Shown here: one piece after another, positions 1 through 64,000 of the stretch
Layout of the letters: each line of letters starts with the position of its first letter
Numbering within the stretch: the stretch's first letter is position 1
NCBI GenBank assembly: GCA_963816065.1
Contig: CAWFJG010000028.1
Location: 52,810-116,809, forward strand
Length of the DNA stretch: 64,000 bases
Source: an uncultured Alphaproteobacteria bacterium
GTDB taxonomy: Bacteria; Pseudomonadota; Alphaproteobacteria; Rhizobiales; Beijerinckiaceae
Direction of reading: 5' to 3'
Notes under the pieces: model-generated
Database searches by the model: none
What the model was told of the DNA's origin: nothing
What the model saw: the letters and a program-made list of their open reading frames with translations, nothing else
Position numbers and translations under genes: made by a program

Positions 1-346
1 CCCCCTGTTGCTTCGCGCACGATGATCGACAGGATTTTGGCAACCTCTACAACAATTCCGTTTCCGAGATTTGGAACAACGAGACCTACCGGTCGGCTCG
101 TCTGCTTTTTTCCAAAGGCACACGCGCTTCTGATCGAGTTGAGACAATTTGTGACAAATGCACGGTCTTTCGGCAGGACGGCGCGCACCTTTGCGGCGTG
201 CGTCCGGCCCGTGATGTTTTCCTTGAAGCACGGAGAGGCGCGGGGCGCCTATCGGTCTAACCGACGCTCCAATTGCTGACGCGAGTGGAGCTCACCCTTG
301 ATTCGTGCCAGAGACGCTATCCGGAACATCTTCATTTCACGGATCC

Positions 347-660
347 TTATGTCGACTGGATCTCTGGTTCTGGCCGGTGAGCGGTCTCGTAACACGAGAG
401 GCCCAGCTGCCGTTGGAGTTGGACCGCGGATACGCCGGGTGTTTGGCTGGCGACCAGATAGGCAGCCCAAAACCAGATGGACAACGGCGCGCGACTGCGC
501 TCCATGACCGTGCCGACAGTCAGTCCTGTCTGGCTTCGGCATTTCCGGCATGTCAGCACGCCCGGTCGGCTTGCAATGCGAAACGGCTCGCCGTTCTCCT
601 CGCAGCGCGGGCAGACGAAGCCACGCTCCCAGCGCGCCTTATTCGAGATATGCGGCGCTT
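347..660 (-). pseudogene. IS1595-family transposase N-terminal remnant (zinc-ribbon)
   Basis: Reconstructed minus-strand AAYLE/KARWERGFVCPRC...LTCRKCRSQTGLTVGTVMERSRAPLSIWFWAAYLVASQTPGVSAVQLQRQLGL is a typical IS1595 N-terminus; frameshifted near 641 and truncated. Confidence 0.8.
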
Positions 661-889
661 ACATAGAGCCCCATCGCAGCGGCAGTGGCGCGTGCTTGAA
701 GCTTGAGCACACGCGCTGCCCCGCGATCCGCAAGTCCGCCAGACGACGAGGATATCGACTGACTGTGGACCCGGTCCTAATTCCCCTTCGAAGCCAGTCC
801 ACACCGGCGCCTCAACTTCATCAAAATTAAGTCAGCGCCAATCTTGCACGCCGAAACACAGCCAGGGCGCTTACCACCAGCCCACGTGA

Positions 890-2017
890 CTAAGGAGACG
901 CTGTCGCAGCATGACACGGCCGCACCGGATCGCCTTTGCCGCAAGCGCTCTGCAAGGCGCGAATCCTCTCGCCCACCGCTATTGCCATGATCATATTGGA
1001 GAACTCGTTTGGGTGGCCCCTGCCGTGCAGCGCGTGGAGGTCTGCAAGTCCGACAAACGGAGTGAACAGGTCTCCGCTCAGGATGAGGGCGTCGCTGTTT
1101 TCTCGAAATTGGTTCCGCAAATCTAAAGGGATAGAAGCCAACAGCTCGGGTTCGGAGAGCTGCGGAATATCGACAATGATCAAGATCACGCCGTGCGAGT
1201 GGCAAAGCGCGTACAGCCGTCTCAACAGCGCTATTTGCAACTCGCGTTTGTATGAGCTCAGGGACGTGCCTATCGTGAACTCTGTCTCTCTCGCTTGTTC
1301 GGCGGAGCCAAGACGCGCCGATTTCGCGGCCTCCCACACGGTATTTACAGCAAAGGAATAGAAAAACGAATTTTGGCTCAACCACCGCAACAACGGGACA
1401 GAGTTTATGATATCGAGGGTCCGCACGCCCGGGATGTACTTCTTGTTTGCTACTACAAGCGAACTATTCGTAACTCGAAACAAGTCGCTCCTAACATTGT
1501 CATCGAAGTCGTTTCCGAAGAATCCGAGGACAACAGCGTCTGGCTGATACCTCATACCTTCGTTCTCCAGATATATCAACTCCTCCGCCGTTCCAAACCC
1601 GGACACTCCGGTGTTGAATACTTGTGCATTTATACCATTATTTCTCAGGTACCGCTCAAGCACTGCAGAATAGGTATAGTCCTGACGAACCTCGAATCCT
1701 TCAGTGGTTGAATCTCCAAGGGCTATGACACGAAAAACTCCGGGAGGTTTCTCAAGGTTGAAATCCTCATTCGAGCGGAACCCTTGGCTGTTCGTAGAAA
1801 ACTTCCAGCGCCCGTCCGGATCCGTATGCCAGAACTGATAATTCGGCCGCAATCGGCGGATTGTAAATTCGCCGTACGTTGCCCCTGTGTGGAAACGAGG
1901 AATCAGCATAATTTGATTGCCAAAGAATAGCCGGGTTACAATCTCGCACAACCCTAGGCAAACCAACGTCACCATCGTAAGCAGCGCTATGTTTACAGCA
2001 GCCCTTTTCACTTGCAT
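890..2017 (-). CDS. Membrane-anchored SGNH/GDSL hydrolase-like protein
   Basis: N-terminal TM helix; block I GDSTTEG, block II NTGVSGFGT, block III GFFGND, block V GHPN. Confidence 0.85.
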   Translation of the reverse strand: MQVKRAAVNIALLTMVTLVCLGLCEIVTRLFFGNQIMLIPRFHTGATYGEFTIRRLRPNYQFWHTDPDGRWKFSTNSQGFRSNEDFNLEKPPGVFRVIALGDSTTEGFEVRQDYTYSAVLERYLRNNGINAQVFNTGVSGFGTAEELIYLENEGMRYQPDAVVLGFFGNDFDDNVRSDLFRVTNSSLVVANKKYIPGVRTLDIINSVPLLRWLSQNSFFYSFAVNTVWEAAKSARLGSAEQARETEFTIGTSLSSYKRELQIALLRRLYALCHSHGVILIIVDIPQLSEPELLASIPLDLRNQFRENSDALILSGDLFTPFVGLADLHALHGRGHPNEFSNMIMAIAVGERIRALQSACGKGDPVRPCHAATASP

Positions 2018-2431
2018 CTCCGGAACAAACGGATTCGAGCCGCCCGGCTAGAGTTTCGCCAACCGGTCGAGAGCTTCAACACGGGCCAGTGCGCCGATCC
2101 AGGCCCCCAGCAGGAGGCCTACGCACCCGACGCCGAGACCCGCTAGCATAAACCCGGGCAGGGAAGTCGACCGAGCGCTCACCATTTCTCGTTGACGCCT
2201 CACACCATTGAACTCAGTTTCGGTTGCCTGCGCCGCCTGATCAACTGACGCCGCCTGAGATTGACCTCGATCGTCGAGATCGACCGGGCGACGACAGTCC
2301 ATAGCGCAATTTGAGGCGAGGCTGTATCGTTCCGGTCGTACGACAAAGCGAGGCCGCGGCGACAGCTTTGGCGTTCGGTGGGTTTCGATGCGCAATTCAA
2401 TTTCTGACCAGAGCGATGTCACGAGAACCCG

Positions 2432-3577
2432 ATGAGCCATGCCGGCGCGCCTACCCCCCAGGAGAAATCGTCTTTCGCAGGGAAGTTGGCCACATGGCTG
2501 CTGATTATCCCGTCAGCGGTCATTGGAATTCTCCTGGTCGAAGTGTTTTGTTGGCTGTTCGTTCCGTGGATCGGGTTGAACATCCCAGGGCGGGACAGTC
2601 GCGTCGTTTTCTTCGAGGGTCTCGGTCAAATATTCGAGAATCACGCAGATATATTTACCTATCTATCTGACAATAACGTCCGCAACGTGACCGCCTTTTT
2701 CAACAAGAATGACTATAATATCGAATACGATTATCGCTTTAGGACCAATAACCTCGGCCTCACGCAAAACGATGACGTCTTGACTGGAAGGAAATCGCTC
2801 CTGTTGCTCGGCGATTCCTTCACCGAAGGCCAAGGCGCCGAACCCTGGTTTGGGCTGACCGCTCCGGCGATCGAGACGCTCGGGTTTCAGCCCATCAACG
2901 GCGGAGTGCTGGGGACTGGGTTCGGCCAGTGGCTCAAACTTACCCGATATTTGACGGCCAAGGGGATTGATGTCCGAAAGATTGTCGTCATTTTTATTTC
3001 TGACGACTATCATCGCCCCGTTTGGAATATTACGCCTGAGGTATTTCATTGCCTTTTGGCGTCTTCGCTTTGCAGAGTTGACACCAGCTATTTCTATCAC
3101 TTGCCATCCGCGCAGGAATTGCCCTCCTGGATAAATCGGGTGAGAGTCGCCCGTGGTCCCTTAAGGCCCCAGCTTGAACCGCGCGCTGCGGCGCTGCTTC
3201 CGGCAACGTATTCCGTGTACATGTATTTCCGGCAGCTGCTCACTTTTGCAAAAGCCGAACGGCAGTCGCGCGTCGCCATCAGGGATCTGATTGCGACATA
3301 CGGTCCCGAAAACGTGGCGTTCCTTCAGTTGCCGCAGAAAGACGAACTCGATCGCGGTCCGGACAGTCTGGGGCTGCGGGCGCGACAGGCGATAGAGGAT
3401 GCTGGCGGGAAGCTATTCGACGGCTTCAAATTATGCGGACTGACCAAGGCCGACTACTATGAACACGACAACCACCCAAATCGGGCCGGCTACAGCAAAA
3501 TCGCGACATGCACAAAAACCGTGATAAATCATCTGGCCGCTCAGGGCATGGCCGTGCGCCGAGCCGCATCTGACTGA
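2432..3577 (+). CDS. Membrane-anchored SGNH/GDSL hydrolase-like protein
   Basis: N-terminal TM helix; LGDSFTEG, NGGVLGTG and DNHPN motifs. Confidence 0.8.
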   Translation: MSHAGAPTPQEKSSFAGKLATWLLIIPSAVIGILLVEVFCWLFVPWIGLNIPGRDSRVVFFEGLGQIFENHADIFTYLSDNNVRNVTAFFNKNDYNIEYDYRFRTNNLGLTQNDDVLTGRKSLLLLGDSFTEGQGAEPWFGLTAPAIETLGFQPINGGVLGTGFGQWLKLTRYLTAKGIDVRKIVVIFISDDYHRPVWNITPEVFHCLLASSLCRVDTSYFYHLPSAQELPSWINRVRVARGPLRPQLEPRAAALLPATYSVYMYFRQLLTFAKAERQSRVAIRDLIATYGPENVAFLQLPQKDELDRGPDSLGLRARQAIEDAGGKLFDGFKLCGLTKADYYEHDNHPNRAGYSKIATCTKTVINHLAAQGMAVRRAASD

Positions 3578-3813
3578 AGAGGACGGAGGGATCCCAAGGG
3601 CGATCGGATTGTCGGTGGGTCGCGCGAGTTTCACAGGGCTTGCCAGCGAACAACGACAGCTTATCATTGGTTTTAGACGTCCGATCGAGGCATCCGATCA
3701 TAGCCAACGGCGACGTCGTATCGCAAATGCTGCTGCTCTCAGCCGGTTACGCTATGGCAAGCAAAAGGAGATCAGGATTGGAGGCCCGTTCGCACGAGAC
3801 AGCGCCCCAGTTC

Positions 3814-4230
3814 ATGTCGCACGAGAAACTGGTCCGTCGCGACGACATCGTCGGCCCGTCGAATTGACGGTTCGGTCTGACGATCGGCGCGGCATGCATA
3901 GTCTTCTGGGGCGTTGGCCGCCTGCTCGGCCATAGCTATTCGGAATGGCTGCTGGGCCTGGGGCTTGTTAGCGCGCTGCTCGGCCTTCTGTGGCCAGCGG
4001 CGCTGGCGCCGCTCAATCGATTTTGGCTTAAACTCGGACTCGTCCTCGAAAGGGTCGTGAACCCGGTCGTCATGACGGTGTTGTTTGCTTCAGCGATCGT
4101 GCCGATAGGTGTCCTGCTGCGGCTGAGCGGCAAGGATTTGCTGCGTCTGCGCCGTGATCCGGATGCGGCAAGCCACTGGATCCCGCGGTCGTCCGGCCGG
4201 CCTACTGAATCAATGAACAATCAATTCTGA
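3814..4230 (+). pseudogene. SxtJ-family membrane protein with in-frame TGA at 3865-3867
   Basis: Reads MSHEKLVRRDDIVGPSN*RFGLTIG...LAPLNRFWLKLGLVLERVVNPVVM...PIGVLLRLSGKDLLRLRRDPDAASHWIPR...MNNQF, the typical SxtJ pattern; the stop is consistent with CGA>TGA. Confidence 0.8.
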
Positions 4231-4239
4231 CGAGGCGAC

Positions 4240-4389
4240 ATGTCATTCTTGATGGAGTTATGGTCATTCCTTAGGGCTCGCAAGAAATTCTGGCTCATTC
4301 CCGTGATGATTATGATCGCGGTCTTCGGAGGTTTGGTTGTGCTTAGCAGCGGGTCGGTTATTGCTCCTTTCATTTATACATTATTTTAG
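4240..4389 (+). CDS. SxtK/DUF5989-family 49-aa membrane micropeptide
   Basis: MSFLMELWSFLRARKKFWLIPVMIMIAVFGGLVVLSSGSVIAPFIYTLF*, GAGG RBS upstream, lies between sxtJ-like and the carbamoyltransferase; below the ORF-track cutoff. Confidence 0.9.
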   Translation: MSFLMELWSFLRARKKFWLIPVMIMIAVFGGLVVLSSGSVIAPFIYTLF

Positions 4390-4397
4390 GAATACCA

Positions 4398-6233
4398 TTG
4401 TTCGTACTTGGCATTTCGGCTTTCTACCACGACAGCGCCGCGGCTCTGGTCACGGATGGACGGATCGTCGCGGCCGCGCAGGAGGAGCGGTTCACCCGGA
4501 AAAAGAACGATTCCGGCTTTCCCCGGAGGGCCATCGAATACTGTCTCGACGAGGCGGCGATCGATCTCGGCGCCGTCGACTACGTCGTGTTTTACGAAAA
4601 GCCGTTCGTCAAATTCGAGCGCCTGCTCGAAACGTACTTGGCTTTTGCTCCCCGTGGCCTGCGGTCGTTTCGTATGGCCCTGCCGATCTGGATCAAGGAA
4701 AAGCTGTTTCAGAAGCGTCTGCTCCGCAAAGAGCTTGAACGGCTGGCGCCGGACTACGATTGGGAGAAGCGCCTCCTGTTCAGCGAGCACCACCAGAGCC
4801 ACGCCGCCTCCGCCTTCTTCCCCTCGCCGTTCCAAGAGGCCGCGGTGCTGACAATGGATGGCGTCGGCGAGTGGACGACGACGTCCTTGGCCGTGGGCCG
4901 TGGGAACGCGCTGGAGATACTCAAGGAAATTCATTTCCCCCATTCGCTTGGATTGCTCTATGCGGCGTTCACTGCCTATACGGGGTTCCGGGTGAATTCC
5001 GGGGAGTACAAGATGATGGGGCTGGCGCCCTATGGGGAACCGCGTTACATCCAGAAGATCCTCGACAATCTGATCGACCTGAAGCCGGACGGCAGTTTCT
5101 GGCTCGATCAGAGCTATTTCAACTATTGCACCGGGCTCACTATGACGAACAGGCGCTTTCACGCGCTGTTCGGCGGCGATCCGCGGGACGAGCATGCGCC
5201 GCTGACCCAACGCGAGATGGATCTCGCCGCCTCAATCCAGGCGGTGACCGACGAAGCCGTGCTCCGAATGACTCGTTCGATCGCCCGCGAGACCGGCGCC
5301 AAGAAGCTTTGCCTCGCAGGCGGCGTGGCCCTTAACTGCGTCAGCAACGGCAAGATTGTCCGTGACGGCAAGTTCGAAGACATTTGGGTGCAGCCCGCGG
5401 CCGGCGACGCGGGAGGCGCGCTTGGGGCGGCGCTCACCGCCTACCACCTCTATTCCAACCAGCCCCGCCTCCCACAAAGCGCGCTCGACGCTATGCAGGG
5501 TTCCTACCTTGGTCCCCAATTCGCGCAAACCGAAATCGAGCGGCGTCTCGACGCTTGCGGCGCGGTCTACGACGTGATGGCCGAGGAGGCGTTGATCGAG
5601 GCGACCGTTGGCGCGCTGATTGAGGAAAAGGCGGTCGGCTGGCACCAGGGGCGCATGGAATTCGGGCCGCGTGCGCTGGGAAACCGCTCCATTCTGGGCG
5701 ACCCACGCAGCCGGACGATGCAGAAGACTTTGAACCTGCGGGTCAAGTATCGCGAGAGCTTCCGACCTTTTGCGCCCTCCGTCCTGCGCGAAGACGTCGC
5801 CGACTGGTTCGATCACGACGGCGACAGCCCTTACATGCTGGTCGTCGCCGACGTTGCAGCGAAGCGCCGGGCGCCGTTGAGCCCAGACGACGCAGCCAGG
5901 GTGGGGACGGACAAGGTCAACGCTGTACGCTCGGAAATCCCGGCGATTACCCATGTCGATTATTCGGCCCGCCTGCAGACCGTTCATCGGGAGACAAATC
6001 CCCGCTACCATGCGTTGATTTCGGCCTTCAAGGCCAGGACCGGCTGCCCCGTGCTGGTCAACACCAGCTTCAATGTGCGCGGCGAGCCGATCGCTTGCAC
6101 GCCGGAAGACGCATTCCAGTGCCTGATGGGCACCGAGATCGAGGTGCTGGTGGTGGGCGATTGTTTTCTGCGCAAGGAACGGCAAGATCCGGCGCTGAAG
6201 CTCGACTACCGCAATGTCTTTGACCCGGACTAG
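4398..6233 (+). CDS. O-carbamoyltransferase (NodU/CmcH/TobZ/SxtI family)
   Basis: LGISAFYHDSAA, EERFTRKK, EHHQSHAASAF, DGVGE, GEYKMMGLAPYG, AGGVALNC, EFGPRALGNRS, KYRESFRPFAP, NTSFN. Confidence 0.95.
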   Translation: MFVLGISAFYHDSAAALVTDGRIVAAAQEERFTRKKNDSGFPRRAIEYCLDEAAIDLGAVDYVVFYEKPFVKFERLLETYLAFAPRGLRSFRMALPIWIKEKLFQKRLLRKELERLAPDYDWEKRLLFSEHHQSHAASAFFPSPFQEAAVLTMDGVGEWTTTSLAVGRGNALEILKEIHFPHSLGLLYAAFTAYTGFRVNSGEYKMMGLAPYGEPRYIQKILDNLIDLKPDGSFWLDQSYFNYCTGLTMTNRRFHALFGGDPRDEHAPLTQREMDLAASIQAVTDEAVLRMTRSIARETGAKKLCLAGGVALNCVSNGKIVRDGKFEDIWVQPAAGDAGGALGAALTAYHLYSNQPRLPQSALDAMQGSYLGPQFAQTEIERRLDACGAVYDVMAEEALIEATVGALIEEKAVGWHQGRMEFGPRALGNRSILGDPRSRTMQKTLNLRVKYRESFRPFAPSVLREDVADWFDHDGDSPYMLVVADVAAKRRAPLSPDDAARVGTDKVNAVRSEIPAITHVDYSARLQTVHRETNPRYHALISAFKARTGCPVLVNTSFNVRGEPIACTPEDAFQCLMGTEIEVLVVGDCFLRKERQDPALKLDYRNVFDPD

Positions 6234-6373
6234 GAATTGCAGCGTCTGTTCTCGCCCATCCGCAAGACGGCTTGCGAGCTTCGCAGGCTCGTTTCGGAGA
6301 CCGGCTTTTACCGCTTATTGGGCTCGTGCTACGTTGCAAAATGCGTAGCCACAATGTTGGAAAAACAATCGGA

Positions 6374-7669
6374 ATGGACACTGTCTCCATCTTCGACGTG
6401 GTGCGGCGCCGCTTATATTTGATTGTCGCGCTGTGCGCCGTGACGACCCTGGCGGGATACGGCGTTTCATTCTTCAAGCCGCTCATCCCGGTGAAATACG
6501 AAGCGTCCGCTGTCGTCTTGGTGCGACCTCACGAGCAGGTCAAGATCGGGCCGGCCGGTTCGGGCAAGGAGGTCTTGGACTTTCCAGTCGCGCAGACGCC
6601 GGTCGTCGAGTCCGCTTCCAAAACGTACATCCAGATCATCCAGAGTCCTGAGTTGATTGGCAAGGTCGTCCGTGAGCTCGGGTTGGACCATGAGCAGACC
6701 AGCCCAGTGGACCAGGATGCGACGCTGCTTGGGCGGTTTACTGCTTCAGTGAACAGAATATTTGAAGGCGTGAAACCATATATTAAGAATACCCTGTCGA
6801 TTATGAGATATGGTAAAGTCGTTGAAGATAATCCTTTCGACAAAGCCGTGGGCAGGATTGGTCGCGGGCTTACCCTAAAGGCATACGAGGACACTTATGT
6901 CTTCGAGATCAAATACAGCGATGCAGATCCACAGGTCGCTGCCGGCGTGGCCAACACGATCGCGAGGTTGTTCATTCAGTTCATGGAAGACATGCGGTCA
7001 TCGGAGGCTCAAGCTTCGGCAAATCGACTGGAGAGTCAGCTCGACGAGAGCCGGCAACGACTGGTTGACGCCCGCGAGACCCTGCAAAAATATAAGGAGG
7101 CCCATGGCGTTTTCCTGTACCAGCCCGAATATGATGAGAAACTGAAGGTCATTTCGGATTTGACGGTTGAGCTGGCGAAGCTGGATTCCGCTTATGCCAA
7201 CGAGAGTTTGGGAGCCAATACGATCGAAGCCACGACCTACGCCAAAAAGCGAGAGCGTCTCCTAAGGTCGCTTAACGAGAACCAGACGGCTTTGGCTTCT
7301 CTACCGATGGTCGAGCGCGAACTGCAGCTTCGGCAGGCGGACGTCGATGTCGCAAACACCGCTTACGGGACAGTGGCCAGGGAATTGAAGGACGCCGAGT
7401 TGAAGTTCGACTCCCTGCCGGAAGCGCGGTTGATCTCTCCGGCCTGGGTTCCCGACGTGCCGAGCCGCCCGCGCCGCGACGTCATCGCATTGGTGTCCCT
7501 GGTGGCTGGGTTGCTGGCCGGAGTCGCGCTGGCCTTACTCCTCGAGTACTTCAATCGAACGGCGCGCGGGGTCAGCGATATCGAGACCTTCGTCGGCCTG
7601 AAGGTGATCGGCACGATCCCGGAGGTCGCCCTTGGTCTGCCGCTCGACCGCGACGTGGGTCGGCTTTAG
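6374..7669 (+). CDS. Wzz/GumC-type polysaccharide co-polymerase (no kinase domain)
   Basis: Two TM helices flanking a coiled-coil periplasmic region; PxxPSRP before TM2; GLKVIGTIP tail; start set at ATG 6374. Confidence 0.85.
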   Translation: MDTVSIFDVVRRRLYLIVALCAVTTLAGYGVSFFKPLIPVKYEASAVVLVRPHEQVKIGPAGSGKEVLDFPVAQTPVVESASKTYIQIIQSPELIGKVVRELGLDHEQTSPVDQDATLLGRFTASVNRIFEGVKPYIKNTLSIMRYGKVVEDNPFDKAVGRIGRGLTLKAYEDTYVFEIKYSDADPQVAAGVANTIARLFIQFMEDMRSSEAQASANRLESQLDESRQRLVDARETLQKYKEAHGVFLYQPEYDEKLKVISDLTVELAKLDSAYANESLGANTIEATTYAKKRERLLRSLNENQTALASLPMVERELQLRQADVDVANTAYGTVARELKDAELKFDSLPEARLISPAWVPDVPSRPRRDVIALVSLVAGLLAGVALALLLEYFNRTARGVSDIETFVGLKVIGTIPEVALGLPLDRDVGRL

Positions 7670-7880
7670 GGACGAGGCCCTCCCATCGACGAAGACGCCT
7701 AGATTCGCTGTCAACCGAAATGCTCTCGAAATGCGGTTGCGCGAGCCGAGACGAAGCGCAAAGCGGTCGAAGCCGCTGAACTTGGACGCCAGTTTCGACA
7801 TGGCGACGGATGCGCCTCCCGTGCTGGCGCCGGAACCGGTCGCAAGCTAGCCTGACGCAACTTGGGAGCGGGATCGAGTT

Positions 7881-9704
7881 TTGAAGCTGATCAAGCAATT
7901 ATGGTTTGTCCTTACGCCACGCGAAAGAACGGAGGGCGGGCTTCTCCTCTGCGCGATGGTTTTCGGCGCCTTGCTCGAGACCGTGAGCATAGGCGCGGTT
8001 CTTCCATTCATCGCCGTGCTCAAGGAGCCGGAGATGCTATCAAAATCGGCGCACATGGCGCCGATTCTATCGCGCTTGAAGGGCAGTTCGCCGCAGGAAC
8101 TGGTCTTTAGCCTCGGTTTGACTTTAATCATCCTCTTCGCAATGAAGACCAGCTACCTCGTCTTCTTGTATCGTTGGCTCTTTGGCTATTCCATGAGGAA
8201 GCAGGTGAGCCTCGCCCGCCAGTTGCTCGCTGGCTATCTGGCGGCGCCCTATATCCTGCATCTGCAGCGCAACAGCGCCGAACTGATCAGGGTGACGACG
8301 CGGTCGGTAGAGGACTTCGCCAACATTTTCCTGGTTAATCTGCTCATTGCTCTAGGTGAGTTTTTGGTTCTGGCGGCGCTTACTGCGTTGCTGATGGTCG
8401 TCGCACCCATGGAAACGCTTGGGGCCGTCGTGGTCCTCGGTCTTCCAATCGCGTTGATTTACCGGGTGACGCAGGCTCGCTTGGCAAAATCAGGACGTAT
8501 CGCCGAAGAAAGTTTCGGGCTCATGATTTAGTGGGCCGAGCAGGCGCTCAACAGCGTGAAAGAGATCACCATAACAGGCCAACGCTCATTCTTCATAGAC
8601 CAGCACAGCTTTAACGTCCAACGCTTTACCGATGGGCTGCGCTCAGTGACCTTCTTTAATACGGCTCCACGTTTTCTCATGGATACGTTGGCCGTGGCTG
8701 CAATGGTCGCAATTGCAGCGATTCTCCTGGCGCGCGGGCAGGACCTGCAGTCGAGCCTGCTGTTCCTGGGAATGTTCGTCTTGGCCGCCTTTCGGCTGAT
8801 ACCTTCCGCGAGTCGCTTGAGCGGCGCCCTTTCGCAGCTTCGCTACCGCTATGCATCGACCGAGGTGATCTATCATGAACTGCTCGCTCTGCGGCAACAG
8901 CCATCGGACGCCCCGGCCGGCTCCGCCAATGAGCAAGTATCGCCAATTCCATTCCAGCGGGGGCTCAAGGTCGAACACCTGGTTTATTCGTATCCCACAA
9001 TGCATAAGGCGGCGATCGATGACATATCGCTGGAAATTCCAAAAGGCAGTTGGGTTGCGCTGATCGGGCCGACCGGCGCCGGCAAGACCACGCTGGCTGA
9101 TCTCATTTTAGGGTTTCTCACTCCGAGCTCGGGCAGAGTCCTTGTTGATGGCCACGATCTGCGCGACAACGTCGGAGGCTGGCAGCGAAATATCGGATAT
9201 GTTCCGCAGAGCGTCTATCTGATCGACGACACGATTCGGCGCAATGTCGCCTTTGGCGTGCCGGAAAACGAGATTGACGAGGAGCGCGTGTGGCAAGCGC
9301 TTCGCGCCGCACAGGTTGATGCGCTCGTTCGCTCGCTCCCAGGCGAATTGACTGCAATTGTCGGTGAGCGCGGCGGCCGTCTTTCAGGGGGGGAGCGCCA
9401 ACGACTGGGAATTGCGCGCGCTCTGTACCGCGATCCGGAGGTCCTTGTCATCGACGAGGGAACCGCCAATCTGGACCATGCGACGGAAGCGGCAATTGTC
9501 GAGGTCATCGGCGGACTGAGAGGCAAAAAGACAATCATCGTCATCGCGCATCGGTTGGCTTTTGTGAGAAACTGCGATTGCATATTCATTCTCGATCAGG
9601 GGCGCATTCGCAATTCTGGCCGATATGCGGACCTGCTCTCGAGAGACCCCGCGTTTCTCGGGTCCTCTTACGAGGCGCCGTCGACTTCCGCCTTAGAAAA
9701 CTAA
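7881..9704 (+). pseudogene. ABC exporter permease/ATPase (MsbA/PglK/HepA-like) split by in-frame TAG at 8529-8531
   Basis: ORFs 7881-8531 and 8556-9704 share a frame (GLMI*WAEQALNSVKEI); Walker A GPTGAGKT, LSGGERQR signature, IIVIAHRL. Confidence 0.85.
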
Positions 9705-9758
9705 CGAAAGCGGGTAGCCTGGGCTTGACCAGCCGACAGCCTGTCAGCGATTGGCGTC

Positions 9759-10700
9759 TCAGGCCGAAGGGGTCAAATTTCTTTCCATGCGCCCAAGGAA
9801 GCCGTCGCGAATACCCAGAAAACACGCCCGTATCTTCGCCCCGCGCTGGCGTTCGATCAGAACGATCCCGCCAAGCGTCGTCGCCAGCCTGAGGCAAAAC
9901 CAGAAAGTCAGGGATGGCCAACTTCGTCGAGGGTAAAGGCGCAGCCAAAAGAACAGAAGATTTCTGAAATAAAGATACCGGCGAAAAGCCGAATGGTTGG
10001 TCGTCCGGACGTCAACGCCCAGGAGCCGCCGATGCAGAGGATCGCCCACTCGGTGTTCGATCACGCAATCGCGATGCGCGAGGACCTTGTATCCCGCCTT
10101 CCGTATGCGGAACGTGTACTCCATATCCCCGTAGTCCATCGAGAGATCTTCCCAGCAGCCATGTTTGCCGACCCGGGGCAAGCCCACGTCCGCCACGACC
10201 GCGACGTTGATCAAAGCGCCGCTCCACATAACGGCATCGCAATCGATCGCTGCGCCCGGTCCCACCCGAGCGTGCCGAGGCCCGCCCGGGGTCAGCCGAC
10301 GGCCGCGGTCCAACGGTCCCCGATTGAGGAGGTCGTGAGAAGGGCTGACCACGCCGACGTCCCGATCCCAGTTCGGCCCGCTAGACCTCAACATTTCGAT
10401 CAGCAACGCAAGGATGTTCGGGCCGGGCCGCGTGTCGGCGTCGATCAGCCAGACCCAATTGTATCCGTGCGCGCGGGCAAACTCTAATCCGGTGGCGAAA
10501 CCTCCGCCGGAGCCCAGATCGACCTTGTTCCGCACGATGGTGGTCTTCGGAGAAAAATCCAATTCGTCGAGTCCGTCCGTCGAGGCGTTATCGACGAGAA
10601 CAACCCGTTCAACGGGCGCTGTCTGACAAAGAATGGCTTCAATTGTCCCACCGACGATATCGGCTTCATTATAGCACGTAATGGCTGCGAGGATTTTCAA
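9759..10700 (-). CDS. Glycosyltransferase family 2 (rhamnosyltransferase-like), inverted paralog
   Basis: VDNASTDG, WLIDAD and WSGALI motifs. Confidence 0.9.
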   Translation of the reverse strand: MKILAAITCYNEADIVGGTIEAILCQTAPVERVVLVDNASTDGLDELDFSPKTTIVRNKVDLGSGGGFATGLEFARAHGYNWVWLIDADTRPGPNILALLIEMLRSSGPNWDRDVGVVSPSHDLLNRGPLDRGRRLTPGGPRHARVGPGAAIDCDAVMWSGALINVAVVADVGLPRVGKHGCWEDLSMDYGDMEYTFRIRKAGYKVLAHRDCVIEHRVGDPLHRRLLGVDVRTTNHSAFRRYLYFRNLLFFWLRLYPRRSWPSLTFWFCLRLATTLGGIVLIERQRGAKIRACFLGIRDGFLGRMERNLTPSA

Positions 10701-10924
10701 GCGCGTGCACTCGGTCCGATTTTGGCGCCATCCTAAAGCTGACGTCCGCGGAATCGACTGTCAACGTCAGCCATCGCCTGGAGGGGATAAATCGGAATTG
10801 AAGCTATCGCTGTGACAAGTGGACATTCGAGGAGGACCAGCCCATAATTCCGACCGGGACGTTGAGGGGAAGGCGCTTTTTGGCGATAGAATTGGTGGGA
10901 AAGCGTAGAAGCGCCACGCAATTC

Positions 10925-11620
10925 ATGCTCGCGCAAATCATGCTCGAGCAACCGGACGTCGCGGATTCGTACGACGAACTCCTGCTCGATTTACGGCTTT
11001 CTCCGCCTTTGGCGGCGGGGAACTCGCTTTTGGTGACCAGCACGGCTCCGGACGAAGGCAAGACGACGGTGTCATTATGCCTGGCGCTCACCGCCGCGCG
11101 CGCAGGACAGAAGACGCTGCTGATCGACGGCGATCTGCGACGCTCGTCGTTGACGGCTTCACTTGGAAGCGCCGACGGCTTGGGTCTTATCGAATTCCTT
11201 TTGGGTCAGGCCGAGGCCGCGGAAGCGATCCGTCCTCTTCGGACGTTGGAGACTGGGGAAGCCGCGGGCGTCAGCTTCATGCCGTCGGGCGGCAAACCGG
11301 CGACCGCGCTCGCGGCCGTGGACTGGTCCAAGGCGCGAGCGGCATTTCAGTCAATCTCGCAACAGTTCGATATCGTGCTGTTGGATTCGCCGCCGGTCCT
11401 GGCCGCCAACGACGCGCTGCTGTTCGCCAGAATTGTGGATGCGGCGCTGTTGGTGGTGGGGACAGGAAACGCCAATCTCGACGAGATACGGCGGGCCAAG
11501 GAGCAGTTGGGCGCGGTCGGGACACCGATCCTGGGCGCGGTTCTCAACCGTTTCGAGCCGAAGGTCCATGGACCCTCGAAAAGGCCCTACAGCGGCTATT
11601 ACCGCCGAACTCGGACATGA
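10925..11620 (+). CDS. CpsD/CapB-family stand-alone tyrosine kinase
   Basis: TSTAPDEGKTT Walker A, LIDGDLRR, LLDSPP, C-terminal YSGYY tyrosine cluster. Confidence 0.9.
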   Translation: MLAQIMLEQPDVADSYDELLLDLRLSPPLAAGNSLLVTSTAPDEGKTTVSLCLALTAARAGQKTLLIDGDLRRSSLTASLGSADGLGLIEFLLGQAEAAEAIRPLRTLETGEAAGVSFMPSGGKPATALAAVDWSKARAAFQSISQQFDIVLLDSPPVLAANDALLFARIVDAALLVVGTGNANLDEIRRAKEQLGAVGTPILGAVLNRFEPKVHGPSKRPYSGYYRRTRT

Positions 11621-11725
11621 GCGAAGCCGGCGGCAGCGTCCGGTGGACCGGCCTCCCCATTGGCTCGCCGAAGCGATCCCCTGCGCCGTTCAAGGTCCAG
11701 GCGTGATCGCCAATTCACGATTCTC

Positions 11726-12697
11726 ATGCGCGTCCTAGCCTATATCCACACGTTCAATGACGCCGACGTCATCGAAGGGACGCTCGATGCGGCGCGCCGT
11801 CAGACGCGGCCTCCCGACGCCGTTCTTCTCGTCGACAACGCGTCGACCGACGGAACGCTGGATCGGACGTTTCCCGACGGGGTCGAAGTGGTCCGCAACC
11901 CAAGCAATTTGGGCAGCTGCGGGGCGATTGGAGTTGGCCTTCGCTACGCGTTGGAGCATCAGTTCGACTGGATGTGGATCCTGGACGCCGACAGCGTCCC
12001 GGACCCGGAGGCGCTGGCGACGTTGCTCGACCTCTTCGCCAGCTTTCCAACCAAACGGCGGGAGGAGACGGGCTTCATCGCCTGCCTGCCGCTGGACCAA
12101 TCCATGGATCAACAACCGGTTCACGGCCTCGTCTTCACGCGCCACGGACGGATGGTCGTCGACGCGACGCCAGAGCAGCGGGTCTACGAGTGCCATATGA
12201 CAATCTGGTCCGGAGGCTTGTACCGCCTGGCGGCAATCCGGAACGTCGGCATTCCCAACCCGGATTACTTCGTTGATCGCGGTGAACTGGAATACATGTA
12301 TCGCATCATGAAGGCCGGCTACAAAGGCTGCATTCATCAGGACGCCATCCTTAGACACAACATCCGCGGCGAGCAAAGCCTGACCCCGACACGAAAGAAG
12401 CTGGGTCCCATTACGCTAACCTTCTACGATACCGCTCCTTTCCGCTGCTACCTGACGTGCCGAAACACACTTTATTTCACATTGTACGACATGAAGGATG
12501 GCCGTTTGGCGAAAGTACGCGAACTGTTTCGCGTGCGCTCCAGGCCGGGGCGTGGCGTAATGAGCGGGGTGGGCTGGCAGGCGGGTCTGTTTACGCTGAA
12601 CTTCGCACTCCGTCCTATGACCCACGGCGCGCACGTTCGCGCCTGCCTTCGCGGCGTCTGGCATGGAATTACCGGGAATATCGCAGCCCGCTTCTAG
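11726..12697 (+). CDS. Glycosyltransferase family 2
   Basis: MRVLAYIHTFND start, VDNASTDG, WILDAD. Confidence 0.9.
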   Translation: MRVLAYIHTFNDADVIEGTLDAARRQTRPPDAVLLVDNASTDGTLDRTFPDGVEVVRNPSNLGSCGAIGVGLRYALEHQFDWMWILDADSVPDPEALATLLDLFASFPTKRREETGFIACLPLDQSMDQQPVHGLVFTRHGRMVVDATPEQRVYECHMTIWSGGLYRLAAIRNVGIPNPDYFVDRGELEYMYRIMKAGYKGCIHQDAILRHNIRGEQSLTPTRKKLGPITLTFYDTAPFRCYLTCRNTLYFTLYDMKDGRLAKVRELFRVRSRPGRGVMSGVGWQAGLFTLNFALRPMTHGAHVRACLRGVWHGITGNIAARF

Positions 12698-12904
12698 GCA
12701 GATTCCGTTAGCCGGCCCAACGAAGGGGCCGAGTTCGAAGTCGACTGTCCCCGCTCGGGGCGCGAAGGACCCAAGGAACGACGGGCGCTTGGCGCGTCTT
12801 CGGGGTTCCTTCATGGTCTTTGTGATGAATTCGGTCTCGCTTGTCCGTTGCCCAGCTGGCCAATTGCAACCCGAGCGGGCTCCGTTCCACGGCCCGTTTC
12901 ATCC

Positions 12905-12978
12905 GCCTGGTTTTGCCTGTTTCGAGCCTGATAAGTGCCTGTTAACGACCTGTTCCGAGCCTGTTCGAGTGGCCTGCT
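12905..12978. repeat. Phased (G/A)CCTG direct repeats, about 11-bp period
   Basis: CCTG starts at 12906, 12916, 12927, 12938, 12949, 12960 and 12973. Confidence 0.6.
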
Positions 12979-13351
12979 CCAGGCCGCAACTGTTTGGTTG
13001 CATGATTGCCAGAGCCATGAAATTGCTGGAGTTTTTGGAATGGCCGGAATGGAGCGCCGGCCCTGGCGAAAAAAACCGCCCTGCTAGCAGGCAAACCGGA
13101 TCGGGCCGGTCCGGGCGATAAAGCCCCCGAGCACGGGCTTTCGGGCGCCCACTGGCGCAAGGGCGTTCGCATCTCCGCTCGACCACGCCATCCATCACGC
13201 CGTCGCCGACCTCAACCGCGAGCGCAGCCCCTATCCGTTGGCCAAGCCCCAGAGTCTCTGCTTAGTTGGGCTGACGAGCGCGGGAAACCTTCGCGGCGGT
13301 CATTTGGTCGCTTCAACCCGGACTTCACTCTTCCTTACTTCGGCGGCACAG

Positions 13352-14278
13352 ATGCGCGTCTTGGCCCATATCCACACGATGAACGACGAAGCCGTGATCG
13401 AACAGGCGCTCGAAGGGCTCCGGAGGCAGACACGACCGCCTGACGCCATCGTGATCGTCGACAACGGCTCGATCGATGCGACCTTGGACAGGACCTTCCC
13501 CGAAACCGCCACGCTCTATCGAAATCCAAGCAATCTCGGCACGAGCGGCACGATCCGGATTGGTTTCGAACACGCTCTGCGTCATGGGTTCGACTGGACC
13601 TGGGTCTTTGACGCGGACACGGTCCCAGAGCCCGACGCGCTCGAAAAACTGCTCGCCTTCTACGAACATCTGCCCGCGGCGAAGCAAGAACGCGTCTGCT
13701 TTTTGATCGGTTGGCCGCTGAACAAATCCGGGAAGGCCAAGCAGCCAGCGATAACTCTCTCAGCCGGAAAGCTGGAGTTCAAACCGCTGGATCCCGCTCG
13801 CGCCTTCACGGAATGCGACTGCATACTCTGGTCCGGAGGGCTTTTTCGCATGGCGGCTGTGGAGCGAATTGGCCTCCCGTCGGCCGACTATGTCCTCGAC
13901 ATCGCGGAGATCGAATATGGCTACCGCGCCCGGAAAGAAGGCTTTACCAGCTTTGTCGTTCACGACAGCGCCATACGCCATGACGTCGGCCGGCCGCCCG
14001 GAGCCCCGCCGCGGCGCTACCAATTCGGGCCGATCCGCTTTGTCTCGAATGAGACGCCCCCGATCCGCACGTACTACAGCGTCCGAAATATGATGTATTT
14101 CTGGTTGCACCAGCATAAGCCGCCCCGTGTCCTTCGGCCGCTGCGCTGGACCGCGTGGCGCGCGATCTTGCTGACGCTGAACTTTGCGGCGGACCCGCGC
14201 CGTCACCACGCGCAAATCTCCGCCTGCTTTCGCGGCGTCTGGCACGGCCTGACTGGCGACATTGCGAAGCGCTACTGA
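13352..14278 (+). CDS. Glycosyltransferase family 2
   Basis: MRVLAHIHTMND start, VDNGS, WVFDAD. Confidence 0.9.
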   Translation: MRVLAHIHTMNDEAVIEQALEGLRRQTRPPDAIVIVDNGSIDATLDRTFPETATLYRNPSNLGTSGTIRIGFEHALRHGFDWTWVFDADTVPEPDALEKLLAFYEHLPAAKQERVCFLIGWPLNKSGKAKQPAITLSAGKLEFKPLDPARAFTECDCILWSGGLFRMAAVERIGLPSADYVLDIAEIEYGYRARKEGFTSFVVHDSAIRHDVGRPPGAPPRRYQFGPIRFVSNETPPIRTYYSVRNMMYFWLHQHKPPRVLRPLRWTAWRAILLTLNFAADPRRHHAQISACFRGVWHGLTGDIAKRY

Positions 14279-14418
14279 TCCAGCGCGCGTTTCCGGCTTC
14301 GCTTGACGCGGCGTAGCGCGCTTAGTTAGGTACGTTGGCAACCTGGACGAATTGGCGGCCGCCGCCGCGATCCCCAGGGTTCGGCTGGGCGCAGCCGACC
14401 GCGTTTGGGGGTCTGGCA

Positions 14419-15333
14419 ATGCGCGTTCTGGCCCACGTCCACACTTTCAACGACGCAGCGGTGATCGACAGGGCGCTCGACGCGATCCGGCGCCAGACCC
14501 GCCCGGTCGACGCCATTGTCGTCGTGGACAACGCTTCGACGGACGGAACCCTCGACCGGAGCTTTTCGGAAGACGTCGTCGTCCTTCGAAATCGTACGAA
14601 TTTGGGCATGGGCGGCGCCATTGGGGTCGGGTTCTCCCACGCTCTCGAACAAGGATTTGACTGGACCTGGGTTCTCGACCCCGATGGCGTTCCAGAGCCC
14701 GACGCGCTTGAGAGACTGCTTGCATTTTTCGAGAGTCTGTCGCCCCAGCAACAGGAGCGAGTCGACTTCCTGGCCTGCCGGCTCGTCTCGGGCGGCAGCG
14801 GCCACCACCCGATCCTGTTCACTGGCTCAGGCCTGGAATACCTACCGAGAGACTATGACAAAACCATCCAATGCGATTGCTTCTTGTGGTCCGGTTCTCT
14901 ATTTCGGATGGCGGCTGTGAGAAAAATCGGACTGCCGTCGCCGGACTATTTTGCGGATCTGTCTGAGCTTGAATACGGCTTGAGGGCGAGGCAGCTCGGT
15001 TTCACCGGGTATATTGTCAGCGACAGCGCATTGCATCACAACGTCGGACGAGCTCCCGGAGCCAAAGGAAGGACCCTACGGTTGGGGCCTTTTTCCCTGC
15101 CGCTGTTTAAATCCTCGCCGTTGAGAGCCTATTACTATTCACGCAATGTACTCTATTTTTGGTTGCATGAATTCCGTCCCTATCGACCGCGCTGGGTGCT
15201 CCGAAGCATGGCGCACGCTTTTGTCTTCACGAGCGGCTTTGCGCTCCGGCCCATCAGCCACCGCCGGCATCTGGCGGCTTGCTTGCGCGGAGTTTGGGAT
15301 GGCCTGACTGCGCACATCGAGCGTCGGTACTGA
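14419..15333 (+). CDS. Glycosyltransferase family 2
   Basis: MRVLAHVHTFND start, VDNASTDG, WVLDPD. Confidence 0.9.
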   Translation: MRVLAHVHTFNDAAVIDRALDAIRRQTRPVDAIVVVDNASTDGTLDRSFSEDVVVLRNRTNLGMGGAIGVGFSHALEQGFDWTWVLDPDGVPEPDALERLLAFFESLSPQQQERVDFLACRLVSGGSGHHPILFTGSGLEYLPRDYDKTIQCDCFLWSGSLFRMAAVRKIGLPSPDYFADLSELEYGLRARQLGFTGYIVSDSALHHNVGRAPGAKGRTLRLGPFSLPLFKSSPLRAYYYSRNVLYFWLHEFRPYRPRWVLRSMAHAFVFTSGFALRPISHRRHLAACLRGVWDGLTAHIERRY

Positions 15334-15430
15334 CCTTTTGTTGTCAGCCTGCGTCCTCCAACTCTGAACTCAGGCGCCCGTCAGGCAGCGTGTCGAGGAG
15401 CACGCCCAGCGATCGTAGGAACATTGAGGT

Positions 15431-16351
15431 ATGCGCGTTCTCGCCCACATCACCACGTTCAACGAGGCTGAGTTCGTCGACCAGGCTCTGAGCGCGCTCC
15501 GCCGTCAGACCCGCCGGCCAGACGCCATCGTCATCGTCGACAATGGGTCGACCGACGGAACCGTCGACCGGCAGTTTCCGGAGGACGTCGTCGTCATCCG
15601 CAACTCCGAGGATCTCGGCGCAAGCGGCGCCATCAGAATGGGCTTCTCCTATGCCTCCGAACACGGTTTCGATTGGACCTGGGTGTTCGACGTGGACAGC
15701 GTTCCGGAGCCCGACGCACTCGAAAACCTGCTAGCGTTCTTTGAACAGATGGCCCCGTCGAAACGGGAGCAGGTCTGCTTCTTGGCCTGCCGGCTCGCCG
15801 GCGGCAACGCGGCCGGGCACAAGCCGATTGTGCTGACGGAGTCGGGTTTCGAATATGCGGCCACCGACGTTGGGGCCAGCTTTTGCAGCTGCGACTGCTA
15901 TATCTGGTCGGGCTCGCTGTTCCGGATGCCGGCGGTAACGAGGATCGGGCTGCCGTCAGCTGACTATTTCATGGATCTGGCGGAGCTCGAATATGGCTAC
16001 CGGGCGCGGCGCCTGGGCCTGACCGGCTATATCGTCGACAATAGCGTCCTCCACCACGATGTCGGCCGAGCCCCCGGCGTCACCGCGAAAATGTGGCGTT
16101 GGGGGCCTTTGTCCATCAAACTCATCGAAATGTCCCCGTTGCGATGCTACTACCACATACGGAACCTGATTTATTTTTGGCTGCATCAATGTCGTCCTTA
16201 TCGGCCTCGCTGGGTCATTCGCTCCATCCTTCATGCTCTGACCTTCCCGAGGACGTTCGCAGTCCGTCCAATCAGCCATGGCGAACATCTGCTGGCCTGT
16301 TTCAGGGGCGCCTGGGACGGTCTGACCGGGAACATAGAGCGTCGATACTGA
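15431..16351 (+). CDS. Glycosyltransferase family 2
   Basis: MRVLAHITTFNE start, VDNGSTDG, WVFDVD. Confidence 0.9.
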   Translation: MRVLAHITTFNEAEFVDQALSALRRQTRRPDAIVIVDNGSTDGTVDRQFPEDVVVIRNSEDLGASGAIRMGFSYASEHGFDWTWVFDVDSVPEPDALENLLAFFEQMAPSKREQVCFLACRLAGGNAAGHKPIVLTESGFEYAATDVGASFCSCDCYIWSGSLFRMPAVTRIGLPSADYFMDLAELEYGYRARRLGLTGYIVDNSVLHHDVGRAPGVTAKMWRWGPLSIKLIEMSPLRCYYHIRNLIYFWLHQCRPYRPRWVIRSILHALTFPRTFAVRPISHGEHLLACFRGAWDGLTGNIERRY

Positions 16352-16598
16352 CGCAAAGGACAGTCCAACCTCAAACAGGCGTTTTGCGGCCGGTCGGCAA
16401 GAGTACCGTCACAGATCCATGCGGAGCCTAGAACCGTCGCGCCGCAGCGGGCGATCCTGTCGCGTCTTCCAGGCGTTGCTCAATGGCCGCCTGCTCCATG
16501 CGCCGCGCCGCCTCGCGCCCAGTCGATCTGCCAAAACGCGAAAAATCGCCGACCGCCAAAACGTCGCATCGGCCAACTGCCGTTATTAGGCTACGCCC

Positions 16599-19161
16599 TT
16601 AGCTTCGCGGCCTGAGGTTCTCCGGGTCGTAAAGCGCCTTGTAGCCCACGGCGGCGACCTCCACGGGATAAGTATCGCCGAAATACTGGACGACCAACTC
16701 CCTCCCCTTGCGCGCATACTCCCAGGGCAAATAGGCAAGCGCGATGTTCTTGCCGATGGACGGGCCATAAGCGATTGAGGTGGTGTAGGATCGTCGACCA
16801 AGCGCATCGACGAGCGTCTCGCCGGTCTCGGGGGCCATCACGGGCAAGCTGCCCACCGGAAAGCGGGCGACGCCTCTGGAATCGACGTTGTCCGTCATCA
16901 TCAGCGTGCAAAGCATGGCGGGCTGGTTTGCGCGTTGCCTATAGGCGACGTGTTTGGCTTTGCCGCAGAAATCGACGTCCTTGATCTTCGGCCGCGCCAG
17001 GTCGGCCTCGAAGAGGTTGTATTCGGTCAACAAGTCGGCGTTCTGCAGGCGCAGGCTCTTCTCCATGCGCCGGCTGTTGGCGTAGGTCTCGATTCCGACC
17101 GCGATGGCGCCGGTCGAACGCAGCGCATCCCAAACGGCGAGGCCGTCGTCATAGGCCATGTGCAATTCAAAGCCCTGCTCGCCGACATAGGAAATGCGGA
17201 AGGCGGTTATGGCCTTGCCGGCGATCTCGATAGGCTTGATCGCCGCAAAGGGGAAGTTTTCCTGCGTCAGCCGCTCAGGGTCCTTCGCGACCTTTTGCAG
17301 ATTCGCGCGCGCGTTGGGGCCCCAGATTCCGATGGTCACGATCTTTTCCGTGAGGTCGGTGACGGTCACGTCGAAGCCTTTGTCGGCGGCGACGCGCCGA
17401 AGATAGTGAAAGTCCCGCGGTCCAGCGTCGGCGCCGTCAACCACGCGGCACAGGTCCGCCATCCGAAAGACGGTCAGATCCGCGCGCACCATCCCTTCCT
17501 CGTCTAGGAAGTGGGTGTAGACGCCTTTGCCGATGTTGGCGTCGCCGCCGATCTTCGCGGCGCACGCCCATTCCATCAAAGCGACGTGGTCCGGCCCCTC
17601 GACGGCGAAGACGGCGAAGTGCGACAGGTTGACGATGCCGCAATCGTCGCTCATCGCGAGATGTTCGGCATTGGAGACCCGCCAGAAGTGACGGTTGTCC
17701 CATTCGTTCTCGCGCACCGGGATGCGGTCGCCGTATTTGGCCAGAAGATGCTCGTTGGCCGCATAGCCGTGCGCGCGCTCCCAGCCGCCCAGCTCCATGA
17801 AATAGCCGCCGAGCTCCTTCTCCCGCTCATAAAAGGGCGAGCGACGGACGTTGCGGCCAGTTGCGTAAGGCTCGCGGGGGTGGATCGCCGGATTGTAGAC
17901 TTTCCGCGCCGCCTCCTTGCAGCGGCCTTCAATGAAGGCCTCCTCGAGTCTGGTGCGGATAGAAGCGGGCGTAGTCGATCCTGGCGTGGTCGATGCGGGT
18001 CCGTCCATCCGTCATCCAGTCAGCGAACAGCTTGGCCATCCCCGGGGCGTCCTTGACCCAGATCGCCACGGCGTACCAGAGACCTCGCGCCTTCCGGCTC
18101 TCGCCGATCGAGGGGCCGCCGTCGGCCGTCACCTGCAGAAGACCATTGAACGAGCGGCGCTCATCATAGCCGAGTTCCCCCAGAACCGGCGTCAGCTCGA
18201 TCGCGCGCTCCAGCGGCGCGAGGATCTGCTCCATGTCGAGGTCGCGCTGGGAGGGCGACAGACGCGCTTCGTGCTTTTCGAGGAGCGCGCGTGGATGGCA
18301 GAGGCGCGGATGCGCCTCCTCGTAGTAGCCCCACTCGATCATGCCGCCTTCCGACGTCTTTGGATCCCCGGTGTCGCGCATGTAGGCGGAGTTGCCCTGG
18401 TCGCGCAGCAGCGGCCAGCCGATTTCTTTGCCCGTGCCGGCGAATTGATTGTAGGGTCCAAAAAACGTGAGCGGATGGTCGACGGGCATGACCGGCAAGT
18501 CCTCGCCCGCCATTTCGGCGATCAGGCGCCCCCAAAGGCCTGCGCAGACGACGACGCGATCCGCAAGGATTGTGCCGCGCGGCGTCGCTACGCCCCGGAT
18601 GCGCCCGTCCTCGATGACGAGCGATTGGGCCGGTGTGTAGGCGAAGGTCTTGAGCTTGCCGGCAGCCCCCGCTTGATCGATCAGTTTGCCGGCCACGGTC
18701 TGTGAGCGTGGAATGACGAGCCCGGCGTCCGGATCCCACAGACCGCCCTGGATCTTGTCCTCCTCGATGAGCGGAAACTTCTCCTTGATCTCGGCGGCCT
18801 CGATGAGGCGGGCGCGTGTGCCGAAGGCCTTGCCCGAGGCGACTTTGCGACGGATCTCCTCCATCCGCGCGTCGTCGTCGACGCGGGCGACCTCGATGCC
18901 GCCGACCCGGGCGTAATGACCAAGTCTCTCGTAGAAATCGATGGAGTAAAGCGTCGTCCAACAAGACAGGAAGTCGTGGCTGGTCGCATAGCAGAAGTCG
19001 GAGGCGTGTGCAGTCGAGCCGATGTCCGTTGGCACGCCCGACTTGTCGATGCCGACGATATCGTCCCAGCCCCTTTCGGCAAGGTGGTGTGCGACGGATG
19101 CGCCGACGATCCCTCCGATTCCGACGATGACAACCTTCGCTTTGTCCGGCAATTGAGCCAA
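16599..19161 (-). CDS. Dimethylglycine dehydrogenase/oxidase-like (FAD domain + GcvT domain); +1 frameshift near 17949
   Basis: N-terminal VVIVGIGGIVG FAD motif (TTG start after GGAGG); C-terminal GcvT folate-binding domain (RISYVGEQGFE, RMEK, YDPEN); ORFs join at ...FYPHQ/LEEAF. Confidence 0.85.
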
Positions 19162-19203
19162 ATTGGACCTCCCTGAAGATCGAGCGCCCAATCGGGGGCA
19201 TTT

Positions 19204-19221
19204 ATTGAACCTATATTCAAT
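19204..19221. promoter_or_regulatory. Putative BetI operator (ATTGA-N8-TCAAT)
   Basis: ATTGAACCTATATTCAAT in the divergent region between the DMG dehydrogenase and choX. Confidence 0.7.
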
Positions 19222-19430
19222 TCGCCTTCTACAGCCAATCCCTCACCCGCCAAAACAGGCAACTATTTCGAGCGACGGACATGCGGTCACCTAGCGAGAA
19301 TTCGAGCAAAAATAACGTTGTTTCGGTATCGTGAGGCTAAATTTCGTGCGTGACAGCCTAACACGCCTATGCTTGAATAACCTTTCAATGGGTCACGCTG
19401 CAAGCGCCCAGAGGACGGAGGAGGAGTGGC

Positions 19431-20381
19431 ATGAAGAGACAGATGGGTGTTGTTGTGCTCGCGGCGGCGGTCGCGCTCGGAGCGTCCGGCGCGTTCGCAG
19501 GCAATTCGGAGGCGTGCAAGACGGTGAAGTTCTCCGACGTCGGCTGGACGGATATCACGTCGACGACGGCGATCGCGTCCCAAATCCTGACCGCGCTGGG
19601 CTACACGCCCAAGGTTACGGTCCTCTCCGTCCCGGTTACCTACACTTCGATGAAGAATAAGGACATTGACGTTTTCCTCGGCAATTGGGAGCCGTCGATG
19701 GAAAATGACCGTAAGCCATATGTCGAAGACAAGTCGGTTGTGGTCGTCGACGCCAACTTGCCAGAAGGAGCAAAATATACACTTGCAGTGCCGCAATATA
19801 CTTTCGATAAAGGTCTGAAGAGTTTTGCTGATATCGCCAAATTCAAGGATTCTCTTCACGGAAAACTTTATGGCATTGAGCCCGGCAACGACGGCAATCG
19901 CCTGGTCCTCGACATGATCAAGGATGGCAAGTTTGGCCTGAAGGACTTCCAGCTTGTCGAGTCGAGCGAGCAGGGCATGCTCTCCGAAGTCGAGAACGCC
20001 ACGCGCCACCATGAAGATGTGGTGTTCCTTGGTTGGGCGCCGCATCCGATGAACGTCAATTTCAAGATCGACTATCTCTCGGGGGGCGACGACATCTTCG
20101 GCCCCAACTACGGCGGCGCCGTCGTCTACACCAACGAACGCGCGGGTTGGGCCGAGGAGTGCCCCAACGCTGCGAAGCTGGTCAAGAATCTCGTGTTCAC
20201 CGTGGATATTGAAAACACGGTGATGAACAAGATCCTGACCGACGGAAAGGACGGGCCGGCCGCGGCCAAGGAATGGATCAAGACCAACCCCAAGGAGCTT
20301 GCGACGTGGCTCGACGGCGTCACGACCTTCGACGGTCAACCCGGGCTGCCGGCGGCGAAGAAGTTTTTCGGGCTCAGCTAA
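19431..20381 (+). CDS. choX: Choline ABC transporter substrate-binding protein
   Basis: Signal peptide; FSDVGWTDI, DVFLGNW, GIEPGNDGN, FLGWAPHPMN. Confidence 0.92.
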   Translation: MKRQMGVVVLAAAVALGASGAFAGNSEACKTVKFSDVGWTDITSTTAIASQILTALGYTPKVTVLSVPVTYTSMKNKDIDVFLGNWEPSMENDRKPYVEDKSVVVVDANLPEGAKYTLAVPQYTFDKGLKSFADIAKFKDSLHGKLYGIEPGNDGNRLVLDMIKDGKFGLKDFQLVESSEQGMLSEVENATRHHEDVVFLGWAPHPMNVNFKIDYLSGGDDIFGPNYGGAVVYTNERAGWAEECPNAAKLVKNLVFTVDIENTVMNKILTDGKDGPAAAKEWIKTNPKELATWLDGVTTFDGQPGLPAAKKFFGLS

Positions 20382-20395
20382 ATCGAGGCGTATAC

Positions 20396-20422
20396 GCGTC
20401 GACGCCGTTTGGACGTCGACGC
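20396..20422. other. Inverted repeat after choX (possible attenuating or mRNA-stabilising hairpin)
   Basis: GCGTCGACG-N9-CGTCGACGC; no U-tract. Confidence 0.35.
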
Positions 20423-20645
20423 ATCGCCATCGGTGCGAATGCCTGAAGCACAGTCGGCGGACGCCGTTCAACGGGTCGGGTTCGATACGCAATCGCCGCA
20501 AGCCCTTTTCGATCTCGTTTGTGCGCCGATCGCCTTGACGAGGCGAAAAACTGTAGACTACGTCGCAATCTGAAAAGCGTTGCGACCTCTCGTTTGCATC
20601 CGTTCCAAACGTCAACAGTCCGAGCGGAGCGTCGTGGAGAAGAAG

Positions 20646-21906
20646 ATGCTGGACCGGATCGATAGCCGAACTCGAGTCATTGCTGCGCAACAGGAGGTCC
20701 GGATATTCTCTGGACGCGCCTTTCTACACGGACCCGGATATTTTTGCGGCCGATCTCGAAATCATTTTCGGGCGGCATTGGATCTTTGTCGGCGTAGAGC
20801 CGGATGTCGCGGAGCCGGGCGACGCGATGGTCGTCGACGTCGGCAAAGCCTCGGTGGTTGTCGCGCGGGGCGACGATGGCCAGATGCGCGCCTTTCACAA
20901 CGTGTGCCGGCACCGGGGCGCCCGACTGGTGGAGCAATACAAGACCACAGTCGGCAATCTCGTCTGCCGGTATCACGCCTGGACTTACAACCTCGAAGGC
21001 AAGCTGCTCTTCGCCGAGCACATGGGCAAGGAATTCGATACGCGCTGCCACAACCTCAAGCCCGTGCATATCCGCTCCCTCGAAGGACTTCTCTTCATTT
21101 GTCTCGCTGACGATCCGCCCGCCGACTTCGATGTCATGGCTGCGCGCATGGCGCCCTATCTTGCCCCGCACGACCTCCGCAACGCCAAGGTCGCCTTTGA
21201 GAGCGATCTGATCGAGCCGGGCAACTGGAAGCTGACGATGGAGAACAATCGCGAGTGCTACCACTGCGCGCGAAACCATCCCGAGCTCACCGTGCCGCTG
21301 TTCGCCTACGGCTTCGGCTTCGCGCCGGAGGAACTGGACGACTTGGGGCGCCTCGAAGCCGAGCGCTACGCGGACCTCGTCAAGACGAGCCACACGACCT
21401 GGGAAAGCTGCGGCTTCCCCTCGCAGATGGTCGAACATCTCGACGACATGGCGACAGGCTTCCGCACTGAACGCCTGCCGCTCGATCGCGCAGGCGAGAG
21501 CCACACCACCGACACCAAGGCCGCTTGCCGTAAGCTGCTCGGCTCCATCAGCGATCCGAAGCATGGCGCACTGCACTTCTGGACCCAGCCCAACAGCTGG
21601 CATCATTTCATGAGCGATCACGCGGTGACTTTCTCGGCCATTCCCCTCGATGCAGATCACACGCTGCTTCGGACGAAATGGCTGGTCCACAAGGACGCCG
21701 TCGAGGGAGTCGACTACGATGTCGCCAATCTCGCCGCGGTCTGGCAGGCCACGAATGAGCAGGACAGCGAGTTGGTCGGCCTCTGCCAGAAAGGCGCTCA
21801 TAGTCAAGCGTACGAGCCCGGCCCCTATTCGGCGCACACCGAAATGCTCGTGGACAAGTTCTGCAATTGGTATGTGGGACGCATGCGCGCCCATAACGCT
21901 CGCTGA
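20646..21906 (+). CDS. gbcA: Rieske oxygenase alpha subunit, glycine betaine demethylase (GbcA/Stc2-like); probable +1 insertion near 20664
   Basis: Rieske CRHRG...CRYHAW and NWK...ENNRECYHC..NH motifs; true N-terminus probably MLDRID/AELESLLRNRR. Confidence 0.85.
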
Positions 21907-23019
21907 ATGTCGACCGACGGCGTGAACGCACCTGTCCTTTCCTTCGGCGCTGCGGCTTCGCCGACCTGGGATCCGGAATTGGACGACGCGCTCGTCGTGC
22001 GACGGATTCGCGAGGAGACGGCGGACGTGAAGACGTTCGTCCTCGCAGCCGCGGCTCCTATCCGTTTCGCGTACGAGCCCGGACAGTTCATCACGGTGGC
22101 CCTCGACATCGACGGCGCGCGGATCAATCGCTGCTACACCCTGTCCTCGAGCCCAACGCGGCCGGACGTCGTCTCGATCACCGTCAAGCGGGTTCCCGGC
22201 GGCCCCGTGTCGAACTACCTCCACGACAGGATCGCCCCCGGAGCCGTGTTGCAGGCAAGCGGCCCCATGGGCGAGTTCACCTGCGTACGTCGCCCTGAGC
22301 GGAAGTATCTCTTCCTGTCGGGAGGCAGCGGCGTCACGCCCGTCATGTCGATGGCGCGGACGCATTTCGATCTGGCGACCGGAGCGGACATCGTCTTCCT
22401 GCACAGCGCGCGCACGCCGGCGGACGTCATCTTCCGCCGCGAGCTCGAGCATATGGCGGCGCGCGAACCCGTCTTCCGCTTCGCCGCGATCTGCGAGGTC
22501 GATGCGCCGTTCGAGCCCTGGCATGGACTGCGCGGACGTCTCTCGCGCGCCCATCTTGACGCCGTCGCCCCGGATTTTCTTGATCGCGAGATCTATGTCT
22601 GCGGCCCAAGCCCCTACATGGCCGGCGTGCGCGATCTCTTGCGCGAGGCCGGCTTTGATATGAGCCGCCACCACGAGGAAAGCTTCGTTTTCGCCGAGCT
22701 TGCCAGCACGGAGCCCGAGGCGGCCGCGGAAGCCGCTCAGGGGGTCGAGCCTGCGCGCGCGTTCAAGGTGACTTTCAGCAAGAGCGGCCGCGTCATCGAC
22801 TGCCGAGCGGACATGAACGTCCTCGAGGCGGCGCGTCGCGCCGGCCTTCGCCTGCCCTCATCCTGCACGAAGGGACTTTGCGGGACCTGCAAGTCGAAGC
22901 TTGTCGAGGGGGCGGTGGACATGAAACATGGCGGAGGCATCCGTCAGCGGGAGATCGATGCGGGCCTGGTGCTCATCTGCTGCTCCAGGCCGACAACCGA
23001 TCTCGTCATCGAACGCTAG
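21907..23019 (+). CDS. gbcB: FAD/NAD reductase-2Fe2S ferredoxin subunit of betaine monooxygenase
   Basis: RCYTLSS, SGGSGVTP, YVCGP, CTKGLCGTC...C. Confidence 0.88.
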   Translation: MSTDGVNAPVLSFGAAASPTWDPELDDALVVRRIREETADVKTFVLAAAAPIRFAYEPGQFITVALDIDGARINRCYTLSSSPTRPDVVSITVKRVPGGPVSNYLHDRIAPGAVLQASGPMGEFTCVRRPERKYLFLSGGSGVTPVMSMARTHFDLATGADIVFLHSARTPADVIFRRELEHMAAREPVFRFAAICEVDAPFEPWHGLRGRLSRAHLDAVAPDFLDREIYVCGPSPYMAGVRDLLREAGFDMSRHHEESFVFAELASTEPEAAAEAAQGVEPARAFKVTFSKSGRVIDCRADMNVLEAARRAGLRLPSSCTKGLCGTCKSKLVEGAVDMKHGGGIRQREIDAGLVLICCSRPTTDLVIER

Positions 23020-23220
23020 CCGATCCCATGACTGGCGACCAAACTTCTCTTCGCAACGCCGCAGGTCAGCGCCGTCGTCGGTTAGCGCCGCAGGGGTTTC
23101 GTTACCCTGCGCCTCTCCCCAGCGCCGATCACATCGCGGGCGCCGGAACGACCTCGAACTCCGACTCCCGGGTTTTTCGCGTAGGCGCCAGGCGCTCCGC
23201 CGCCAAAGAGGATTGAGATC

Positions 23221-24474
23221 ATGCGTCGCTTCTCTCTCTCCTCCCTTCTCGCCGAAGCCGCGTACGGCCACGAAGGCTGGCAACGCCAGTGGCGGGACCC
23301 GGCCCCCAAAGCGAGCTATGACGCCATCATCATCGGCGGCGGCGGCCATGGCCTCGGTGCGGCGTATTATCTCGCCAAGGAGCACGGCCTCGCGAACATC
23401 GCGGTCCTTGAAAAGGGCTGGATCGGCGGCGGCAACACCGGGCGAAACACGACGATCATCCGGTCGAACTACCTTTATGACGAAAGCGCGGGAATATACG
23501 AACACGCGATGAAGCTCTGGGAAGGTCTGTCCCAGGAGCTGAACTACAACGTCATGTTCTCCCAGCGCGGCGTGCTGATGCTGGCGCACAACCTGCATGA
23601 CGTGCAAAGCCTCAAGCGCCACGTCTACGCGAACCGCCTCAACGGTGTCGACAACGAGTGGCTAACGCCGGAGGAGGCCAAGGCGTTCTGCCCTCCGCTC
23701 AATGTCTCGCCCGCCATCCGATATCCGGTTCTCGGCGCGGCGCTTCAGCGGCGCGGAGGCACGGCCCGTCATGACGCGGTCGCGTGGGGCTACGCCCGCG
23801 CGGCAGATGCGCGCGGCGTCGACATCATCCAGAATTGTGAAGTCACGGCCATCAATCGTGGGCCGAACGGCGCGGTCACCGGGGTCGAGACCACGCGCGG
23901 CGCGATCCGGACGCCGAAGATCGGCGTCTCCGTCGCGGGGCATTCCTCGACGCTCATGGCGATGGCGGGTGTGCGCATGCCGCTCGAAAGTTTTCCGCTT
24001 CAGGCGCTGGTTTCGGAGCCGGTGAAGCCGTGCTTCCCCTGCGTGCTCATGTCCAACGCCGTCCACGCCTACATCTCGCAGTCCGACAAGGGCGAACTGG
24101 TGATCGGCGCCGGCACCGACCAATATGTGTCTTACAGCCAGCAGGGCGGCCTACACATCACCACCCATACATTGGAAGCCATCTGCGAGCTCTTTCCGCA
24201 ATTCTCCAGGATGCGGATGCTCAGGTCCTGGGGCGGCATCGTGGACGTCACGCCCGACCGCTCGCCGATTAGCGGCAAGACGCCGGCGCCCGGCCTCTAT
24301 GTCAATTGCGGCTGGGGCACAGGCGGATTCAAGGCAACTCCCGGGTCGGCCCACGTCTTCGCACATACTATCGCGCGCGACGAGCCCCACCCGATCAACG
24401 CGCCTTTCCACCTCGACCGCTTCCGCACCGGCCGCCTCATTGACGAGGCCGCGGCGGCGGCGGTCGCGCACTGA
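23221..24474 (+). CDS. soxB: Sarcosine oxidase beta subunit
   Basis: [38 protein letters not shown]-terminal AAAVAH. Confidence 0.95.
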
Positions 24475-24485
24475 GTGGACTCCCG

Positions 24486-24806
24486 ATGCTTCTGATCGCC
24501 TGCCCTTATTGCGGCCCGCGGCCCGAGGTGGAGTTCCATTGCGGCGGCGAGGCCCATATCGTCCGCCCCCAGGACCCAGCCGGTCTCGGCGATGCGGAAT
24601 GGGCCGAGTACCTCTATTTCCGCAACAGCGTTAAGGGCGTCCACGCGGAGCGCTGGATCCATGACCACGGCTGCCGGCGATGGTTCAACGCCCTGCGCAA
24701 TACGATGTGCGACGCCTTCCTCGCCACATACGAAATCGGTCAGCCGCGCCCGACCCTGGACGTTTCAGGGGCCTACCTGGCCAGCGAAGGGAAAATCCAG
24801 GCATGA
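24486..24806 (+). CDS. soxD: Sarcosine oxidase delta subunit
   Basis: CPYCGPR...ERWIHDHGCRRWFN zinc motif. Confidence 0.95.
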   Translation: MLLIACPYCGPRPEVEFHCGGEAHIVRPQDPAGLGDAEWAEYLYFRNSVKGVHAERWIHDHGCRRWFNALRNTMCDAFLATYEIGQPRPTLDVSGAYLASEGKIQA

Positions 24807-27800
24807 CGGAGCCCAATCGCCTGCCTAAGGGCGGCCGCGTGGACCGCACGCGGCCCATTCGCTTCACCTTCAACGGGCGGGCGGTCACGGGCTACGCCGG
24901 CGATACGGTGGCGTCGGCGCTGCTGGCCAACGGCGTCCGCCTGATGGGTCGTTCGTTCAAATACCATCGACCGCGCGGCGTCCTGGCTCACGGCGTCGAC
25001 GAGCCGAACGCCCTGCTCAAGGTCGATCGCGGACCAGGTCGGGTGGACCCGAACAATCGCGCCACCGTGACCGAGGCCGTCGACGGCCTCAAGACCTTCT
25101 CGCAGAACCATTGGCCCTCGCTCGAACACGACATCGGCGCCGTGAACGATCTTTTCTCGCCGATCCTGGTCGCCGGGTTTTACTACAAGACTTTCATGTG
25201 GCCGCGCTCCTTCTGGGACAGGCTCTACGAGCCCCAGATCCGCGCCGCAGCCGGCCTCGGGATCGCGCCGCAAACCCCGGACGCCGACCGATACCTGCAC
25301 CGCAACGTCTATTGCGAGGTGCTGGTGGCCGGAGCGGGTCCGACCGGTCTTGCGGCGGCGCTCGCAGCCAGCGCGGCCGGCGCGCGCGTGATCCTCGCAG
25401 ACGAGCAGCCGGAAATGGGGGGCGCGCTTCTGCACGACACCGTTTCCGCCATCGACGGCGTCCCGGCTCTCGTCTGGGTGGAGAAGACGCTCGAAACGCT
25501 GCGCGCGCGCGCGAACGTGACGCTGCTGCCGCGCACCACAGCGTTCGGCTACTACAACCATAACTTTGTCGCGCTCGTCGAGCGGGTGACCGATCACGAA
25601 GCAAAGCCCCTATCGTCCCTGCCGCGCGAGCGTATGTGGCTGGTCCGCGCCACGGAGGTCGTGCTGGCCACGGGCGCGCACGAGCGTCCGCTCGCCTTCG
25701 CCGACAACGATCGTCCCGGCGTCATGCTTGCCGAGAGCGTCCGCGCTTATGTGAACCGCTATGGCGTGGCGCCGGGCAGGCGCATCGTCTTCGCCACCAA
25801 CGGCGCCTCCGCCTACAGGGCGGCCACGGATGCGATGGCCGCCGGGCTTGACGTCACTCTGGTGGACACCCGGCCCGAAGCCGCGATCGGCGCGGAACGG
25901 AGGCTCGCGTCCGGCATCCCGCATCTGACCGGCCACACGGTGGTCGGTTCGACCGGATCGAAGGGGCTCACGGGCCTGATCGTGGCCCCTGTGGACCCTT
26001 CCGGCAGAGTCGGCCCCCGGCGCACGCTGCCTTGCGATTGCGCGGGCGTCTCCGGCGGCTGGACCCCATCGGCGCATCTCTTCTCCCAGTCGCGCGGCAA
26101 GCTCGCCTTCAGGTCCGAGATCGACGCGTTTGTTCCCGGACAGGCGGGGCAAAGGGCGCGCTCCGCCGGCGCGTGCCGGGGGGTTTACGATCTTGGCGCA
26201 ACCCTGTCGGACGGATGGGCCGCCGGGGCGGCCGCGGCCGGGGCGGCCGTTGAGAAGACATTTACGGCGGATCCCCCGACGCCCCAGGGCTTCGTTCCTG
26301 TCCGGGTCCTTCCGACCGACGACGATCCCAAGAAGGTGCGCGCATTTATCGACTTTCAGAACGACGTGACGGCGAAGGACGTCCGCCTCGCGGTACGCGA
26401 AGGATTCGAAAGCGTCGAGCATGTGAAGCGCTACACGACGAACGGCATGGCGACCGATCAGGGCAAGACATCGAACATGGCGGCCCTGGGCCTGCTCTCT
26501 GAGATCCTGCAAAAGGACGTGCCGAAGGTCGGCGCGACAACCTTCCGGCCGCCTTATACGCCGGTCACCTTCGGGGCGATCGTGGGGTCCGCCAGCGGCG
26601 AATTGTTCGACCCCATTCGCAAGGCGCCGTTGCACGACTGGGCGGAGGCGCAGGGCGCGAAATTCGAGAACGTCTCGCTCTGGCGGCGCGCCTGGTACTT
26701 CCCGAAGGCGGGGGAAGATAGGCGTGCGGCGGTGGCGCGCGAGTGCAAGGCGGTGCGCGAGGGGGTCGGCATTTTCGACGCTTCGACCCTCGGCAAGATC
26801 GAAGTCGTCGGGCCGGACGCCGCGGAATTCCTGAATCGCATCTACATCAACGCCTGGCTCAAGCTCGAACCGGGCAAGTGCCGCTACGGGCTGATGCTGA
26901 AGGAAGACGGCTTCGTCTTCGATGACGGCGTCGTCGCGCGCCTCGCGCCGGACCGTTTCCATGTCACGACCACGACCGGCGGCGCGCCGCGCGTGCTCGC
27001 CCACATGGAGGACTATCTTCAAACCGAATGGCCCGATCTGCAGGTCTTTGTCACCTCCACGACGGAAGAGTGGGCGGTGATCGCCCTCCAGGGCCCAAAG
27101 GCGCGCGAGACGCTCGCGCCGCTCGTCTCCGACGTCGACGTCTCGGGCGAAGCCTTTCCGCACATGGCCATCCGGACCGGCCATGTGATGGGCGTTCCGG
27201 CGCGCATCTTCAGGGTCTCGTTCACCGGCGAACTCGGATATGAGATCAACGTGCCTTCGGATTACGCCCGCGCCGTCTGGGAGGCGCTCTGCGAACACGG
27301 GCGGCCCTTTGGCGTCACGCCCTACGGCACTGAAACGATGCATGTCCTGCGCGCCGAGCGCGGCTTCATCATCGTCGGTCAGGAGACCGACGGCACGGTC
27401 ACCCCGGATGATCTTGGCCTCGGCGGCATGGTGTCGAAGGCGAAGCGCGACTTCGTCGGCAAGCGCTCCCTGACGCGTCCAGACATGACGCTCGCCGACC
27501 GCAAACAACTGGTTGGGCTCCTGAGCCTCGACGGGCGCACCGTAGTCGAGGAAGGGGCGCAGATCGTCGAGGACACGAGCCAGTCCGTTCCGATGAAGAT
27601 GCTCGGGCACGTCACGTCGTCATATTTCAGTCCGACTTGCGGTCACCCGATCGCCATGGCGCTTGTTTCGGGCGGCCGGGGCCGCATGGACCAGACCCTC
27701 CATGCGACCACGCCTTCCGGCTTCACGGCGGTGAAAGTGGTCGCCCCAGTCTTCTTCGACGCCAAGGGCGCCCGGGTGAACGGCGCAGGCGCCAGGGAAT

Positions 27801-27814
27801 TGATCGATGCTTGA
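24803..27814 (+). CDS. soxA: Sarcosine oxidase alpha subunit
   Basis: RSFKYHRPRG, KRYTTNGMATDQGK, C-terminal GcvT domain; ATG 24803 overlaps the soxD stop. Confidence 0.95.
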   Translation: MTEPNRLPKGGRVDRTRPIRFTFNGRAVTGYAGDTVASALLANGVRLMGRSFKYHRPRGVLAHGVDEPNALLKVDRGPGRVDPNNRATVTEAVDGLKTFSQNHWPSLEHDIGAVNDLFSPILVAGFYYKTFMWPRSFWDRLYEPQIRAAAGLGIAPQTPDADRYLHRNVYCEVLVAGAGPTGLAAALAASAAGARVILADEQPEMGGALLHDTVSAIDGVPALVWVEKTLETLRARANVTLLPRTTAFGYYNHNFVALVERVTDHEAKPLSSLPRERMWLVRATEVVLATGAHERPLAFADNDRPGVMLAESVRAYVNRYGVAPGRRIVFATNGASAYRAATDAMAAGLDVTLVDTRPEAAIGAERRLASGIPHLTGHTVVGSTGSKGLTGLIVAPVDPSGRVGPRRTLPCDCAGVSGGWTPSAHLFSQSRGKLAFRSEIDAFVPGQAGQRARSAGACRGVYDLGATLSDGWAAGAAAAGAAVEKTFTADPPTPQGFVPVRVLPTDDDPKKVRAFIDFQNDVTAKDVRLAVREGFESVEHVKRYTTNGMATDQGKTSNMAALGLLSEILQKDVPKVGATTFRPPYTPVTFGAIVGSASGELFDPIRKAPLHDWAEAQGAKFENVSLWRRAWYFPKAGEDRRAAVARECKAVREGVGIFDASTLGKIEVVGPDAAEFLNRIYINAWLKLEPGKCRYGLMLKEDGFVFDDGVVARLAPDRFHVTTTTGGAPRVLAHMEDYLQTEWPDLQVFVTSTTEEWAVIALQGPKARETLAPLVSDVDVSGEAFPHMAIRTGHVMGVPARIFRVSFTGELGYEINVPSDYARAVWEALCEHGRPFGVTPYGTETMHVLRAERGFIIVGQETDGTVTPDDLGLGGMVSKAKRDFVGKRSLTRPDMTLADRKQLVGLLSLDGRTVVEEGAQIVEDTSQSVPMKMLGHVTSSYFSPTCGHPIAMALVSGGRGRMDQTLHATTPSGFTAVKVVAPVFFDAKGARVNGAGARELIDA

Positions 27815-28358
27815 CGCGATGCGCAGGGTCCCCCGCTCCTCAATTCTCCCGCCGCAGAGGGATGGCGGCATGATCGCCGTCCTTGCGCCGGCCGACCGCT
27901 TCGCGCTTCGATTGCAGGGCGCCCGCGACGAAACGATCGCGGGCTTCGACCTCGGCGGCCCGATCAACTCCGTGCGCGGCGACACGGATCGCTTCGCGGC
28001 CAGGCTCGGCCCAGACGAATGGCTTCTCATCCAGCCCGAAGGGGACGGCCATTCGACGCTCGAAGCCCTGCAAACGGGGATCGCCAATCGCCGTCACTCG
28101 CTGGTCGCGGCGGGACACCGAAACGTCGCGATCGCCGTGCGCGGTCGCCACGCCTCGACGGTGCTGAGCGCCGGCGTTCCGCTCGACCTCGGGGACCGCG
28201 GGTTTCCCGTGGGCATGGCGACGCGCACGCTCCTTGGCAAGGCCGAGGTGGCGCTGGTTCGCCCGGCTCCCGGAGATCACTTCCGCGTCGAGTGCTGGCG
28301 TTCTTTCGCGCCCTATGTCCACGCCTTTCTGGTGAACTCCGCGCGGGAATTCGCATGA
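27807..28358 (+). CDS. soxG: Sarcosine oxidase gamma subunit
   Basis: LGPDEWL, VECWRSFAPY. Confidence 0.9.
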   Translation: MLDAMRRVPRSSILPPQRDGGMIAVLAPADRFALRLQGARDETIAGFDLGGPINSVRGDTDRFAARLGPDEWLLIQPEGDGHSTLEALQTGIANRRHSLVAAGHRNVAIAVRGRHASTVLSAGVPLDLGDRGFPVGMATRTLLGKAEVALVRPAPGDHFRVECWRSFAPYVHAFLVNSAREFA

Positions 28359-28478
28359 CGACGGTTGTTTGGATCAAAATATTGTACAGTCGCTCGACAG
28401 GCGATCGATCGAGGACGCCAGGCGGGGCTTGTCCGCAAGCGGCCGACATCCCTACAACGCGTAGACGAGGAGGGCGCC

Positions 28479-29324
28479 GTGGAAGAGTGGTTTGCCGAGC
28501 CGAAAATCCCTTTGGGTCTATGGGCCAAAATAGGGATCACGTGGCTTCAAGATAACGCCGCCGGCTTTTTCGACGCGGTCACTGCGATCATCGACTTCTC
28601 GGTCGATGGATTCACCACGGTTCTCCTTCATATTCCGTTCCTCGTCGTAGTCTTCGCCATCGCGGGGCTCGGCTATTGGCTTCACCGCTCCTGGAAGCTC
28701 GCGCTGTTTGTTGTCGTCGCGTTCCTGATCATCGCCAACCTCGGCTACTGGGAAGCGACCGTACAGACGATCTCCCTTGTTGGCTTTGCCACGCTTGCCA
28801 GCGTCCTTGTCGGCGTGCCTCTCGGCATCGCCTCGGCCCACAGGTCCTGGCTCTATTCGTTCATGCGGCCGCTGCTCGATCTGATGCAGACGCTCCCGAC
28901 CTTCGTCTATCTCATCCCGACGCTGGTGCTGTTCCACCTCGGCTCGGCCCCAGGCCTGATCTCGACCGTGATCTTCGCCATCCCCGCGCCGATCCGGTTG
29001 ACCCATCTCGGCATCATCTCCGTGCCCTCTTCACTCAAGGAGGCCGGCCAAGCCTTCGGCGCCACGAATCGGCAGCTCCTGTGGAAGGTGGAACTGCCTT
29101 ATGCGCTGCCGACGATCATGGCCGGCGTCACGCAATGCATTATGCTGAGCCTGTCGATGGTGGTGATTGCGGCGCTGGTCGGCGCGGCCGGTCTCGGCAC
29201 GCCCGTGGTCCGAGCTCTCGGAACGGTCAACATTCCGATGGGCATCGAGGCCGGCATGTCGATCGTCTTGCTCGCAATCGTGCTCGATCGCGTCTTCCGT
29301 AACCCCGATCGAAAGGGCGCCTAA
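28479..29324 (+). CDS. choW: Choline ABC transporter permease
   Basis: KIPLG, LDLMQTLPTFVYLIP, EAGQAFG EAA-like loop; GTG start after GAGGAG. Confidence 0.92.
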   Translation: MEEWFAEPKIPLGLWAKIGITWLQDNAAGFFDAVTAIIDFSVDGFTTVLLHIPFLVVVFAIAGLGYWLHRSWKLALFVVVAFLIIANLGYWEATVQTISLVGFATLASVLVGVPLGIASAHRSWLYSFMRPLLDLMQTLPTFVYLIPTLVLFHLGSAPGLISTVIFAIPAPIRLTHLGIISVPSSLKEAGQAFGATNRQLLWKVELPYALPTIMAGVTQCIMLSLSMVVIAALVGAAGLGTPVVRALGTVNIPMGIEAGMSIVLLAIVLDRVFRNPDRKGA

Positions 29325-30523
29325 TGTCCGCCGTTGTCTTCGACCATGTCGACATCGTTTTCGGAGGGAAGCAGGCTGAGGCTCTCGCGCTGATCGACAA
29401 AGGCGCAACCCGGGACGAGATTCTGAAGACGACCAATGTGGTGCTCGGCGCCGCGGGGATCGATCTCACGGTGGAGCCCGGCGAGATCTGCGTGCTCATG
29501 GGCCTGTCCGGCTCGGGCAAGTCGACGATCCTGCGCGCGGTCAATGGGCTCAACAAAGTGGCGCGCGGCCGATTGCTGGTGAAGCACGGCGAGGGCGCAA
29601 TCGACGTCGCGCATTGTTCAGACGCCGAGCTTCGAATGCTGCGCACAAGCCGCGTGGCGATGGTTTTCCAACAGTTCGCGCTTCTGCCCTGGCGGACGGT
29701 CGCGCAGAACGTCGGGTTGGGGCTCGAACTGCGTCGCACCCCCAAGGCGCAAATCGACAAGATCGTGGCGGAGAAGCTCGCCATGGTGGGCCTGACGCAA
29801 TGGGCCGGCAAGTACGGTCATGAACTTTCCGGCGGCATGCAGCAGCGCGTCGGACTCGCGCGCGCCTTCGCCACCGACGCGGACATCCTGCTTATGGACG
29901 AACCGTTCTCGGCGCTCGACCCGCTGATCCGCGACAAATTGCAGGACGAGTTGCTCATGCTCCAGTCGGAGTTGAAGAAGACGATCATCTTCGTAAGTCA
30001 CGACCTCGACGAGGCGCTGAAGATCGGCAACAAGATCGCCATCCTCGAAGGCGGCCGCATCGTCCAGTGCGGGGGCGCGGAGGACATTCTCCTGCGGCCT
30101 GCAGACGCGTATGTGGCCGAATTCGTCAAGCACATGAACCCGCTGAACGTGCTGCGCGGCGGCTCGTTGATGACGCCCGCGGCCGCCCTCGCTCGCACCG
30201 ATGACGAAATGCACCTCGACCGGAACGGCCGAATCCGACTGAAGCTGGATCGCGAAGGCCGGCCGCTCGGGGTGACCCTCGACGGACGCGCGGGCGCGAT
30301 GGCGGTCGCCGACCGCGCCACCGGGCAAATTCAGGCGACCAATCCGGACGACGTCGACATCGTCGTGGCGCCCATCGACCTCAGAATGCGCTCGGCGATT
30401 GCACTCCGGAGTTTTTCCGGCAATCCGATCGTGCTCGTTGACGATCTGGGGCGCATGGCGGGTCTCTGCGGCGACGACGAAATCTATCGCGCTCTCCTGC
30501 AGCAGCGGCGGCCGGCTGCATAA
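29324..30523 (+). CDS. choV: Choline ABC transporter ATP-binding protein
   Basis: GLSGSGKS, LSGGMQQRVGLARA, DEPFSALDPLIR. Confidence 0.92.
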   Translation: MSAVVFDHVDIVFGGKQAEALALIDKGATRDEILKTTNVVLGAAGIDLTVEPGEICVLMGLSGSGKSTILRAVNGLNKVARGRLLVKHGEGAIDVAHCSDAELRMLRTSRVAMVFQQFALLPWRTVAQNVGLGLELRRTPKAQIDKIVAEKLAMVGLTQWAGKYGHELSGGMQQRVGLARAFATDADILLMDEPFSALDPLIRDKLQDELLMLQSELKKTIIFVSHDLDEALKIGNKIAILEGGRIVQCGGAEDILLRPADAYVAEFVKHMNPLNVLRGGSLMTPAAALARTDDEMHLDRNGRIRLKLDREGRPLGVTLDGRAGAMAVADRATGQIQATNPDDVDIVVAPIDLRMRSAIALRSFSGNPIVLVDDLGRMAGLCGDDEIYRALLQQRRPAA

Positions 30524-30879
30524 ACCCGGCCGAGCGTGCGCAGCCGCGATTTTGGTGGAGCGTTGGCGAGCTTCGCCGCAAGCCCGGCCCGCGTCACGCC
30601 AGCGTCGCCTCCGTCCGATCCTTGGCTCGTGTGCTAACGTGCTGATCGCCTTGCTATTTTCTAGGTATGGCGACAATTGCTTCTAAAATCATCAAATCTA
30701 TGCTATATTCAATCTCATCGGGCGATCGGGCCGGCAGGGGCGCGCCGAAGCGAGGACGAAATGAACGAGACGAGGCCGCTGGGCGGTGGAGCGGCGGAGG
30801 TGAATTCGGCCGGCGCGGCGGCAATCGGGGCGCGCGGCGGCGCGGCGCGCGCTGACAGACTTTTTCCCCCGCGGTCGGC

Positions 30880-31010
30880 CGTAACCCATTGATAAGTCCC
30901 AAAATCGCGGAAATTTTTTGCAACTTTTGGAAGCGAATGGAAATTCCTGGAAGCCTCGGCGGAAAGAATTTGCAGCTTTCGGAAGCGAACTGAAGGAAAT
31001 GGAAGGCGCG
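30880..31010. repeat. Intergenic element with degenerate internal repeats
   Basis: GCAACTTTTGGAAGCGAA and GCAGCTTTCGGAAGCGAA plus multiple GGAA units after CGTAACCCATTGATAAG. Confidence 0.4.
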
Positions 31011-31034
31011 TATGCGCCTGAACCTGCGAACCCT

Positions 31035-32955
31035 TCACGTTCCGCCCGGCCCACTGGCTATGACCGTCCGTCGCAAAGGCGGCGCGTCGGTGTCGATGCG
31101 TCCTCCTCTCCACCAGACGCCCTCGGACTCGCACAGTCCGTCATCGTTGACGAAACTCAGCCGCCGATCGCACGTGGCGACGAGGACGGCGGCCCGCTCC
31201 GAATCCCCCGCGAAGACGCCGAGCGTTTCCGCCGCGCTGTCCTTGCCCAGCTCAACCGCGACCTCATCATCATTGCTGAAAGATTGGAGGGCGACGACGG
31301 GAGCGAATGCATCGGCGCGCACAAGAGCGGAGGCCGGGCCGCAGCCGTCGATGACGGTCGGCGCAAGAAAAAGGGGCTCGGACGGCGAAGCGAACCGCAT
31401 CTTGCCGCCCGCCAGGAGCGATGCGCCGGCCCGCAAGTCCATCGCGAGCAGGCTCTCGATCCATTGCCCGTGTTCTCGCGACAGCAGCGGACCGACCTCA
31501 GTCTCCTGCGCCAGCGGATCGCCCAGCCGAAGCGCGGTCGCCACCGCCGCACAGGCTTCGGCGAAGCGCCGATGAACCGATTGATGGACATAGACCCGGC
31601 TCTGACTGGCGAAGGTCGAACCGGTCCAAGCCCGGCTGCCGAGCAGAACCGAACGAGACGCCTTTTCCAGATCGGCGCCGGGCAAGATGACGGTCGCCGC
31701 CTTTGGACCCGCATGTCCGAGCCTGGCTTCGTCATCGTCTCCGGAACCCCGCGACGCCTCTCCCGACGCAAAGGTGAGAACGCCCTCCGGCAAGCCGGCG
31801 CTGGCAAGGAGCGCGGCTACTTCGGCGATCGTTTGTGCGGCGCGAGGATCGGGCCGCAGGAGGAGCGCGTCACCGCGGGCCATGGCCCTCGCGAAGGCGC
31901 CGAGTTCGAGGACGGGACGGCTCCAGTGAAGGGCTCCCCCAATGAGGCGGGCTGCCGCGTGGCGACGCTCCTCGGTCCGGCCCGCCTCCAGTTCGATCCG
32001 CACCCTGCCCATTCCGCGCGCCATGCCCGCAGCGTCTTCGAGCCCGATGACCGCGGCTGCCAGGTCCGCCGACGTCGCCCGAATTGGGCGCCTCGGTCTG
32101 CCGAGTCTCGAGACGCGCCAACGCTTGCGCCTCGCCCCGCAGAGCATTCGCACATTTGTGCAGGATGCGGCCCCGGTCCGGGGGCGTCAGCGTCTCCCAA
32201 TCCGCAAGCCTCCGCCCTGCCCCTCGCGCTGCATGGGCGACCTGGACATCTCCACCGGGAAAAACCCAGAAGGACTTCGGCTCGATGGTCGGAAAGCGGC
32301 CTCCGACGCGGCGGGGCGAAGACAGCGGGTGGGAAACCGAGAAACGAGCATCGGTGGAGGCTCTTTGGGCGGCGCTGGCCAACAAGCCCTCCACCAAGGC
32401 TCGAATCAGAGTGCGAGCGGAGCCGCCGTCCGCGCCAGTCGCAGCGTCGCGCGGCGCGGCGACGTGCGATCGCAGCCAGAGACCGTCAATCCCTGCGGCG
32501 ATGAGAACTGCGCAAAGGCCGATGCAGTCTTCCGGAACAAGACCGTGGAGCGCGTGGCGCAGATTCGAGATCATGCGTCGCTCGTAAATTCGCTGGACCC
32601 GCTGATAGCGAGCCGAGTGGGCCATTTGGCCCCAGAAAGCGAGCCACACCGCGCCAGTCCGCCGGTCGAACTCCTCGTCCGCCAGAGCGGCTAGGCAAAC
32701 CGCGAACAGACGCTCGCGGCGCGTCGTTGCGGCGCGCAATCCCGAGGCGGTCGATCGGGCCAGCCGCGCCGCCATGAAACGGAGCGTCGCCTCCAGGAGG
32801 CCGTCCTTGTCGCCAAAATAATGAGCGAACAGACCAATCGAGACTTTCGCGCGCCGGGCAATCTCGCTCAACGAGGCGGCGTTGAAGCCAACCTCCGCGA
32901 GCGTTTCGATCGTGGCTTCTATCAACTGGCGCCGCCGGGCCGCTTCATCGCTCAT
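31035..32955 (-). CDS. betI: BetI (TetR) repressor fused to a degenerate aldehyde-dehydrogenase-like domain (about 639 aa); +1 frameshift near 32093
   Basis: N-terminal RRRQLIEAT...HYFGDKDGLLEAT...WLAFW...IDGLWLR; continues without a stop into an ALDH fold (DRGRILHKCANALR, LARLETRQT[G]RPI, AGLPEGV, RVYVHQSV, LGDPL..ETEVGPL, PTVI, FAPV). Confidence 0.8.
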
Positions 32956-32993
32956 GGTCCGTGCAAAATAGGCGGACCAGCCTCTGGAAGCAA

Positions 32994-33011
32994 ATTGAAT
33001 GAATATTCATT
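32994..33011. promoter_or_regulatory. Putative BetI operator (near betI start)
   Basis: ATTGAATGAATATTCATT, one mismatch to ATTGA-N8-TCAAT. Confidence 0.65.
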
Positions 33012-33170
33012 CTGCTTCTTGAGTGCGCGTGCAACGACTTTGCGCGCTGACGCCCGGAGACGGTGCGAAATCTCCGCGCACGCAGGGGGATCGTCTGGTA
33101 ATTCAACGAGATAGCCAAACCCAAGCGACAAGACAAGCAAAAGCGCTGATGACAGGTCCTTCGAAATCTG

Positions 33171-33188
33171 ATTGAATGCTCATTCAAT
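33171..33188. promoter_or_regulatory. Putative BetI operator (upstream of betB)
   Basis: ATTGAATGCTCATTCAAT, near-perfect palindrome 40 bp before the betB ATG. Confidence 0.8.
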
Positions 33189-33228
33189 TGTTGTCGCGAA
33201 CGCGACGGCGTCGGAGCAGGACTCGGGC

Positions 33229-34698
33229 ATGATCGAAAGCCGGAGCTATCGGCCCTTCATCGGCGGAAAATTTGCAAGGCCCGCGGGGCGCCGATCCTTT
33301 CGGTCGATCAACCCCGCAAATGGGGAGGTCCTTGCCGAGGTCGAGCACGCGACCCGCGAAGATCTCGAGGCGGCCGTTGAGTCCGCGGCGCGCGGCCAGG
33401 CGGTCTGGGGCCGGACGCCTGCCCGCGACCGCGGTCGCGTTCTTCAGCGGGCGGTTGCGCTGCTTCGTGCGCGCAACGACGAGCTCGCACGCCTGGAAAC
33501 GCTCGACACCGGCAAGCCGATCGCCGAGACGCGGGCGGTGGACATCGTCACCGGAGCGGACGTCCTCGAATATTACGCCGGGTTGGCTCCTTCGCTCGAG
33601 GGCCGTCAGATCCCTTTACGGGAGACGTCCTTCGTCTATACGCGGAGAGAACCGCTTGGCGTCGTCGCGGGGGTCGGCGCCTGGAACTATCCGATCCAGA
33701 TTGCGCTCTGGAAATCGGCTCCCGCTCTTGCCGCTGGCAATGCGATGATCTTCAAACCCAGCGAGATCGCCCCGCTGTCCGCGTTCAAGCTGGCCGAGAT
33801 TTACGCCGAAGCGGGCCTGCCTGACGGCGTCTTCAATGTGCTCCCGGGCTTGGGCGCGGAAGTCGGTGCGTGGCTCACTGGGCATCCGCGGGTCGCGAAG
33901 GTGTCCTTCACGGGAGGCTCGGCGACCGGGGAAAAGGTCTTGGCCAGAGCCGCCAGTTCGACGCTGAAGGACGTAACGCTGGAACTCGGCGGCAAATCGC
34001 CCTTGATCGTTCTGGACGACGCCGATCTCGACCGCGCTGCCGACATCGCTATGGCCGCCAATTTCTTCAGCTCCGGCCAAGTCTGCACGAATGGAACGCG
34101 CGTCTTTGTGCCGGCTTCGGTCAGGAACGCGTTCGAGAGTCGGATTTTGGAGCGTGTCGCCCGGATCCGCTGCGGCGACCCGCTCGACGAGGCGACGAAT
34201 TTCGGGCCGCTCGCCAGCTTTGCGCATATGGAGAAGGTGCTCGGCTACATCCGTTCCGGCGTAGAGGAAGGGGCGCGCCTAATCGCGGGCGGCGGGCGCC
34301 TCGGCGGCGCGTTTGCCGCCGGGGCCTATGTGGCGCCAACCGTCTTCACCGACTGCGCCGACGGCATGGCGATTGTTCGCGACGAGATCTTCGGTCCCGT
34401 CATGAGCATCCTCCCCTACGAGGCCGAGGAGGAGGCGCTTGCGAGGGCCAACGCCACCAGCTACGGCCTCGCCGCCGGAGTCGTGACCGGGCGGCTCGAC
34501 CGCGCCCACCGGCTCGCTCATGCGCTCGAGTCGGGCATCTGCTGGATCAACACCTGGGGCAAGTCGCCGCCGGAGATGCCGGTCGGCGGATACAAGCAAT
34601 CGGGCCTGGGGCGCGAGAACGGCGTCGAGACGCTTGAGCGCTACACGCGCGTCAAGTCGATCCAGGTCGAACTCGCGGACTTCGCCCCCGTCTTCTGA
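33229..34698 (+). CDS. betB: Betaine aldehyde dehydrogenase
   Basis: [21 protein letters not shown] (Glu), [12 protein letters not shown] (Cys), EIFGPV. Confidence 0.95.
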
Positions 34699-34733
34699 AC
34701 GCAGGGCCTCGCGCCAATTTCGGAACGCCAACC

Positions 34734-36440
34734 ATGACGCGGGAATATGACTTCATTATCGTCGGGGCGGGTTCAGCCGGGAATGTGCTGGCCGCGCGGC
34801 TCACTGAAGACGCCGATGTGCGCGTTCTTCTGCTCGAGGCCGGTGGGCCCGACTATCGTTTCGATTTCCGCACCCAGATGCCCGCGGCGCTCGCCTACCC
34901 GCTTCAGGGCCGACGCTACAACTGGGCGTATGTCACGGATCCCGAGCCGTATATGAACGACCGGCGCATGGAATGCGCCAGAGGCAAAGGCCTCGGGGGC
35001 TCATCGCTGATCAACGGCATGTGCTATATCCGAGGCAACCCGCTCGATTACGACAACTGGGCCCAACTCCCTGGGCTCTCAGACTGGACCTACTCCGACT
35101 GCCTGCCCTACTTTCGCAAAGCGGAGGCCCGCGATGTCGGACCGGACGCCTATCACGGAGGCGATGGGCCGCTCAGTGTCGCCACGGCCAAACCCGGCCG
35201 CAACGTCTTGTACGAGGCCTTGATCGAGGCGGGTGTGCAGGCCGGCTACCCTCGCACCTCCGACCTGAACGGTTATCAGCAGGAAGGGTTCGGGCCGATG
35301 GACCGGAGCGTCACGCGCGGCGGCCGGCGGTCGAGCACCGCCCGAGGTTACCTCGACCAGGCCCGCGAGCGACGGAACCTCGCCATCGTCACGCACGCGC
35401 TCACCGACCGCATTATGTTCGAGGGCCGACGCGCGATCGGCGTCGCCTATTCCGCGAGGGGGAGCCGGGAGACCATCATTGCGCGGGCGCGTCGGGAGGT
35501 CTTGGTCTGTTCCGGCGCGATCGCCTCGCCGCAGCTTCTGCAGCGCTCCGGCGTCGGTCCGGCGGATTGGTTGCGGCGCATCGACGTGCCCGTCGTTCTC
35601 GACCTGCCTGGAGTTGGCGAGAATCTGCAGGACCACCTCGAGATCTACATGCAGTACGAGTGCGTGCAGCCGGTCTCGCTGGCTTACGCCCTCAAGCCCT
35701 GGAACCAGCCAGCCATCGGCGCGCAATGGCTTTTCAGGGGGACAGGCGTCGGGTCCAGCAACCAGTTCGAGGCAGGCGGCTTCATACGCTCCGGTCCCGA
35801 CTTCGCTTGGCCGAACCTGCAATACCATTTCCTGCCGCTGGCGATCAATTACAACGGCAGCAAAGCCGTGAAATCCCACGGTTTTCAGGCGCACGTCGGC
35901 TCGATGCGCTCGCCGAGCCGCGGCCGGGTCCGGTTGACGTCGCGCGATCCGCGCATCCATCCGAGCGTCCTCTTCAACTACATGCAGACCGACCAGGACT
36001 GGCGCGAGTTTCGGGACGCCATTCAAATCACGCGCGAAATCGTGGCGCAACCGGCTCTCGACCCCTACCGGGGCCGCGAGATCAGCCCGGGCGCGGCGGC
36101 TCGGACCGACGCGGAATTGGACGATTTCGTCCGCGCCCATGCCGAAACCGCCTTCCATCCGTCCTGCTCCTGCAGGATGGGAGAGGATGCGCTGGCGGTG
36201 GTGGACGGCCAGGGTCGCGTGCACGGCCTTGAAGCGCTGAGAATCGTCGACGCTTCGATCATGCCTCTGATCATAACCGGCAACCTCAATGCGCCAACGA
36301 TCATGCTGGCGGAGAAGATCGCCGACGGTATTCGCGGTCGTGCGCCGCTGCCGCGCAGCGACGCGCCCTACTATGTTGCAGCGGACAAACCCACGCGTCG
36401 GAACCCCGCTCGAGAAGTTGAGAGCGAGATAGTAGACTAA
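34734..36440 (+). CDS. betA: Choline dehydrogenase (GMC oxidoreductase)
   Basis: [45 protein letters not shown]. Confidence 0.95.
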
Positions 36441-36527
36441 GTTGGCGTCGGTTCTTTGGCGCCAATACGATCGCAATAGGCGTGGAGTTCGAACGCCGCT
36501 TCATATCGAGGGCTCACAGAGGACGCC

Positions 36528-36872
36528 ATGAACAATATCCTCAACACCTACGCGGCGCTAGGTGTCGCAATCGTCCTTGAAGTCGCGGGCACGACGTTTT
36601 TACAGTTATCGGAGCAACTGACCAGGTTGCTACCGACCTGCGTCATGGGTCTGTGTTATATCGCCAGCTTTTACTTTCTCTCTCTCGCCTTGAGAGCGAT
36701 GCCTATCGGACTGGCCTACGCGATCTGGAGCGGTCTTGAAATCGTACTGATTTCGATCATCGGCTACGTGAAATTCCGTCAAGCGCTCGATACGCCGGCA
36801 TTGGTCGGCGTCGGTCTCATCGTCGCCGGCGTCGCGATCGTGAACGTATTCTCGAAGTCTATCGTCCACTGA
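36528..36872 (+). CDS. SMR-family (EmrE/QacE-like) efflux transporter
   Basis: Four TM helices, AIVLEVAGT conserved Glu, PIGLAYAIWSG. Confidence 0.9.
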   Translation: MNNILNTYAALGVAIVLEVAGTTFLQLSEQLTRLLPTCVMGLCYIASFYFLSLALRAMPIGLAYAIWSGLEIVLISIIGYVKFRQALDTPALVGVGLIVAGVAIVNVFSKSIVH

Positions 36873-37053
36873 GCCGCCGCTGCTCTGGCCTCTCGTTGCG
36901 GCGAGAGCCAATCGCCGGCGCGGTCACACTCGGCAGCGCGAAAATCGCCGATGCCGGCGAGCCAAATGGCTCCGGCAGTCGCGCTTATGCGCATCTGCAT
37001 CCTATTCCGTCGCGAGGCAGAGCGCTCTTCGGGTTGGCGGGCGCGCAACCTGA

Positions 37054-37986
37054 AAGTCTGACTCGAAAGTTCATGCGGGATTGCAGAGTTTTCGCAGCAT
37101 GAGGCGGATAGAGGCGAAACGCAGGAACGTGAGGGCTGTGAGGTTGAGGTTCTCCCAATCCTTGGCGAGCCTTCGGCAGCGGTTGAGCCAGGCGATCGTT
37201 CGCTCGACGATGCAACGCTTGGGCAGCTTGACAAACCCCTTCGCCTGATCGGATCGTTTGACGATGTCTATCTTGAGGTGAGCCAAAATCTTGGCGACCG
37301 CTTCGGCGAAGATCGGCCCTTGGTACGCGGCGTCGGCGAACAGTTTTTCAAGATAGGGGAAGCGGCCGAGCACCGTCGAAAGCAACAAAGCGCCGCCGTC
37401 GCGATCCTGGACGTCGGCGGAATGAACGATAGCCTGCATCAGCAGCCCTTGGGTGTCGACGAGAAGGTGACGCTTCTTGCCCTTGATCTTCTTTCCCGCG
37501 TCGAACCCGTGCGGGTCAATCGAGGCCCCCCTTTTTCGGCGCTTTTCACGCTCTGGCTGTCGATGATGGCGACGGTTGGACTGGCCTCGCGTTCGGCCTG
37601 CTCGCGGCATTTTTCGTAAAGCGCGTCATGCACGCGATCCAGAACGCCATCAATGCCCCAGTCGTGAAAGTAACGATAGACGGTGCTGTGCGGCGGCAAA
37701 TCCTTGGGAAGATAACGCCATTGGCATCCGGTGCTCAGCACGTACATCACGGCGTTGAGCGCCTCACGCATGTTGGTTTCTCGTCTTCGGCCTCCCCGCC
37801 TCGCTGGAGGAATGAGCGGTTCGACATGCGCCCACTCCTCGTCCGTCAGATCGCTCGGGTATCGCAGATGATCGCGCTTGTATTTCGCCCGGTTCTTGTT
37901 CGTCCACATTGAAGGCCCCCGATTCGGTTCGCCGCCGATGAAATCACAACCAATTCGTGGGACTTAAGAACTTTCGGAACCGACAC
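37054..37986 (-). mobile_element. IS5-family insertion sequence with two-ORF frameshifted transposase (37439-37909 and 37071-37610)
   Basis: YPSDLTDEEW, TGCQWRYLP, IIDSQSVK, GKKIKGKKRH, DAAYQG, IVERTIAW; slippery GAAAAAGGGGGG near 37526-37537; imperfect TIRs sharing CGAAAGTTC. Confidence 0.9.
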
Positions 37987-38666
37987 TAAGACGCAGACAC
38001 GCCCATGACGTCCTCGCAGGCCTTCGCCAGTTCGTCGAAATGCGAGATCACCCGGTCCGGGCCGAGCTCGGTGACGGGGACGTCGGTATAACCGAAATCG
38101 ACCGCGATCACCGGCAGGCCGGCGGCGCGCGCTGTTTTGATGTCGGTCACCGAATCGCCGACCACGATCGCGCGCTCGAGGCGTCCGCCCGCGGCCGCCA
38201 CCGTGCCGATCAGCGGCTTGGGATCGGGCTTGCCGACGCCGAAGGTGTCCTGGCCGCAGATGAAGGCGAAGCGGTCGGCGACGCCGAGCCGCTTCATCAG
38301 CATCCTGGCCGAGGCCTCCATCTTGTTGGTGCAGACCGCCTGCCGCCAGCCTGCCGCGGCGAACGCGTCGAGGGCGTTGAGCACGCCCGGGTAGAGCCGG
38401 GTCAGGACCGCGATATGCCCGTTGTAGTGGGCAAGGAAATCGCCAAATAGCATCTCGAGCCGCTCTGGGGAAAGCTCACGTTTCGAGGCAGCGAAGCCGC
38501 GTTGAATCAGTGCACGCCCGCCCGCTCCGAGCATCGAGCGGGCGTTCTCGACCGGCAGCGGCGCGAGCCCATCGCGCTCAAGCACGAAATTGAGCGCGCC
38601 CATGAGATCTCCCGCAGTATCGGCGAGCGTGCCGTCGAGATCGTAGACGATCGTGGGCGGGGTCAT
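37986..38666 (-). CDS. gph: Phosphoglycolate phosphatase (HAD family)
   Basis: YDLDGTLADT, CTNK, KPDP, VGDS..D. Confidence 0.88.
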   Translation of the reverse strand: MTPPTIVYDLDGTLADTAGDLMGALNFVLERDGLAPLPVENARSMLGAGGRALIQRGFAASKRELSPERLEMLFGDFLAHYNGHIAVLTRLYPGVLNALDAFAAAGWRQAVCTNKMEASARMLMKRLGVADRFAFICGQDTFGVGKPDPKPLIGTVAAAGGRLERAIVVGDSVTDIKTARAAGLPVIAVDFGYTDVPVTELGPDRVISHFDELAKACEDVMGVSAS

Positions 38667-38673
38667 CTTGTCC

Positions 38674-39493
38674 TCATGCCCAGAAGTTCGGCGCGGCTGG
38701 GGCGAGCAGGCCGCCGATCCGCACGGGCGCAATCGCCTTGGTCAGGCCATTGGCGGCCAGCTCGACGGCGACCCCGCAAAGCGTCGCGGGCCCGGACGCA
38801 GGTTCGAATCGTCCGGAGGGAATGCGGCGGGTGAAGCGCCGCAGCGGTTCTTCCTTCTCCATGCCGATCACCGAATCGTAGTCGCCGGTCATGCCGACAT
38901 CGGTGACGAAGCCCGTTCCGCGACCGAGAATCCGATGATCGGCGCTCGGCACATGGGTGTGCGTGCCAGCGACGAGGCTCGCCCGCCCGTCGGCGTAGTG
39001 GCCGAGCGCCCATTTCTCGCTGGTCGCTTCGGCGTGTACGTCGACGACGGCTGCGTGGCAGGCCTCGCCGAGCGGATGGGCCGAAAGCTCACGGTCGAGT
39101 CCGGCGAATGGGTCGTCGAGCGCCTCCATGAAGATCCGCCCGAGCACGTTGACGACGAGCAGACGTGCGCCGCTGGCGCTCTCAACGATCGTCGAGCCCC
39201 TTCCGGGGGTGCCGGGAGGGTAGTTGGCTGGGCGGACGAGGCGGGACTGACGCTCGATGAACACGAGAGCCTCGCGCTGGTCGAAGGCGTGGTTGCCAAG
39301 CGTAACGGCGTCGACGCCCGCGGTGAGGAACTCTTCGAAGATCGCCTCGGTGAGGCCGAAATCCGCCGGCGGCGTTCTCGCCGTTGATGACGATGAAATC
39401 GAGCTTCCAACGCGCCCGCAACAGCGGCGCCTGCTGAATGACCGCCGCGCGACCGGAACGCCCGACGACGTCGCCCACAAACAGGAGCCGCAT
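38674..39493 (-). CDS. TIGR00282/YmdB-like metallophosphoesterase; +1 frameshift near 39360
   Basis: MRLLFVGDVVG, NGENAAGG/FG, GNHAFD, DVHAEATSEK, GTHTH. Confidence 0.88.
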
Positions 39494-40081
39494 TCAGCGC
39501 TCGCTTATGAAGATGGTTTCCCGTTCCGTCACAATCGCGTCCAGGGTCTGATCATGCGCCTCATAAGGCACGGCGGCGACTTCGCAAACCCCATACGCGA
39601 CGCCGACCGCCCGGATTGTCTTCATCGCCCTCAGGCGCTCGAGCGTCCGGTCGTAGTATCCTGCGCCGTAGCCGATGCGCCGGCCGCGCCGGTCATAGCA
39701 GGCAAGCGGTATGAACAGAAGATCCGGATCGACCAGTGGGGCCCCTTGCAGCGGTTCTGGAATTCCCATCGGACCGAGCGCGGTCGGGTCGCCCGGTCGC
39801 CACACACGGAAATCGAGGTGGGTTTCGCGCCCCCGCACCAATGGCAGGGCGACCCTGAACTCCCGTTCGGCCAGCGCGCCGAGCAGCGCGAGCGCGTCCG
39901 GCTCCTGGCGGATCGGATGAAAGGCCGAGACCACCGCCGGCTTCCACATGCCCGCGAACCGCATCCCCTCACAGACAAGCCGCTCCGACAGCTTCGCCCG
40001 GACTTCGGGGGAGACCGCCCTACGGCGCGCCAGCGCGCTTCTGCGGAGCTCGGCCTTCAGTTCGGTATCGGTCGACGTCAA
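39494..40081 (-). CDS. ygfA: 5-formyltetrahydrofolate cyclo-ligase
   Basis: GIPEP, RIGYGAGYYDR, HD..LD.IVTE; lies downstream of the 6S RNA. Confidence 0.92.
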   Translation of the reverse strand: MTSTDTELKAELRRSALARRRAVSPEVRAKLSERLVCEGMRFAGMWKPAVVSAFHPIRQEPDALALLGALAEREFRVALPLVRGRETHLDFRVWRPGDPTALGPMGIPEPLQGAPLVDPDLLFIPLACYDRRGRRIGYGAGYYDRTLERLRAMKTIRAVGVAYGVCEVAAVPYEAHDQTLDAIVTERETIFISER

Positions 40082-40106
40082 AGGGAAGCGCCCATCTCAG
40101 CAGAAG

Positions 40107-40266
40107 CTCGCGGAGCCGAGACGGTCGTTGGACGGTTGATCCCGGGCGCCTACGTTAGTAGGTGGGCGCCGTGTGCCAAAGCCCACGGGCGAGGGCAGGG
40201 ACAGCTCCCATAGGGATCGTACGGCCCCGAGGAATGTTGTCCTGACGGACCACCCAGCTCCGCGAG
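40107..40266 (-). ncRNA. ssrS: 6S RNA
   Basis: About 160-nt rod with terminal stem CTCGCGGAGCTGGG/CTCGGCTCCGCGAG, alphaproteobacterial 6S-like core (CGGGGCC..., GGCGCCCACCTAC), immediately upstream of ygfA. Confidence 0.88.
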
Positions 40267-40306
40267 GCGCTAATGTAGGCGCTCGGGAGCCGGATGGCTA
40301 GACCGT

Positions 40307-40954
40307 TCATGCGCCGCGCCGCGCCACCGCCAGCGTCGCATAGCCGCGTCGCCAGGCCTGGGTCGACGATACGAGACCGCGCGCGGCCGCGAGCGCCCCC
40401 AGCGTCTCGCTCAGATCGTCGCGCGGGGTGACGTCGAAGGCGGCGAGCCAGCGGCGCAGCGCCGCCTTGAACGGGCTCGGCAACCCTGCGCAGTCGCCGA
40501 AATCGACGATGTGAAGCGCTCCGCCGGGGGCGACGACGTCGAGCGCACGCTCGAGCGCCTCGCGCCACGGCGGGATCATCGACAGGGCGTAGGAGATCAT
40601 CACCCGCTCGAAAGCGACGCGGCCGAACAGAGCGGCCGGATCGAAAGCGGCCGCATCGCCTTGGGCGACGGCGATGCGATCGGCGAGCCCGGCGCGACGG
40701 ATCGCCGTCTTGGCCGTATCGAGCATTTCGCGGGAAACGTCGAGCCCGAACAAGCGCGCGTCCGGATAGGCGCGGGCGGCTTTGATCAAGTTGCGCCCGG
40801 TGCCACAGCCGATCTCGAGCACGGCGTCGCCGGAACGGGGACCGAGGCGGGCGATCGCCTCGTCCCGGCCGATCAGATAATATTTGCGGCTCAGATCGTA
40901 GATGTGCCGCTGATGACGGTACATCCTGTCCATCAGCGCCGCGGCGTCGCTCAT
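40307..40954 (-). CDS. btaB: SAM-dependent DGHS N-trimethyltransferase (betaine lipid synthesis)
   Basis: MDRMYRHQRHIYDLSRKYYLIGRD, LEIGCGTGRNL, SYALSMIP, IVDFG. Confidence 0.88.
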   Translation of the reverse strand: MSDAAALMDRMYRHQRHIYDLSRKYYLIGRDEAIARLGPRSGDAVLEIGCGTGRNLIKAARAYPDARLFGLDVSREMLDTAKTAIRRAGLADRIAVAQGDAAAFDPAALFGRVAFERVMISYALSMIPPWREALERALDVVAPGGALHIVDFGDCAGLPSPFKAALRRWLAAFDVTPRDDLSETLGALAAARGLVSSTQAWRRGYATLAVARRGA

Positions 40955-40956
40955 TC

Positions 40957-42206
40957 TCAGGCGTCCTTCAGAGCATAGAGGTGGAAGTCCGCCGTAGATC
41001 GAGGAGCGATCCTGCCGGCCATATTTGCGGCTTGCCTCCTCGTCATAGCGCCAACGGCCGAGGACGGCCTCGGGCACGCGGCCGGGGAGCAGGCGTTCCT
41101 CCGCGGCGGTTCGGAAGATCACCCGTGCGCCGGGCCGCGCCGTGCGGGTGATCTCGGTCCAGAGCGCCGTCAGGTCGGCGTCGTTCATCCAGTCCTGCGC
41201 ATCGAGCAGCGCGTAGCGGTCGAAACGCCCTTCCGGCTCCTGGCTCAAGGTTTCGGTGAATGATGCGCTGGACGTAGCGCACGCGCCCGGCGCGGTTGCG
41301 AACGGCGTCGAAATGCTCGCGTTGCAGATACGGCGGCAGCGACGGGTCAGGCCCCGGCGCGTAGCGGCGTCCGAACGCCTGCCAGGCGAAGTAATTGTCA
41401 GCGACGGAGAAATCGCAGGCGAGCCGCTCGACCCGTTGGCTCAGCACGGCCCCGATGCCACGAGGCGAATCACCGGCCAGCGCCTTATATTGGGCCGGCG
41501 GAATGCCGAGCCCGTAAAGCGAGGCCGGCTGCTTCATCATCCAGCGAACCAGCGGCTTGTCGAAGATCGGCGCCAGCCGCTCTTCGTACAGCCGCCGCTG
41601 CTCGTCGAGTGAGCGCGCCTCGAGAATGACCGATGGGTCGACGCCATGCAGCCGTGCGAGCGCGTGCCCCGCGCCGAGGAAATGGCCGAGAAGCCCGTGG
41701 CGATAGAGGTTATGGGCGAAGACGCCGATGCGCCGCCGCCCGAACGCCCGCCGCTTGTCCCAGTAGGCCCGAGTAGTCGCATCGAGCTTTCCGCGCAGGA
41801 GCCGGTCGTACACGCCGACGTTCGCCCGCGCATCGGCGCGCCCGAAGAAGCGGAAGAAGGTGTCGTAGTCCGGGAGGTTTTCGAGCGCGCAGATTTTTAG
41901 CTGGCCGAGCGCGATGTGGGCGCCGTTGAGGTCGACCGCGGTGACGCCCGTCGGGTCTGCGGTCAAGTACGACAGCACGTTGCAGCCTCCGGAGGCGATC
42001 GCGATCACCTCGTGGCCCGGCCCGATCTCGAGCGCCTTCATATCCACGACCGGATCTTCCCAGATCTGCGGATAGACCAGCTTCGAGAACGCAAAGGTGA
42101 ACATGCGCTCGAGCACGCCGGCGCGCGTCAAGGGCCGAGCCCGGTGCACGGCGGCCTTGAGGCGGGCGTCGGTCGCCTTGCGAACCGCCTTGGTGGAGTG
42201 CCCCAA
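40957..42206 (-). CDS. btaA: SAM:diacylglycerol 3-amino-3-carboxypropyltransferase (DUF3419); +1 frameshifts near 41264 and 40988
   Basis: LVYPQIWEDP, IASGGCN, NYFAWQAFGRRY, LLDAQDWM, DRSSIYGG[FHLY]; start uncertain. Confidence 0.88.
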
Positions 42207-42652
42207 CGACTTCCCCCATCGCTTGATTTCGGATCGCGCCGCGCTAGCCGAGTCCCGTGACGGACGCATGACGTACGGGCCTCGACCACGGCGGAAGCGC
42301 TTCTCCCGCCGCGAACGGAGTCGCGCCGAAATCTTCGAAAGGGGGGCTGAAGAAAAAAGAGCGGATCGGCTGGGAGGGGGCCCGCCGATCCGCTAGCCAC
42401 GACAAGAGAACTTCGGTCCGACTTGGCGCTCGGGGGCTGGGGGGCAAGAAAACCGAGCTAACCGCGAACCGATCTTGCGCGGCACGACGCTAAGATGACC
42501 AATGCTTACGGCACTCGCTTGTTCGCTTCCTGGCCAAAACAAGGCATTACGCGTAACATTTGTGACAGCTTCGGCTTCCCAAAAACGGCCCTGGAAACCT
42601 TGGCTATTCTCTAGTTCGACCGCGATTTGCGGCCCTCGGCCGGGCGTTATTA

Positions 42653-44011
42653 CTAATCGCCCGGCGGCTTTGGCGGCGGCGTCGCGGGATCGGCTTTCGC
42701 GGCTTCGGTCTTTTTCGGCGCCGTCTTCCCGGTCGCCCTGACCGGTGCGCTGCGCCTCGCCGGCTTCAGGTGATGCTTGGGCTCCGCAGGCGGCGTCCGA
42801 ACGGCGCCCTCGAGCGCCCGCGGAGCGTTCGGCTCACCTGTCGCGCTCGCGTTCTCGACTGCGTCCGGCTGGACGCCCACATAGGCCTTGGCGGCCGATG
42901 GCGCATCGGCCACAGCCTCAGCCTTGCGTGGACCGAGAACCGGGCCGCTCCAGCCGGCGACCGGTCCGACGAACACCGGCACCGGGTCGAATTCTGGCCG
43001 CTCGTCGGAAAGCACGGTGCGCGTTGGGGCGCCGGACGCCGCGACCGCCGCGATGGCGCCGCCACCCCGGCCGCCCGAGCGTGACGTCGTCTCCTCGGTC
43101 GCGCCTTCCTCCTCCGCAGCGATCGCCGCGGCGCTGCGATGCAGGCAGACGTTGGCGCGCATATTGGGCGGACCGCCAGCGACGGACGCCAGCGAATTCA
43201 CCGAGCCTGACCCGCCGCCCATGGCGAAGCCGCGGTCGAACAGATCGGCCGCCTCCTGGTTGCGCAGCTTGGCCGAAGGCATGCCGAGGACGACGGCGAT
43301 CAGACGGCGGCCGTAATGGCTGGCCGTCGCCACGACGTTGAACCCTGCAGGGCAGGTGAACCCGGTCTTCATCCCGTCGGCGCCGGGATAGCGGCCGAGC
43401 AGACCGTTGTGGTTGCGTATGATCTGGGAGCCGAGTTGCAGTTCGCCGATGTCGAACAGGCTCGAGCGCTCGGGAAAGTCATGCAGCAGCGCTCGGGCGA
43501 TCATCGCCATGTCGCGCGCCGACGTGTAGTGCGCGGCGTTGTGCAGACCGTTCGGGTTGACGAAATGCGATTCGTGCAGGCCGATTTTCTGGGCGTCGGC
43601 GTTCATCTCCGCGGCGAAAGCCTCGACCGAGCCCGACACGCCCTCGGCGACCGTCACGGCGACGTCGTTTGGCGACTTCACCATCAACATCTTGAGGGCG
43701 TTGTCGAGCGTGACCTCGGAGCCGGGCTTGAAGCCCATCTTCGAAGGCTGCTGGCTCGCCGCGCGGGCCGAAACGACGAGCGGCGTGTCCATTGTCAACC
43801 GGCCGGCGCGCACCGCGTCGAGCGCGACATAGACCGTCATCAGCTTGGTCAGCGAAGCGGGATACCAAATCTCGGTCGCGTCATTCTGAAGCAGCACCTG
43901 ACCGCTATCGGCGTCGACGACAAGATAAGGGGTTGCGCAGGCCACGGATGCGGACAAGGCCAGCGCGGCGATTGCGCTCAGCCGACCGATCCAAGAAACG
44001 CCAAACGGCAT
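42653..44011 (-). CDS. D-alanyl-D-alanine carboxypeptidase (peptidase S11)
   Basis: PASLTKLMT (SxxK), SPN (SxN), KTG motifs; signal peptide. Confidence 0.9.
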   Translation of the reverse strand: MPFGVSWIGRLSAIAALALSASVACATPYLVVDADSGQVLLQNDATEIWYPASLTKLMTVYVALDAVRAGRLTMDTPLVVSARAASQQPSKMGFKPGSEVTLDNALKMLMVKSPNDVAVTVAEGVSGSVEAFAAEMNADAQKIGLHESHFVNPNGLHNAAHYTSARDMAMIARALLHDFPERSSLFDIGELQLGSQIIRNHNGLLGRYPGADGMKTGFTCPAGFNVVATASHYGRRLIAVVLGMPSAKLRNQEAADLFDRGFAMGGGSGSVNSLASVAGGPPNMRANVCLHRSAAAIAAEEEGATEETTSRSGGRGGGAIAAVAASGAPTRTVLSDERPEFDPVPVFVGPVAGWSGPVLGPRKAEAVADAPSAAKAYVGVQPDAVENASATGEPNAPRALEGAVRTPPAEPKHHLKPARRSAPVRATGKTAPKKTEAAKADPATPPPKPPGD

Positions 44012-44275
44012 GCCATCGCGCTCCTTCAACGCCCCGAAGCCCTCGCGGCTCTTAGAGGAGAACGCCGGGAAGCTCAAGTTTCGCCATTGCCGCCGCCCCC
44101 CGCTCAGCGGCCTTCAGTTCGAGGCGCAGCCGCTCGCGCCGGTTTGGGCAAGGTTGCAGTCGGTTTCGGGCAGGGGGCCATGCCGCTCCGTGCGGCGATG
44201 CGGTCGCCGTGCTAAGACCGCTCGCCGCCACGACCGCGGCGCACCACCACCCTTACGGATTTCGTGACCCCGATC

Positions 44276-45151
44276 ATGGACCCGAGCAATAGCGAGCTGA
44301 GCGCGGTGGAGGCCGCCGACGCCCTTATCTGGTGGGCGGAGGCCGGGGTGGGCTTCAGCGTCGCCGAGCAGCCGAGCGATCGTTTTGCGGCGTCGGCTGC
44401 AATCCCCGATCGGCCCGCCCGGCGCGCGCCCCCCGAACGCGCCGATTCGCCGAACGCTTCCCTGAGGCCATTCCCTGCGACGCCTGCGTTTCGCGAGCCG
44501 TCAACGCTCTCGGGCGCGCCTGCGCCCATTGCTGCGGCCGAACTCGCCGCCTCGGCCGAGGACCTTGCGGCGCTGCGCGCGGCGCTCGAGCGGTTCGAAG
44601 GCTGCTCGCTGAAGAAAACAGCGACCCAACTCGTCTTTTCCGATGGCGTTCCGGGCTCGCGGGTGATGTTCGTGGGCGAGGCGCCGGGCGCCGACGAGGA
44701 CCGGCTCGGACGTCCTTTCGTCGGCAAGGCCGGTCAATTGCTAGACCGCATGCTGGCCGCGTCAGGGCTCGCCAGATCCCAGGTCTATATCGCCAATATC
44801 GTGCCCTGGCGGCCGCCCGGGAACCGGACGCCGACGCCCGAGGAGACGCAGGCCTGCCTGCCGTTCATCCGTCGGCAAATTGATCTGGCTGCCCCTGAGA
44901 TCCTCGTATGTCTGGGCCTCCCTTCCGCCCAGACCCTGCTCGGCATCCGCACCGGCATCACGCGGGCGCGCGGGTCATGGTTTCGCTACCAGCACAGCGA
45001 CGGCCGCGCCATTCGCGCGATCGCCATGCTTCATCCCGCCTATCTGCTGCGGCAGCCGTCGCAGAAGCGCGCCGCATGGGCCGACATGCGCGCGCTGGTC
45101 GCGGCGTTGTCGGCCCCCTCCCCCTATTCCGGATCTCTCAGCGGTTCTTGA
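44276..45151 (+). CDS. Uracil-DNA glycosylase family 4
   Basis: [32 protein letters not shown]. Confidence 0.92.
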
Positions 45152-45911
45152 ACGCCGCCGCCCGCTTTTCGACGAAGGCCTTCATGCCTTCCTTCTGGTC
45201 TTCGGTGGCGAACAGGGAATGGAAAATGCGGCGCTCGAAGCGGACGCCTTCCGAGAGCGTCGTCTCGTAAGCCCGGTTGACGCTTTCCTTGGCGGCGTAG
45301 ACGGCGGCGGCCGACATCGAAGCGATGGCCGCGGCGGTCTTGATCGCTTCCTCGACCAGCGAGGCGGCCGGGACAATGCGCGAGACGAGGCCGGCGCGCT
45401 CAGCCTCGGACGCGTCCATCATCCGGCCCGTCAGGCACATCTCCATCGCCTTGGACTTGCCGACGAAGCGGGTGAGCCTCTGCGTCCCGCCTGCGCCCGG
45501 TATGACGCCAAGCTTGATCTCGGGTTGGCCGAACTTCGCCGTATCGGCGGCGAGAATGAAGTCGCACATCATGGCGAGCTCGCAGCCGCCGCCGAGCGCG
45601 AATCCCGCCACCGCGGCGATCACCGGCTTGCGCGCCTTGGCTACGTTTTCCCAACGCGAGATGAAGTCGCTTAGGAAAACGTCGGCGAAGCTCTTGTCCT
45701 GCATTTCCTTGATGTCGGCGCCGGCAGCAAAGGCCTTGTCCGAGCCGGTCAGCACGATTGCACCAATCTCCGGGTCGGTCTCGAACGCTTCGAGCGCCTT
45801 GTTGAGGTCCTCGATCAGCGGCGACGACAGCGCGTTCAACGCCTGCGGCCTGTTGAGCCGGATGAGGGCGACCTTGCCGTGAGTTTCGACGAGAATGTTT
45901 TCGTAGGTCAT
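45138..45911 (-). CDS. Enoyl-CoA hydratase
   Basis: [30 protein letters not shown]. Confidence 0.93.
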
Positions 45912-46038
45912 GACTGCGCCTCCCTGGACCGTCGCTTCCAGGGAGGCCTAGCCAATTGGCGCCGACATGGAAAGAGCCCGCCGCAGCGCCAGCCGTGTTC
46001 GAGCGTCCTGCGCGGGTCCTCTCGATATGCGATCCGCG

Positions 46039-46296
46039 CTAGTGATAATAATAGTGGTGGTGCGGCCGCCAGCCATAGCGGTGATAGTAGTAGTGGCGAT
46101 GAGGCGTAACCGCGTTGCCGACGGCCGCGCCGCCGACCCCGCCCACGACCGCTCCGACCGGGCCCCCGACCACGGCTCCGCCGACGGCGCCCACCACCCC
46201 GCCGGTGACCGCACCGGCCTGGTCGGCTCGAGCGCCATACGATCCGCCGAGAACCAGGCCGGCCGCCAAGGCCGCCGCGACAATCTTCATGCCCAT
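46039..46296 (-). CDS. Small secreted glycine-zipper protein with His/Tyr-rich tail
   Basis: Signal peptide (ARA/D), GxxxG repeats, C-terminal HRHYYYHRYGWRPHHHYYYH. Confidence 0.7.
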   Translation of the reverse strand: MGMKIVAAALAAGLVLGGSYGARADQAGAVTGGVVGAVGGAVVGGPVGAVVGGVGGAAVGNAVTPHRHYYYHRYGWRPHHHYYYH

Positions 46297-46505
46297 GGAC
46301 GCCTCCAATCGGTTCAGAAACGGCGCCAGTCGCCGTCCCGTGAAGTTGAACGCGTCAACAGGCCAATGGTTCCCCGGTCCATCCCGGGCCATGCCGCGAG
46401 GGCGCGCGCGCCGCCGAAACGCTGGCGGAACGAGCGAACTCTGCGTAAAAGTCGCGCGTCGCGCGCGGACGCTATTCCCGCCCGTCGAAACGTCGAGGAA
46501 CGCTC

Positions 46506-48683
46506 ATGTCTTCCGCTTCCGCTTCCGCCGCCTTCGCGAGCCTCGAGACCGCGGAAACCCTCTCCCCGGACGAGATCGATCGGCGCGCCCGAGCTTTGCG
46601 CGACCGGCTCAGCCTCGATGAAAAGATCAGCCTGATGCATGGCCTCTTGCCGGTCTGGCGCGGACTTGCCGAGATGACCGCCCCGAACGGCTACAGCAGC
46701 CGGGTGTGGCCAGCCGGCGAGATCGCGCGGCTCGGGGTCCCCGGCATTCGCTTTTCCGACGGGCCCCGGGGAATCATTCTGGACGGAGCGACCACATTCC
46801 CGGTGTCGATGGCTCGCGGCGCGACCTTGGACCCCGAGCTCGAGGAGCGCGTCGGCGACGCCATCGGCCAGGAATTGCGGGCGCTCGGCGGCAATTACTT
46901 TGGCGGCGTCTGCATCAACCTGTTGCGCCATCCGGCTTGGGGCCGCGCCCAGGAGACCTATGGCGAGGACCCACAGCATCTCGGCGCCATGGGCGCGGCG
47001 CTGGCCCGCGGCGTGCAGCGCCACGTCATGGCCTGCGTCAAGCATTACGCCCTGAACTCGATGGAAAACGCGCGCTTCAAGGTCGACGTGACCATCTCTC
47101 GGCGCGCGCTGCACGAGATCTACCTGCCGCACTTCCGGCGCGTGGTCGCGGAAGGGGTCGCCTCGGTGATGAGCGCCTACAACAGCGTCAACGGCGAGTG
47201 GGCTGGGCAGAACCGCGCGCTCCTGACCGACATTCTCAAGCAGGAATGGGGCTTCGACGGCTTCATGATGACCGATTTCATCTTCGGCATGCGCGACGCC
47301 AGAACCGCCGCGCTTGCGGGACAGGACATCGAGATGCCTTTCGCCCTGCTGTTCGAACGTGATCTCAAAGGCCTTGTCGAACGCGGAGAGGTTCCGGCGG
47401 AGCGGATCGACGATGCGGCCCTGCGCGTGCTTCGCCAGCAGGTGCGCTTCGGCCAGGGCCGCGAGCCTCGAGACTACACGCCCGAGGTGGTCGGCTGCGA
47501 GGCCCATCGCAAGCTCGCGCGCGAGACTGCCGAGAAAAGCATCGTGCTGCTCAAGAACGAGGGCGGCCTTCTGCCGCTCGAAGGGGTGCGGCGCCTCGCC
47601 GTGATCGGGCGCTTGGTCGACGTTCCCAATACCGGCGACGGCGGTTCGAGCAACACCCAGCCGGCCTACGTCGTCACGCCATTGCAAGGCCTGCGCGCCT
47701 CTTTGAGCGGCCATATCGATATCGACTATGACGACGGCGCCGATCCGGCACGCGCCGCCGCCGTCGCGGCGCGTGCGGATGTGGCGCTGGTCGTCGTCGG
47801 CTACACCCACGCCGACGAGGGCGAATACATTCCCCCAGACATGTTCGCCGCTTTCGTCCCGACCTTTCCTCCGCCTGGGCCTGAGGACATGGCCTTTGCG
47901 CAGAGGATGCAGGCGGGCGACCTGGACCCCGGCCTCGCGCTCGGCGGCGACCGCGAACGGCTGAGCCTGCATCCGCGTGACGAGGCGCTGATTGCCGCGG
48001 TGGCGGCGGCGAACCCGCGGACGGTCGTCGCCGTGATGGCCGGCAGCGCCGTAATCATGGAGGCTTGGCGCGAGCGCGCGGCCGCGATCCTGATGCTGTG
48101 GTACCCGGGCATGGAAGGCGGCCACGCGCTGGCCGATGTGCTGATCGGCCGTGTCAACCCGAGCGGCCGGCTGCCCTGTGTCTTTCCCGCCCGCGCAGAG
48201 GATCTGCCGACGTTCGACCGGGACGCGACGGCGATCACCTACGATTTGTGGCACGGCTACCGCAAAATGGAGCGCGACGGCGCTGCGCCCGCCTTCCCCT
48301 TCGGCTTTGGCCTGTCCTACGCGCGCTTCGAGTACGCGAACCTGCGGCTGACGAAAACCGAGCTTGCCGCTTCCGACGTGCTCGGGGCGACCGTCGAGGT
48401 GACGAACGTCAGCGATCGCCCCGGCGAGGAGGTCGTTCAGCTCTACGTCGGGGCGATCGGCTCGAAGGTGGAGCGGGCGCCGAAGGAATTGAAGGCCTTC
48501 GCGCGGGTGGCGCTCGCGCCCGGAGAGACCCGGGCCGTGCGTCTTGCCGTGCCCGTCGCCGATCTCGCCTATTACGACGAGGGCGCGGCGGACTGGGCGA
48601 TCGAGCCGATCGCCTATGACGTGTTCGTCGGCCGCCATTCTTTGGATCCAGGCGCTTTGCGCGCGGCGTTCACGGTCGCCTGA
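46506..48683 (+). CDS. Glycoside hydrolase family 3 beta-glucosidase
   Basis: SDGPRG, GRAQETYGEDP, KHY, MSAYN, MTDF nucleophile, C-terminal FnIII domain. Confidence 0.92.
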   Translation: MSSASASAAFASLETAETLSPDEIDRRARALRDRLSLDEKISLMHGLLPVWRGLAEMTAPNGYSSRVWPAGEIARLGVPGIRFSDGPRGIILDGATTFPVSMARGATLDPELEERVGDAIGQELRALGGNYFGGVCINLLRHPAWGRAQETYGEDPQHLGAMGAALARGVQRHVMACVKHYALNSMENARFKVDVTISRRALHEIYLPHFRRVVAEGVASVMSAYNSVNGEWAGQNRALLTDILKQEWGFDGFMMTDFIFGMRDARTAALAGQDIEMPFALLFERDLKGLVERGEVPAERIDDAALRVLRQQVRFGQGREPRDYTPEVVGCEAHRKLARETAEKSIVLLKNEGGLLPLEGVRRLAVIGRLVDVPNTGDGGSSNTQPAYVVTPLQGLRASLSGHIDIDYDDGADPARAAAVAARADVALVVVGYTHADEGEYIPPDMFAAFVPTFPPPGPEDMAFAQRMQAGDLDPGLALGGDRERLSLHPRDEALIAAVAAANPRTVVAVMAGSAVIMEAWRERAAAILMLWYPGMEGGHALADVLIGRVNPSGRLPCVFPARAEDLPTFDRDATAITYDLWHGYRKMERDGAAPAFPFGFGLSYARFEYANLRLTKTELAASDVLGATVEVTNVSDRPGEEVVQLYVGAIGSKVERAPKELKAFARVALAPGETRAVRLAVPVADLAYYDEGAADWAIEPIAYDVFVGRHSLDPGALRAAFTVA

Positions 48684-48941
48684 TCACTGAGGGCGGGCGA
48701 CCGCGACGCGCCAGGGCGAAGCACCAAAGCGACTGAATCGCTTCAATCAGCCCGCGACCGTCATATGAGAGGAGCGGAGCGACGAAGAAACCCATGCCGC
48801 CGCCGCGCCCGCGGCACGGATTGCTTCGCCTTCGGCCAACAATGACGACTGGGGGAAATTGGCGGACTTGTTTTTGCCGAGTATCCCAACCTCGCGGGCC
48901 CTCATGACGCGCCGCGGGCGCCGCGGGCCCTGTCGGTCCGG

Positions 48942-49184
48942 CTACGTCAATCGCCGCACATTCGGGACCGCCGCCATCGACGGCGCGTCGCGCATGTCGA
49001 TCTGCACTTTCGCGCCCGGCGCTTCGAAGCGATAGCGCGCCCCGCTCATCGGCCCCGTCACCGTCATCGCCGTCGCTCCGGTGTATTCGAACAGCGCCGC
49101 CCTCGGTCTTGGCGGCGGGCGCTTCGTACTGACCGCCGTCCCACTGGTGTTGATCGTTCCGCGCGATTGGCCGCAGCACGCCAT
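48942..49184 (-). CDS. Small hypothetical protein with N-terminal CCG motif
   Basis: MACCGQSR...FEYTGATAMTVTGPMSGARYRF...VQIDMRDAP; AGGAG RBS; third gene of a tight operon. Confidence 0.75.
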   Translation of the reverse strand: MACCGQSRGTINTSGTAVSTKRPPPRPRAALFEYTGATAMTVTGPMSGARYRFEAPGAKVQIDMRDAPSMAAVPNVRRLT

Positions 49185-49194
49185 GGTCGAACTC

Positions 49195-49515
49195 CTATTC
49201 GTCTTCGATGAACTGAGCCCGCGGGACGGCGTCGTCGCGCGCCGCCGTCGCCCGCTCCAGCAAGATCGCCGCCCCTGAAAGGCCCATCCAGACCAGCGCC
49301 AAATCGATCAGGTCCCGATGAAGGACCCACGCCACCGGCAGGGCGATCCAGACGCTGAGGCAGTAGAAGCAGTCGAGCAGAGAGCCAAAGACCCCCTCCC
49401 CCGCCGCTCGCCGAATCCGTAAGCTCATGTCCCAGGGTCCATCCTCGGCCGTCAGCAGGTGGGTGAGACGCCACACGGCCAGGGCTGCGATCAGAAAGCG
49501 CGTGAAATCGGCCAT
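49195..49515 (-). CDS. DUF1360-like small membrane protein with CxxC
   Basis: ALAVWRLTHLLTAEDGP...LLDCFYCLSVW pattern; about three TM helices. Confidence 0.75.
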   Translation of the reverse strand: MADFTRFLIAALAVWRLTHLLTAEDGPWDMSLRIRRAAGEGVFGSLLDCFYCLSVWIALPVAWVLHRDLIDLALVWMGLSGAAILLERATAARDDAVPRAQFIEDE

Positions 49516-49577
49516 ATTCGGAGGTTACCGCAAATTTCAGGGTGGCGGCATGTACGCCGCCGCCCCGGAGCTCGACG

Positions 49578-51825
49578 TCAGCTCTTCGCCACCAGGCAGA
49601 AGCCGACGAACTTGCTGTTGTTCTCCCAGGAGCCGTCGCAACTGACGATCGTCCGGTCGTTGGTGAACAGCTGGATCGTGTAGCCGCACGGCGGCAGGCC
49701 CTTGGTGTCGTAAGTCCATTCTCCGGACTTGGAGGTGACCGTGACGGGAATGGCCGGATAGGACTCGCCGTTGACTGCGGCGCCGTCGACCGCGAAACCA
49801 GAGGCGGGCGACGGGGTCGGTTCGGCCTGCAGGCTGAACCCGCCGATATGCGCGTCGCTGACCGAATATGTGCCGCAGATCACGTCGCCGATCGTAAAGG
49901 TCTGGCAGTTGACGGCAGAGACGCACGGGCCGACGCCGCCGGGCTTATAGCCGGTGATTTGCAGGTCGGCGACCGGAGGCGTCTGATCGAGGTCGATCAC
50001 CACGCTCTGTCGAGTGGAGCCGTCGGACGTGCAGATGAATGTCCCGGCCGGGTAGCTTGTCGTCTTGGCCGCGTTCCAGGCGGTCACCGAGATCAGATAG
50101 GTCCCTTCGCCGACCGAGTTCCACACCGTCAGCGGACCCTGGCCGCCGCCGACGCCCTCGAGCGAAACGGAGTTCCATCCCGCTGGGCTCGGGGTCATCT
50201 GCTGCCAGGTGTAGAACCCGCCGACCGCAAACTGGGTGTGCGACGACGCGGTGGGGAAGCCGCCGCCGACCTGCTTGAGGATGCTGATCGGGAATGGATC
50301 CGTCAGGATTTGCGGGCTTCCGATCAGGGTGTGGGTCGTCGTGTTGATCTGCTGAACCGTGACCTGATAGACCGGCAGGCCGGCCGGCGGATCGACAAAT
50401 AGCGGCTGCCCGGGCATGACCCCGTAGATCGCGATCGATGCGCCGAAAGGCCGGTCGCCCGCGTGGGGATTGGCCCAGCCCGACGTTTGGTCGATATGGC
50501 AGGGGTCCACCCCGCAGATGCTGGTGAAATAGGGCGTGAAATTGCCGGTCGGATGAGAACTCGCCCGGATTGACCAGAACGGTCGTCTCGAGGCGGTTGC
50601 CCCACACCGGCACAAAGTTCGGATTGCCGGGCGGCGGCGCGACATCCCAAGACAAAATGGCTCGTACACTGGCGGTGACCGGTCCGTCCTGACAGGGCTT
50701 GCGATGGGCGTTGAGGTCGACCGGCAGGTAGACCGCATAGCTCAGGCCTTCCTTCGGAATCGCGGCAATGTCATGGACATTCGTCGAAGCCGTGCCGGCG
50801 TATTCGAAGCCCCCGCCCCAATTGATCCAGAACGCCACGTATTCGCGGCTGCCGCCAAAGCATGGGCCGCCGAGATAGCCGGTTGGAAGCTTGATCTGCA
50901 GCGTTCCGACCAGGGCGTCCGGGCCTCCATCCCCTTCCTCCAGCCCGATGCACTCGAGCTGTTCGAAGTCGGTGTTCCCGTTTGTCGCAGCGAGCGCAGC
51001 GATGGCGGCGCTGATGTCGACATTGAGGCTGGTGAGATATTGACTCGAAATCGCGAGATTAGCCGAATTCTTCAGCGCCGAGTGGATCTGCTTGCTCAGT
51101 GACCTGTGAGTCGGGACCTTGGCGTTAGCGTAGAGCGTCAAGATCTCGGCCGCGCTGAGCGCCTTGGGCGCGCCGAGCTTGATGGCTGCGTCAGGAGCGA
51201 TGATCGCGGCGACTTCAGCGGGAAGCTTGACCTTCGCTTCGTCGAGCAGAATCGGCAGCGGAATGTCGATGAAAAATCCCGGGATCTGTATTCGGCTTTC
51301 GACGACATTTCCCCAGACGGGGATCGCGTTCGGCCCGGAGGTCGGCGCGTTCCAAGACAGAATCGCGCGGACCAGCGGCAGGTTCGCCACGAAACAGAGC
51401 TCCTTTTTCGGCTGGATCGGCAGGCGCACCGCATATTCGAGCGGATGCGGGCCGGTGACGTCGTAGACCGAAAAATGAACGGTTCCCTGCGGCAGCCAGG
51501 TGGCGCCGTTGTCGTAGGAAAGAAAGAAACTGACATATTCCTGCGAGCCGCTGGTGCAGATGTCGCCGTCGTATCCGCCCGATTGCTTGATCCAGACCAC
51601 GCCTTCGAGCTGGCTGAGCTCCGGGTTGAAGCCGACGCACTTCAGTTCCTCGTAGGTCGTATTCGATTTGATCGGCTGGACAGGCTTGAAAGGACTGTTG
51701 CTAAGATTGCCGAAGTAATTGGGGTTGATCAGCAACTTGTGTAGGAATTTTGCGCGCTCGTCCGGCACCGTCGCTTGTGTTGCAGCCTGTGCGGAAGATT
51801 GAGCGGATTGTGTCATATTGGTCAT
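49578..51825 (-). CDS. Large Cys-rich hypothetical protein (about 748 aa) with internal domain duplication; +1 frameshift near 50555
   Basis: ORFs 49945-51840 and 49578-50738 join near VLVNPGE/..PTGNFTP; two copies of NT.(Y/F)E.L.C.G...GY.G..C..GS.EYV.F...VRAILSW...PVWGN. Confidence 0.75.
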
Positions 51826-51974
51826 TTCCGTTTCCCTCAAATCGTATTGATGACAACTGCCAGTGAGCTCCGGCGCCTGCGGACCGATCCCGCGTGCGGT
51901 CGTTGCTCTTCAGCAATGGTTTCACGCTGACATACGTTAACTCTGTCCGGTCCCGGCGAAGAGATGGCGCCCAG

Positions 51975-51994
51975 TTTAAGTAAAAATACTTGAA
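51975..51994. promoter_or_regulatory. AT-rich palindrome upstream of the Cys-rich operon
   Basis: TTTAAGTA-AAAA-TACTTGAA (7/8 dyad symmetry). Confidence 0.35.
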
Positions 51995-52268
51995 TTGGAT
52001 CGCAGAATTGCGCGACGAACACGATGAAGGTCGCCGAGACACACTGAGAATCAGGCGGGCGCCATATCTTTGTCTAGCAGACGCTCATTTGGACGCAGTG
52101 ATCCTGATCACAGTTTCGTGATCGGAAACGGCGCCCTGAATTCTCCACGTCGATGAGACAGCGTTCGGCGCCCAAATCCCGTACGCCTTGAAGGGCGGGG
52201 TAACGAACGCCAGATTTGATGCGAACAGCAGCCGACATCGTCAATGCGACACGAGAAGGAGTTCTGTA

Positions 52269-52784
52269 ATGGCCGATTTCCCCTCACGCGCGGTGCTGGC
52301 TGGAGGCTGCTTCTGGGGCATGCAGGACCTGATCCGGCGCATGCCGGGCGTGCTCTCGACCCGCGTCGGCTACACCGGCGGCGACGTGCCGAACGCAACC
52401 TACCGCAACCACGGCGATCACGCCGAGGCGATCGAGATCCTGTTCGACCCGGGGAAGCTGAGCTACCGGGAGCTGCTGGAGTTCTTCTTCCAGATCCACG
52501 ATCCGTCGACCCGCAACCGCCAGGGCAACGACATCGGCCGCAGCTACCGTTCGGCGATCTTCACGACCGATGACGAGCAGAAGCGCGTCGCGCTCGACAC
52601 CATCGCCGACGTCGACGCCTCCCGCCTGTGGCCGGGAAAGGCGGTGACGGAGGTCGCGCCCGCGGGGCCGTTCTGGCAGGCCGAGCCGGAGCACCAGGAC
52701 TACCTAGAGCGCTATCCGAACGGCTACACCTGCCACTTCCCGCGGCCGGGCTGGGTGCTGCCGAAGCGCGCCGCCGCGGAATAG
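52269..52784 (+). CDS. msrA: Peptide methionine sulfoxide reductase A
   Basis: [30 protein letters not shown]. Confidence 0.95.
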
Positions 52785-53253
52785 GCGGCGCCAGCCCGCG
52801 ACCGGGGGACCGGCAGCCGACCGGGAACCGCCTGACATTTGTCGCGGTCTTTCTGTCCTCCGACCCATCCGACGCCGAGGAACGTCTCGACGGAAGCTGC
52901 GGCTTGCGGCCGTGCGAGGCGGGCGCGTCGCCGGGCGCGGTCGATGACCCCGCCTCGACCGGTCAGGACCCGGCCCTGCGGCGTTCCGTTGCAAGGCGCC
53001 TTCCTTGCGGGCTCGCACACGCACAGAGTCTTGATATCATTGATATTCTGTGTTCTACATACTAAATGTAACTGTATAATACGCGAAAACCGGACAGTTT
53101 TGTCCACCTAAGCGCTTGAAATCGCCCGCGCGGCGCCAAGGGCGCCGATCCGTCGGAGCCTGTCTTTGAACTGGCGGCGACCTCTGGATTCTGGCAAGGA
53201 GCCTTCGGTTGTGGCGGGGCCCGATCGAGGTCAAGGCGAAAGGGGACGCGAGA

Positions 53254-53808
53254 GTGCAAGTTGAAGAGACCGCGATCGCGGTGGTGAAGATCGTGACGCC
53301 CAAGAAACACGGCGACGCGCGTGGGTTCTTCTCAGAGGTCTACAACAGGTCCGCCTGGGAAAGCGCAGGGTTGCGCTTCGAGTTCGTGCAGGACAACCAC
53401 TCGTTTTCGGCTGCGGCCGGGACCCTCCGCGGGCTGCACTTTCAAACGGCGCCCTTCGCCCAGGACAAATTGCTGCGCGTCGCCCGCGGCCGTATCCTCG
53501 ACGTCGCCGTCGACATCCGCAGGTCATCACCGACCTTCGGCCGGCATGTCGCGGTTGAACTGTCCGCGGAGAACTGGCGCCAACTCCTCGTGCCGATCGG
53601 CTTCGCCCACGGCTTCGTCACGCTCGAGCCGGACACCGAGGTTCTGTACAAGGCGACCGCCCTCTATTCGGCGGCCAACGATCGTGGCGTCGCCTGGGAC
53701 GATCCGGACCTCGGGATTCCCTGGCCGCTTCCGGCCACTGGCGCGGTGCTGTCCGACAAGGACAAGCGCTGGCCTCGCCTCAAGGACGCTGGGGAGCTGT
53801 TTCCGTGA
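53254..53808 (+). CDS. rmlC: dTDP-4-dehydrorhamnose 3,5-epimerase
   Basis: DARGFFSE, QDNHS, LRGLHFQ, FAHGF. Confidence 0.95.
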   Translation: MQVEETAIAVVKIVTPKKHGDARGFFSEVYNRSAWESAGLRFEFVQDNHSFSAAAGTLRGLHFQTAPFAQDKLLRVARGRILDVAVDIRRSSPTFGRHVAVELSAENWRQLLVPIGFAHGFVTLEPDTEVLYKATALYSAANDRGVAWDDPDLGIPWPLPATGAVLSDKDKRWPRLKDAGELFP

Positions 53809-54683
53809 TGCGCATCGCCATCATGGGCTTTCGGGGCCAGGTCGCGACGTCCCTCCTCGAGCGCGCGGGAGACGACGTCGCGATCGTAGCGCTGGCTCGG
53901 CCGGAGGTCATGCTTGAAGACCGGGCGGCGGTGCTCCACGGGGTCACCAGGGTTAGGCCCGACGTCGTCATCAACGCGGCCGCCTATACTGCGGTCGACA
54001 AGGCCGAGTCGGAAGAATGGCTGGCCCTTCACGTTAACGGGAAAGGAGCTGGCCATGTCGCGGAAGCAGCGGCCAACATCGGCGCGGCGCTGCTGCATCT
54101 CTCGACCGACTACGTGTTCGATGGAAAGCTCGATCGGCCTTATCGCGAGGACGATTCGCCAAATCCAACGGGTGTTTATGGCCGCTCGAAGCTCGTTGGA
54201 GAAGCGCTCGCCGCAGAGCGCTGCCCGAACAGCGTCATCCTCCGCACCGCCTGGATTTACAGCCCGTTCGGCACGAATTTCGTCCGCACGATGTTGCGCC
54301 TCAACGAGACACGCGACGAGGTCGGCGTCGTCGCCGACCAGCACGGCAACCCGACTTCGGCGCTCGATATCGCGGACGCGCTGCTCACGATCGCGCGGCG
54401 GGTCCGAGAGGACGATTCACCCGCTCTGCGCGGCGTCTTTCACATGACCGGCGGCGGCGAGGCCAGCTGGGCGGATCTTGCCGAGGCGGTGTTCGCCGAG
54501 GCGCATGCGCGCGGCCGGCGCCTGACCCGGGTGAAGCGCATCACGACCGCGGACTATCCCACGCCGGCGCGGCGCCCAGCCAATTCGCGCCTCGACAACG
54601 CGAAGCTGGCTCGCACATACGGCGTCGCCTTGCCGGAGTGGCGCGCGTCGTTGGCCGCCTGCTGCGCCCGGCTCATCGCCTAA
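53805..54683 (+). CDS. rmlD: dTDP-4-dehydrorhamnose reductase
   Basis: NAAAYTAVDKAE, STDYVFDG, YGRSKL.GE. Confidence 0.95.
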   Translation: MMRIAIMGFRGQVATSLLERAGDDVAIVALARPEVMLEDRAAVLHGVTRVRPDVVINAAAYTAVDKAESEEWLALHVNGKGAGHVAEAAANIGAALLHLSTDYVFDGKLDRPYREDDSPNPTGVYGRSKLVGEALAAERCPNSVILRTAWIYSPFGTNFVRTMLRLNETRDEVGVVADQHGNPTSALDIADALLTIARRVREDDSPALRGVFHMTGGGEASWADLAEAVFAEAHARGRRLTRVKRITTADYPTPARRPANSRLDNAKLARTYGVALPEWRASLAACCARLIA

Positions 54684-54698
54684 TTCGAAGAGGACGAC

Positions 54699-55784
54699 AT
54701 GCGGAACGTGCTTGTAACGGGTGGGGCCGGTTTCATCGGCTCGGCGGTTTGCCGCCATCTGGTCGCAGCGGGCGCCAACGTGCTGAACGTCGACGCCCTG
54801 ACCTACGCCGGCAATCTGGCCTCGCTGGCGGCCGTCGACAACGCGCCGAACTATCGTTTCGCCAGGATCGACATCTGCGATCGGCCCCGGGTCGCGGAAG
54901 CGCTCCAGACCTTTGCGCCCGATCACGTCATCCATCTCGCCGCCGAGAGCCACGTCGACCGCTCGATCACCGGCAGCGACGCGTTCATCCGGACCAACAT
55001 CCTCGGCACATTCTCGATGCTCGAAGCGTCGCGGGCCTATTGGCTCGGCCTTGCCGGTGAAAAACGCGACGGCTTCCGCTTCCTCCATGTGTCGACCGAC
55101 GAGGTCTACGGTTCGCTCGGCGAAGAGGGGCTGTTCGTCGAGACGACGCCCTACGATCCAAGCTCGCCCTATTCAGCCTCCAAGGCCGCATCCGATCATC
55201 TGGTCTCGGCCTGGGCGCACACCTACAAATTCCCGGCCCTGATCTCGAACTGCTCCAACAATTACGGGCCCTACCATTTCCCCGAGAAGCTGATCCCACT
55301 CGTCATCCTCAACGCCATGCACGGCAAGACGCTCCCGGTCTATGGGGCGGGGACCAACGTGCGCGACTGGCTATACGTCGAGGACCACGCCCGCGCGCTT
55401 GACGTTATCGTCAGTCGCGGCCGGATCGGCGAGAAGTACAACGTCGGTGGCCGCAACGAGAGGCGCAACATCGATGTCGTGCGAACCATCTGCGACATTC
55501 TCGATCGCCTACGCCCGCGAGACCGGTCCCACACGGAGTTGATTGCCTTCGTAACCGACCGGCCGGGGCATGACCTGCGTTATGCGATCGACGCCTCCAA
55601 ACTGGAACAGGAACTCGGCTGGAAGGCCGAGGAGACCTTCGAAACCGGCATCGAAAAGACGGTGCGCTGGTATCTCAACAACGAATGGTGGTGGCGGCCG
55701 CTGCGCGAAAAGGTCTATGCCGGCGAGCGCCTCGGGACGCTTCCAGACGCTGTCACGGACACGACAATCGGAGGCGGGGCGTGA
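54699..55784 (+). CDS. rmlB: dTDP-glucose 4,6-dehydratase
   Basis: [30 protein letters not shown]. Confidence 0.96.
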
Positions 55785-56668
55785 AGGGCATCATTTTGGC
55801 GGGCGGAGCGGGTACGCGACTGCACCCGATCACTCTGGCCGTCTCTAAGCAGCTCGTGCCGGTCTATGATAAGCCGATGATTTATTATCCGCTTTCGGTC
55901 GTGATGCTGGCTGGCATCCGCGACGTTTTGATCATCTCGACCCCGCACGACCTGCCGATGTTCCGCCGCCTCCTCGGCGACGGCGCGCAATGGGGCATAG
56001 GCATAGAATACGCCGAGCAGGCGATCCCTAACGGTCTGGCGCAGGCCTTCGTCATCGGCGAGTCGTTTATCGGCGGCAAGCCGGCGATGCTGGTCCTCGG
56101 CGACAATATCTTCTACGGCGCCGGACTCGGCGAACAGTTGCGACGCGCGGTGCGGCGCAAGACCGGCGCGACCGTGTTCGCCTATCACGTGCCCGATCCG
56201 GAACGCTATGGAGTTGTCGAGTTCGACTCCTCCATGCGGGCGGTTTCGATTGAAGAAAAGCCAATGCGGCCGAGGTCGCACTGGGCCGTGACGGGTCTCT
56301 ACTTCTACGACTCGAAAGTCGTCGAGATCGCGAAGGGTCTGAAGCCGTCAGCTCGGGGCGAATACGAAATCACCGACGTCAACCGCATCTACATGGAGGC
56401 CGACACGCTCAACGTGGAGCGTATGGGACGCGGCTACGCTTGGCTCGACACCGGCACGCCCAACTCGCTGGTCGACGCAGCGGGCTTCGTGCGTACGCTC
56501 GAGGCGCGACAAGGGGTGAAGATCTGCTGTCCCGAGGAGATCGCCTTCGACCAGGACTTTATCGGCGCCGCCGAGCTCGAGGCGCTCGCCGACCGATTCG
56601 GCAAGAGCGCCTACGGCCAGTATCTCCGCTCGGTCCTCGATGAGCGCCGGGACTCGAAGCGGCGCTGA
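55781..56668 (+). CDS. rmlA: Glucose-1-phosphate thymidylyltransferase
   Basis: [31 protein letters not shown]; GTG start overlaps the rmlB stop. Confidence 0.96.
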
Positions 56669-56931
56669 GCTGCCCGGGTGTTCGCTCCAAGCTCGAGCCC
56701 GCGGACTGGAAGCCATTCTGGCGAGGGGAAGGGGCGCGGAAGACGCCTGGGTCGGCAACCGGAAACGTCAGCGCGATTTCGCCCGAGGGTCCGAGCGGCG
56801 ATGGCGAACTTCGATTGCGACAGCGCTGCAATTTGCTCCGGTATTTGGACATTTGCCGTGCTCCCTCTCGCGCTGTAACATATTGACCGTGTCATCGAAT
56901 CTCGCGGTCTTCCGAACAGAAGGAAAAGCCG

Positions 56932-57909
56932 ATGAGCGACAAGCTGCGGCCGGACCAACCTGACCTCAACGCCCCCGCCTTGGCGTCCAGGCCGGGCTTT
57001 GACCACGACCGTGCTCTTCGGTCGATTGTAACCATCCAATCCTCGATTCCGGAAGACGCCTTTACGGCACAGACGCTGGGCGAGCAGCGGAGCGGGAGCG
57101 GCGTCGTGATCCGCGACACGGGACTCGTGTTGACGATCGGCTATCTCATCACCGAGGCAGAAAGCGTGTGGATCGCCCGCGCCGATGGACGCGTCACACC
57201 AGGGCATGCGCTGGCGGTCGATCAGGAGTTGGGCTTCGGGCTTGTGCAGGCGCTGGAACGGCTCGACTGGCCTGCGTTGGAACTGGGACGTTCCGATCTG
57301 GCGCGGATCGGTGACCCCGTCCTTGTCGCGGCGGGCGGCGGGACAAGGGCGGTGAATGCGGAGATCGTCGGCAGACAGGAATTTGCGGGCTACTGGGAAT
57401 ACTATCTCGACGATGCCATTTTCACTTCTCCGGCCCATCCATTCTGGGGCGGCGCTGGCGCGATCGGATCGGACGGCCGCCTCCTCGGCATTGGCTCCCT
57501 GCATGTTGAGCAGACGCCTGAAGGCGGCGCAGCACGGGACGTAAACATGGTCGTGCCAATCGGGCTCCTGCCGCCCATCCTCGACGACCTCCTGACGTTC
57601 GGTCGGGTGAACAAACCGGCGAGACCGTGGCTCGGCATCTATTCTGCGGAGCACGATGGCGAAATTGTCGTGGCGGCGGTCTCGGAACGCGGCCCGGCGG
57701 CGGAGGCCGGTATTCGGCGCGGCGACGTTCTCGCAGGCGTGGGCGGAGTGGAATTCTCCGATCTCGGCAGCTTCTATCGCAAGCTCTGGGGCATGGGTGA
57801 AGCGGGCGTCGAGGTGCCGATCGAGATTGTTCGCGAGGGGCACACACTCGGCGTCAAAGTCCGCTCGGCGAATCGCGCGGCCTTCCTAAAGAGACCCCGG
57901 CTACAGTAG
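56932..57909 (+). CDS. S1C/HtrA-like trypsin-fold + PDZ protein with non-canonical catalytic motifs
   Basis: GSGVVI and LTIGYLI in the protease domain; RPWLGI...GPAAEAGIRRGD PDZ domain. Confidence 0.8.
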   Translation: MSDKLRPDQPDLNAPALASRPGFDHDRALRSIVTIQSSIPEDAFTAQTLGEQRSGSGVVIRDTGLVLTIGYLITEAESVWIARADGRVTPGHALAVDQELGFGLVQALERLDWPALELGRSDLARIGDPVLVAAGGGTRAVNAEIVGRQEFAGYWEYYLDDAIFTSPAHPFWGGAGAIGSDGRLLGIGSLHVEQTPEGGAARDVNMVVPIGLLPPILDDLLTFGRVNKPARPWLGIYSAEHDGEIVVAAVSERGPAAEAGIRRGDVLAGVGGVEFSDLGSFYRKLWGMGEAGVEVPIEIVREGHTLGVKVRSANRAAFLKRPRLQ

Positions 57910-58350
57910 CGCCGCAACCCGCGACGAGTTCAGAAGGTCCTCAATCAGCACGAAAGCGGACGCGCTTCGCGTGACGCCCCTTGAGGAGCGACGTCGACTG
58001 GGGGTCTCCGAAACCAAGGACAACCCGAAAAGGGCCGCCGCTCCGCGGTGCGTCTTGTAGCAGGCTCAATGACCGTGCTACCTCGCCGTATGACGCATCC
58101 TTGATTTGGAAGACCCCCGCCTGTAAGCAGCAGGCTTTTAGTACACACAGATCGTTTCTTGGCGCTGTGACGGCCGTCACACTCTGAATACGAGTTATGC
58201 ATGGAGAATGCAGGTCGTGCGCGTAACGCGCCCTGTGCGCACCACGAACTCTCCTCAGCGCCGGTGGAAGATCGAGCGGCGGTTGGAGAAAGCCGAGATC
58301 GACGCCGAAATTCCGACGAGATGGGGCCCCGTTCCGCTGCTTTATGTGCT

Positions 58351-59715
58351 TCAGCCGGCCTTGACGAGACGCGCAGCGAAAAAGCCGTCGAGTTCGGAAC
58401 GCCGGGGATCGTCGCCCCAGAGATGGCATGGCAACGTGCGCAGTTCGCCGGCAGGCGTCAGGCATTCCGACAGGCCGCCAATCTCATCAGCAGAGATTGG
58501 CTCCCGACGGACGTCTGGGTTTCGCCGCAGCAGCGCAACGATCTGCGCCGCGCCTTCCTCCGGCTCGAGCGAACACGTGCAATAGACGATGTAGCCCCCG
58601 GGGCGAGTCAGCGCGACCGCCTTGTCCAGCAGCAGACTTTGCAACTTCACAAGTCCCGGAAGGTCGGTCGGGCGCTTAAGCCAAGCGACGTCCGGGTGAC
58701 GCCGAATGGTCCCGGTCGCCGAGCACGGCGCATCGACCAGACTGGCGTCGAATGGCGCGGCATCGAAGGCGAGGGCATCGGCGACAACGATTTCCGCATG
58801 AAACTTAAGCCGCTCGAAATTGGCGGCAAGAACCTTCAACCGCTCCGCCGATCGGTCGACTGCCGTTACGACGGCGCCGGCTGCTGACAATTCGGCGCTC
58901 TTCCCGCCGGGCGCCGCGCAGAGATCCACAATCCGCTGGCCCGCCCGCGCACGGATCAGCCGCGCAGGAAGCGCCGCAGCGGCGTCCTGCACCCACCACT
59001 CGCCCTCGGCATAGCCTTCCAGCTCTGCGATCGGGAGATGCGAATCGAGCCGGACGGAACCGGTGGGAAGCACGATCCCGCCGAGCCTTTCGGCCCAGCC
59101 CGAGGCATCGCTTTTTACGCTGAGATCGAGCGTCGGCTCGCAGCGATGCGCCCCCGCGATCGCAAGCGCGGCCTCATTGCCATAAATGGCGCGCCAGCGC
59201 GCCGCCAGCCACGCCGGGGTGTCGTCTTCGAGAGGGTGCGAATTGGCAAGAATCAGCGCACGATCGCGCGCGACTGTGCGAAGAATTGCGTTGGCTAGAC
59301 CCGCGAACGGCGCGCTCGCGGCCTCCGCGCGCGTGGCTCTGACAGCGAGATCGACGGCCGCATGATCGGGGATGTCAAGGAAAAGAAGTTGGGCGGCCCC
59401 GACGACAAGAGTCCATTCCAGAGATCCGCTTCGTTTCGGCATGCCTTTTTCGAGTTTTTGGACCAGCGCCTTGCGGATCGTTCCAAGCCGACGAAGCGCA
59501 ACGGTTGCGATCGAGCGCGCGAGCGCGCGGTCACGCGGGTCCAGACGAGGATCGCGCAGCGACAGATCAGCGGCCATGCGTTCTTCAAGCGGCCGTCCCG
59601 TTGTCACCGCCTCCGCGATCGCTCGCGCCGCCGCCACCCTTGCCGTCAATCCAGGCGGTGGCGGTTCGGGGGCGCGTGTGCGGGGTCCAGAATATCCGCG
59701 CTGCTGTTTGATCAA
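58351..59715 (-). CDS. rsmB: RsmB/Sun 16S rRNA m5C methyltransferase (NusB-like + MTase domains)
   Basis: VQDAAA, DLCAAPGGK, DAPCSATG..RRHPD, YCTCS. Confidence 0.88.
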   Translation of the reverse strand: MIKQQRGYSGPRTRAPEPPPPGLTARVAAARAIAEAVTTGRPLEERMAADLSLRDPRLDPRDRALARSIATVALRRLGTIRKALVQKLEKGMPKRSGSLEWTLVVGAAQLLFLDIPDHAAVDLAVRATRAEAASAPFAGLANAILRTVARDRALILANSHPLEDDTPAWLAARWRAIYGNEAALAIAGAHRCEPTLDLSVKSDASGWAERLGGIVLPTGSVRLDSHLPIAELEGYAEGEWWVQDAAAALPARLIRARAGQRIVDLCAAPGGKSAELSAAGAVVTAVDRSAERLKVLAANFERLKFHAEIVVADALAFDAAPFDASLVDAPCSATGTIRRHPDVAWLKRPTDLPGLVKLQSLLLDKAVALTRPGGYIVYCTCSLEPEEGAAQIVALLRRNPDVRREPISADEIGGLSECLTPAGELRTLPCHLWGDDPRRSELDGFFAARLVKAG

Positions 59716-59884
59716 ACCCGCCTCGCCTCGAATCGGTTCACGCTTCCTTGGAACAATTCTATATGCGATTTTTCAGGCCGGCTCGCGTCAGGCTGTCGCG
59801 CAGGAACGCCGTGTTGAGGCAAGGCGCCCCAAAGAACAGCGGCAGCGCGGCACTCTGTGCTTACCAGGGTTCCGAATTGAGGCG

Positions 59885-60260
59885 TTTCCAACAGGACCGG
59901 ATCGATCCGGTTCATCATGATGTCGAGCCAGCGCCCCGAGGAAACTCCCCAGTGGAAGTCCAGGAACCACGGTCTTGCCGTCGATGGCGATCGCGCCGAG
60001 CGGCCCGGGCCAGCAGGCGCGCACCCAGTCCATGAAGCAGGCGGCGACGCTGCAGGAACTCGAGATGGGCTTTTCCTCAGTCGGAGATGGCGTCGAAGCT
60101 GTCGCAATCGGCGATCGTGGCGCAGACGCACAGGAGCAAAACCTCGTCCAGCTTGTGCGCCACGCTCTCCGGAGTTCGCTTGTCCTCGATCCGGGAAAAG
60201 TGGTCCAGCAGAAGCCGCAACCGCGAGTGTTGGCCGGCTTGGGAAGGGAAACGCGTCCAT
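59885..60260 (-). pseudogene. ISAs1-family transposase remnant (N-terminal, scrambled)
   Basis: LLDHFSRIEDKR...HKLDEVLLLCVCATIADCDSFDAISD*G, AACFMDWV...IAIDGKT and HWGVSSGRWL..MMNRIDP fragments in different frames. Confidence 0.8.
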
Positions 60261-60460
60261 GAGCAGGCTCCAAATCAGGAGCCCTCATGGATTCAGCCTT
60301 CGGGCAATTCGTAAATCCCGTCAACCCGACGTCGAAGCCCTGCTGTGTTTAGCGAACGTCTTGCTGCGGCGCAATATTTGTGGTAGCGTTCGCGAACGGT
60401 TGATCGAATGGCTGCTTCGATGAATCGTCACAATCTGGCATTGGATAGGGGGAACTTCCA

Positions 60461-60622
60461 ATGAAGCGAGTTGCGCTTTGCGTTATTCTCAGCGCCGGTG
60501 TGGCGGCGTTCTTCAACGGCCCGGTCCTTGATCCAGCCAATTGGGCCCTGATTCTTGCCGGCGTCGCCGGCGGCGGCCTGTTCGTCGCGCGACCGAAGCC
60601 GCCGATCGGTATCGACGGCTGA
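60461..60622 (+). CDS. Small 53-aa hydrophobic protein
   Basis: MKRVALCVILSAGVAAFFNGPVLDPANWALILAGVAGGGLFVARPKPPIGIDG*, GGGGGA RBS; not in the ORF track. Confidence 0.5.
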   Translation: MKRVALCVILSAGVAAFFNGPVLDPANWALILAGVAGGGLFVARPKPPIGIDG

Positions 60623-60704
60623 TCCTTTTGTTATGGGCCAACTCGCGCTATCTGCAGCTTAGTGGAGGCCTTGGCGGGTCATTCAGCGCTCTGCGACAGC
60701 AATT

Positions 60705-61283
60705 GTGAACGACCACCGGCTAAAGCCGGTGGCTTCGGGTTACGGCTTAAAGCCGGATTGGGTCGGCCCTGAGGGCCGACGTGCTACACAACATTGAAGT
60801 GATCGTCCGGAGTTTCAGGTTTTTGGTCCTCGATGTACTTCTTCCACACCTCGTCCGTGACGTTGCCGCTCGTCGCCACCCAGTAGCCGCGGCCCCACAG
60901 ATGCTGGCCCCAATAGCGCTTCCGAAGCGATTGATACTCCGACAGAAGCTTGTGCGAACTCTTCCCTTTGAGGTACTGCACCGCTCCCGATACCGACACA
61001 TGCGGCGGTATCCCGATCAGCATATGTACGTGGTCCCGGTTGATCGACCCCGCGTAGATGATCATCTCATGAGCCCGCGCAATCTCGCGCAGAAGCTCGC
61101 GCGCCCTCTGCCCTACGTCGCCGCCCAGCAACCGGGAACCGATATTTCGTGATCCACACCACGTGACACTTGCAGTCCCAAATCGTATGGCTGCCAGGCT
61201 TCGCGTCTTGCATAAACCCAGCGTCGCATCCCGGTCGCCTAAAGGCGAGGGGTTTACGGATCCCCGATGTGAGACTCTAAAAG
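60705..61283 (-). mobile_element. tnpA: IS200/IS605-family element, tnpA only (CDS about 60784-61213, +1 frameshift near 61130)
   Basis: HTIWDCK.HVVWITKYR, DHVHML (HUH), LKGKSS, LWGRGY, YIEDQ; end hairpins CCACCGGCTAAAGCCGGTGG and CGCCTAAAGGCG. Confidence 0.88.
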
Positions 61284-61301
61284 TGGGCAGTATCTTGATT
61301 G

Positions 61302-62086
61302 CTATTCGATTATTTGCGTTTTGAGGAGTTCGGACGAGATTGTGAAGGTTGCGAGGGCTTCGAGAAGATCGGACCATGCGGGGAAGACGACGAAAGTCGT
61401 CAGGGTTACGAGATAGGCGAAGCTCATTCGATTTTCGGCCGCCTCTCTGGCCTTACGCCACGGCGGCTCGAGAAGGTCGAGAACCGTATGCCAGGCGATG
61501 CGAGCATATCGTCGCAGATACACCGGGCGGAGCGGCTTCACTTGACGGCGTTGCATTCGCAGTCCTGCTTCTCGGCCCCGTCCTGTTTGGGCGATGATCC
61601 CCGGATCCAAGTCCGAGGATCGGCGCGGCAATGATAGCTTTCGACCTTGCCGCTGCTGCGCTTGCGCGTCTGGCAATGCGGGCAGCCGATCTTCTGGCTG
61701 CAGAAATACTCGGTTCCGTCGAGGACAATGAGCGTTCGTCCGTCGAGCCGGCCGAATGCCTCGCGCATTGCAGGTTCGAGCAGTTGCTCCGTGCGCTCGA
61801 AGCAGGGCGAAAGCGGCGCGGGGTCCGCCCCGTCGAGCATGTCCCTGATATAATTGTCGGAGGGAATCTTCTCGATGCCGAACAAGGTCTGCCAGTTCGA
61901 GCGCCCTTGCCCCTTCTCCAAGGTCCGCTGAAAGGACAGCAATGACGCGCTCTGCATGAAGGACATGGCGAAGGCGGACAGACCGAAATCCGCCATGGCG
62001 ATGTTGCCGCTCCGCCCCTTGCGAGGGTCCGGAAACGCAGCGCAAACCGCCTTTAGGCCAGAGAGAGGCGACGCCAAAACCTCCAT
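61302..62086 (-). pseudogene. ISNCY-type DDE transposase remnant with internal deletions
   Basis: FPDPRKG...ADFGLSAF..FMQSASLL.FQR...IPSDNYIRDMLD, LDGTEYF.S..I.CPHC, QDGAEKQDCE. Confidence 0.7.
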
Positions 62087-62183
62087 CCCCAGCGTGAATC
62101 ATGTTTCCTCAGTTTTTGGGAATCCGAAAAGTGCAGCAACTTTTAGAATTGCTGGCTCTGCGGTGGATCTGCGGGTGCGGCGT

Positions 62184-62212
62184 TTGACACGGAAATGCAA
62201 GGCCGCTAAGAG
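62184..62212 (+). promoter_or_regulatory. Putative sigma70 promoter for ffh
   Basis: TTGACA-N17-TAAGAG. Confidence 0.45.
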
Positions 62213-62274
62213 CAGTTCCGATTTCGTCAGGTTTTAGCCTCGTCGATTGAGCCGTGCGATCCTTTGAGATCGAC

Positions 62275-62330
62275 GGTCCCCGTCCGGCAGCGCGGTTGCG
62301 CCCCCGGGCGCGATAGGCGTTGACTATACT
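62275..62330 (+). ncRNA. Possible alphaproteobacterial ffh leader RNA
   Basis: CCGGCAGCGCGGTTGCGCCCCCGGGCGCG GC-rich motif in the ffh 5' leader, resembling the Rfam ffh family from memory; not checked by covariance model. Confidence 0.4.
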
Positions 62331-62413
62331 GGGCGGACGGACAAGAGCTTGGCGAGACCGAGCGCCTACCTATTCGCTTTTGTCGGTTCGCCGATCGCCG
62401 CAAGGAGCTTCCC

Positions 62414-63976
62414 ATGTTCGAGAGCCTTTCCGACAAGCTCTCCGGCATTTTGGACAAACTCACGGGTCGAGGCGCTCTTTCTGAAGAGGACGTCAATGCC
62501 GCCATGCGAGAGGTGCGTCGGGCGCTCCTCGAAGCGGATGTCGCGCTCGAGGTCGTGCGATCTTTCGTCGACCGCACCCGCACCAAGGCTGTCGGAGCCG
62601 CCGTCATCAAATCGGTCAATCCCGGCCAGATGGTGGTCAAAATTGTCCACGACTCCCTGATCGAGACGCTCGGGGGCGAGTTGCAGGCTATCGACCTCAA
62701 CGCGCCGGCGCCCGTCGCGATCATGCTTGTCGGCCTACAGGGGGCAGGCAAGACGACGACTGCGGCCAAGATTGCCAAGCGCCTGTTTGAACGTGACCGC
62801 CGGAAGGTGCTGATGGCCTCGCTCGACGTGAAGCGTCCGGCGGCGCAGGAGCAACTCGCGGTTCTCGGCCAGCAGGTTGGCGTCGACACGCTGCCGATCG
62901 TTCCCGGTCAGGACCCAGTCGACATTGCCAAGCGCGCCGAGGCCGCAGCTCGGCTGCAGGGCTACGACGTTGTTCTGCTTGATACTGCAGGCCGTACGCA
63001 CGTTGACGAACCGCTCATGGAGGAGATGGCGCAGATCCGCGATGCGGCGCGCCCGCACGAGATTCTGCTGGTCGCCGATGCCTTGACCGGTCAGGACGCG
63101 GTCAATCTCGCCAGGAACTTCAACGAGCGGGTGGGCCTCACCGGCATCGTGCTCACGCGTATGGACGGCGATGCGCGGGGCGGAGCGGCGCTTTCGATGC
63201 GTGCGGTCACCGGCAAGCCGATCAAGCTGCTTGGCGTCGGCGAGAAGATGGATGCGGTCGAGGATTTCCATCCCGCTCGCCTCGCCGACCGGATTCTGGG
63301 CATGGGCGATATCGTCAGCCTGGTCGAGAAGGCGGCGCAGACGATCGATGCGGCGCAAGCGGCCAAGATGGCCGAAAGACTAAGAAAAGGCGCCTTCGAT
63401 CTCAACGATCTCAGCGAGCAACTCGCCCAAATCGAAAAGCTGGGCGGCATGGGCGGCATCATGGGCATGCTGCCCGGGATCGCCAAGATGAAGGACCAAC
63501 TCGCTTCCGCCAATCTCGACGACAAGTTCGTCAAGCGCCAGCGCGCCATCATCTCGTCGATGACGCCGGTCGAGCGGCGCAACCCCGATATCCTCAAAGC
63601 CTCGCGCAAAAAGCGCATTGCTTCGGGCGCGGGCGTCAATGTGGAGCAGGTCAACCGGCTCCTGAAGCAGCACCGGCAGATGTCCGACATGATGAAGATG
63701 ATGGGCGGCGCCAACGCCAAACGCGGCATGATGGGCAAGCTCGGCCAGATGATGGGCCTCGGCAATATGCCGATGCCGACGGCGGAGCAGATCGAGGCGC
63801 TGCAAAGGCAGACGGGCGGCGGCGGATCGCCCGCCCTGCCGCCCGGACAGCTCGGCATCCCGTCGGCGCCGCCGCCCGGGGCCTTCAGCCTGCCTCCGCA
63901 GTTCCCCGGCCTCGGCGGTCCCAAGCTTCCCGGCCTCGGGGGCGGCTTCAGTCCATTCGGGGGAAAGAAGAAATAG
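62414..63976 (+). CDS. ffh: Signal recognition particle protein
   Basis: MFESLSDKL, GLQGAGKTT, DTAGR, DGDARGGAALS, Met-rich M domain. Confidence 0.98.
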   Translation: MFESLSDKLSGILDKLTGRGALSEEDVNAAMREVRRALLEADVALEVVRSFVDRTRTKAVGAAVIKSVNPGQMVVKIVHDSLIETLGGELQAIDLNAPAPVAIMLVGLQGAGKTTTAAKIAKRLFERDRRKVLMASLDVKRPAAQEQLAVLGQQVGVDTLPIVPGQDPVDIAKRAEAAARLQGYDVVLLDTAGRTHVDEPLMEEMAQIRDAARPHEILLVADALTGQDAVNLARNFNERVGLTGIVLTRMDGDARGGAALSMRAVTGKPIKLLGVGEKMDAVEDFHPARLADRILGMGDIVSLVEKAAQTIDAAQAAKMAERLRKGAFDLNDLSEQLAQIEKLGGMGGIMGMLPGIAKMKDQLASANLDDKFVKRQRAIISSMTPVERRNPDILKASRKKRIASGAGVNVEQVNRLLKQHRQMSDMMKMMGGANAKRGMMGKLGQMMGLGNMPMPTAEQIEALQRQTGGGGSPALPPGQLGIPSAPPPGAFSLPPQFPGLGGPKLPGLGGGFSPFGGKKK

Positions 63977-64000
63977 ACCCGCGCACGGACAACTCCGACC

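Follow-up and report, generated by a model that had tools for sequence, protein, structure and literature searches.

Gene content of the locus

The window, by which we mean the whole 64,000-nt stretch of DNA analysed here, carries a peptide of 49 residues (4240..4389, forward strand) that a preliminary description had singled out as unannotated, with a basic RARKK patch, one transmembrane helix and an APFIYTLF-COOH end. Translation bears out both the patch and the end, a single hydrophobic span is found at residues 17-35, and the peptide spans all 49 positions of the Pfam profile DUF5989 (PF19451; SxtK; E 2.4e-24, 85.6 bits with the cut-off at 27). The N-terminal tail has a net charge of +3 and the C-terminal tail has none, a pattern which predicts an N-in, C-out orientation, as in DltX, instead of the cytoplasmic C-terminus that would have spoken against the role proposed below. 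SxtK therefore has the form of a DltX-like acyl-shuttle microprotein, being a single-pass peptide of ~50 residues with an FxYxxF end and an invariant tyrosine (motif as defined in PMC12148441).

As had been described, the peptide lies between an SxtJ-like gene and an O-carbamoyltransferase gene of the NodU/TobZ type, and Pfam matches on both sides agree with this. The carbamoyltransferase, SxtI (4398..6233, forward strand, 611 residues), has the two domains of the NodU/CmcH/TobZ family, Carbam_trans_N (Kae1/ASKHA-like, 2.7e-108) and Carbam_trans_C (YrdC-like, 1.6e-72), with a partial match to the NCBIfam NodU equivalog that falls under its cut-off (144 bits vs 1000), and no hydrophobic span was found in it. 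On the other side sxtJ (3814..4230, forward strand) matches the family claimed for it, PF19588, on 3868-4227 (4.6e-08, 34.2 bits against a cut-off of 24.4, profile positions 7-99 of 99), but its frame, previously passed over without comment, is broken at 3865-3867 by an in-frame TGA which separates 17 codons from the following 120. The likely start is at 3814, and past the TGA the next start codon comes only at 4057. An intact orthologue in the same-genus relative G012, where the order SGNH2-J-K-I is retained, reads GPSNRRFGL where the window reads GPSN*RFGL; the remainder of the window copy is free of frameshifts and 63% identical to it.

The two membrane-anchored SGNH proteins reported upstream are both present, each with one N-terminal hydrophobic span. 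SGNH1 (890..2017, reverse strand, 375 residues) matches Lipase_GDSL_2 at 9.3e-10 and belongs to the SGNH/GDSL superfamily, with S103 of the GDS motif, G140, N169 and H335 invariant in 57 homologues; its AF2 model (pLDDT 89.5) has an N-terminal helix, at residues 2-32, and its homologues span phyla at 44-77% identity. Among solved structures it comes closest to ordinary SGNH esterases and to CgnD, and DltD, PatB and AlgX are absent from its top 50 structure matches. SGNH2 (2432..3577, forward strand, 381 residues, span at residues 22-40) lies directly upstream of sxtJ on the same strand and has a GDS motif, with a weaker match to Lipase_GDSL_2 (residues 126-354, 1.3e-4) that is below the Pfam cut-off.

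Downstream, domain matches substantiate the polysaccharide genes that had been noted: the region 6272..16351 encodes a Wzz/GNVR protein, an unassigned 216-residue ORF, an ABC ATPase, an AAA_31/CbiA protein and five GT2 glycosyltransferases, at a GC content of ~0.56-0.61 vs 0.63 for the whole window. This locus is likely the acceptor pathway. The claim that the window has no MBOAT or acyltransferase-3 (AT3) gene also stands, as profile matches across the genome place its one MBOAT (contig C29) and all seven AT3 matches on other contigs, and an MBOAT encoded with an SGNH partner is thus not found in the 64,000 nt.

Conservation of the SxtK tail

Comparison of the DUF5989 C-terminus with the DltX and AlgI-type motifs, which the preliminary description had suggested as a check, came out in favour of its reading. 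Amongst the best 150 of 2,758 DUF5989 family representatives 128 end in the motif, and 18 more carry the motif followed by read-through sequence. In a motif-blind sample, where peptides from Acidobacteriota, Nitrospirota and others were picked by their adjacency to sxtJ and the tail was left unused, all 59 end in [AG]PF[ILV]Y[TAP][LIV]F-stop, with both the tyrosine and its exact C-terminal position invariant; phenylalanine replaces the tyrosine in neither of the two aligned samples. The same tail is found on bacterial MBOATs, with 26 of 30 alphaproteobacterial MBOAT frames ending xF[IL]YFxF and several ending GVAPFIYFQF, and a profile-profile alignment of the peptide with MBOATs joins the last 12 columns alone (P 2.8e-5). 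Within this genome, F[ILV]Y..F termini occur in 2 of 93,548 stop-to-stop frames of at least 35 residues, these being SxtK and the single MBOAT. The FxYxxF-type tail of bacterial MBOATs carries the acyl group, the tail tyrosine of PatA having been proven to carry acetyl to its SGNH partner PatB, and the tyrosine of DltX carries D-Ala (PMC12148441). The N-terminal half of SxtK is conserved to the same degree, with W8, R14, K16, W18, L19 and P21 invariant, and the tail therefore need not be the sole functional element.

SxtJ has ~140 residues. Only W70 and P96 are invariant, no invariant or conserved histidine that might be catalytic is found in the alignment, and a fold search returned no significant match, MBOAT and AT3 included. 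The earlier suggestion that the carbamoyl group passes via SxtJ thus finds no evident conduit, and a step across the membrane is one that we purely infer.

Genomic linkage

J-K-I forms a unit in ~75 of 80 loci, with gaps of ~10 nt, and the gene orders seen are J-K-I, J-I-K, I-J-K and J-K-SGNH-I. The SxtJ family occurs in 58 of 201 Acidobacteriota and 36 of 151 Nitrospirota genomes sampled, or about a quarter, and in many Proteobacteria. An SGNH gene lies within 400 nt of the cassette in 40 of the 80 loci which, against ~12 such genes in the whole 6.4-Mb genome, is an enrichment of roughly hundred-fold. SGNH genes are absent from 23 of the 80 loci despite good flanks, and 18 of 20 acidobacterial loci lie instead among rplI, dnaB and alr, only ~2 of the 20 having an SGNH gene nearby; the link is facultative, not obligate. 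Among Acidobacteriota an SGNH1-like match is found in 49 of 58 genomes having the cassette and 25 of 143 without it, counts which ignore phylogeny and genome size. Near DUF5989 genes an MBOAT is found in 4 of 80 loci and an AT3 in 1 of 80, and in two loci the peptide accompanies MBOAT and SGNH genes in the absence of sxtI or sxtJ. The co-occurrence that had been anticipated is therefore seen as frequent adjacency to SGNH genes and rarity of MBOATs, but not as a fixed association.

A homologous peptide (DUF5989, 27.3 bits) precedes an AT3 gene and an SGNH gene in this genome, and in 7 genomes of the genus its stop overlaps the ATG of the AT3 gene, with the SGNH gene next. SGNH genes adjoin SxtK, the single MBOAT and the AT3-coupled peptide alike in this genome. 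To judge from the AT3-coupled relative, the shuttle peptide may be modular; no description of a separate tyrosine-tailed peptide paired with an AT3 was found in the literature that could be searched.

Comparison with known systems

The module resembles the Dlt pathway of teichoic acid D-alanylation (DltA, DltC, the MBOAT DltB, DltX and the SGNH-like DltD) in that the activating enzyme is cytoplasmic and adenylate-forming, the ~50-residue microprotein crosses the membrane once, N-in/C-out, and has an FxYxxF end, and the SGNH-type partner is membrane-anchored and extracytoplasmic. It differs in having neither MBOAT nor carrier protein, with the small SxtJ, for which no significant fold match was found, in the place of DltB, in its carbamoyl rather than aminoacyl ester chemistry, and in its Gram-negative hosts; SxtK itself is outside the DltX family (PF12459), as a Pfam scan at E <=0.1 gives DUF5989 alone, and no DltX chain was found in a PDB sequence search with a profile. 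PatA/PatB, AlgI/AlgJ/AlgX and other MBOAT-SGNH O-acetylation systems share the tail (in several alphaproteobacterial MBOATs as far as VAPFIY), together with an SGNH neighbour and an envelope-polymer context; their tail, however, is fused to the MBOAT and their donor is acetyl-CoA, whereas here it is a free peptide beside a carbamoyltransferase, and these pathways are without a DltX-like microprotein (PMC12148441). In OatA/OafA-type O-acetyltransferases, too, a tyrosine relays the group between a membrane acyltransferase and an SGNH domain (PMC12148441); in OatA the carrier tyrosine lies within the AT3 domain instead of in a separate DUF5989-like peptide.

Saxitoxin clusters of cyanobacteria contain sxtI-J-K-L, where sxtL is a GDSL-lipase homologue whose product was first proposed as a decarbamoylase (PMC2679770). 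The same four families (carbamoyltransferase, SxtJ, SxtK/DUF5989 and GDSL/SGNH) occur in the window, although in a different gene order, with an interrupted sxtJ, and amid the polysaccharide genes of what appears to be an alphaproteobacterium rather than in a toxin cluster.

A proposed tyrosine relay for carbamoyl groups and its alternatives

Since SxtK adjoins a carbamoyl-adding enzyme and has the tyrosine tail of acyl relays, it may carry carbamoyl to a surface sugar polymer. We would anticipate that SxtI forms an activated carbamoyl group in the cytoplasm, because enzymes of the TobZ/NodU type are known to do so, and that SxtJ and the N-terminal half of SxtK may dock it at the membrane. The invariant tyrosine of the periplasm-facing APFIYxxF-COOH tail would then accept the carbamoyl as an aryl carbamate and transfer it either to the catalytic serine of one of the anchored SGNH proteins or straight to an acceptor, so that it would end on the polysaccharide of the neighbouring locus. 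The gene set, invariant tail, predicted topology and genomic links are established, and to these we add the carbamoyl-tyrosine and the membrane crossing as our proposal, for a membrane carbamoylation machine on the logic of Dlt and PatA/PatB; we found no paper making it, and regard its chances as evenly balanced. Of the relay as originally conceived, the tail, the topology and the SGNH enrichment have held up, whilst the SxtJ conduit has found no support, the SGNH link is facultative, and the window copy of sxtJ is interrupted. Carbamoyl-serine enzymes usually turn over slowly, as is seen with carbamate inhibitors of serine hydrolases, and this counts against a relay.

SxtJ and SxtK could instead be only tethers or activators that keep a soluble carbamoyltransferase on the membrane's inner face, so that lipid-linked or nascent glycan would be carbamoylated directly there; the substrate in saxitoxin producers would be a small molecule, the tail's part would be in packing or in contacts with lipid, and the SGNH genes would be ordinary esterases or transferases of polysaccharide loci. 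It is in keeping with this that enzymes of the NodU and TobZ types modify their acceptors directly, that J-K-I is so tight a unit, often amid housekeeping genes with no SGNH gene, that the cytoplasm-facing half of SxtK is invariant too, and that SGNH1-type genes are found in polysaccharide loci lacking the cassette (4 of 6 distant homologues lie in such loci without any DUF5989 gene). Tethering does not account, however, for a tail across the membrane that stays unchanged to its last residue from phylum to phylum and is identical to the one proven to carry acyl groups in MBOATs (PMC12148441), nor for the coupling of a homologous peptide to paired AT3 and SGNH genes or the enrichment of SGNH genes beside the cassette, and we think it rather unlikely. 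The tail might also be a docking signal rather than a carrier, recruiting or regulating an SGNH decarbamoylase or esterase so that addition and removal of the group are balanced, as would suit the first proposal for SxtL (PMC2679770) and the hydrolase folds closest to SGNH1. Complex prediction, which had been suggested as a further check, lends weak support to a contact between SGNH1 and SxtK, which would suit the relay as well (score 0.37, the best of 3 controls 0.00; at least 50% contact agreement between runs, partner pLDDT of at least 65). Of 80 solved complexes 58 attained the mark, as did 2 of 110 mismatched pairs, but only 7 of those 80 did so with a score of 0.60 or below, whereas both of the mismatches did. 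A docking signal need not keep a hydroxyl-bearing tyrosine invariant, yet phenylalanine takes its place in neither aligned sample, and the MBOAT and DltX precedent is for covalent carriage (PMC12148441); this explanation appears improbable.

Whatever the family does elsewhere, the carbamoylation module is probably impaired in this genome because of the premature TGA in sxtJ, and there is a little less than an even chance that the locus is a decaying remnant without present function. The distance from the TGA to the next start codon fits decay, as do the copies in the relative G018, one of which has lost sxtJ and SGNH2 with K and I intact whilst in the other K is intact but only half of J and 107 residues of I are left, and the scarcity of strong DUF5989 matches in the genus (3 of 25 genomes). 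Against it, none of K, I, SGNH1 and SGNH2 is disrupted, sxtJ is otherwise free of frameshifts, the stop is followed by C, and UGA-C is a leaky context, and the TGA could be an assembly error or a strain variant.

Implications

The TGA in sxtJ, the decayed copies among relatives within the genus, the invariant tail and its match to MBOAT tails, its restriction in this genome to SxtK and the one MBOAT, the counts of SGNH linkage and the AT3-coupled peptide are new here. To our knowledge, SxtJ and SxtK have been without a function since the saxitoxin cluster was described. If the tail tyrosine carries carbamoyl, this would be a route of extracytoplasmic carbamoylation that needs no MBOAT and the first use of a tyrosine shuttle for a non-acyl group, and it would be open to simple experiments by way of a Tyr-to-Phe exchange, a synthetic peptide as carbamoyl donor and the +43 Da shift in mass. 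More tentatively, with roughly one chance in three in our estimation, DUF5989 may be a general trans-acting tyrosine shuttle of Gram-negative envelopes, served by two or more kinds of loader, among them a carbamoyltransferase with SxtJ and AT3 acyltransferases, and delivering to anchored SGNH enzymes. Were this so, the DltX principle would extend beyond MBOATs, and from acyl esters to carbamates, and SxtJ, SxtK and SxtL would each be assigned a role.

The cassette and its surroundings

The gene set reported in the preliminary description, namely a small SxtK peptide, SxtJ, a carbamoyltransferase, two SGNH proteins and polysaccharide genes, with neither of the membrane acyltransferase families MBOAT and AT3 encoded in the window, was confirmed. 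The sxtK gene (4240-4389, + strand) has 49 codons and matches Pfam DUF5989 over its full length (E 2.4e-24); its product contains the basic patch RARKK and terminates in APFIYTLF, in which the tyrosine is Tyr46. Upstream of it is sxtJ, matched by the Pfam SxtJ model at 3868-4227, and 8 bases 3' of it starts a sxtI-type gene for a carbamoyltransferase of 611 residues, in which the two Carbam_trans domains are both present and a hydrophobic span is lacking. SGNH1 (890-2017, - strand) and SGNH2 (2432-3577, + strand) are SGNH-type genes whose products each have one N-terminal hydrophobic span, and downstream of the cassette lies a polysaccharide locus with Wzz/GNVR, an ABC ATPase, an AAA_31 protein and five GT2 glycosyltransferases. 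The sole MBOAT match of the genome and all seven of its AT3 matches are on contigs other than that of the window. The first part of the window (1-11000), which covers the SGNH genes, the sxt genes and the first of the polysaccharide genes, has a GC content of ~0.51-0.60 compared with 0.63 for the whole window, and its SGNH genes have a GC3 below 0.70; the low GC fits a horizontally acquired surface-polysaccharide island.

Conservation of the SxtK tail

SxtK has a single hydrophobic span (residues 17-35), an N-terminal tail with a net charge of +3 and a C-terminal tail of 14 residues without a charged side chain, a distribution from which the positive-inside rule predicts an N-in, C-out topology. 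It had been proposed that the tyrosine in this C-terminal tail carries a carbamoyl group to an SGNH serine, from which it passes to an exported glycan, a reading that would be undermined were the tyrosine not conserved. With a threshold of E 0.001 the DUF5989 family counts 2,758 representatives, and among the best-scoring 150 of these the motif forms the C-terminal end in 128 and is followed by apparent read-through sequence in another 18. The 80 genome loci that were retrieved had been found with a pattern that included the tail itself, and therefore a motif-blind test was added, in which 64 loci were located via SxtJ in Acidobacteriota, Nitrospirota and three other genomes and were searched with a peptide profile without its last nine columns. 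The peptide was present in 59 of these loci and in all 59 it ends [AG]PF[ILV]Y[TAP][LIV]F followed by a stop; distant members on Kiritimatiellia-type contigs have diverged elsewhere and retain APFIYTLF. The objection that the tyrosine is not conserved therefore fails.

Apparent J-K and K-I fusions in public protein sets (P0008 and P0392) have W exactly at the stop position and are probable miscalls in which TGA was read as Trp; they were rejected as fusions, so they have no bearing on the topology of SxtK, and they could mislead surveys of domain architecture.

Comparison with MBOAT, DltX and AT3 loci

DltX carries the motif FxYxxF at its C-terminus, which is extracellular, and PatA and other bacterial MBOATs end in it too; the tyrosine of the motif carries the acyl group to an SGNH partner, and MBOAT-SGNH pathways outside Dlt have no DltX-like microprotein (PMC12148441). 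A tail like that of SxtK, xF[IL]YFxF, ends 26 of 30 MBOAT frames from 29 alphaproteobacterial genomes (several as GVAPFIYFQF). The Pfam DltX model did not match the SxtK peptide, and when PDB sequences were searched with a profile of the peptide, the result was chance matches to transmembrane helices such as those of DsbB and no DltX chain. A look-alike search of a protein atlas gave no usable match. Profile-profile alignment of the SxtK family with MBOATs was confined to the C-terminal 12 columns (P 2.8e-5, probability 74%); what the two have in common is a motif and not the ancestry of the whole peptide.

Within the genome, F[ILV]Y..F is found at the C-terminal end of only 2 of 93,548 frames, SxtK and the single MBOAT. 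The latter (G000:C29:481534-486900, outside the window) ends SPFLYFKF and has directly 3' of it two or three frames matching the SGNH model, so that it looks like a classical AlgI/PatA-type module. Another contig, also outside the window, carries a three-gene module (L107:5246-7867, equivalent to G000:C30:470245-472866) in which the gene of a DUF5989-like peptide, with NAPFVYAPAP at its end, precedes an AT3 acyltransferase gene and an SGNH ORF (Lipase_GDSL_2 9.1e-11) comes third. The peptide is ~55 residues long, scores 27.3 bits against DUF5989 and has an end of the general form LFALAGQTxNAPFVYAPxx, and its stop overlaps the ATG of the AT3 gene (ATGA) in seven genomes of the genus. A reverse search with a profile of these AT3-coupled peptides recovered ordinary DUF5989 peptides, and in 200 genomes of the order no member of the AT3-linked subfamily turned up beyond the genus, the remaining matches being ordinary DUF5989 peptides. 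With this peptide the genes of the genome with a PF[ILV]Y tail number three, the others being the MBOAT and SxtK, and each has an SGNH gene within ~2.5 kb.

In the 80 loci an MBOAT lies near the SxtK peptide in four and an AT3 gene in one; all four of these MBOATs have a tail of their own. Two of the four loci, L051 (7449-11280) and L098 (9998-14586), combine a DUF5989 gene with an MBOAT ending FIYFDF and two or three SGNH genes, while sxtI and sxtJ are both missing within 10 kb. The MBOAT of L098 appears to be frameshifted.

Linkage to SGNH genes

The 80 loci are mostly from Alphaproteobacteria (L182, from an unpublished genome, was excluded from all counts) and J-K-I varies little among them, its genes being separated by ~10 nt. 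Named strains with an intact locus include Reyranella aquatilis KCTC 52223, Azorhizobium oxalatiphilum CCM 7897, Marinimicrococcus flavescens and Ruegeria atlantica. The orders J-K-I, J-I-K, I-J-K and J-K-SGNH-I were all seen, and this variability argues for selection on the gene set. The expected linkage between the cassette and SGNH genes was found in part. An SGNH ORF is at most 400 nt from the cassette in 40 of the 80 loci and at most 3 kb away in 46, which is far above chance given the background of about a dozen SGNH genes in the 6.4-Mb genome of the window; against this, 23 loci with good flanks have no SGNH gene, their neighbours including RsmB, RlmN, alcohol dehydrogenase, ThyX and heparinase-like genes. 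When six distant homologues of SGNH1 were examined in turn, two proved to adjoin the cassette and four to be in polysaccharide loci without a DUF5989 gene. In Acidobacteriota the cassette mostly lies between rplI and dnaB/alr, and an SGNH gene is nearby in only 2 of 20 loci and absent from the other 18.

On a genomic scale, 41 relatives were compared, and SGNH1-type matches occur in 3 of the 9 that have the SxtK peptide and in none of the 32 that lack it. In Acidobacteriota an SGNH1-like match is present in 49 of 58 genomes with the cassette compared with 25 of 143 without, a raw count that ignores phylogeny, genome size and completeness. Many of the acidobacterial matches span the core SGNH blocks only. 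The link between SGNH genes and the cassette is strong but facultative. In the acidobacterial loci L236-L255 the I-J-K cassette repeatedly stands between the gene for ribosomal protein L9 and those for DnaB helicase and alanine racemase, a housekeeping setting which hints that its role is a core one in the envelope and not an accessory one tied to polysaccharide.

The GDS serine, Ser103, and the histidine of SGNH1 are kept in all 57 aligned homologues, and its model is confident (pLDDT 89.5). The nearest solved structures to this model (me14f60658c10) are CgnD and ordinary SGNH esterases, the best being CgnD (8a2n) with a score slightly above those of generic esterases; CgnD is a slow hydrolase of the crocagin cluster, among whose other products is a carbamoyltransferase, CgnI (PMC10070186). 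That SGNH1 is closer to DltD, PatB or AlgX than to ordinary esterases was unsupported by the structural search. Modelling of SGNH1 with SxtK, which the preliminary description had looked to for a docked tyrosine, gave weak support, with a score of 0.37, whereas none of three controls scored above 0.00; at least 50% of contacts agree between runs and partner pLDDT is at least 65. In calibration 58 of 80 solved complexes attained the mark, as did 2 of 110 mismatched pairs, but both mismatches and only 7 of the 80 complexes attained it with a score of 0.60 or below.

SxtJ and decay of the cassette

In the SxtJ alignment only W70 and P96 are invariant and there is no invariant histidine; the conserved elements are PLNRLW, [NS]P and a basic tail ending NQF. 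An AF2 model (pLDDT 86) shows three helices, of which the final one is 44 residues long, and this leaves the predicted topology ambiguous, and Foldseek with this model found no match at E 0.001 or better, so that a likeness of SxtJ to MBOAT or AT3 cannot be claimed. Given these features, no path for carbamoyl from cytoplasm to periplasm is evident.

The sxtJ frame of the window is interrupted by a TGA at 3865-3867, 17 codons past the likely start at 3814, and a frame scan after the TGA found no ATG, GTG or TTG before 4057. At this site a genome of the same genus, G012, reads GPSNRRFGL where the window has GPSN*RFGL, and its SGNH2-J-K-I row (L209) is intact. A second, G018, has two copies (L210/L211), one with SGNH1, K, I and Wzz in which J and SGNH2 are not detectable, and the other a remnant in which K is intact, J is reduced to a half and 107 residues of I are left. 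The interrupted sxtJ and these partial copies indicate that the module is decaying in the genus, and that of the window may be impaired. The copies are at differing stages of decay and SxtK is intact in every one.

Relation to known systems

No paper containing 'DUF5989' and none connecting SxtK with DltX was found in the literature searched. The module belongs to the sxtI-J-K-L gene set (PMC2679770) and is of like logic to the Dlt and PatA/PatB relays, yet is a member of neither, differing from them in having no MBOAT, no carrier protein and no homology to DltX, and in the group handled. For PatB, an acetylated FIYANF peptide has been used as the donor. We put the probability that the SxtK tyrosine carries carbamoyl as evenly balanced.

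What the first reader, a model, noticed from the sequence alone, without database searches (positions are those of the whole stretch)
31035..32955. BetI repressor fused to a catalytically dead aldehyde-dehydrogenase domain
Seen: BetI reads without a stop into sequence that aligns with the neighbouring BetB (DRGRILHKCANALRGEAQALARLETRQT[G]RPI vs [32 protein letters not shown]). The fusion junction lies upstream of the single +1 error near 32093, so that error does not create it. The ALDH part has lost the catalytic Cys (GQVCTN > GSTFAS), the general-base Glu (ELGGK > HAGPK), the WN Asn (> WS) and the FTG NAD-binding segment, yet stays open for about 450 codons. Inference: a betB duplicate repurposed as a pseudoenzyme sensor for betaine aldehyde or betaine, or a module that hetero-oligomerises with BetB to couple flux to repression. 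I do not know of a description of this architecture.
Basis: partly seen in the sequence, partly recalled or inferred. Interest (0 to 1): 0.75.

Follow-up and report, generated by a model that had tools for sequence, protein, structure and literature searches.

The report
BetI repressor fused to dead BetB
The choline repressor BetI is fused here to a betaine-aldehyde-dehydrogenase domain that has lost its chemistry; the same fusion is kept by selection in Methylobacterium and relatives and seems undescribed, and this copy has a one-base frameshift that may be an assembly error.

Summary
On the minus strand, a complete BetI (TetR_N + TetR_C_6) reads without a stop into an aldehyde-dehydrogenase (ALDH) fold. 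That fold lacks the catalytic Cys, Glu and Asn, the FTG/GxxxxG NAD segment and the C-terminal PFGGxKxSG motif.

It is not a local accident. More than 30 public proteins of 620-685 aa, in at least 10 clusters at 50% identity, share the architecture and the same dead motifs. They include finished isolate genomes of Methylobacterium nodulans and M. aquaticum, plus Methylorubrum and Methylopila.

- **Selection:** dN/dS of the dead domain against the nearest relative is 0.33 (BetI part 0.17, linker 0.71, real betB 0.12).
- **Origin:** the domain is BetB-derived, but only 25% identical to the neighbouring betB. Catalytically intact BetI::BetB fusions exist in Komagataeibacter and in gammaproteobacterial MAGs and look like intermediates.
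- **Operators:** every pseudo-fusion locus examined has a separate betB-betA transcribed divergently, and two 18-bp palindromes (ATTGAATGnnCATTCAAT) 170-177 bp apart.
- **Frameshift:** the window's copy has one extra G at about 32094 that no homolog has. This is probably an assembly error.

What the dead domain does was not tested. I favour an oligomerisation or bridging role over betaine-aldehyde sensing. I found no paper describing it; RefSeq simply labels these proteins "BetI".

The parts
32371..32955 (-). BetI module (codons 1-195): TetR_N helix-turn-helix plus the BetI-type TetR_C_6 ligand and dimerisation domain
   Evidence: Pfam gives TetR_N at 1.5e-13 and TetR_C_6 at 4e-20. The NCBIfam BetI equivalog NF001978 scores 157.6 bits, over its cut-off. 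dN/dS against L013 is 0.17.
32251..32370 (-). Linker (codons 196-235): the degenerated N-terminal strands of the former ALDH, predicted disordered
   Evidence: In the model of the closest intact homolog P0140, residues 202-235 have pLDDT below 50. dN/dS is 0.71. Mean pairwise identity in the family is 0.17.
31035..32250 (-). BetB-derived ALDH-fold pseudoenzyme domain (about 404 codons including the stop), interrupted by one extra base
   Evidence: Pfam Aldedh matches both frames. The catalytic Asn, Glu and Cys, the FTG segment and the C-terminal motif are lost. The fold is modelled at pLDDT 85-98 and best matches ALDH9A1 and BADH structures. dN/dS is 0.33, 95% CI 0.23-0.46.
32094..32094 (-). 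Single extra G (ACC-G-AGG) that shifts the frame; the upstream frame then stops at 31870
   Evidence: It appears as a gap in L013 in the pairwise DNA alignment. All homologous proteins read through this point.
32994..33011 (.). BetI box 1, an imperfect 18-bp palindrome next to the start of the fusion gene
   Evidence: It has 2 mismatches to ATTGAATGnnCATTCAAT, and the window holds 5 matches where 0.11 are expected. The site is conserved in position in L013, M. nodulans and M. aquaticum.
33171..33188 (.). BetI box 2, a perfect 8+2+8 palindrome upstream of betB, 177 bp from box 1
33172..34698 (+). Genuine betB (betaine-aldehyde dehydrogenase), transcribed divergently; the true start is probably the ATG near 33229
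   Evidence: NF009725 scores 811.8 bits against a cut-off of 593, and all catalytic motifs are present.
34734..36440 (+). betA (choline dehydrogenase, GMC oxidoreductase)
   Evidence: Pfam GMC_oxred_N and GMC_oxred_C. It is 84% identical to the annotated betA of M. nodulans.
19204..19389 (.). Second pair of BetI-box-like 18-mers (19204-19221 and 19372-19389, 168 bp apart) between a dimethylglycine-dehydrogenase-like gene and the proX-gbcAB-sox-proWV genes; assigning them to this regulator's regulon is tentative
   Evidence: Each has 3 mismatches to the palindrome. The neighbouring genes were identified by Pfam.

Best explanation
This is the window's copy of a conserved but unstudied BetI variant.

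**Anatomy.** The N-terminal 200 residues are an ordinary BetI: a TetR-type choline repressor with an HTH and a ligand/dimerisation domain. A disordered linker of about 35 residues joins it to an ALDH-fold domain of about 400 residues. That domain descends from BetB and has lost all catalytic residues and most of the NAD site.

**Inferred role.** By analogy with characterised BetIs, the protein represses the divergent betB-betA operon and its own gene by binding two 18-bp palindromes about 175 bp apart. It probably also acts on a second pair of boxes in front of the betaine-catabolism genes.

**The dead domain.** It is kept by purifying selection. The positions it conserves are mostly ALDH fold residues, and the oligomerisation hairpin and C-terminal strand survive. 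I therefore infer that it serves mainly as an extra oligomerisation or bridging module that links two BetI dimers so both operators are held cooperatively. This step was not tested.

**Evolution.** The likely path is a betI-betB stop-codon loss giving a catalytic BetI::BetB fusion (still found in Komagataeibacter and in gammaproteobacterial MAGs), then a separate betB taking over catalysis, then decay of the fused copy's active site.

**The frameshift.** The one-base insertion in this MAG is more likely an assembly error than a real mutation. I put this at roughly 2:1.

**How sure.** I am about 90% sure of the identity and conservation of the fusion and only about 35% sure of the bridging mechanism. 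The confidence given is a blend of the two.
For: **Shown**
- One frame carries BetI and the start of Aldedh.
- 11 full-length fused homologs of 624-731 aa carry PF00440 + PF13977 + PF00171 at 38-80% identity. Seven further fused clusters at 50% identity were found by profile search plus Pfam.
- Named carriers include M. nodulans ORS 2060 plasmid pMNOD01, Methylorubrum salsuginis and M. suomiense, Methylopila sp. M107 and a Parvularculaceae MAG. M. aquaticum has an intact ORF.
- All degenerate members lack the Asn, Glu, Cys, FTG and C-terminal motifs, while the fused protein P0150 and the K. saccharivorans protein keep them.
- dN/dS is 0.33 (0.23-0.46) for the dead domain, 0.17 for BetI, 0.71 for the linker, 0.12 for betB and 0.13 for betA.
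- BetB origin is supported by NCBIfam BADH models at 160-167 bits against 125-128 for the next ALDH model, Foldseek top hits to ALDH9A1/BADH, and a single dead-domain clade (SH-aLRT 98) attached next to catalytic fusions and BetB.
- The AlphaFold model has a confident ALDH fold with the oligomerisation hairpin (E318-330) and the C-terminal strand (E629-632) present, and a disordered linker.
- 26 of 33 near-invariant positions in the dead domain are shared with BetB.
- Twin palindromes lie 177, 170, 175 and 175 bp apart in the four pseudo-fusion loci with DNA at hand. The motif is enriched in the window, 5 matches against 0.11 expected.
- A separate betB-betA is transcribed divergently in all four loci.
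- This is the only strong BetI-type gene in the genome.

**For an assembly error**
- The extra G is absent from every homolog.
- The sister MAG L013 has four such indels in the same genes.
- A second split gene lies in this window, and an ileS-like gene elsewhere in the genome is split over at least four frames.
- In M. suomiense, intact 657-aa and split 444/179/77-aa calls fall in the same 90% cluster.
Against: - No direct evidence exists for oligomerisation or DNA looping. No multimer model or coordinate analysis was possible.
- The operator spacing varies between 170 and 177 bp, so helical phasing is not conserved.
- Twin boxes could simply be one operator per divergent promoter.
- The C-terminal strand is modelled with low confidence (pLDDT about 47-65).
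- Close family members share strongly conserved family-specific motifs at the former active site (HWSRP, RAWTGSTFASQ, GxAGPKAAT). That could indicate a new ligand pocket rather than a pure scaffold, although these motifs drift in distant members.
- dN/dS rests on one pair of genomes.
- The frameshift is not in a homopolymer, and gyrA, parC, dnaE and dnaE2 are intact in this assembly, so a real mutation cannot be excluded.
Confidence: 0.6

Rival explanations
1. Ligand sensor. The dead BetB domain still binds a pathway metabolite such as betaine aldehyde, glycine betaine or NAD(H), and passes that signal to the BetI DNA-binding module. Gal3, derived from galactokinase, works in this way.
For: The domain comes from the pathway enzyme and is under purifying selection. 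Close members conserve family-specific motifs exactly where the active site was. Catalytic BetI::BetB fusions suggest an ancestral trigger-enzyme stage.
Against: The Tyr at Asn+1 and the Trp at Asn+8 are replaced by Arg and Ala. From my knowledge of BADH structures these are aromatic-box residues for the trimethylammonium group; I did not verify that here. The Lys of KPSE, the GxxxxG…FTG segment and the PFGGxKxSG motif are lost, so NAD binding is unlikely. The former active-site motifs are not conserved across the wider family (WTGSTFASQ, WRASDFLSE, WARARSLSE). 26 of 33 near-invariant positions are generic ALDH fold residues. BetI's own TetR_C_6 domain already senses choline in characterised BetIs.
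Confidence: 0.2
2. BetB partner. The dead domain forms ALDH-type mixed dimers or tetramers with the real BetB encoded next door, so the amount or state of BetB titrates the repressor.
For: The oligomerisation elements of the ALDH fold are retained. A genuine betB lies next to the fusion in all four pseudo-fusion loci.
Against: Identity to the neighbouring BetB is only 25-31%, with long branches. The C-terminus is divergent (mean identity 0.22). No interaction data or multimer model exists. Co-location with betB is expected for any BetI.
Confidence: 0.12
3. In this organism the gene really is frameshifted. It would be a recent pseudogenisation that leaves a 361-aa BetI with a short ALDH stub and an out-of-frame tail, and the dead domain is no longer made. 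This concerns only this copy and is compatible with any view of the family.
For: The extra G is not in a homopolymer. Several long genes in the assembly are intact, as are betA, betB, proV and proW in the window. The BetI module would stay complete. The locus is accessory: betI was found in 2 of 37 genomes of the genus.
Against: There is only one lesion, and the downstream 350 codons show no further damage and the family-typical conservation (82% identity to P0140). Other split genes in the same assembly and in the sister MAG point to indel errors. Split calls of the same protein occur in another assembly of M. suomiense beside intact ones.
Confidence: 0.3
4. Functionless relic. The ALDH-like tail is a decaying betB remnant that stays open only because stop codons are rare in GC-rich DNA.
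For: GC is about 68% and long spurious ORFs are common; a 528-aa antisense ORF covers the same region. The domain evolves faster than BetI and betB.
Against: The frame is intact in more than 30 homologs down to 38% identity, across several genera and in finished genomes. dN/dS is 0.33 with an upper bound of 0.46. The predicted fold is confident. The linker, by contrast, does look nearly neutral, which shows what decay looks like at this locus.
Confidence: 0.05

Closest known systems
Canonical BetI (TetR-family choline-responsive repressor of bet genes, about 195-220 aa; E. coli, S. meliloti, R. pomeroyi BetI1)
   Same: It has the same two Pfam domains and passes the NCBIfam BetI equivalog NF001978. 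It is linked to betA and betB. Its palindromic operators have ATTGA…TCAAT outer half-sites, like the published betI box ATTGACG·CGTCAAT (PMC12442346, read).
   Different: It carries about 440 extra C-terminal residues (linker plus dead ALDH fold). The half-sites are 8 nt apart rather than 4. Operators come in pairs about 175 bp apart at a divergent promoter, whereas the canonical betI loci of the same order that I scanned showed a single composite box within their 1.5-kb flanks.
BetB / ALDH9-type betaine-aldehyde dehydrogenase
   Same: It is the best sequence-model match, the best fold match and the nearest tree neighbour. The overall ALDH fold, including the oligomerisation elements, is kept.
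   Different: The catalytic Asn, Glu and Cys, the NAD-binding GxxxxG/FTG segment, the KPSE Lys and the C-terminal PFGGxKxSG motif are lost. It scores 154-167 bits against equivalog cut-offs of 593-669. It is not an enzyme.
Catalytic BetI::BetB fusions (K. saccharivorans plasmid WP_243705386.1, 692 aa, annotated betB; 698-aa proteins in gammaproteobacterial MAGs, 86 members in one 90% cluster)
   Same: The domain order is the same: BetI then ALDH. They are the likely evolutionary precursors.
   Different: Their ALDH part is a full BetB (NF009725 at 778 bits, all motifs present). The K. saccharivorans gene is followed directly by betA, with no separate betB in the stretch shown.
PutA (RHH DNA-binding domain fused to proline dehydrogenase and an ALDH-superfamily P5C dehydrogenase), a trigger enzyme
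   Same: A transcriptional repressor of a catabolic pathway is fused to an ALDH-superfamily domain from that same pathway (review PMC12041015, read).
   Different: PutA's ALDH domain is catalytically active, its DNA-binding fold is ribbon-helix-helix rather than TetR, and its switch is redox and membrane driven.
Vertebrate ALDH16A1, an ALDH pseudoenzyme
   Same: It is an ALDH fold that has lost the catalytic triad and is proposed to act through protein-protein interaction (PMC12041015, read).
   Different: It is eukaryotic, is not fused to a DNA-binding domain, and has a different extra C-terminal domain.

Membership tests
BetI (TetR-family choline repressor) | N-terminal TetR helix-turn-helix (PF00440) | tested here: met
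   aa 11-56, E 1.5e-13
BetI (TetR-family choline repressor) | BetI-type C-terminal domain (PF13977) and the NCBIfam BetI equivalog score | tested here: met
   PF13977 at E 4e-20. NF001978 scores 157.6 bits, over its 118-bit cut-off, for the window's gene. TIGR03384 scores 168-178 bits in the homologs P0140 and P0133, below its 201-bit cut-off.
BetI (TetR-family choline repressor) | Genomic linkage to betA/betB and palindromic operators in the promoter region | tested here: met
   betB and betA are transcribed divergently. Two 18-bp palindromes are conserved in four genomes.
BetI (TetR-family choline repressor) | Choline-responsive DNA binding and repression | not testable with these tools
   Needs EMSA or reporter assays.
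ALDH superfamily (PF00171) | Homology to the ALDH fold | tested here: met
   Pfam E 1.6e-39 for frame B and 2.3e-05 for the stub in frame A. Foldseek hits to ALDH9A1/BADH reach E 1e-23 with target TM 0.65-0.70, using the model of P0140.
ALDH superfamily (PF00171) | Catalytic triad: the Asn of WN(F/Y)P, the Glu of ELGGK and the Cys of GQxC | tested here: not met
   The window reads HWSRP, GHAGPK and GSTFAS, and all 18 degenerate family members lack the triad too.
ALDH superfamily (PF00171) | NAD(P)-binding elements: the KPSE Lys, GxxxxG and (F/L)TG | tested here: not met
   KPSE becomes RPDP/QPDP. The GxxxxG…FTG stretch is deleted or replaced by a variable acidic insert.
BetB (betaine-aldehyde dehydrogenase equivalog NF009725 / TIGR01804) | Score above the curated cut-off | tested here: not met
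   154-167 bits against cut-offs of 593 and 669, measured on P0140 and P0133. These are still the best ALDH models by 35-40 bits.
Trigger enzyme of the PutA type | An active enzyme domain whose catalytic state controls DNA binding | tested here: not met
   The enzyme domain is dead here. The catalytic BetI::BetB relatives could qualify but are untested.

The most novel reading that the evidence does not exclude
The dead BetB domain is a repurposed oligomerisation device. ALDH-type dimerisation or tetramerisation would join two BetI dimers into a bivalent repressor that clamps the twin operators about 175 bp apart, looping the divergent promoter region. With the catalytic BetI::BetB fusions still extant, this would give a natural, stepwise series from operon neighbours, to a trigger enzyme, to a pseudoenzyme regulatory domain.
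Probability: 0.3. Interest if true: 0.75.

Novelty: new variant of a known kind. Interest (0 to 1): 0.6.

Why it matters
TetR regulators are almost always small two-domain proteins. A conserved one that carries a 400-residue dead copy of the enzyme it regulates is unusual.

All the stages survive in living genomes: separate betI and betB, an active BetI::BetB fusion, and a dead fusion beside a fresh betB. The system therefore offers a tractable case of how an enzyme becomes a regulatory pseudoenzyme domain. It can be tested in culturable Methylobacterium strains.

It also matters for annotation. These proteins are currently named plain "BetI", or in the catalytic fusions plain "betB". In error-prone assemblies they are split into a BetI and an "aldehyde dehydrogenase family protein" that cannot be an enzyme.

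Tried and rejected
- **DNA search in 40 relatives:** only chance-level matches.
- **Protein search of 400 genomes of the family:** only the window itself. Just 5 candidates per genome were scored there, so this is weak evidence of absence.
- **The search for related loci:** in genome contigs it gave one true relative, L013, plus two ordinary ALDHs. In metagenome contigs it gave only an unrelated ALDH.
- **rpoB and rpoC as gauges of assembly indels:** uninformative. Only a fragment of rpoB was found and rpoC was not found.
- **Recent duplication of the neighbouring betB:** rejected, 25% identity.
- **Programmed frameshift at 32094:** rejected. I saw no homopolymer or repeat run around the extra base, and every homolog is in one frame there.
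- **Separate expression of the ALDH-like part from an internal start:** considered. The public gene call P0003 starts at an internal Met, but the family has no conserved Met or intergenic gap at the junction.
- **L032, a candidate fusion in another family of the order (348-aa open frame):** an ordinary TetR protein with a long upstream open frame.
- **P0123 (731 aa):** a chimeric or rearranged short contig that joins the antisense of betA to betI, not a third architecture (one search compared).
- **The search of earlier findings:** nothing for this genome.
Full report
**What is in the sequence**

On the minus strand an ORF starts at 32955 and runs to 31870 (361 aa). Pfam finds TetR_N (aa 11-56), the BetI-type TetR_C_6 domain (aa 80-192) and, in the same frame, the beginning of the aldehyde dehydrogenase family (aa 236-288, profile positions 28-80). 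The rest of the ALDH homology (E 1.6e-39) lies in a second frame, 32153..31035.

DNA alignment with the closest relative shows that the frame change is one extra G at about 32094. The window reads ACC-G-AGG-CGC-CCA-ATT, and the relative and all protein homologs read …ETRRPIRAT… straight through.

Aligned with the neighbouring BetB (33172-34698, +), the ALDH-like part shows these losses:
- WNYP becomes HWSRP.
- KPSE becomes RPDP.
- ELGGK becomes GHAGPK.
- GQVCTN becomes GSTFAS.
- The GxxxxG…FTG segment is deleted.
- The C-terminal PxGGxKxSG motif is gone.

It is only 25% identical to that BetB. Open frames alone mean little here, because the region is about 68% GC and a 528-aa spurious ORF runs antisense across it.

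**It is a conserved family, not a local accident**

A near-length protein search found five close relatives (70-82% identity). All were truncated or contig-cut pieces, and nothing else scored above 30% identity. One of them, P0008, already carried the C-terminal half of BetI in frame.

Searching longer proteins gave 11 full-length fusions of 624-731 aa, each with PF00440 + PF13977 + PF00171, at 38-80% identity to the window's ALDH-like part. A profile search of 1.84 billion representatives followed by Pfam added seven more fused clusters at 50% identity: P0145, P0146, P0149, P0154, P0176, P0212 and P0254. It also found a partial one, P0158.

Cluster look-ups name the carriers:
- Methylobacterium nodulans ORS 2060 (WP_015934072.1, 677 aa, on the finished plasmid pMNOD01).
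- Methylorubrum salsuginis, M. suomiense and Methylorubrum sp. POS3 (657 aa).
- Methylopila sp. M107 (626 aa).
- A Parvularculaceae MAG (621 aa).

M. aquaticum MA-22A has an intact copy in a 705-codon open frame. RefSeq calls these proteins "transcriptional regulator BetI". Every one of the 18 full-length degenerate members I aligned lacks the Asn, Glu, Cys, FTG and C-terminal motifs.

**Selection**

I used the syntenic MAG locus L013 (CAVYON010000001.1, 88% nucleotide identity) and removed the three single-base indels. Nei-Gojobori dN/dS values were:

| Segment | dN/dS | 95% bootstrap CI |
|---|---|---|
| BetI module | 0.17 | 0.08-0.30 |
| 40-codon linker | 0.71 | 0.26-1.92 |
| ALDH-like domain | 0.33 | 0.23-0.46 |
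| betB | 0.12 | 0.07-0.17 |
| betA | 0.13 | 0.08-0.19 |
| proV | 0.06 | 0.02-0.11 |
| proW | 0.08 | 0.02-0.17 |

The dead domain is therefore constrained, though less tightly than the real enzymes, while the linker is nearly free. Across 18 family members, mean pairwise identity is 0.66 for BetI, 0.17 for the linker and 0.45 for the catalytic-domain fold. Of 33 near-invariant positions in the dead domain, 26 are residues also present in BetB, so they are fold residues.

**Origin**

For the dead domains of P0140 and P0133, the best NCBIfam ALDH models are the two betaine-aldehyde dehydrogenase equivalogs (154-167 bits). The next models score 125-128 bits.

An AlphaFold model of the closest intact homolog P0140 has mean pLDDT 84. 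It shows a confident TetR domain, a disordered stretch at residues 202-235 and a confident ALDH fold. Its best PDB matches are ALDH9A1 and bacterial BADHs.

The profile search also found P0150 (698 aa): BetI plus a complete BetB (NF009725 at 778 bits, all motifs intact). It represents 86 sequences from many gammaproteobacterial MAG contigs. A Komagataeibacter saccharivorans plasmid encodes a 692-aa BetI::BetB annotated "betB", followed directly by betA.

In a quick maximum-likelihood tree of ALDH domains, the dead domains form one clade (SH-aLRT 98). That clade attaches next to P0150, the Komagataeibacter fusion and BetB, away from the other ALDHs. This was a quick search with long branches, so the placement is provisional.

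tblastn aligns betI and betB as a single piece in several plasmid records whose annotation keeps them as separate genes, which suggests they are often adjacent in the same frame. The simplest history is loss of the betI stop codon giving an active fusion, then a second betB taking over catalysis, then decay of the fused active site. This is inference.

**Context and operators**

The window carries a choline-to-glycine catabolic island:
- a dimethylglycine-dehydrogenase-like gene (16599-19191, −);
- proX (19431-20381);
- gbcA-like and gbcB-like genes (20680-23019);
- soxB, soxA and soxG (23221-28358);
- proW and proV (28365-30523);
- the fusion gene (−);
- betB and betA (+);
- an SMR gene.

The fusion is the only strong BetI-type gene in this 80%-complete genome. 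betI was found in only 2 of 37 genomes of the genus, so the locus is accessory.

The 216-bp region between the fusion gene and betB holds two AT-rich 18-bp palindromes: ATTGAATGAATATTCATT (32994) and the perfect ATTGAATG-CT-CATTCAAT (33171), 177 bp apart. Allowing up to 3 mismatches, the motif occurs 5 times in the window against 0.11 expected. Two of the other hits form a second pair 168 bp apart, in the divergent region in front of proX and the betaine-catabolism genes.

The same twin boxes sit in front of the fusion gene in L013 (170 bp apart), M. nodulans (175 bp) and M. aquaticum (175 bp). In all of these loci a genuine betB-betA, with or without choline transporter genes, is transcribed divergently.

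The outer half-sites ATTGA/TCAAT match the published betI box ATTGACG·CGTCAAT (PMC12442346, read), but with 8 rather than 4 bases between them. Canonical short betI loci from other families of the order showed a single composite box in their 1.5-kb flanks. That is a small and imperfect control.

**How it probably works**

Shown: the protein has a complete BetI module, a flexible linker and a selected but catalytically dead BetB fold, and it sits at a divergent promoter with twin operators.

Inferred: it represses betBA, itself and probably the betaine-catabolism genes, and responds to choline through the TetR_C_6 domain as characterised BetIs do.

For the dead domain I favour an oligomerisation or bridging role, at about 35%. 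My reasons:
- What is conserved is mostly the fold.
- The ALDH oligomerisation hairpin and C-terminal strand are still modelled.
- The ancestral ligand sites are destroyed. That includes the Tyr and Trp which, from my knowledge of BADH structures, hold the trimethylammonium group.
- Operators come in pairs about 175 bp apart in four genomes.

Against this:
- There is no oligomer evidence.
- Spacing is not phase-conserved (170-177 bp).
- One operator per promoter would explain the pairs equally well.
- Close relatives conserve new motifs at the old active site, which keeps the sensor idea (about 20%) alive.
- Pairing with BetB (about 12%) is untested.

A functionless relic is very unlikely (about 5%).

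**Status of this copy**

The extra G is unique to this assembly. Several observations point to an indel error:
- The sister MAG has two insertions in its betI part and two deletions in betB.
- This window has a second gene split inside its FAO_M domain.
- An ileS-like gene elsewhere in the genome is split over at least four frames.
- Intact and split calls of the same protein coexist among assemblies of M. suomiense.
- The genome is only 80% complete although it has just 32 contigs.

Other observations point the other way:
- gyrA, parC, dnaE and dnaE2 are intact.
- The extra base is not in a homopolymer.

I put an assembly error at about two in three. If the mutation is real, the product is a 361-aa protein with a complete BetI module.

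**Comparison and novelty**

By membership tests it is a BetI, and it belongs to the ALDH superfamily only by homology. It fails the catalytic-triad and NAD-site tests and is far below the BetB equivalog cut-offs.

The closest functional analogies are PutA, a repressor fused to an active ALDH-superfamily domain, and the pseudoenzyme ALDH16A1 (PMC12041015, read).

Four full-text searches found no paper on a BetI-ALDH or BetI-BetB fusion. The library lacks most subscription journals, so this is not proof of absence. I rate it a new variant of a known kind. It is real, conserved, already sitting in databases under a plain name, and mechanistically open.

Noticed in passing
window 16599-19191 (-): A dimethylglycine-dehydrogenase-like gene is split into two overlapping ORFs in different frames. 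ORF 17929-19191 carries DAO; ORF 16599-18008 carries FAO_M from profile position 22, GCV_T and GCV_T_C. This is a second apparent frameshift in the window, either an assembly indel or a second lesion in the same pathway.
   Followed up: partly
window 19204-19221 and 19372-19389: A second pair of BetI-box-like palindromes lies 168 bp apart, in the divergent region between the dimethylglycine-dehydrogenase-like gene and proX-gbcA-gbcB-soxBAG-proWV. This suggests that the fusion protein also controls betaine catabolism.
   Followed up: partly
L024 4998-7076 (K. saccharivorans plasmid NZ_CP036405.1); P0150 and its 86-member cluster: Catalytically intact BetI::BetB fusion proteins (692 and 698 aa) are annotated simply as betB. 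They may be trigger enzymes and the likely precursors of the dead-domain family. Two box-like sites lie 84 bp apart upstream of the Komagataeibacter gene.
   Followed up: partly
L013 (CAVYON010000001.1), locus positions 4828, 5462, 6816, 6943: The sister MAG has four single-base indels that break betB and the betI part of its fusion gene. This explains why its public protein P0004 is a 448-aa truncated call, while P0140 (639 aa, same 90% cluster) is intact.
   Followed up: yes
P0123 (731 aa, 2354-bp NCBI contig): Its first roughly 145 residues match the spurious antisense ORF of betA (window 35079-36476, -) and are joined to betI at HYFGDK. This is a chimeric or rearranged contig, and it shows how long spurious ORFs get in this GC-rich DNA.
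   Followed up: no
window 37071-37909 (-): Two overlapping ORFs that look to me like a transposase (not checked against any family) lie directly after the SMR gene (36528-36872). betI was found in only 2 of 37 genomes of the genus, so the bet locus is probably acquired.
   Followed up: no
G000 C26:148356-150688 (-); C11:14462-15064: An ileS-like gene is split over at least four reading frames. Only a 195-position fragment of rpoB was found, and rpoC was not found. These are signs of local assembly problems in this 80%-complete, 32-contig MAG.
   Followed up: partly
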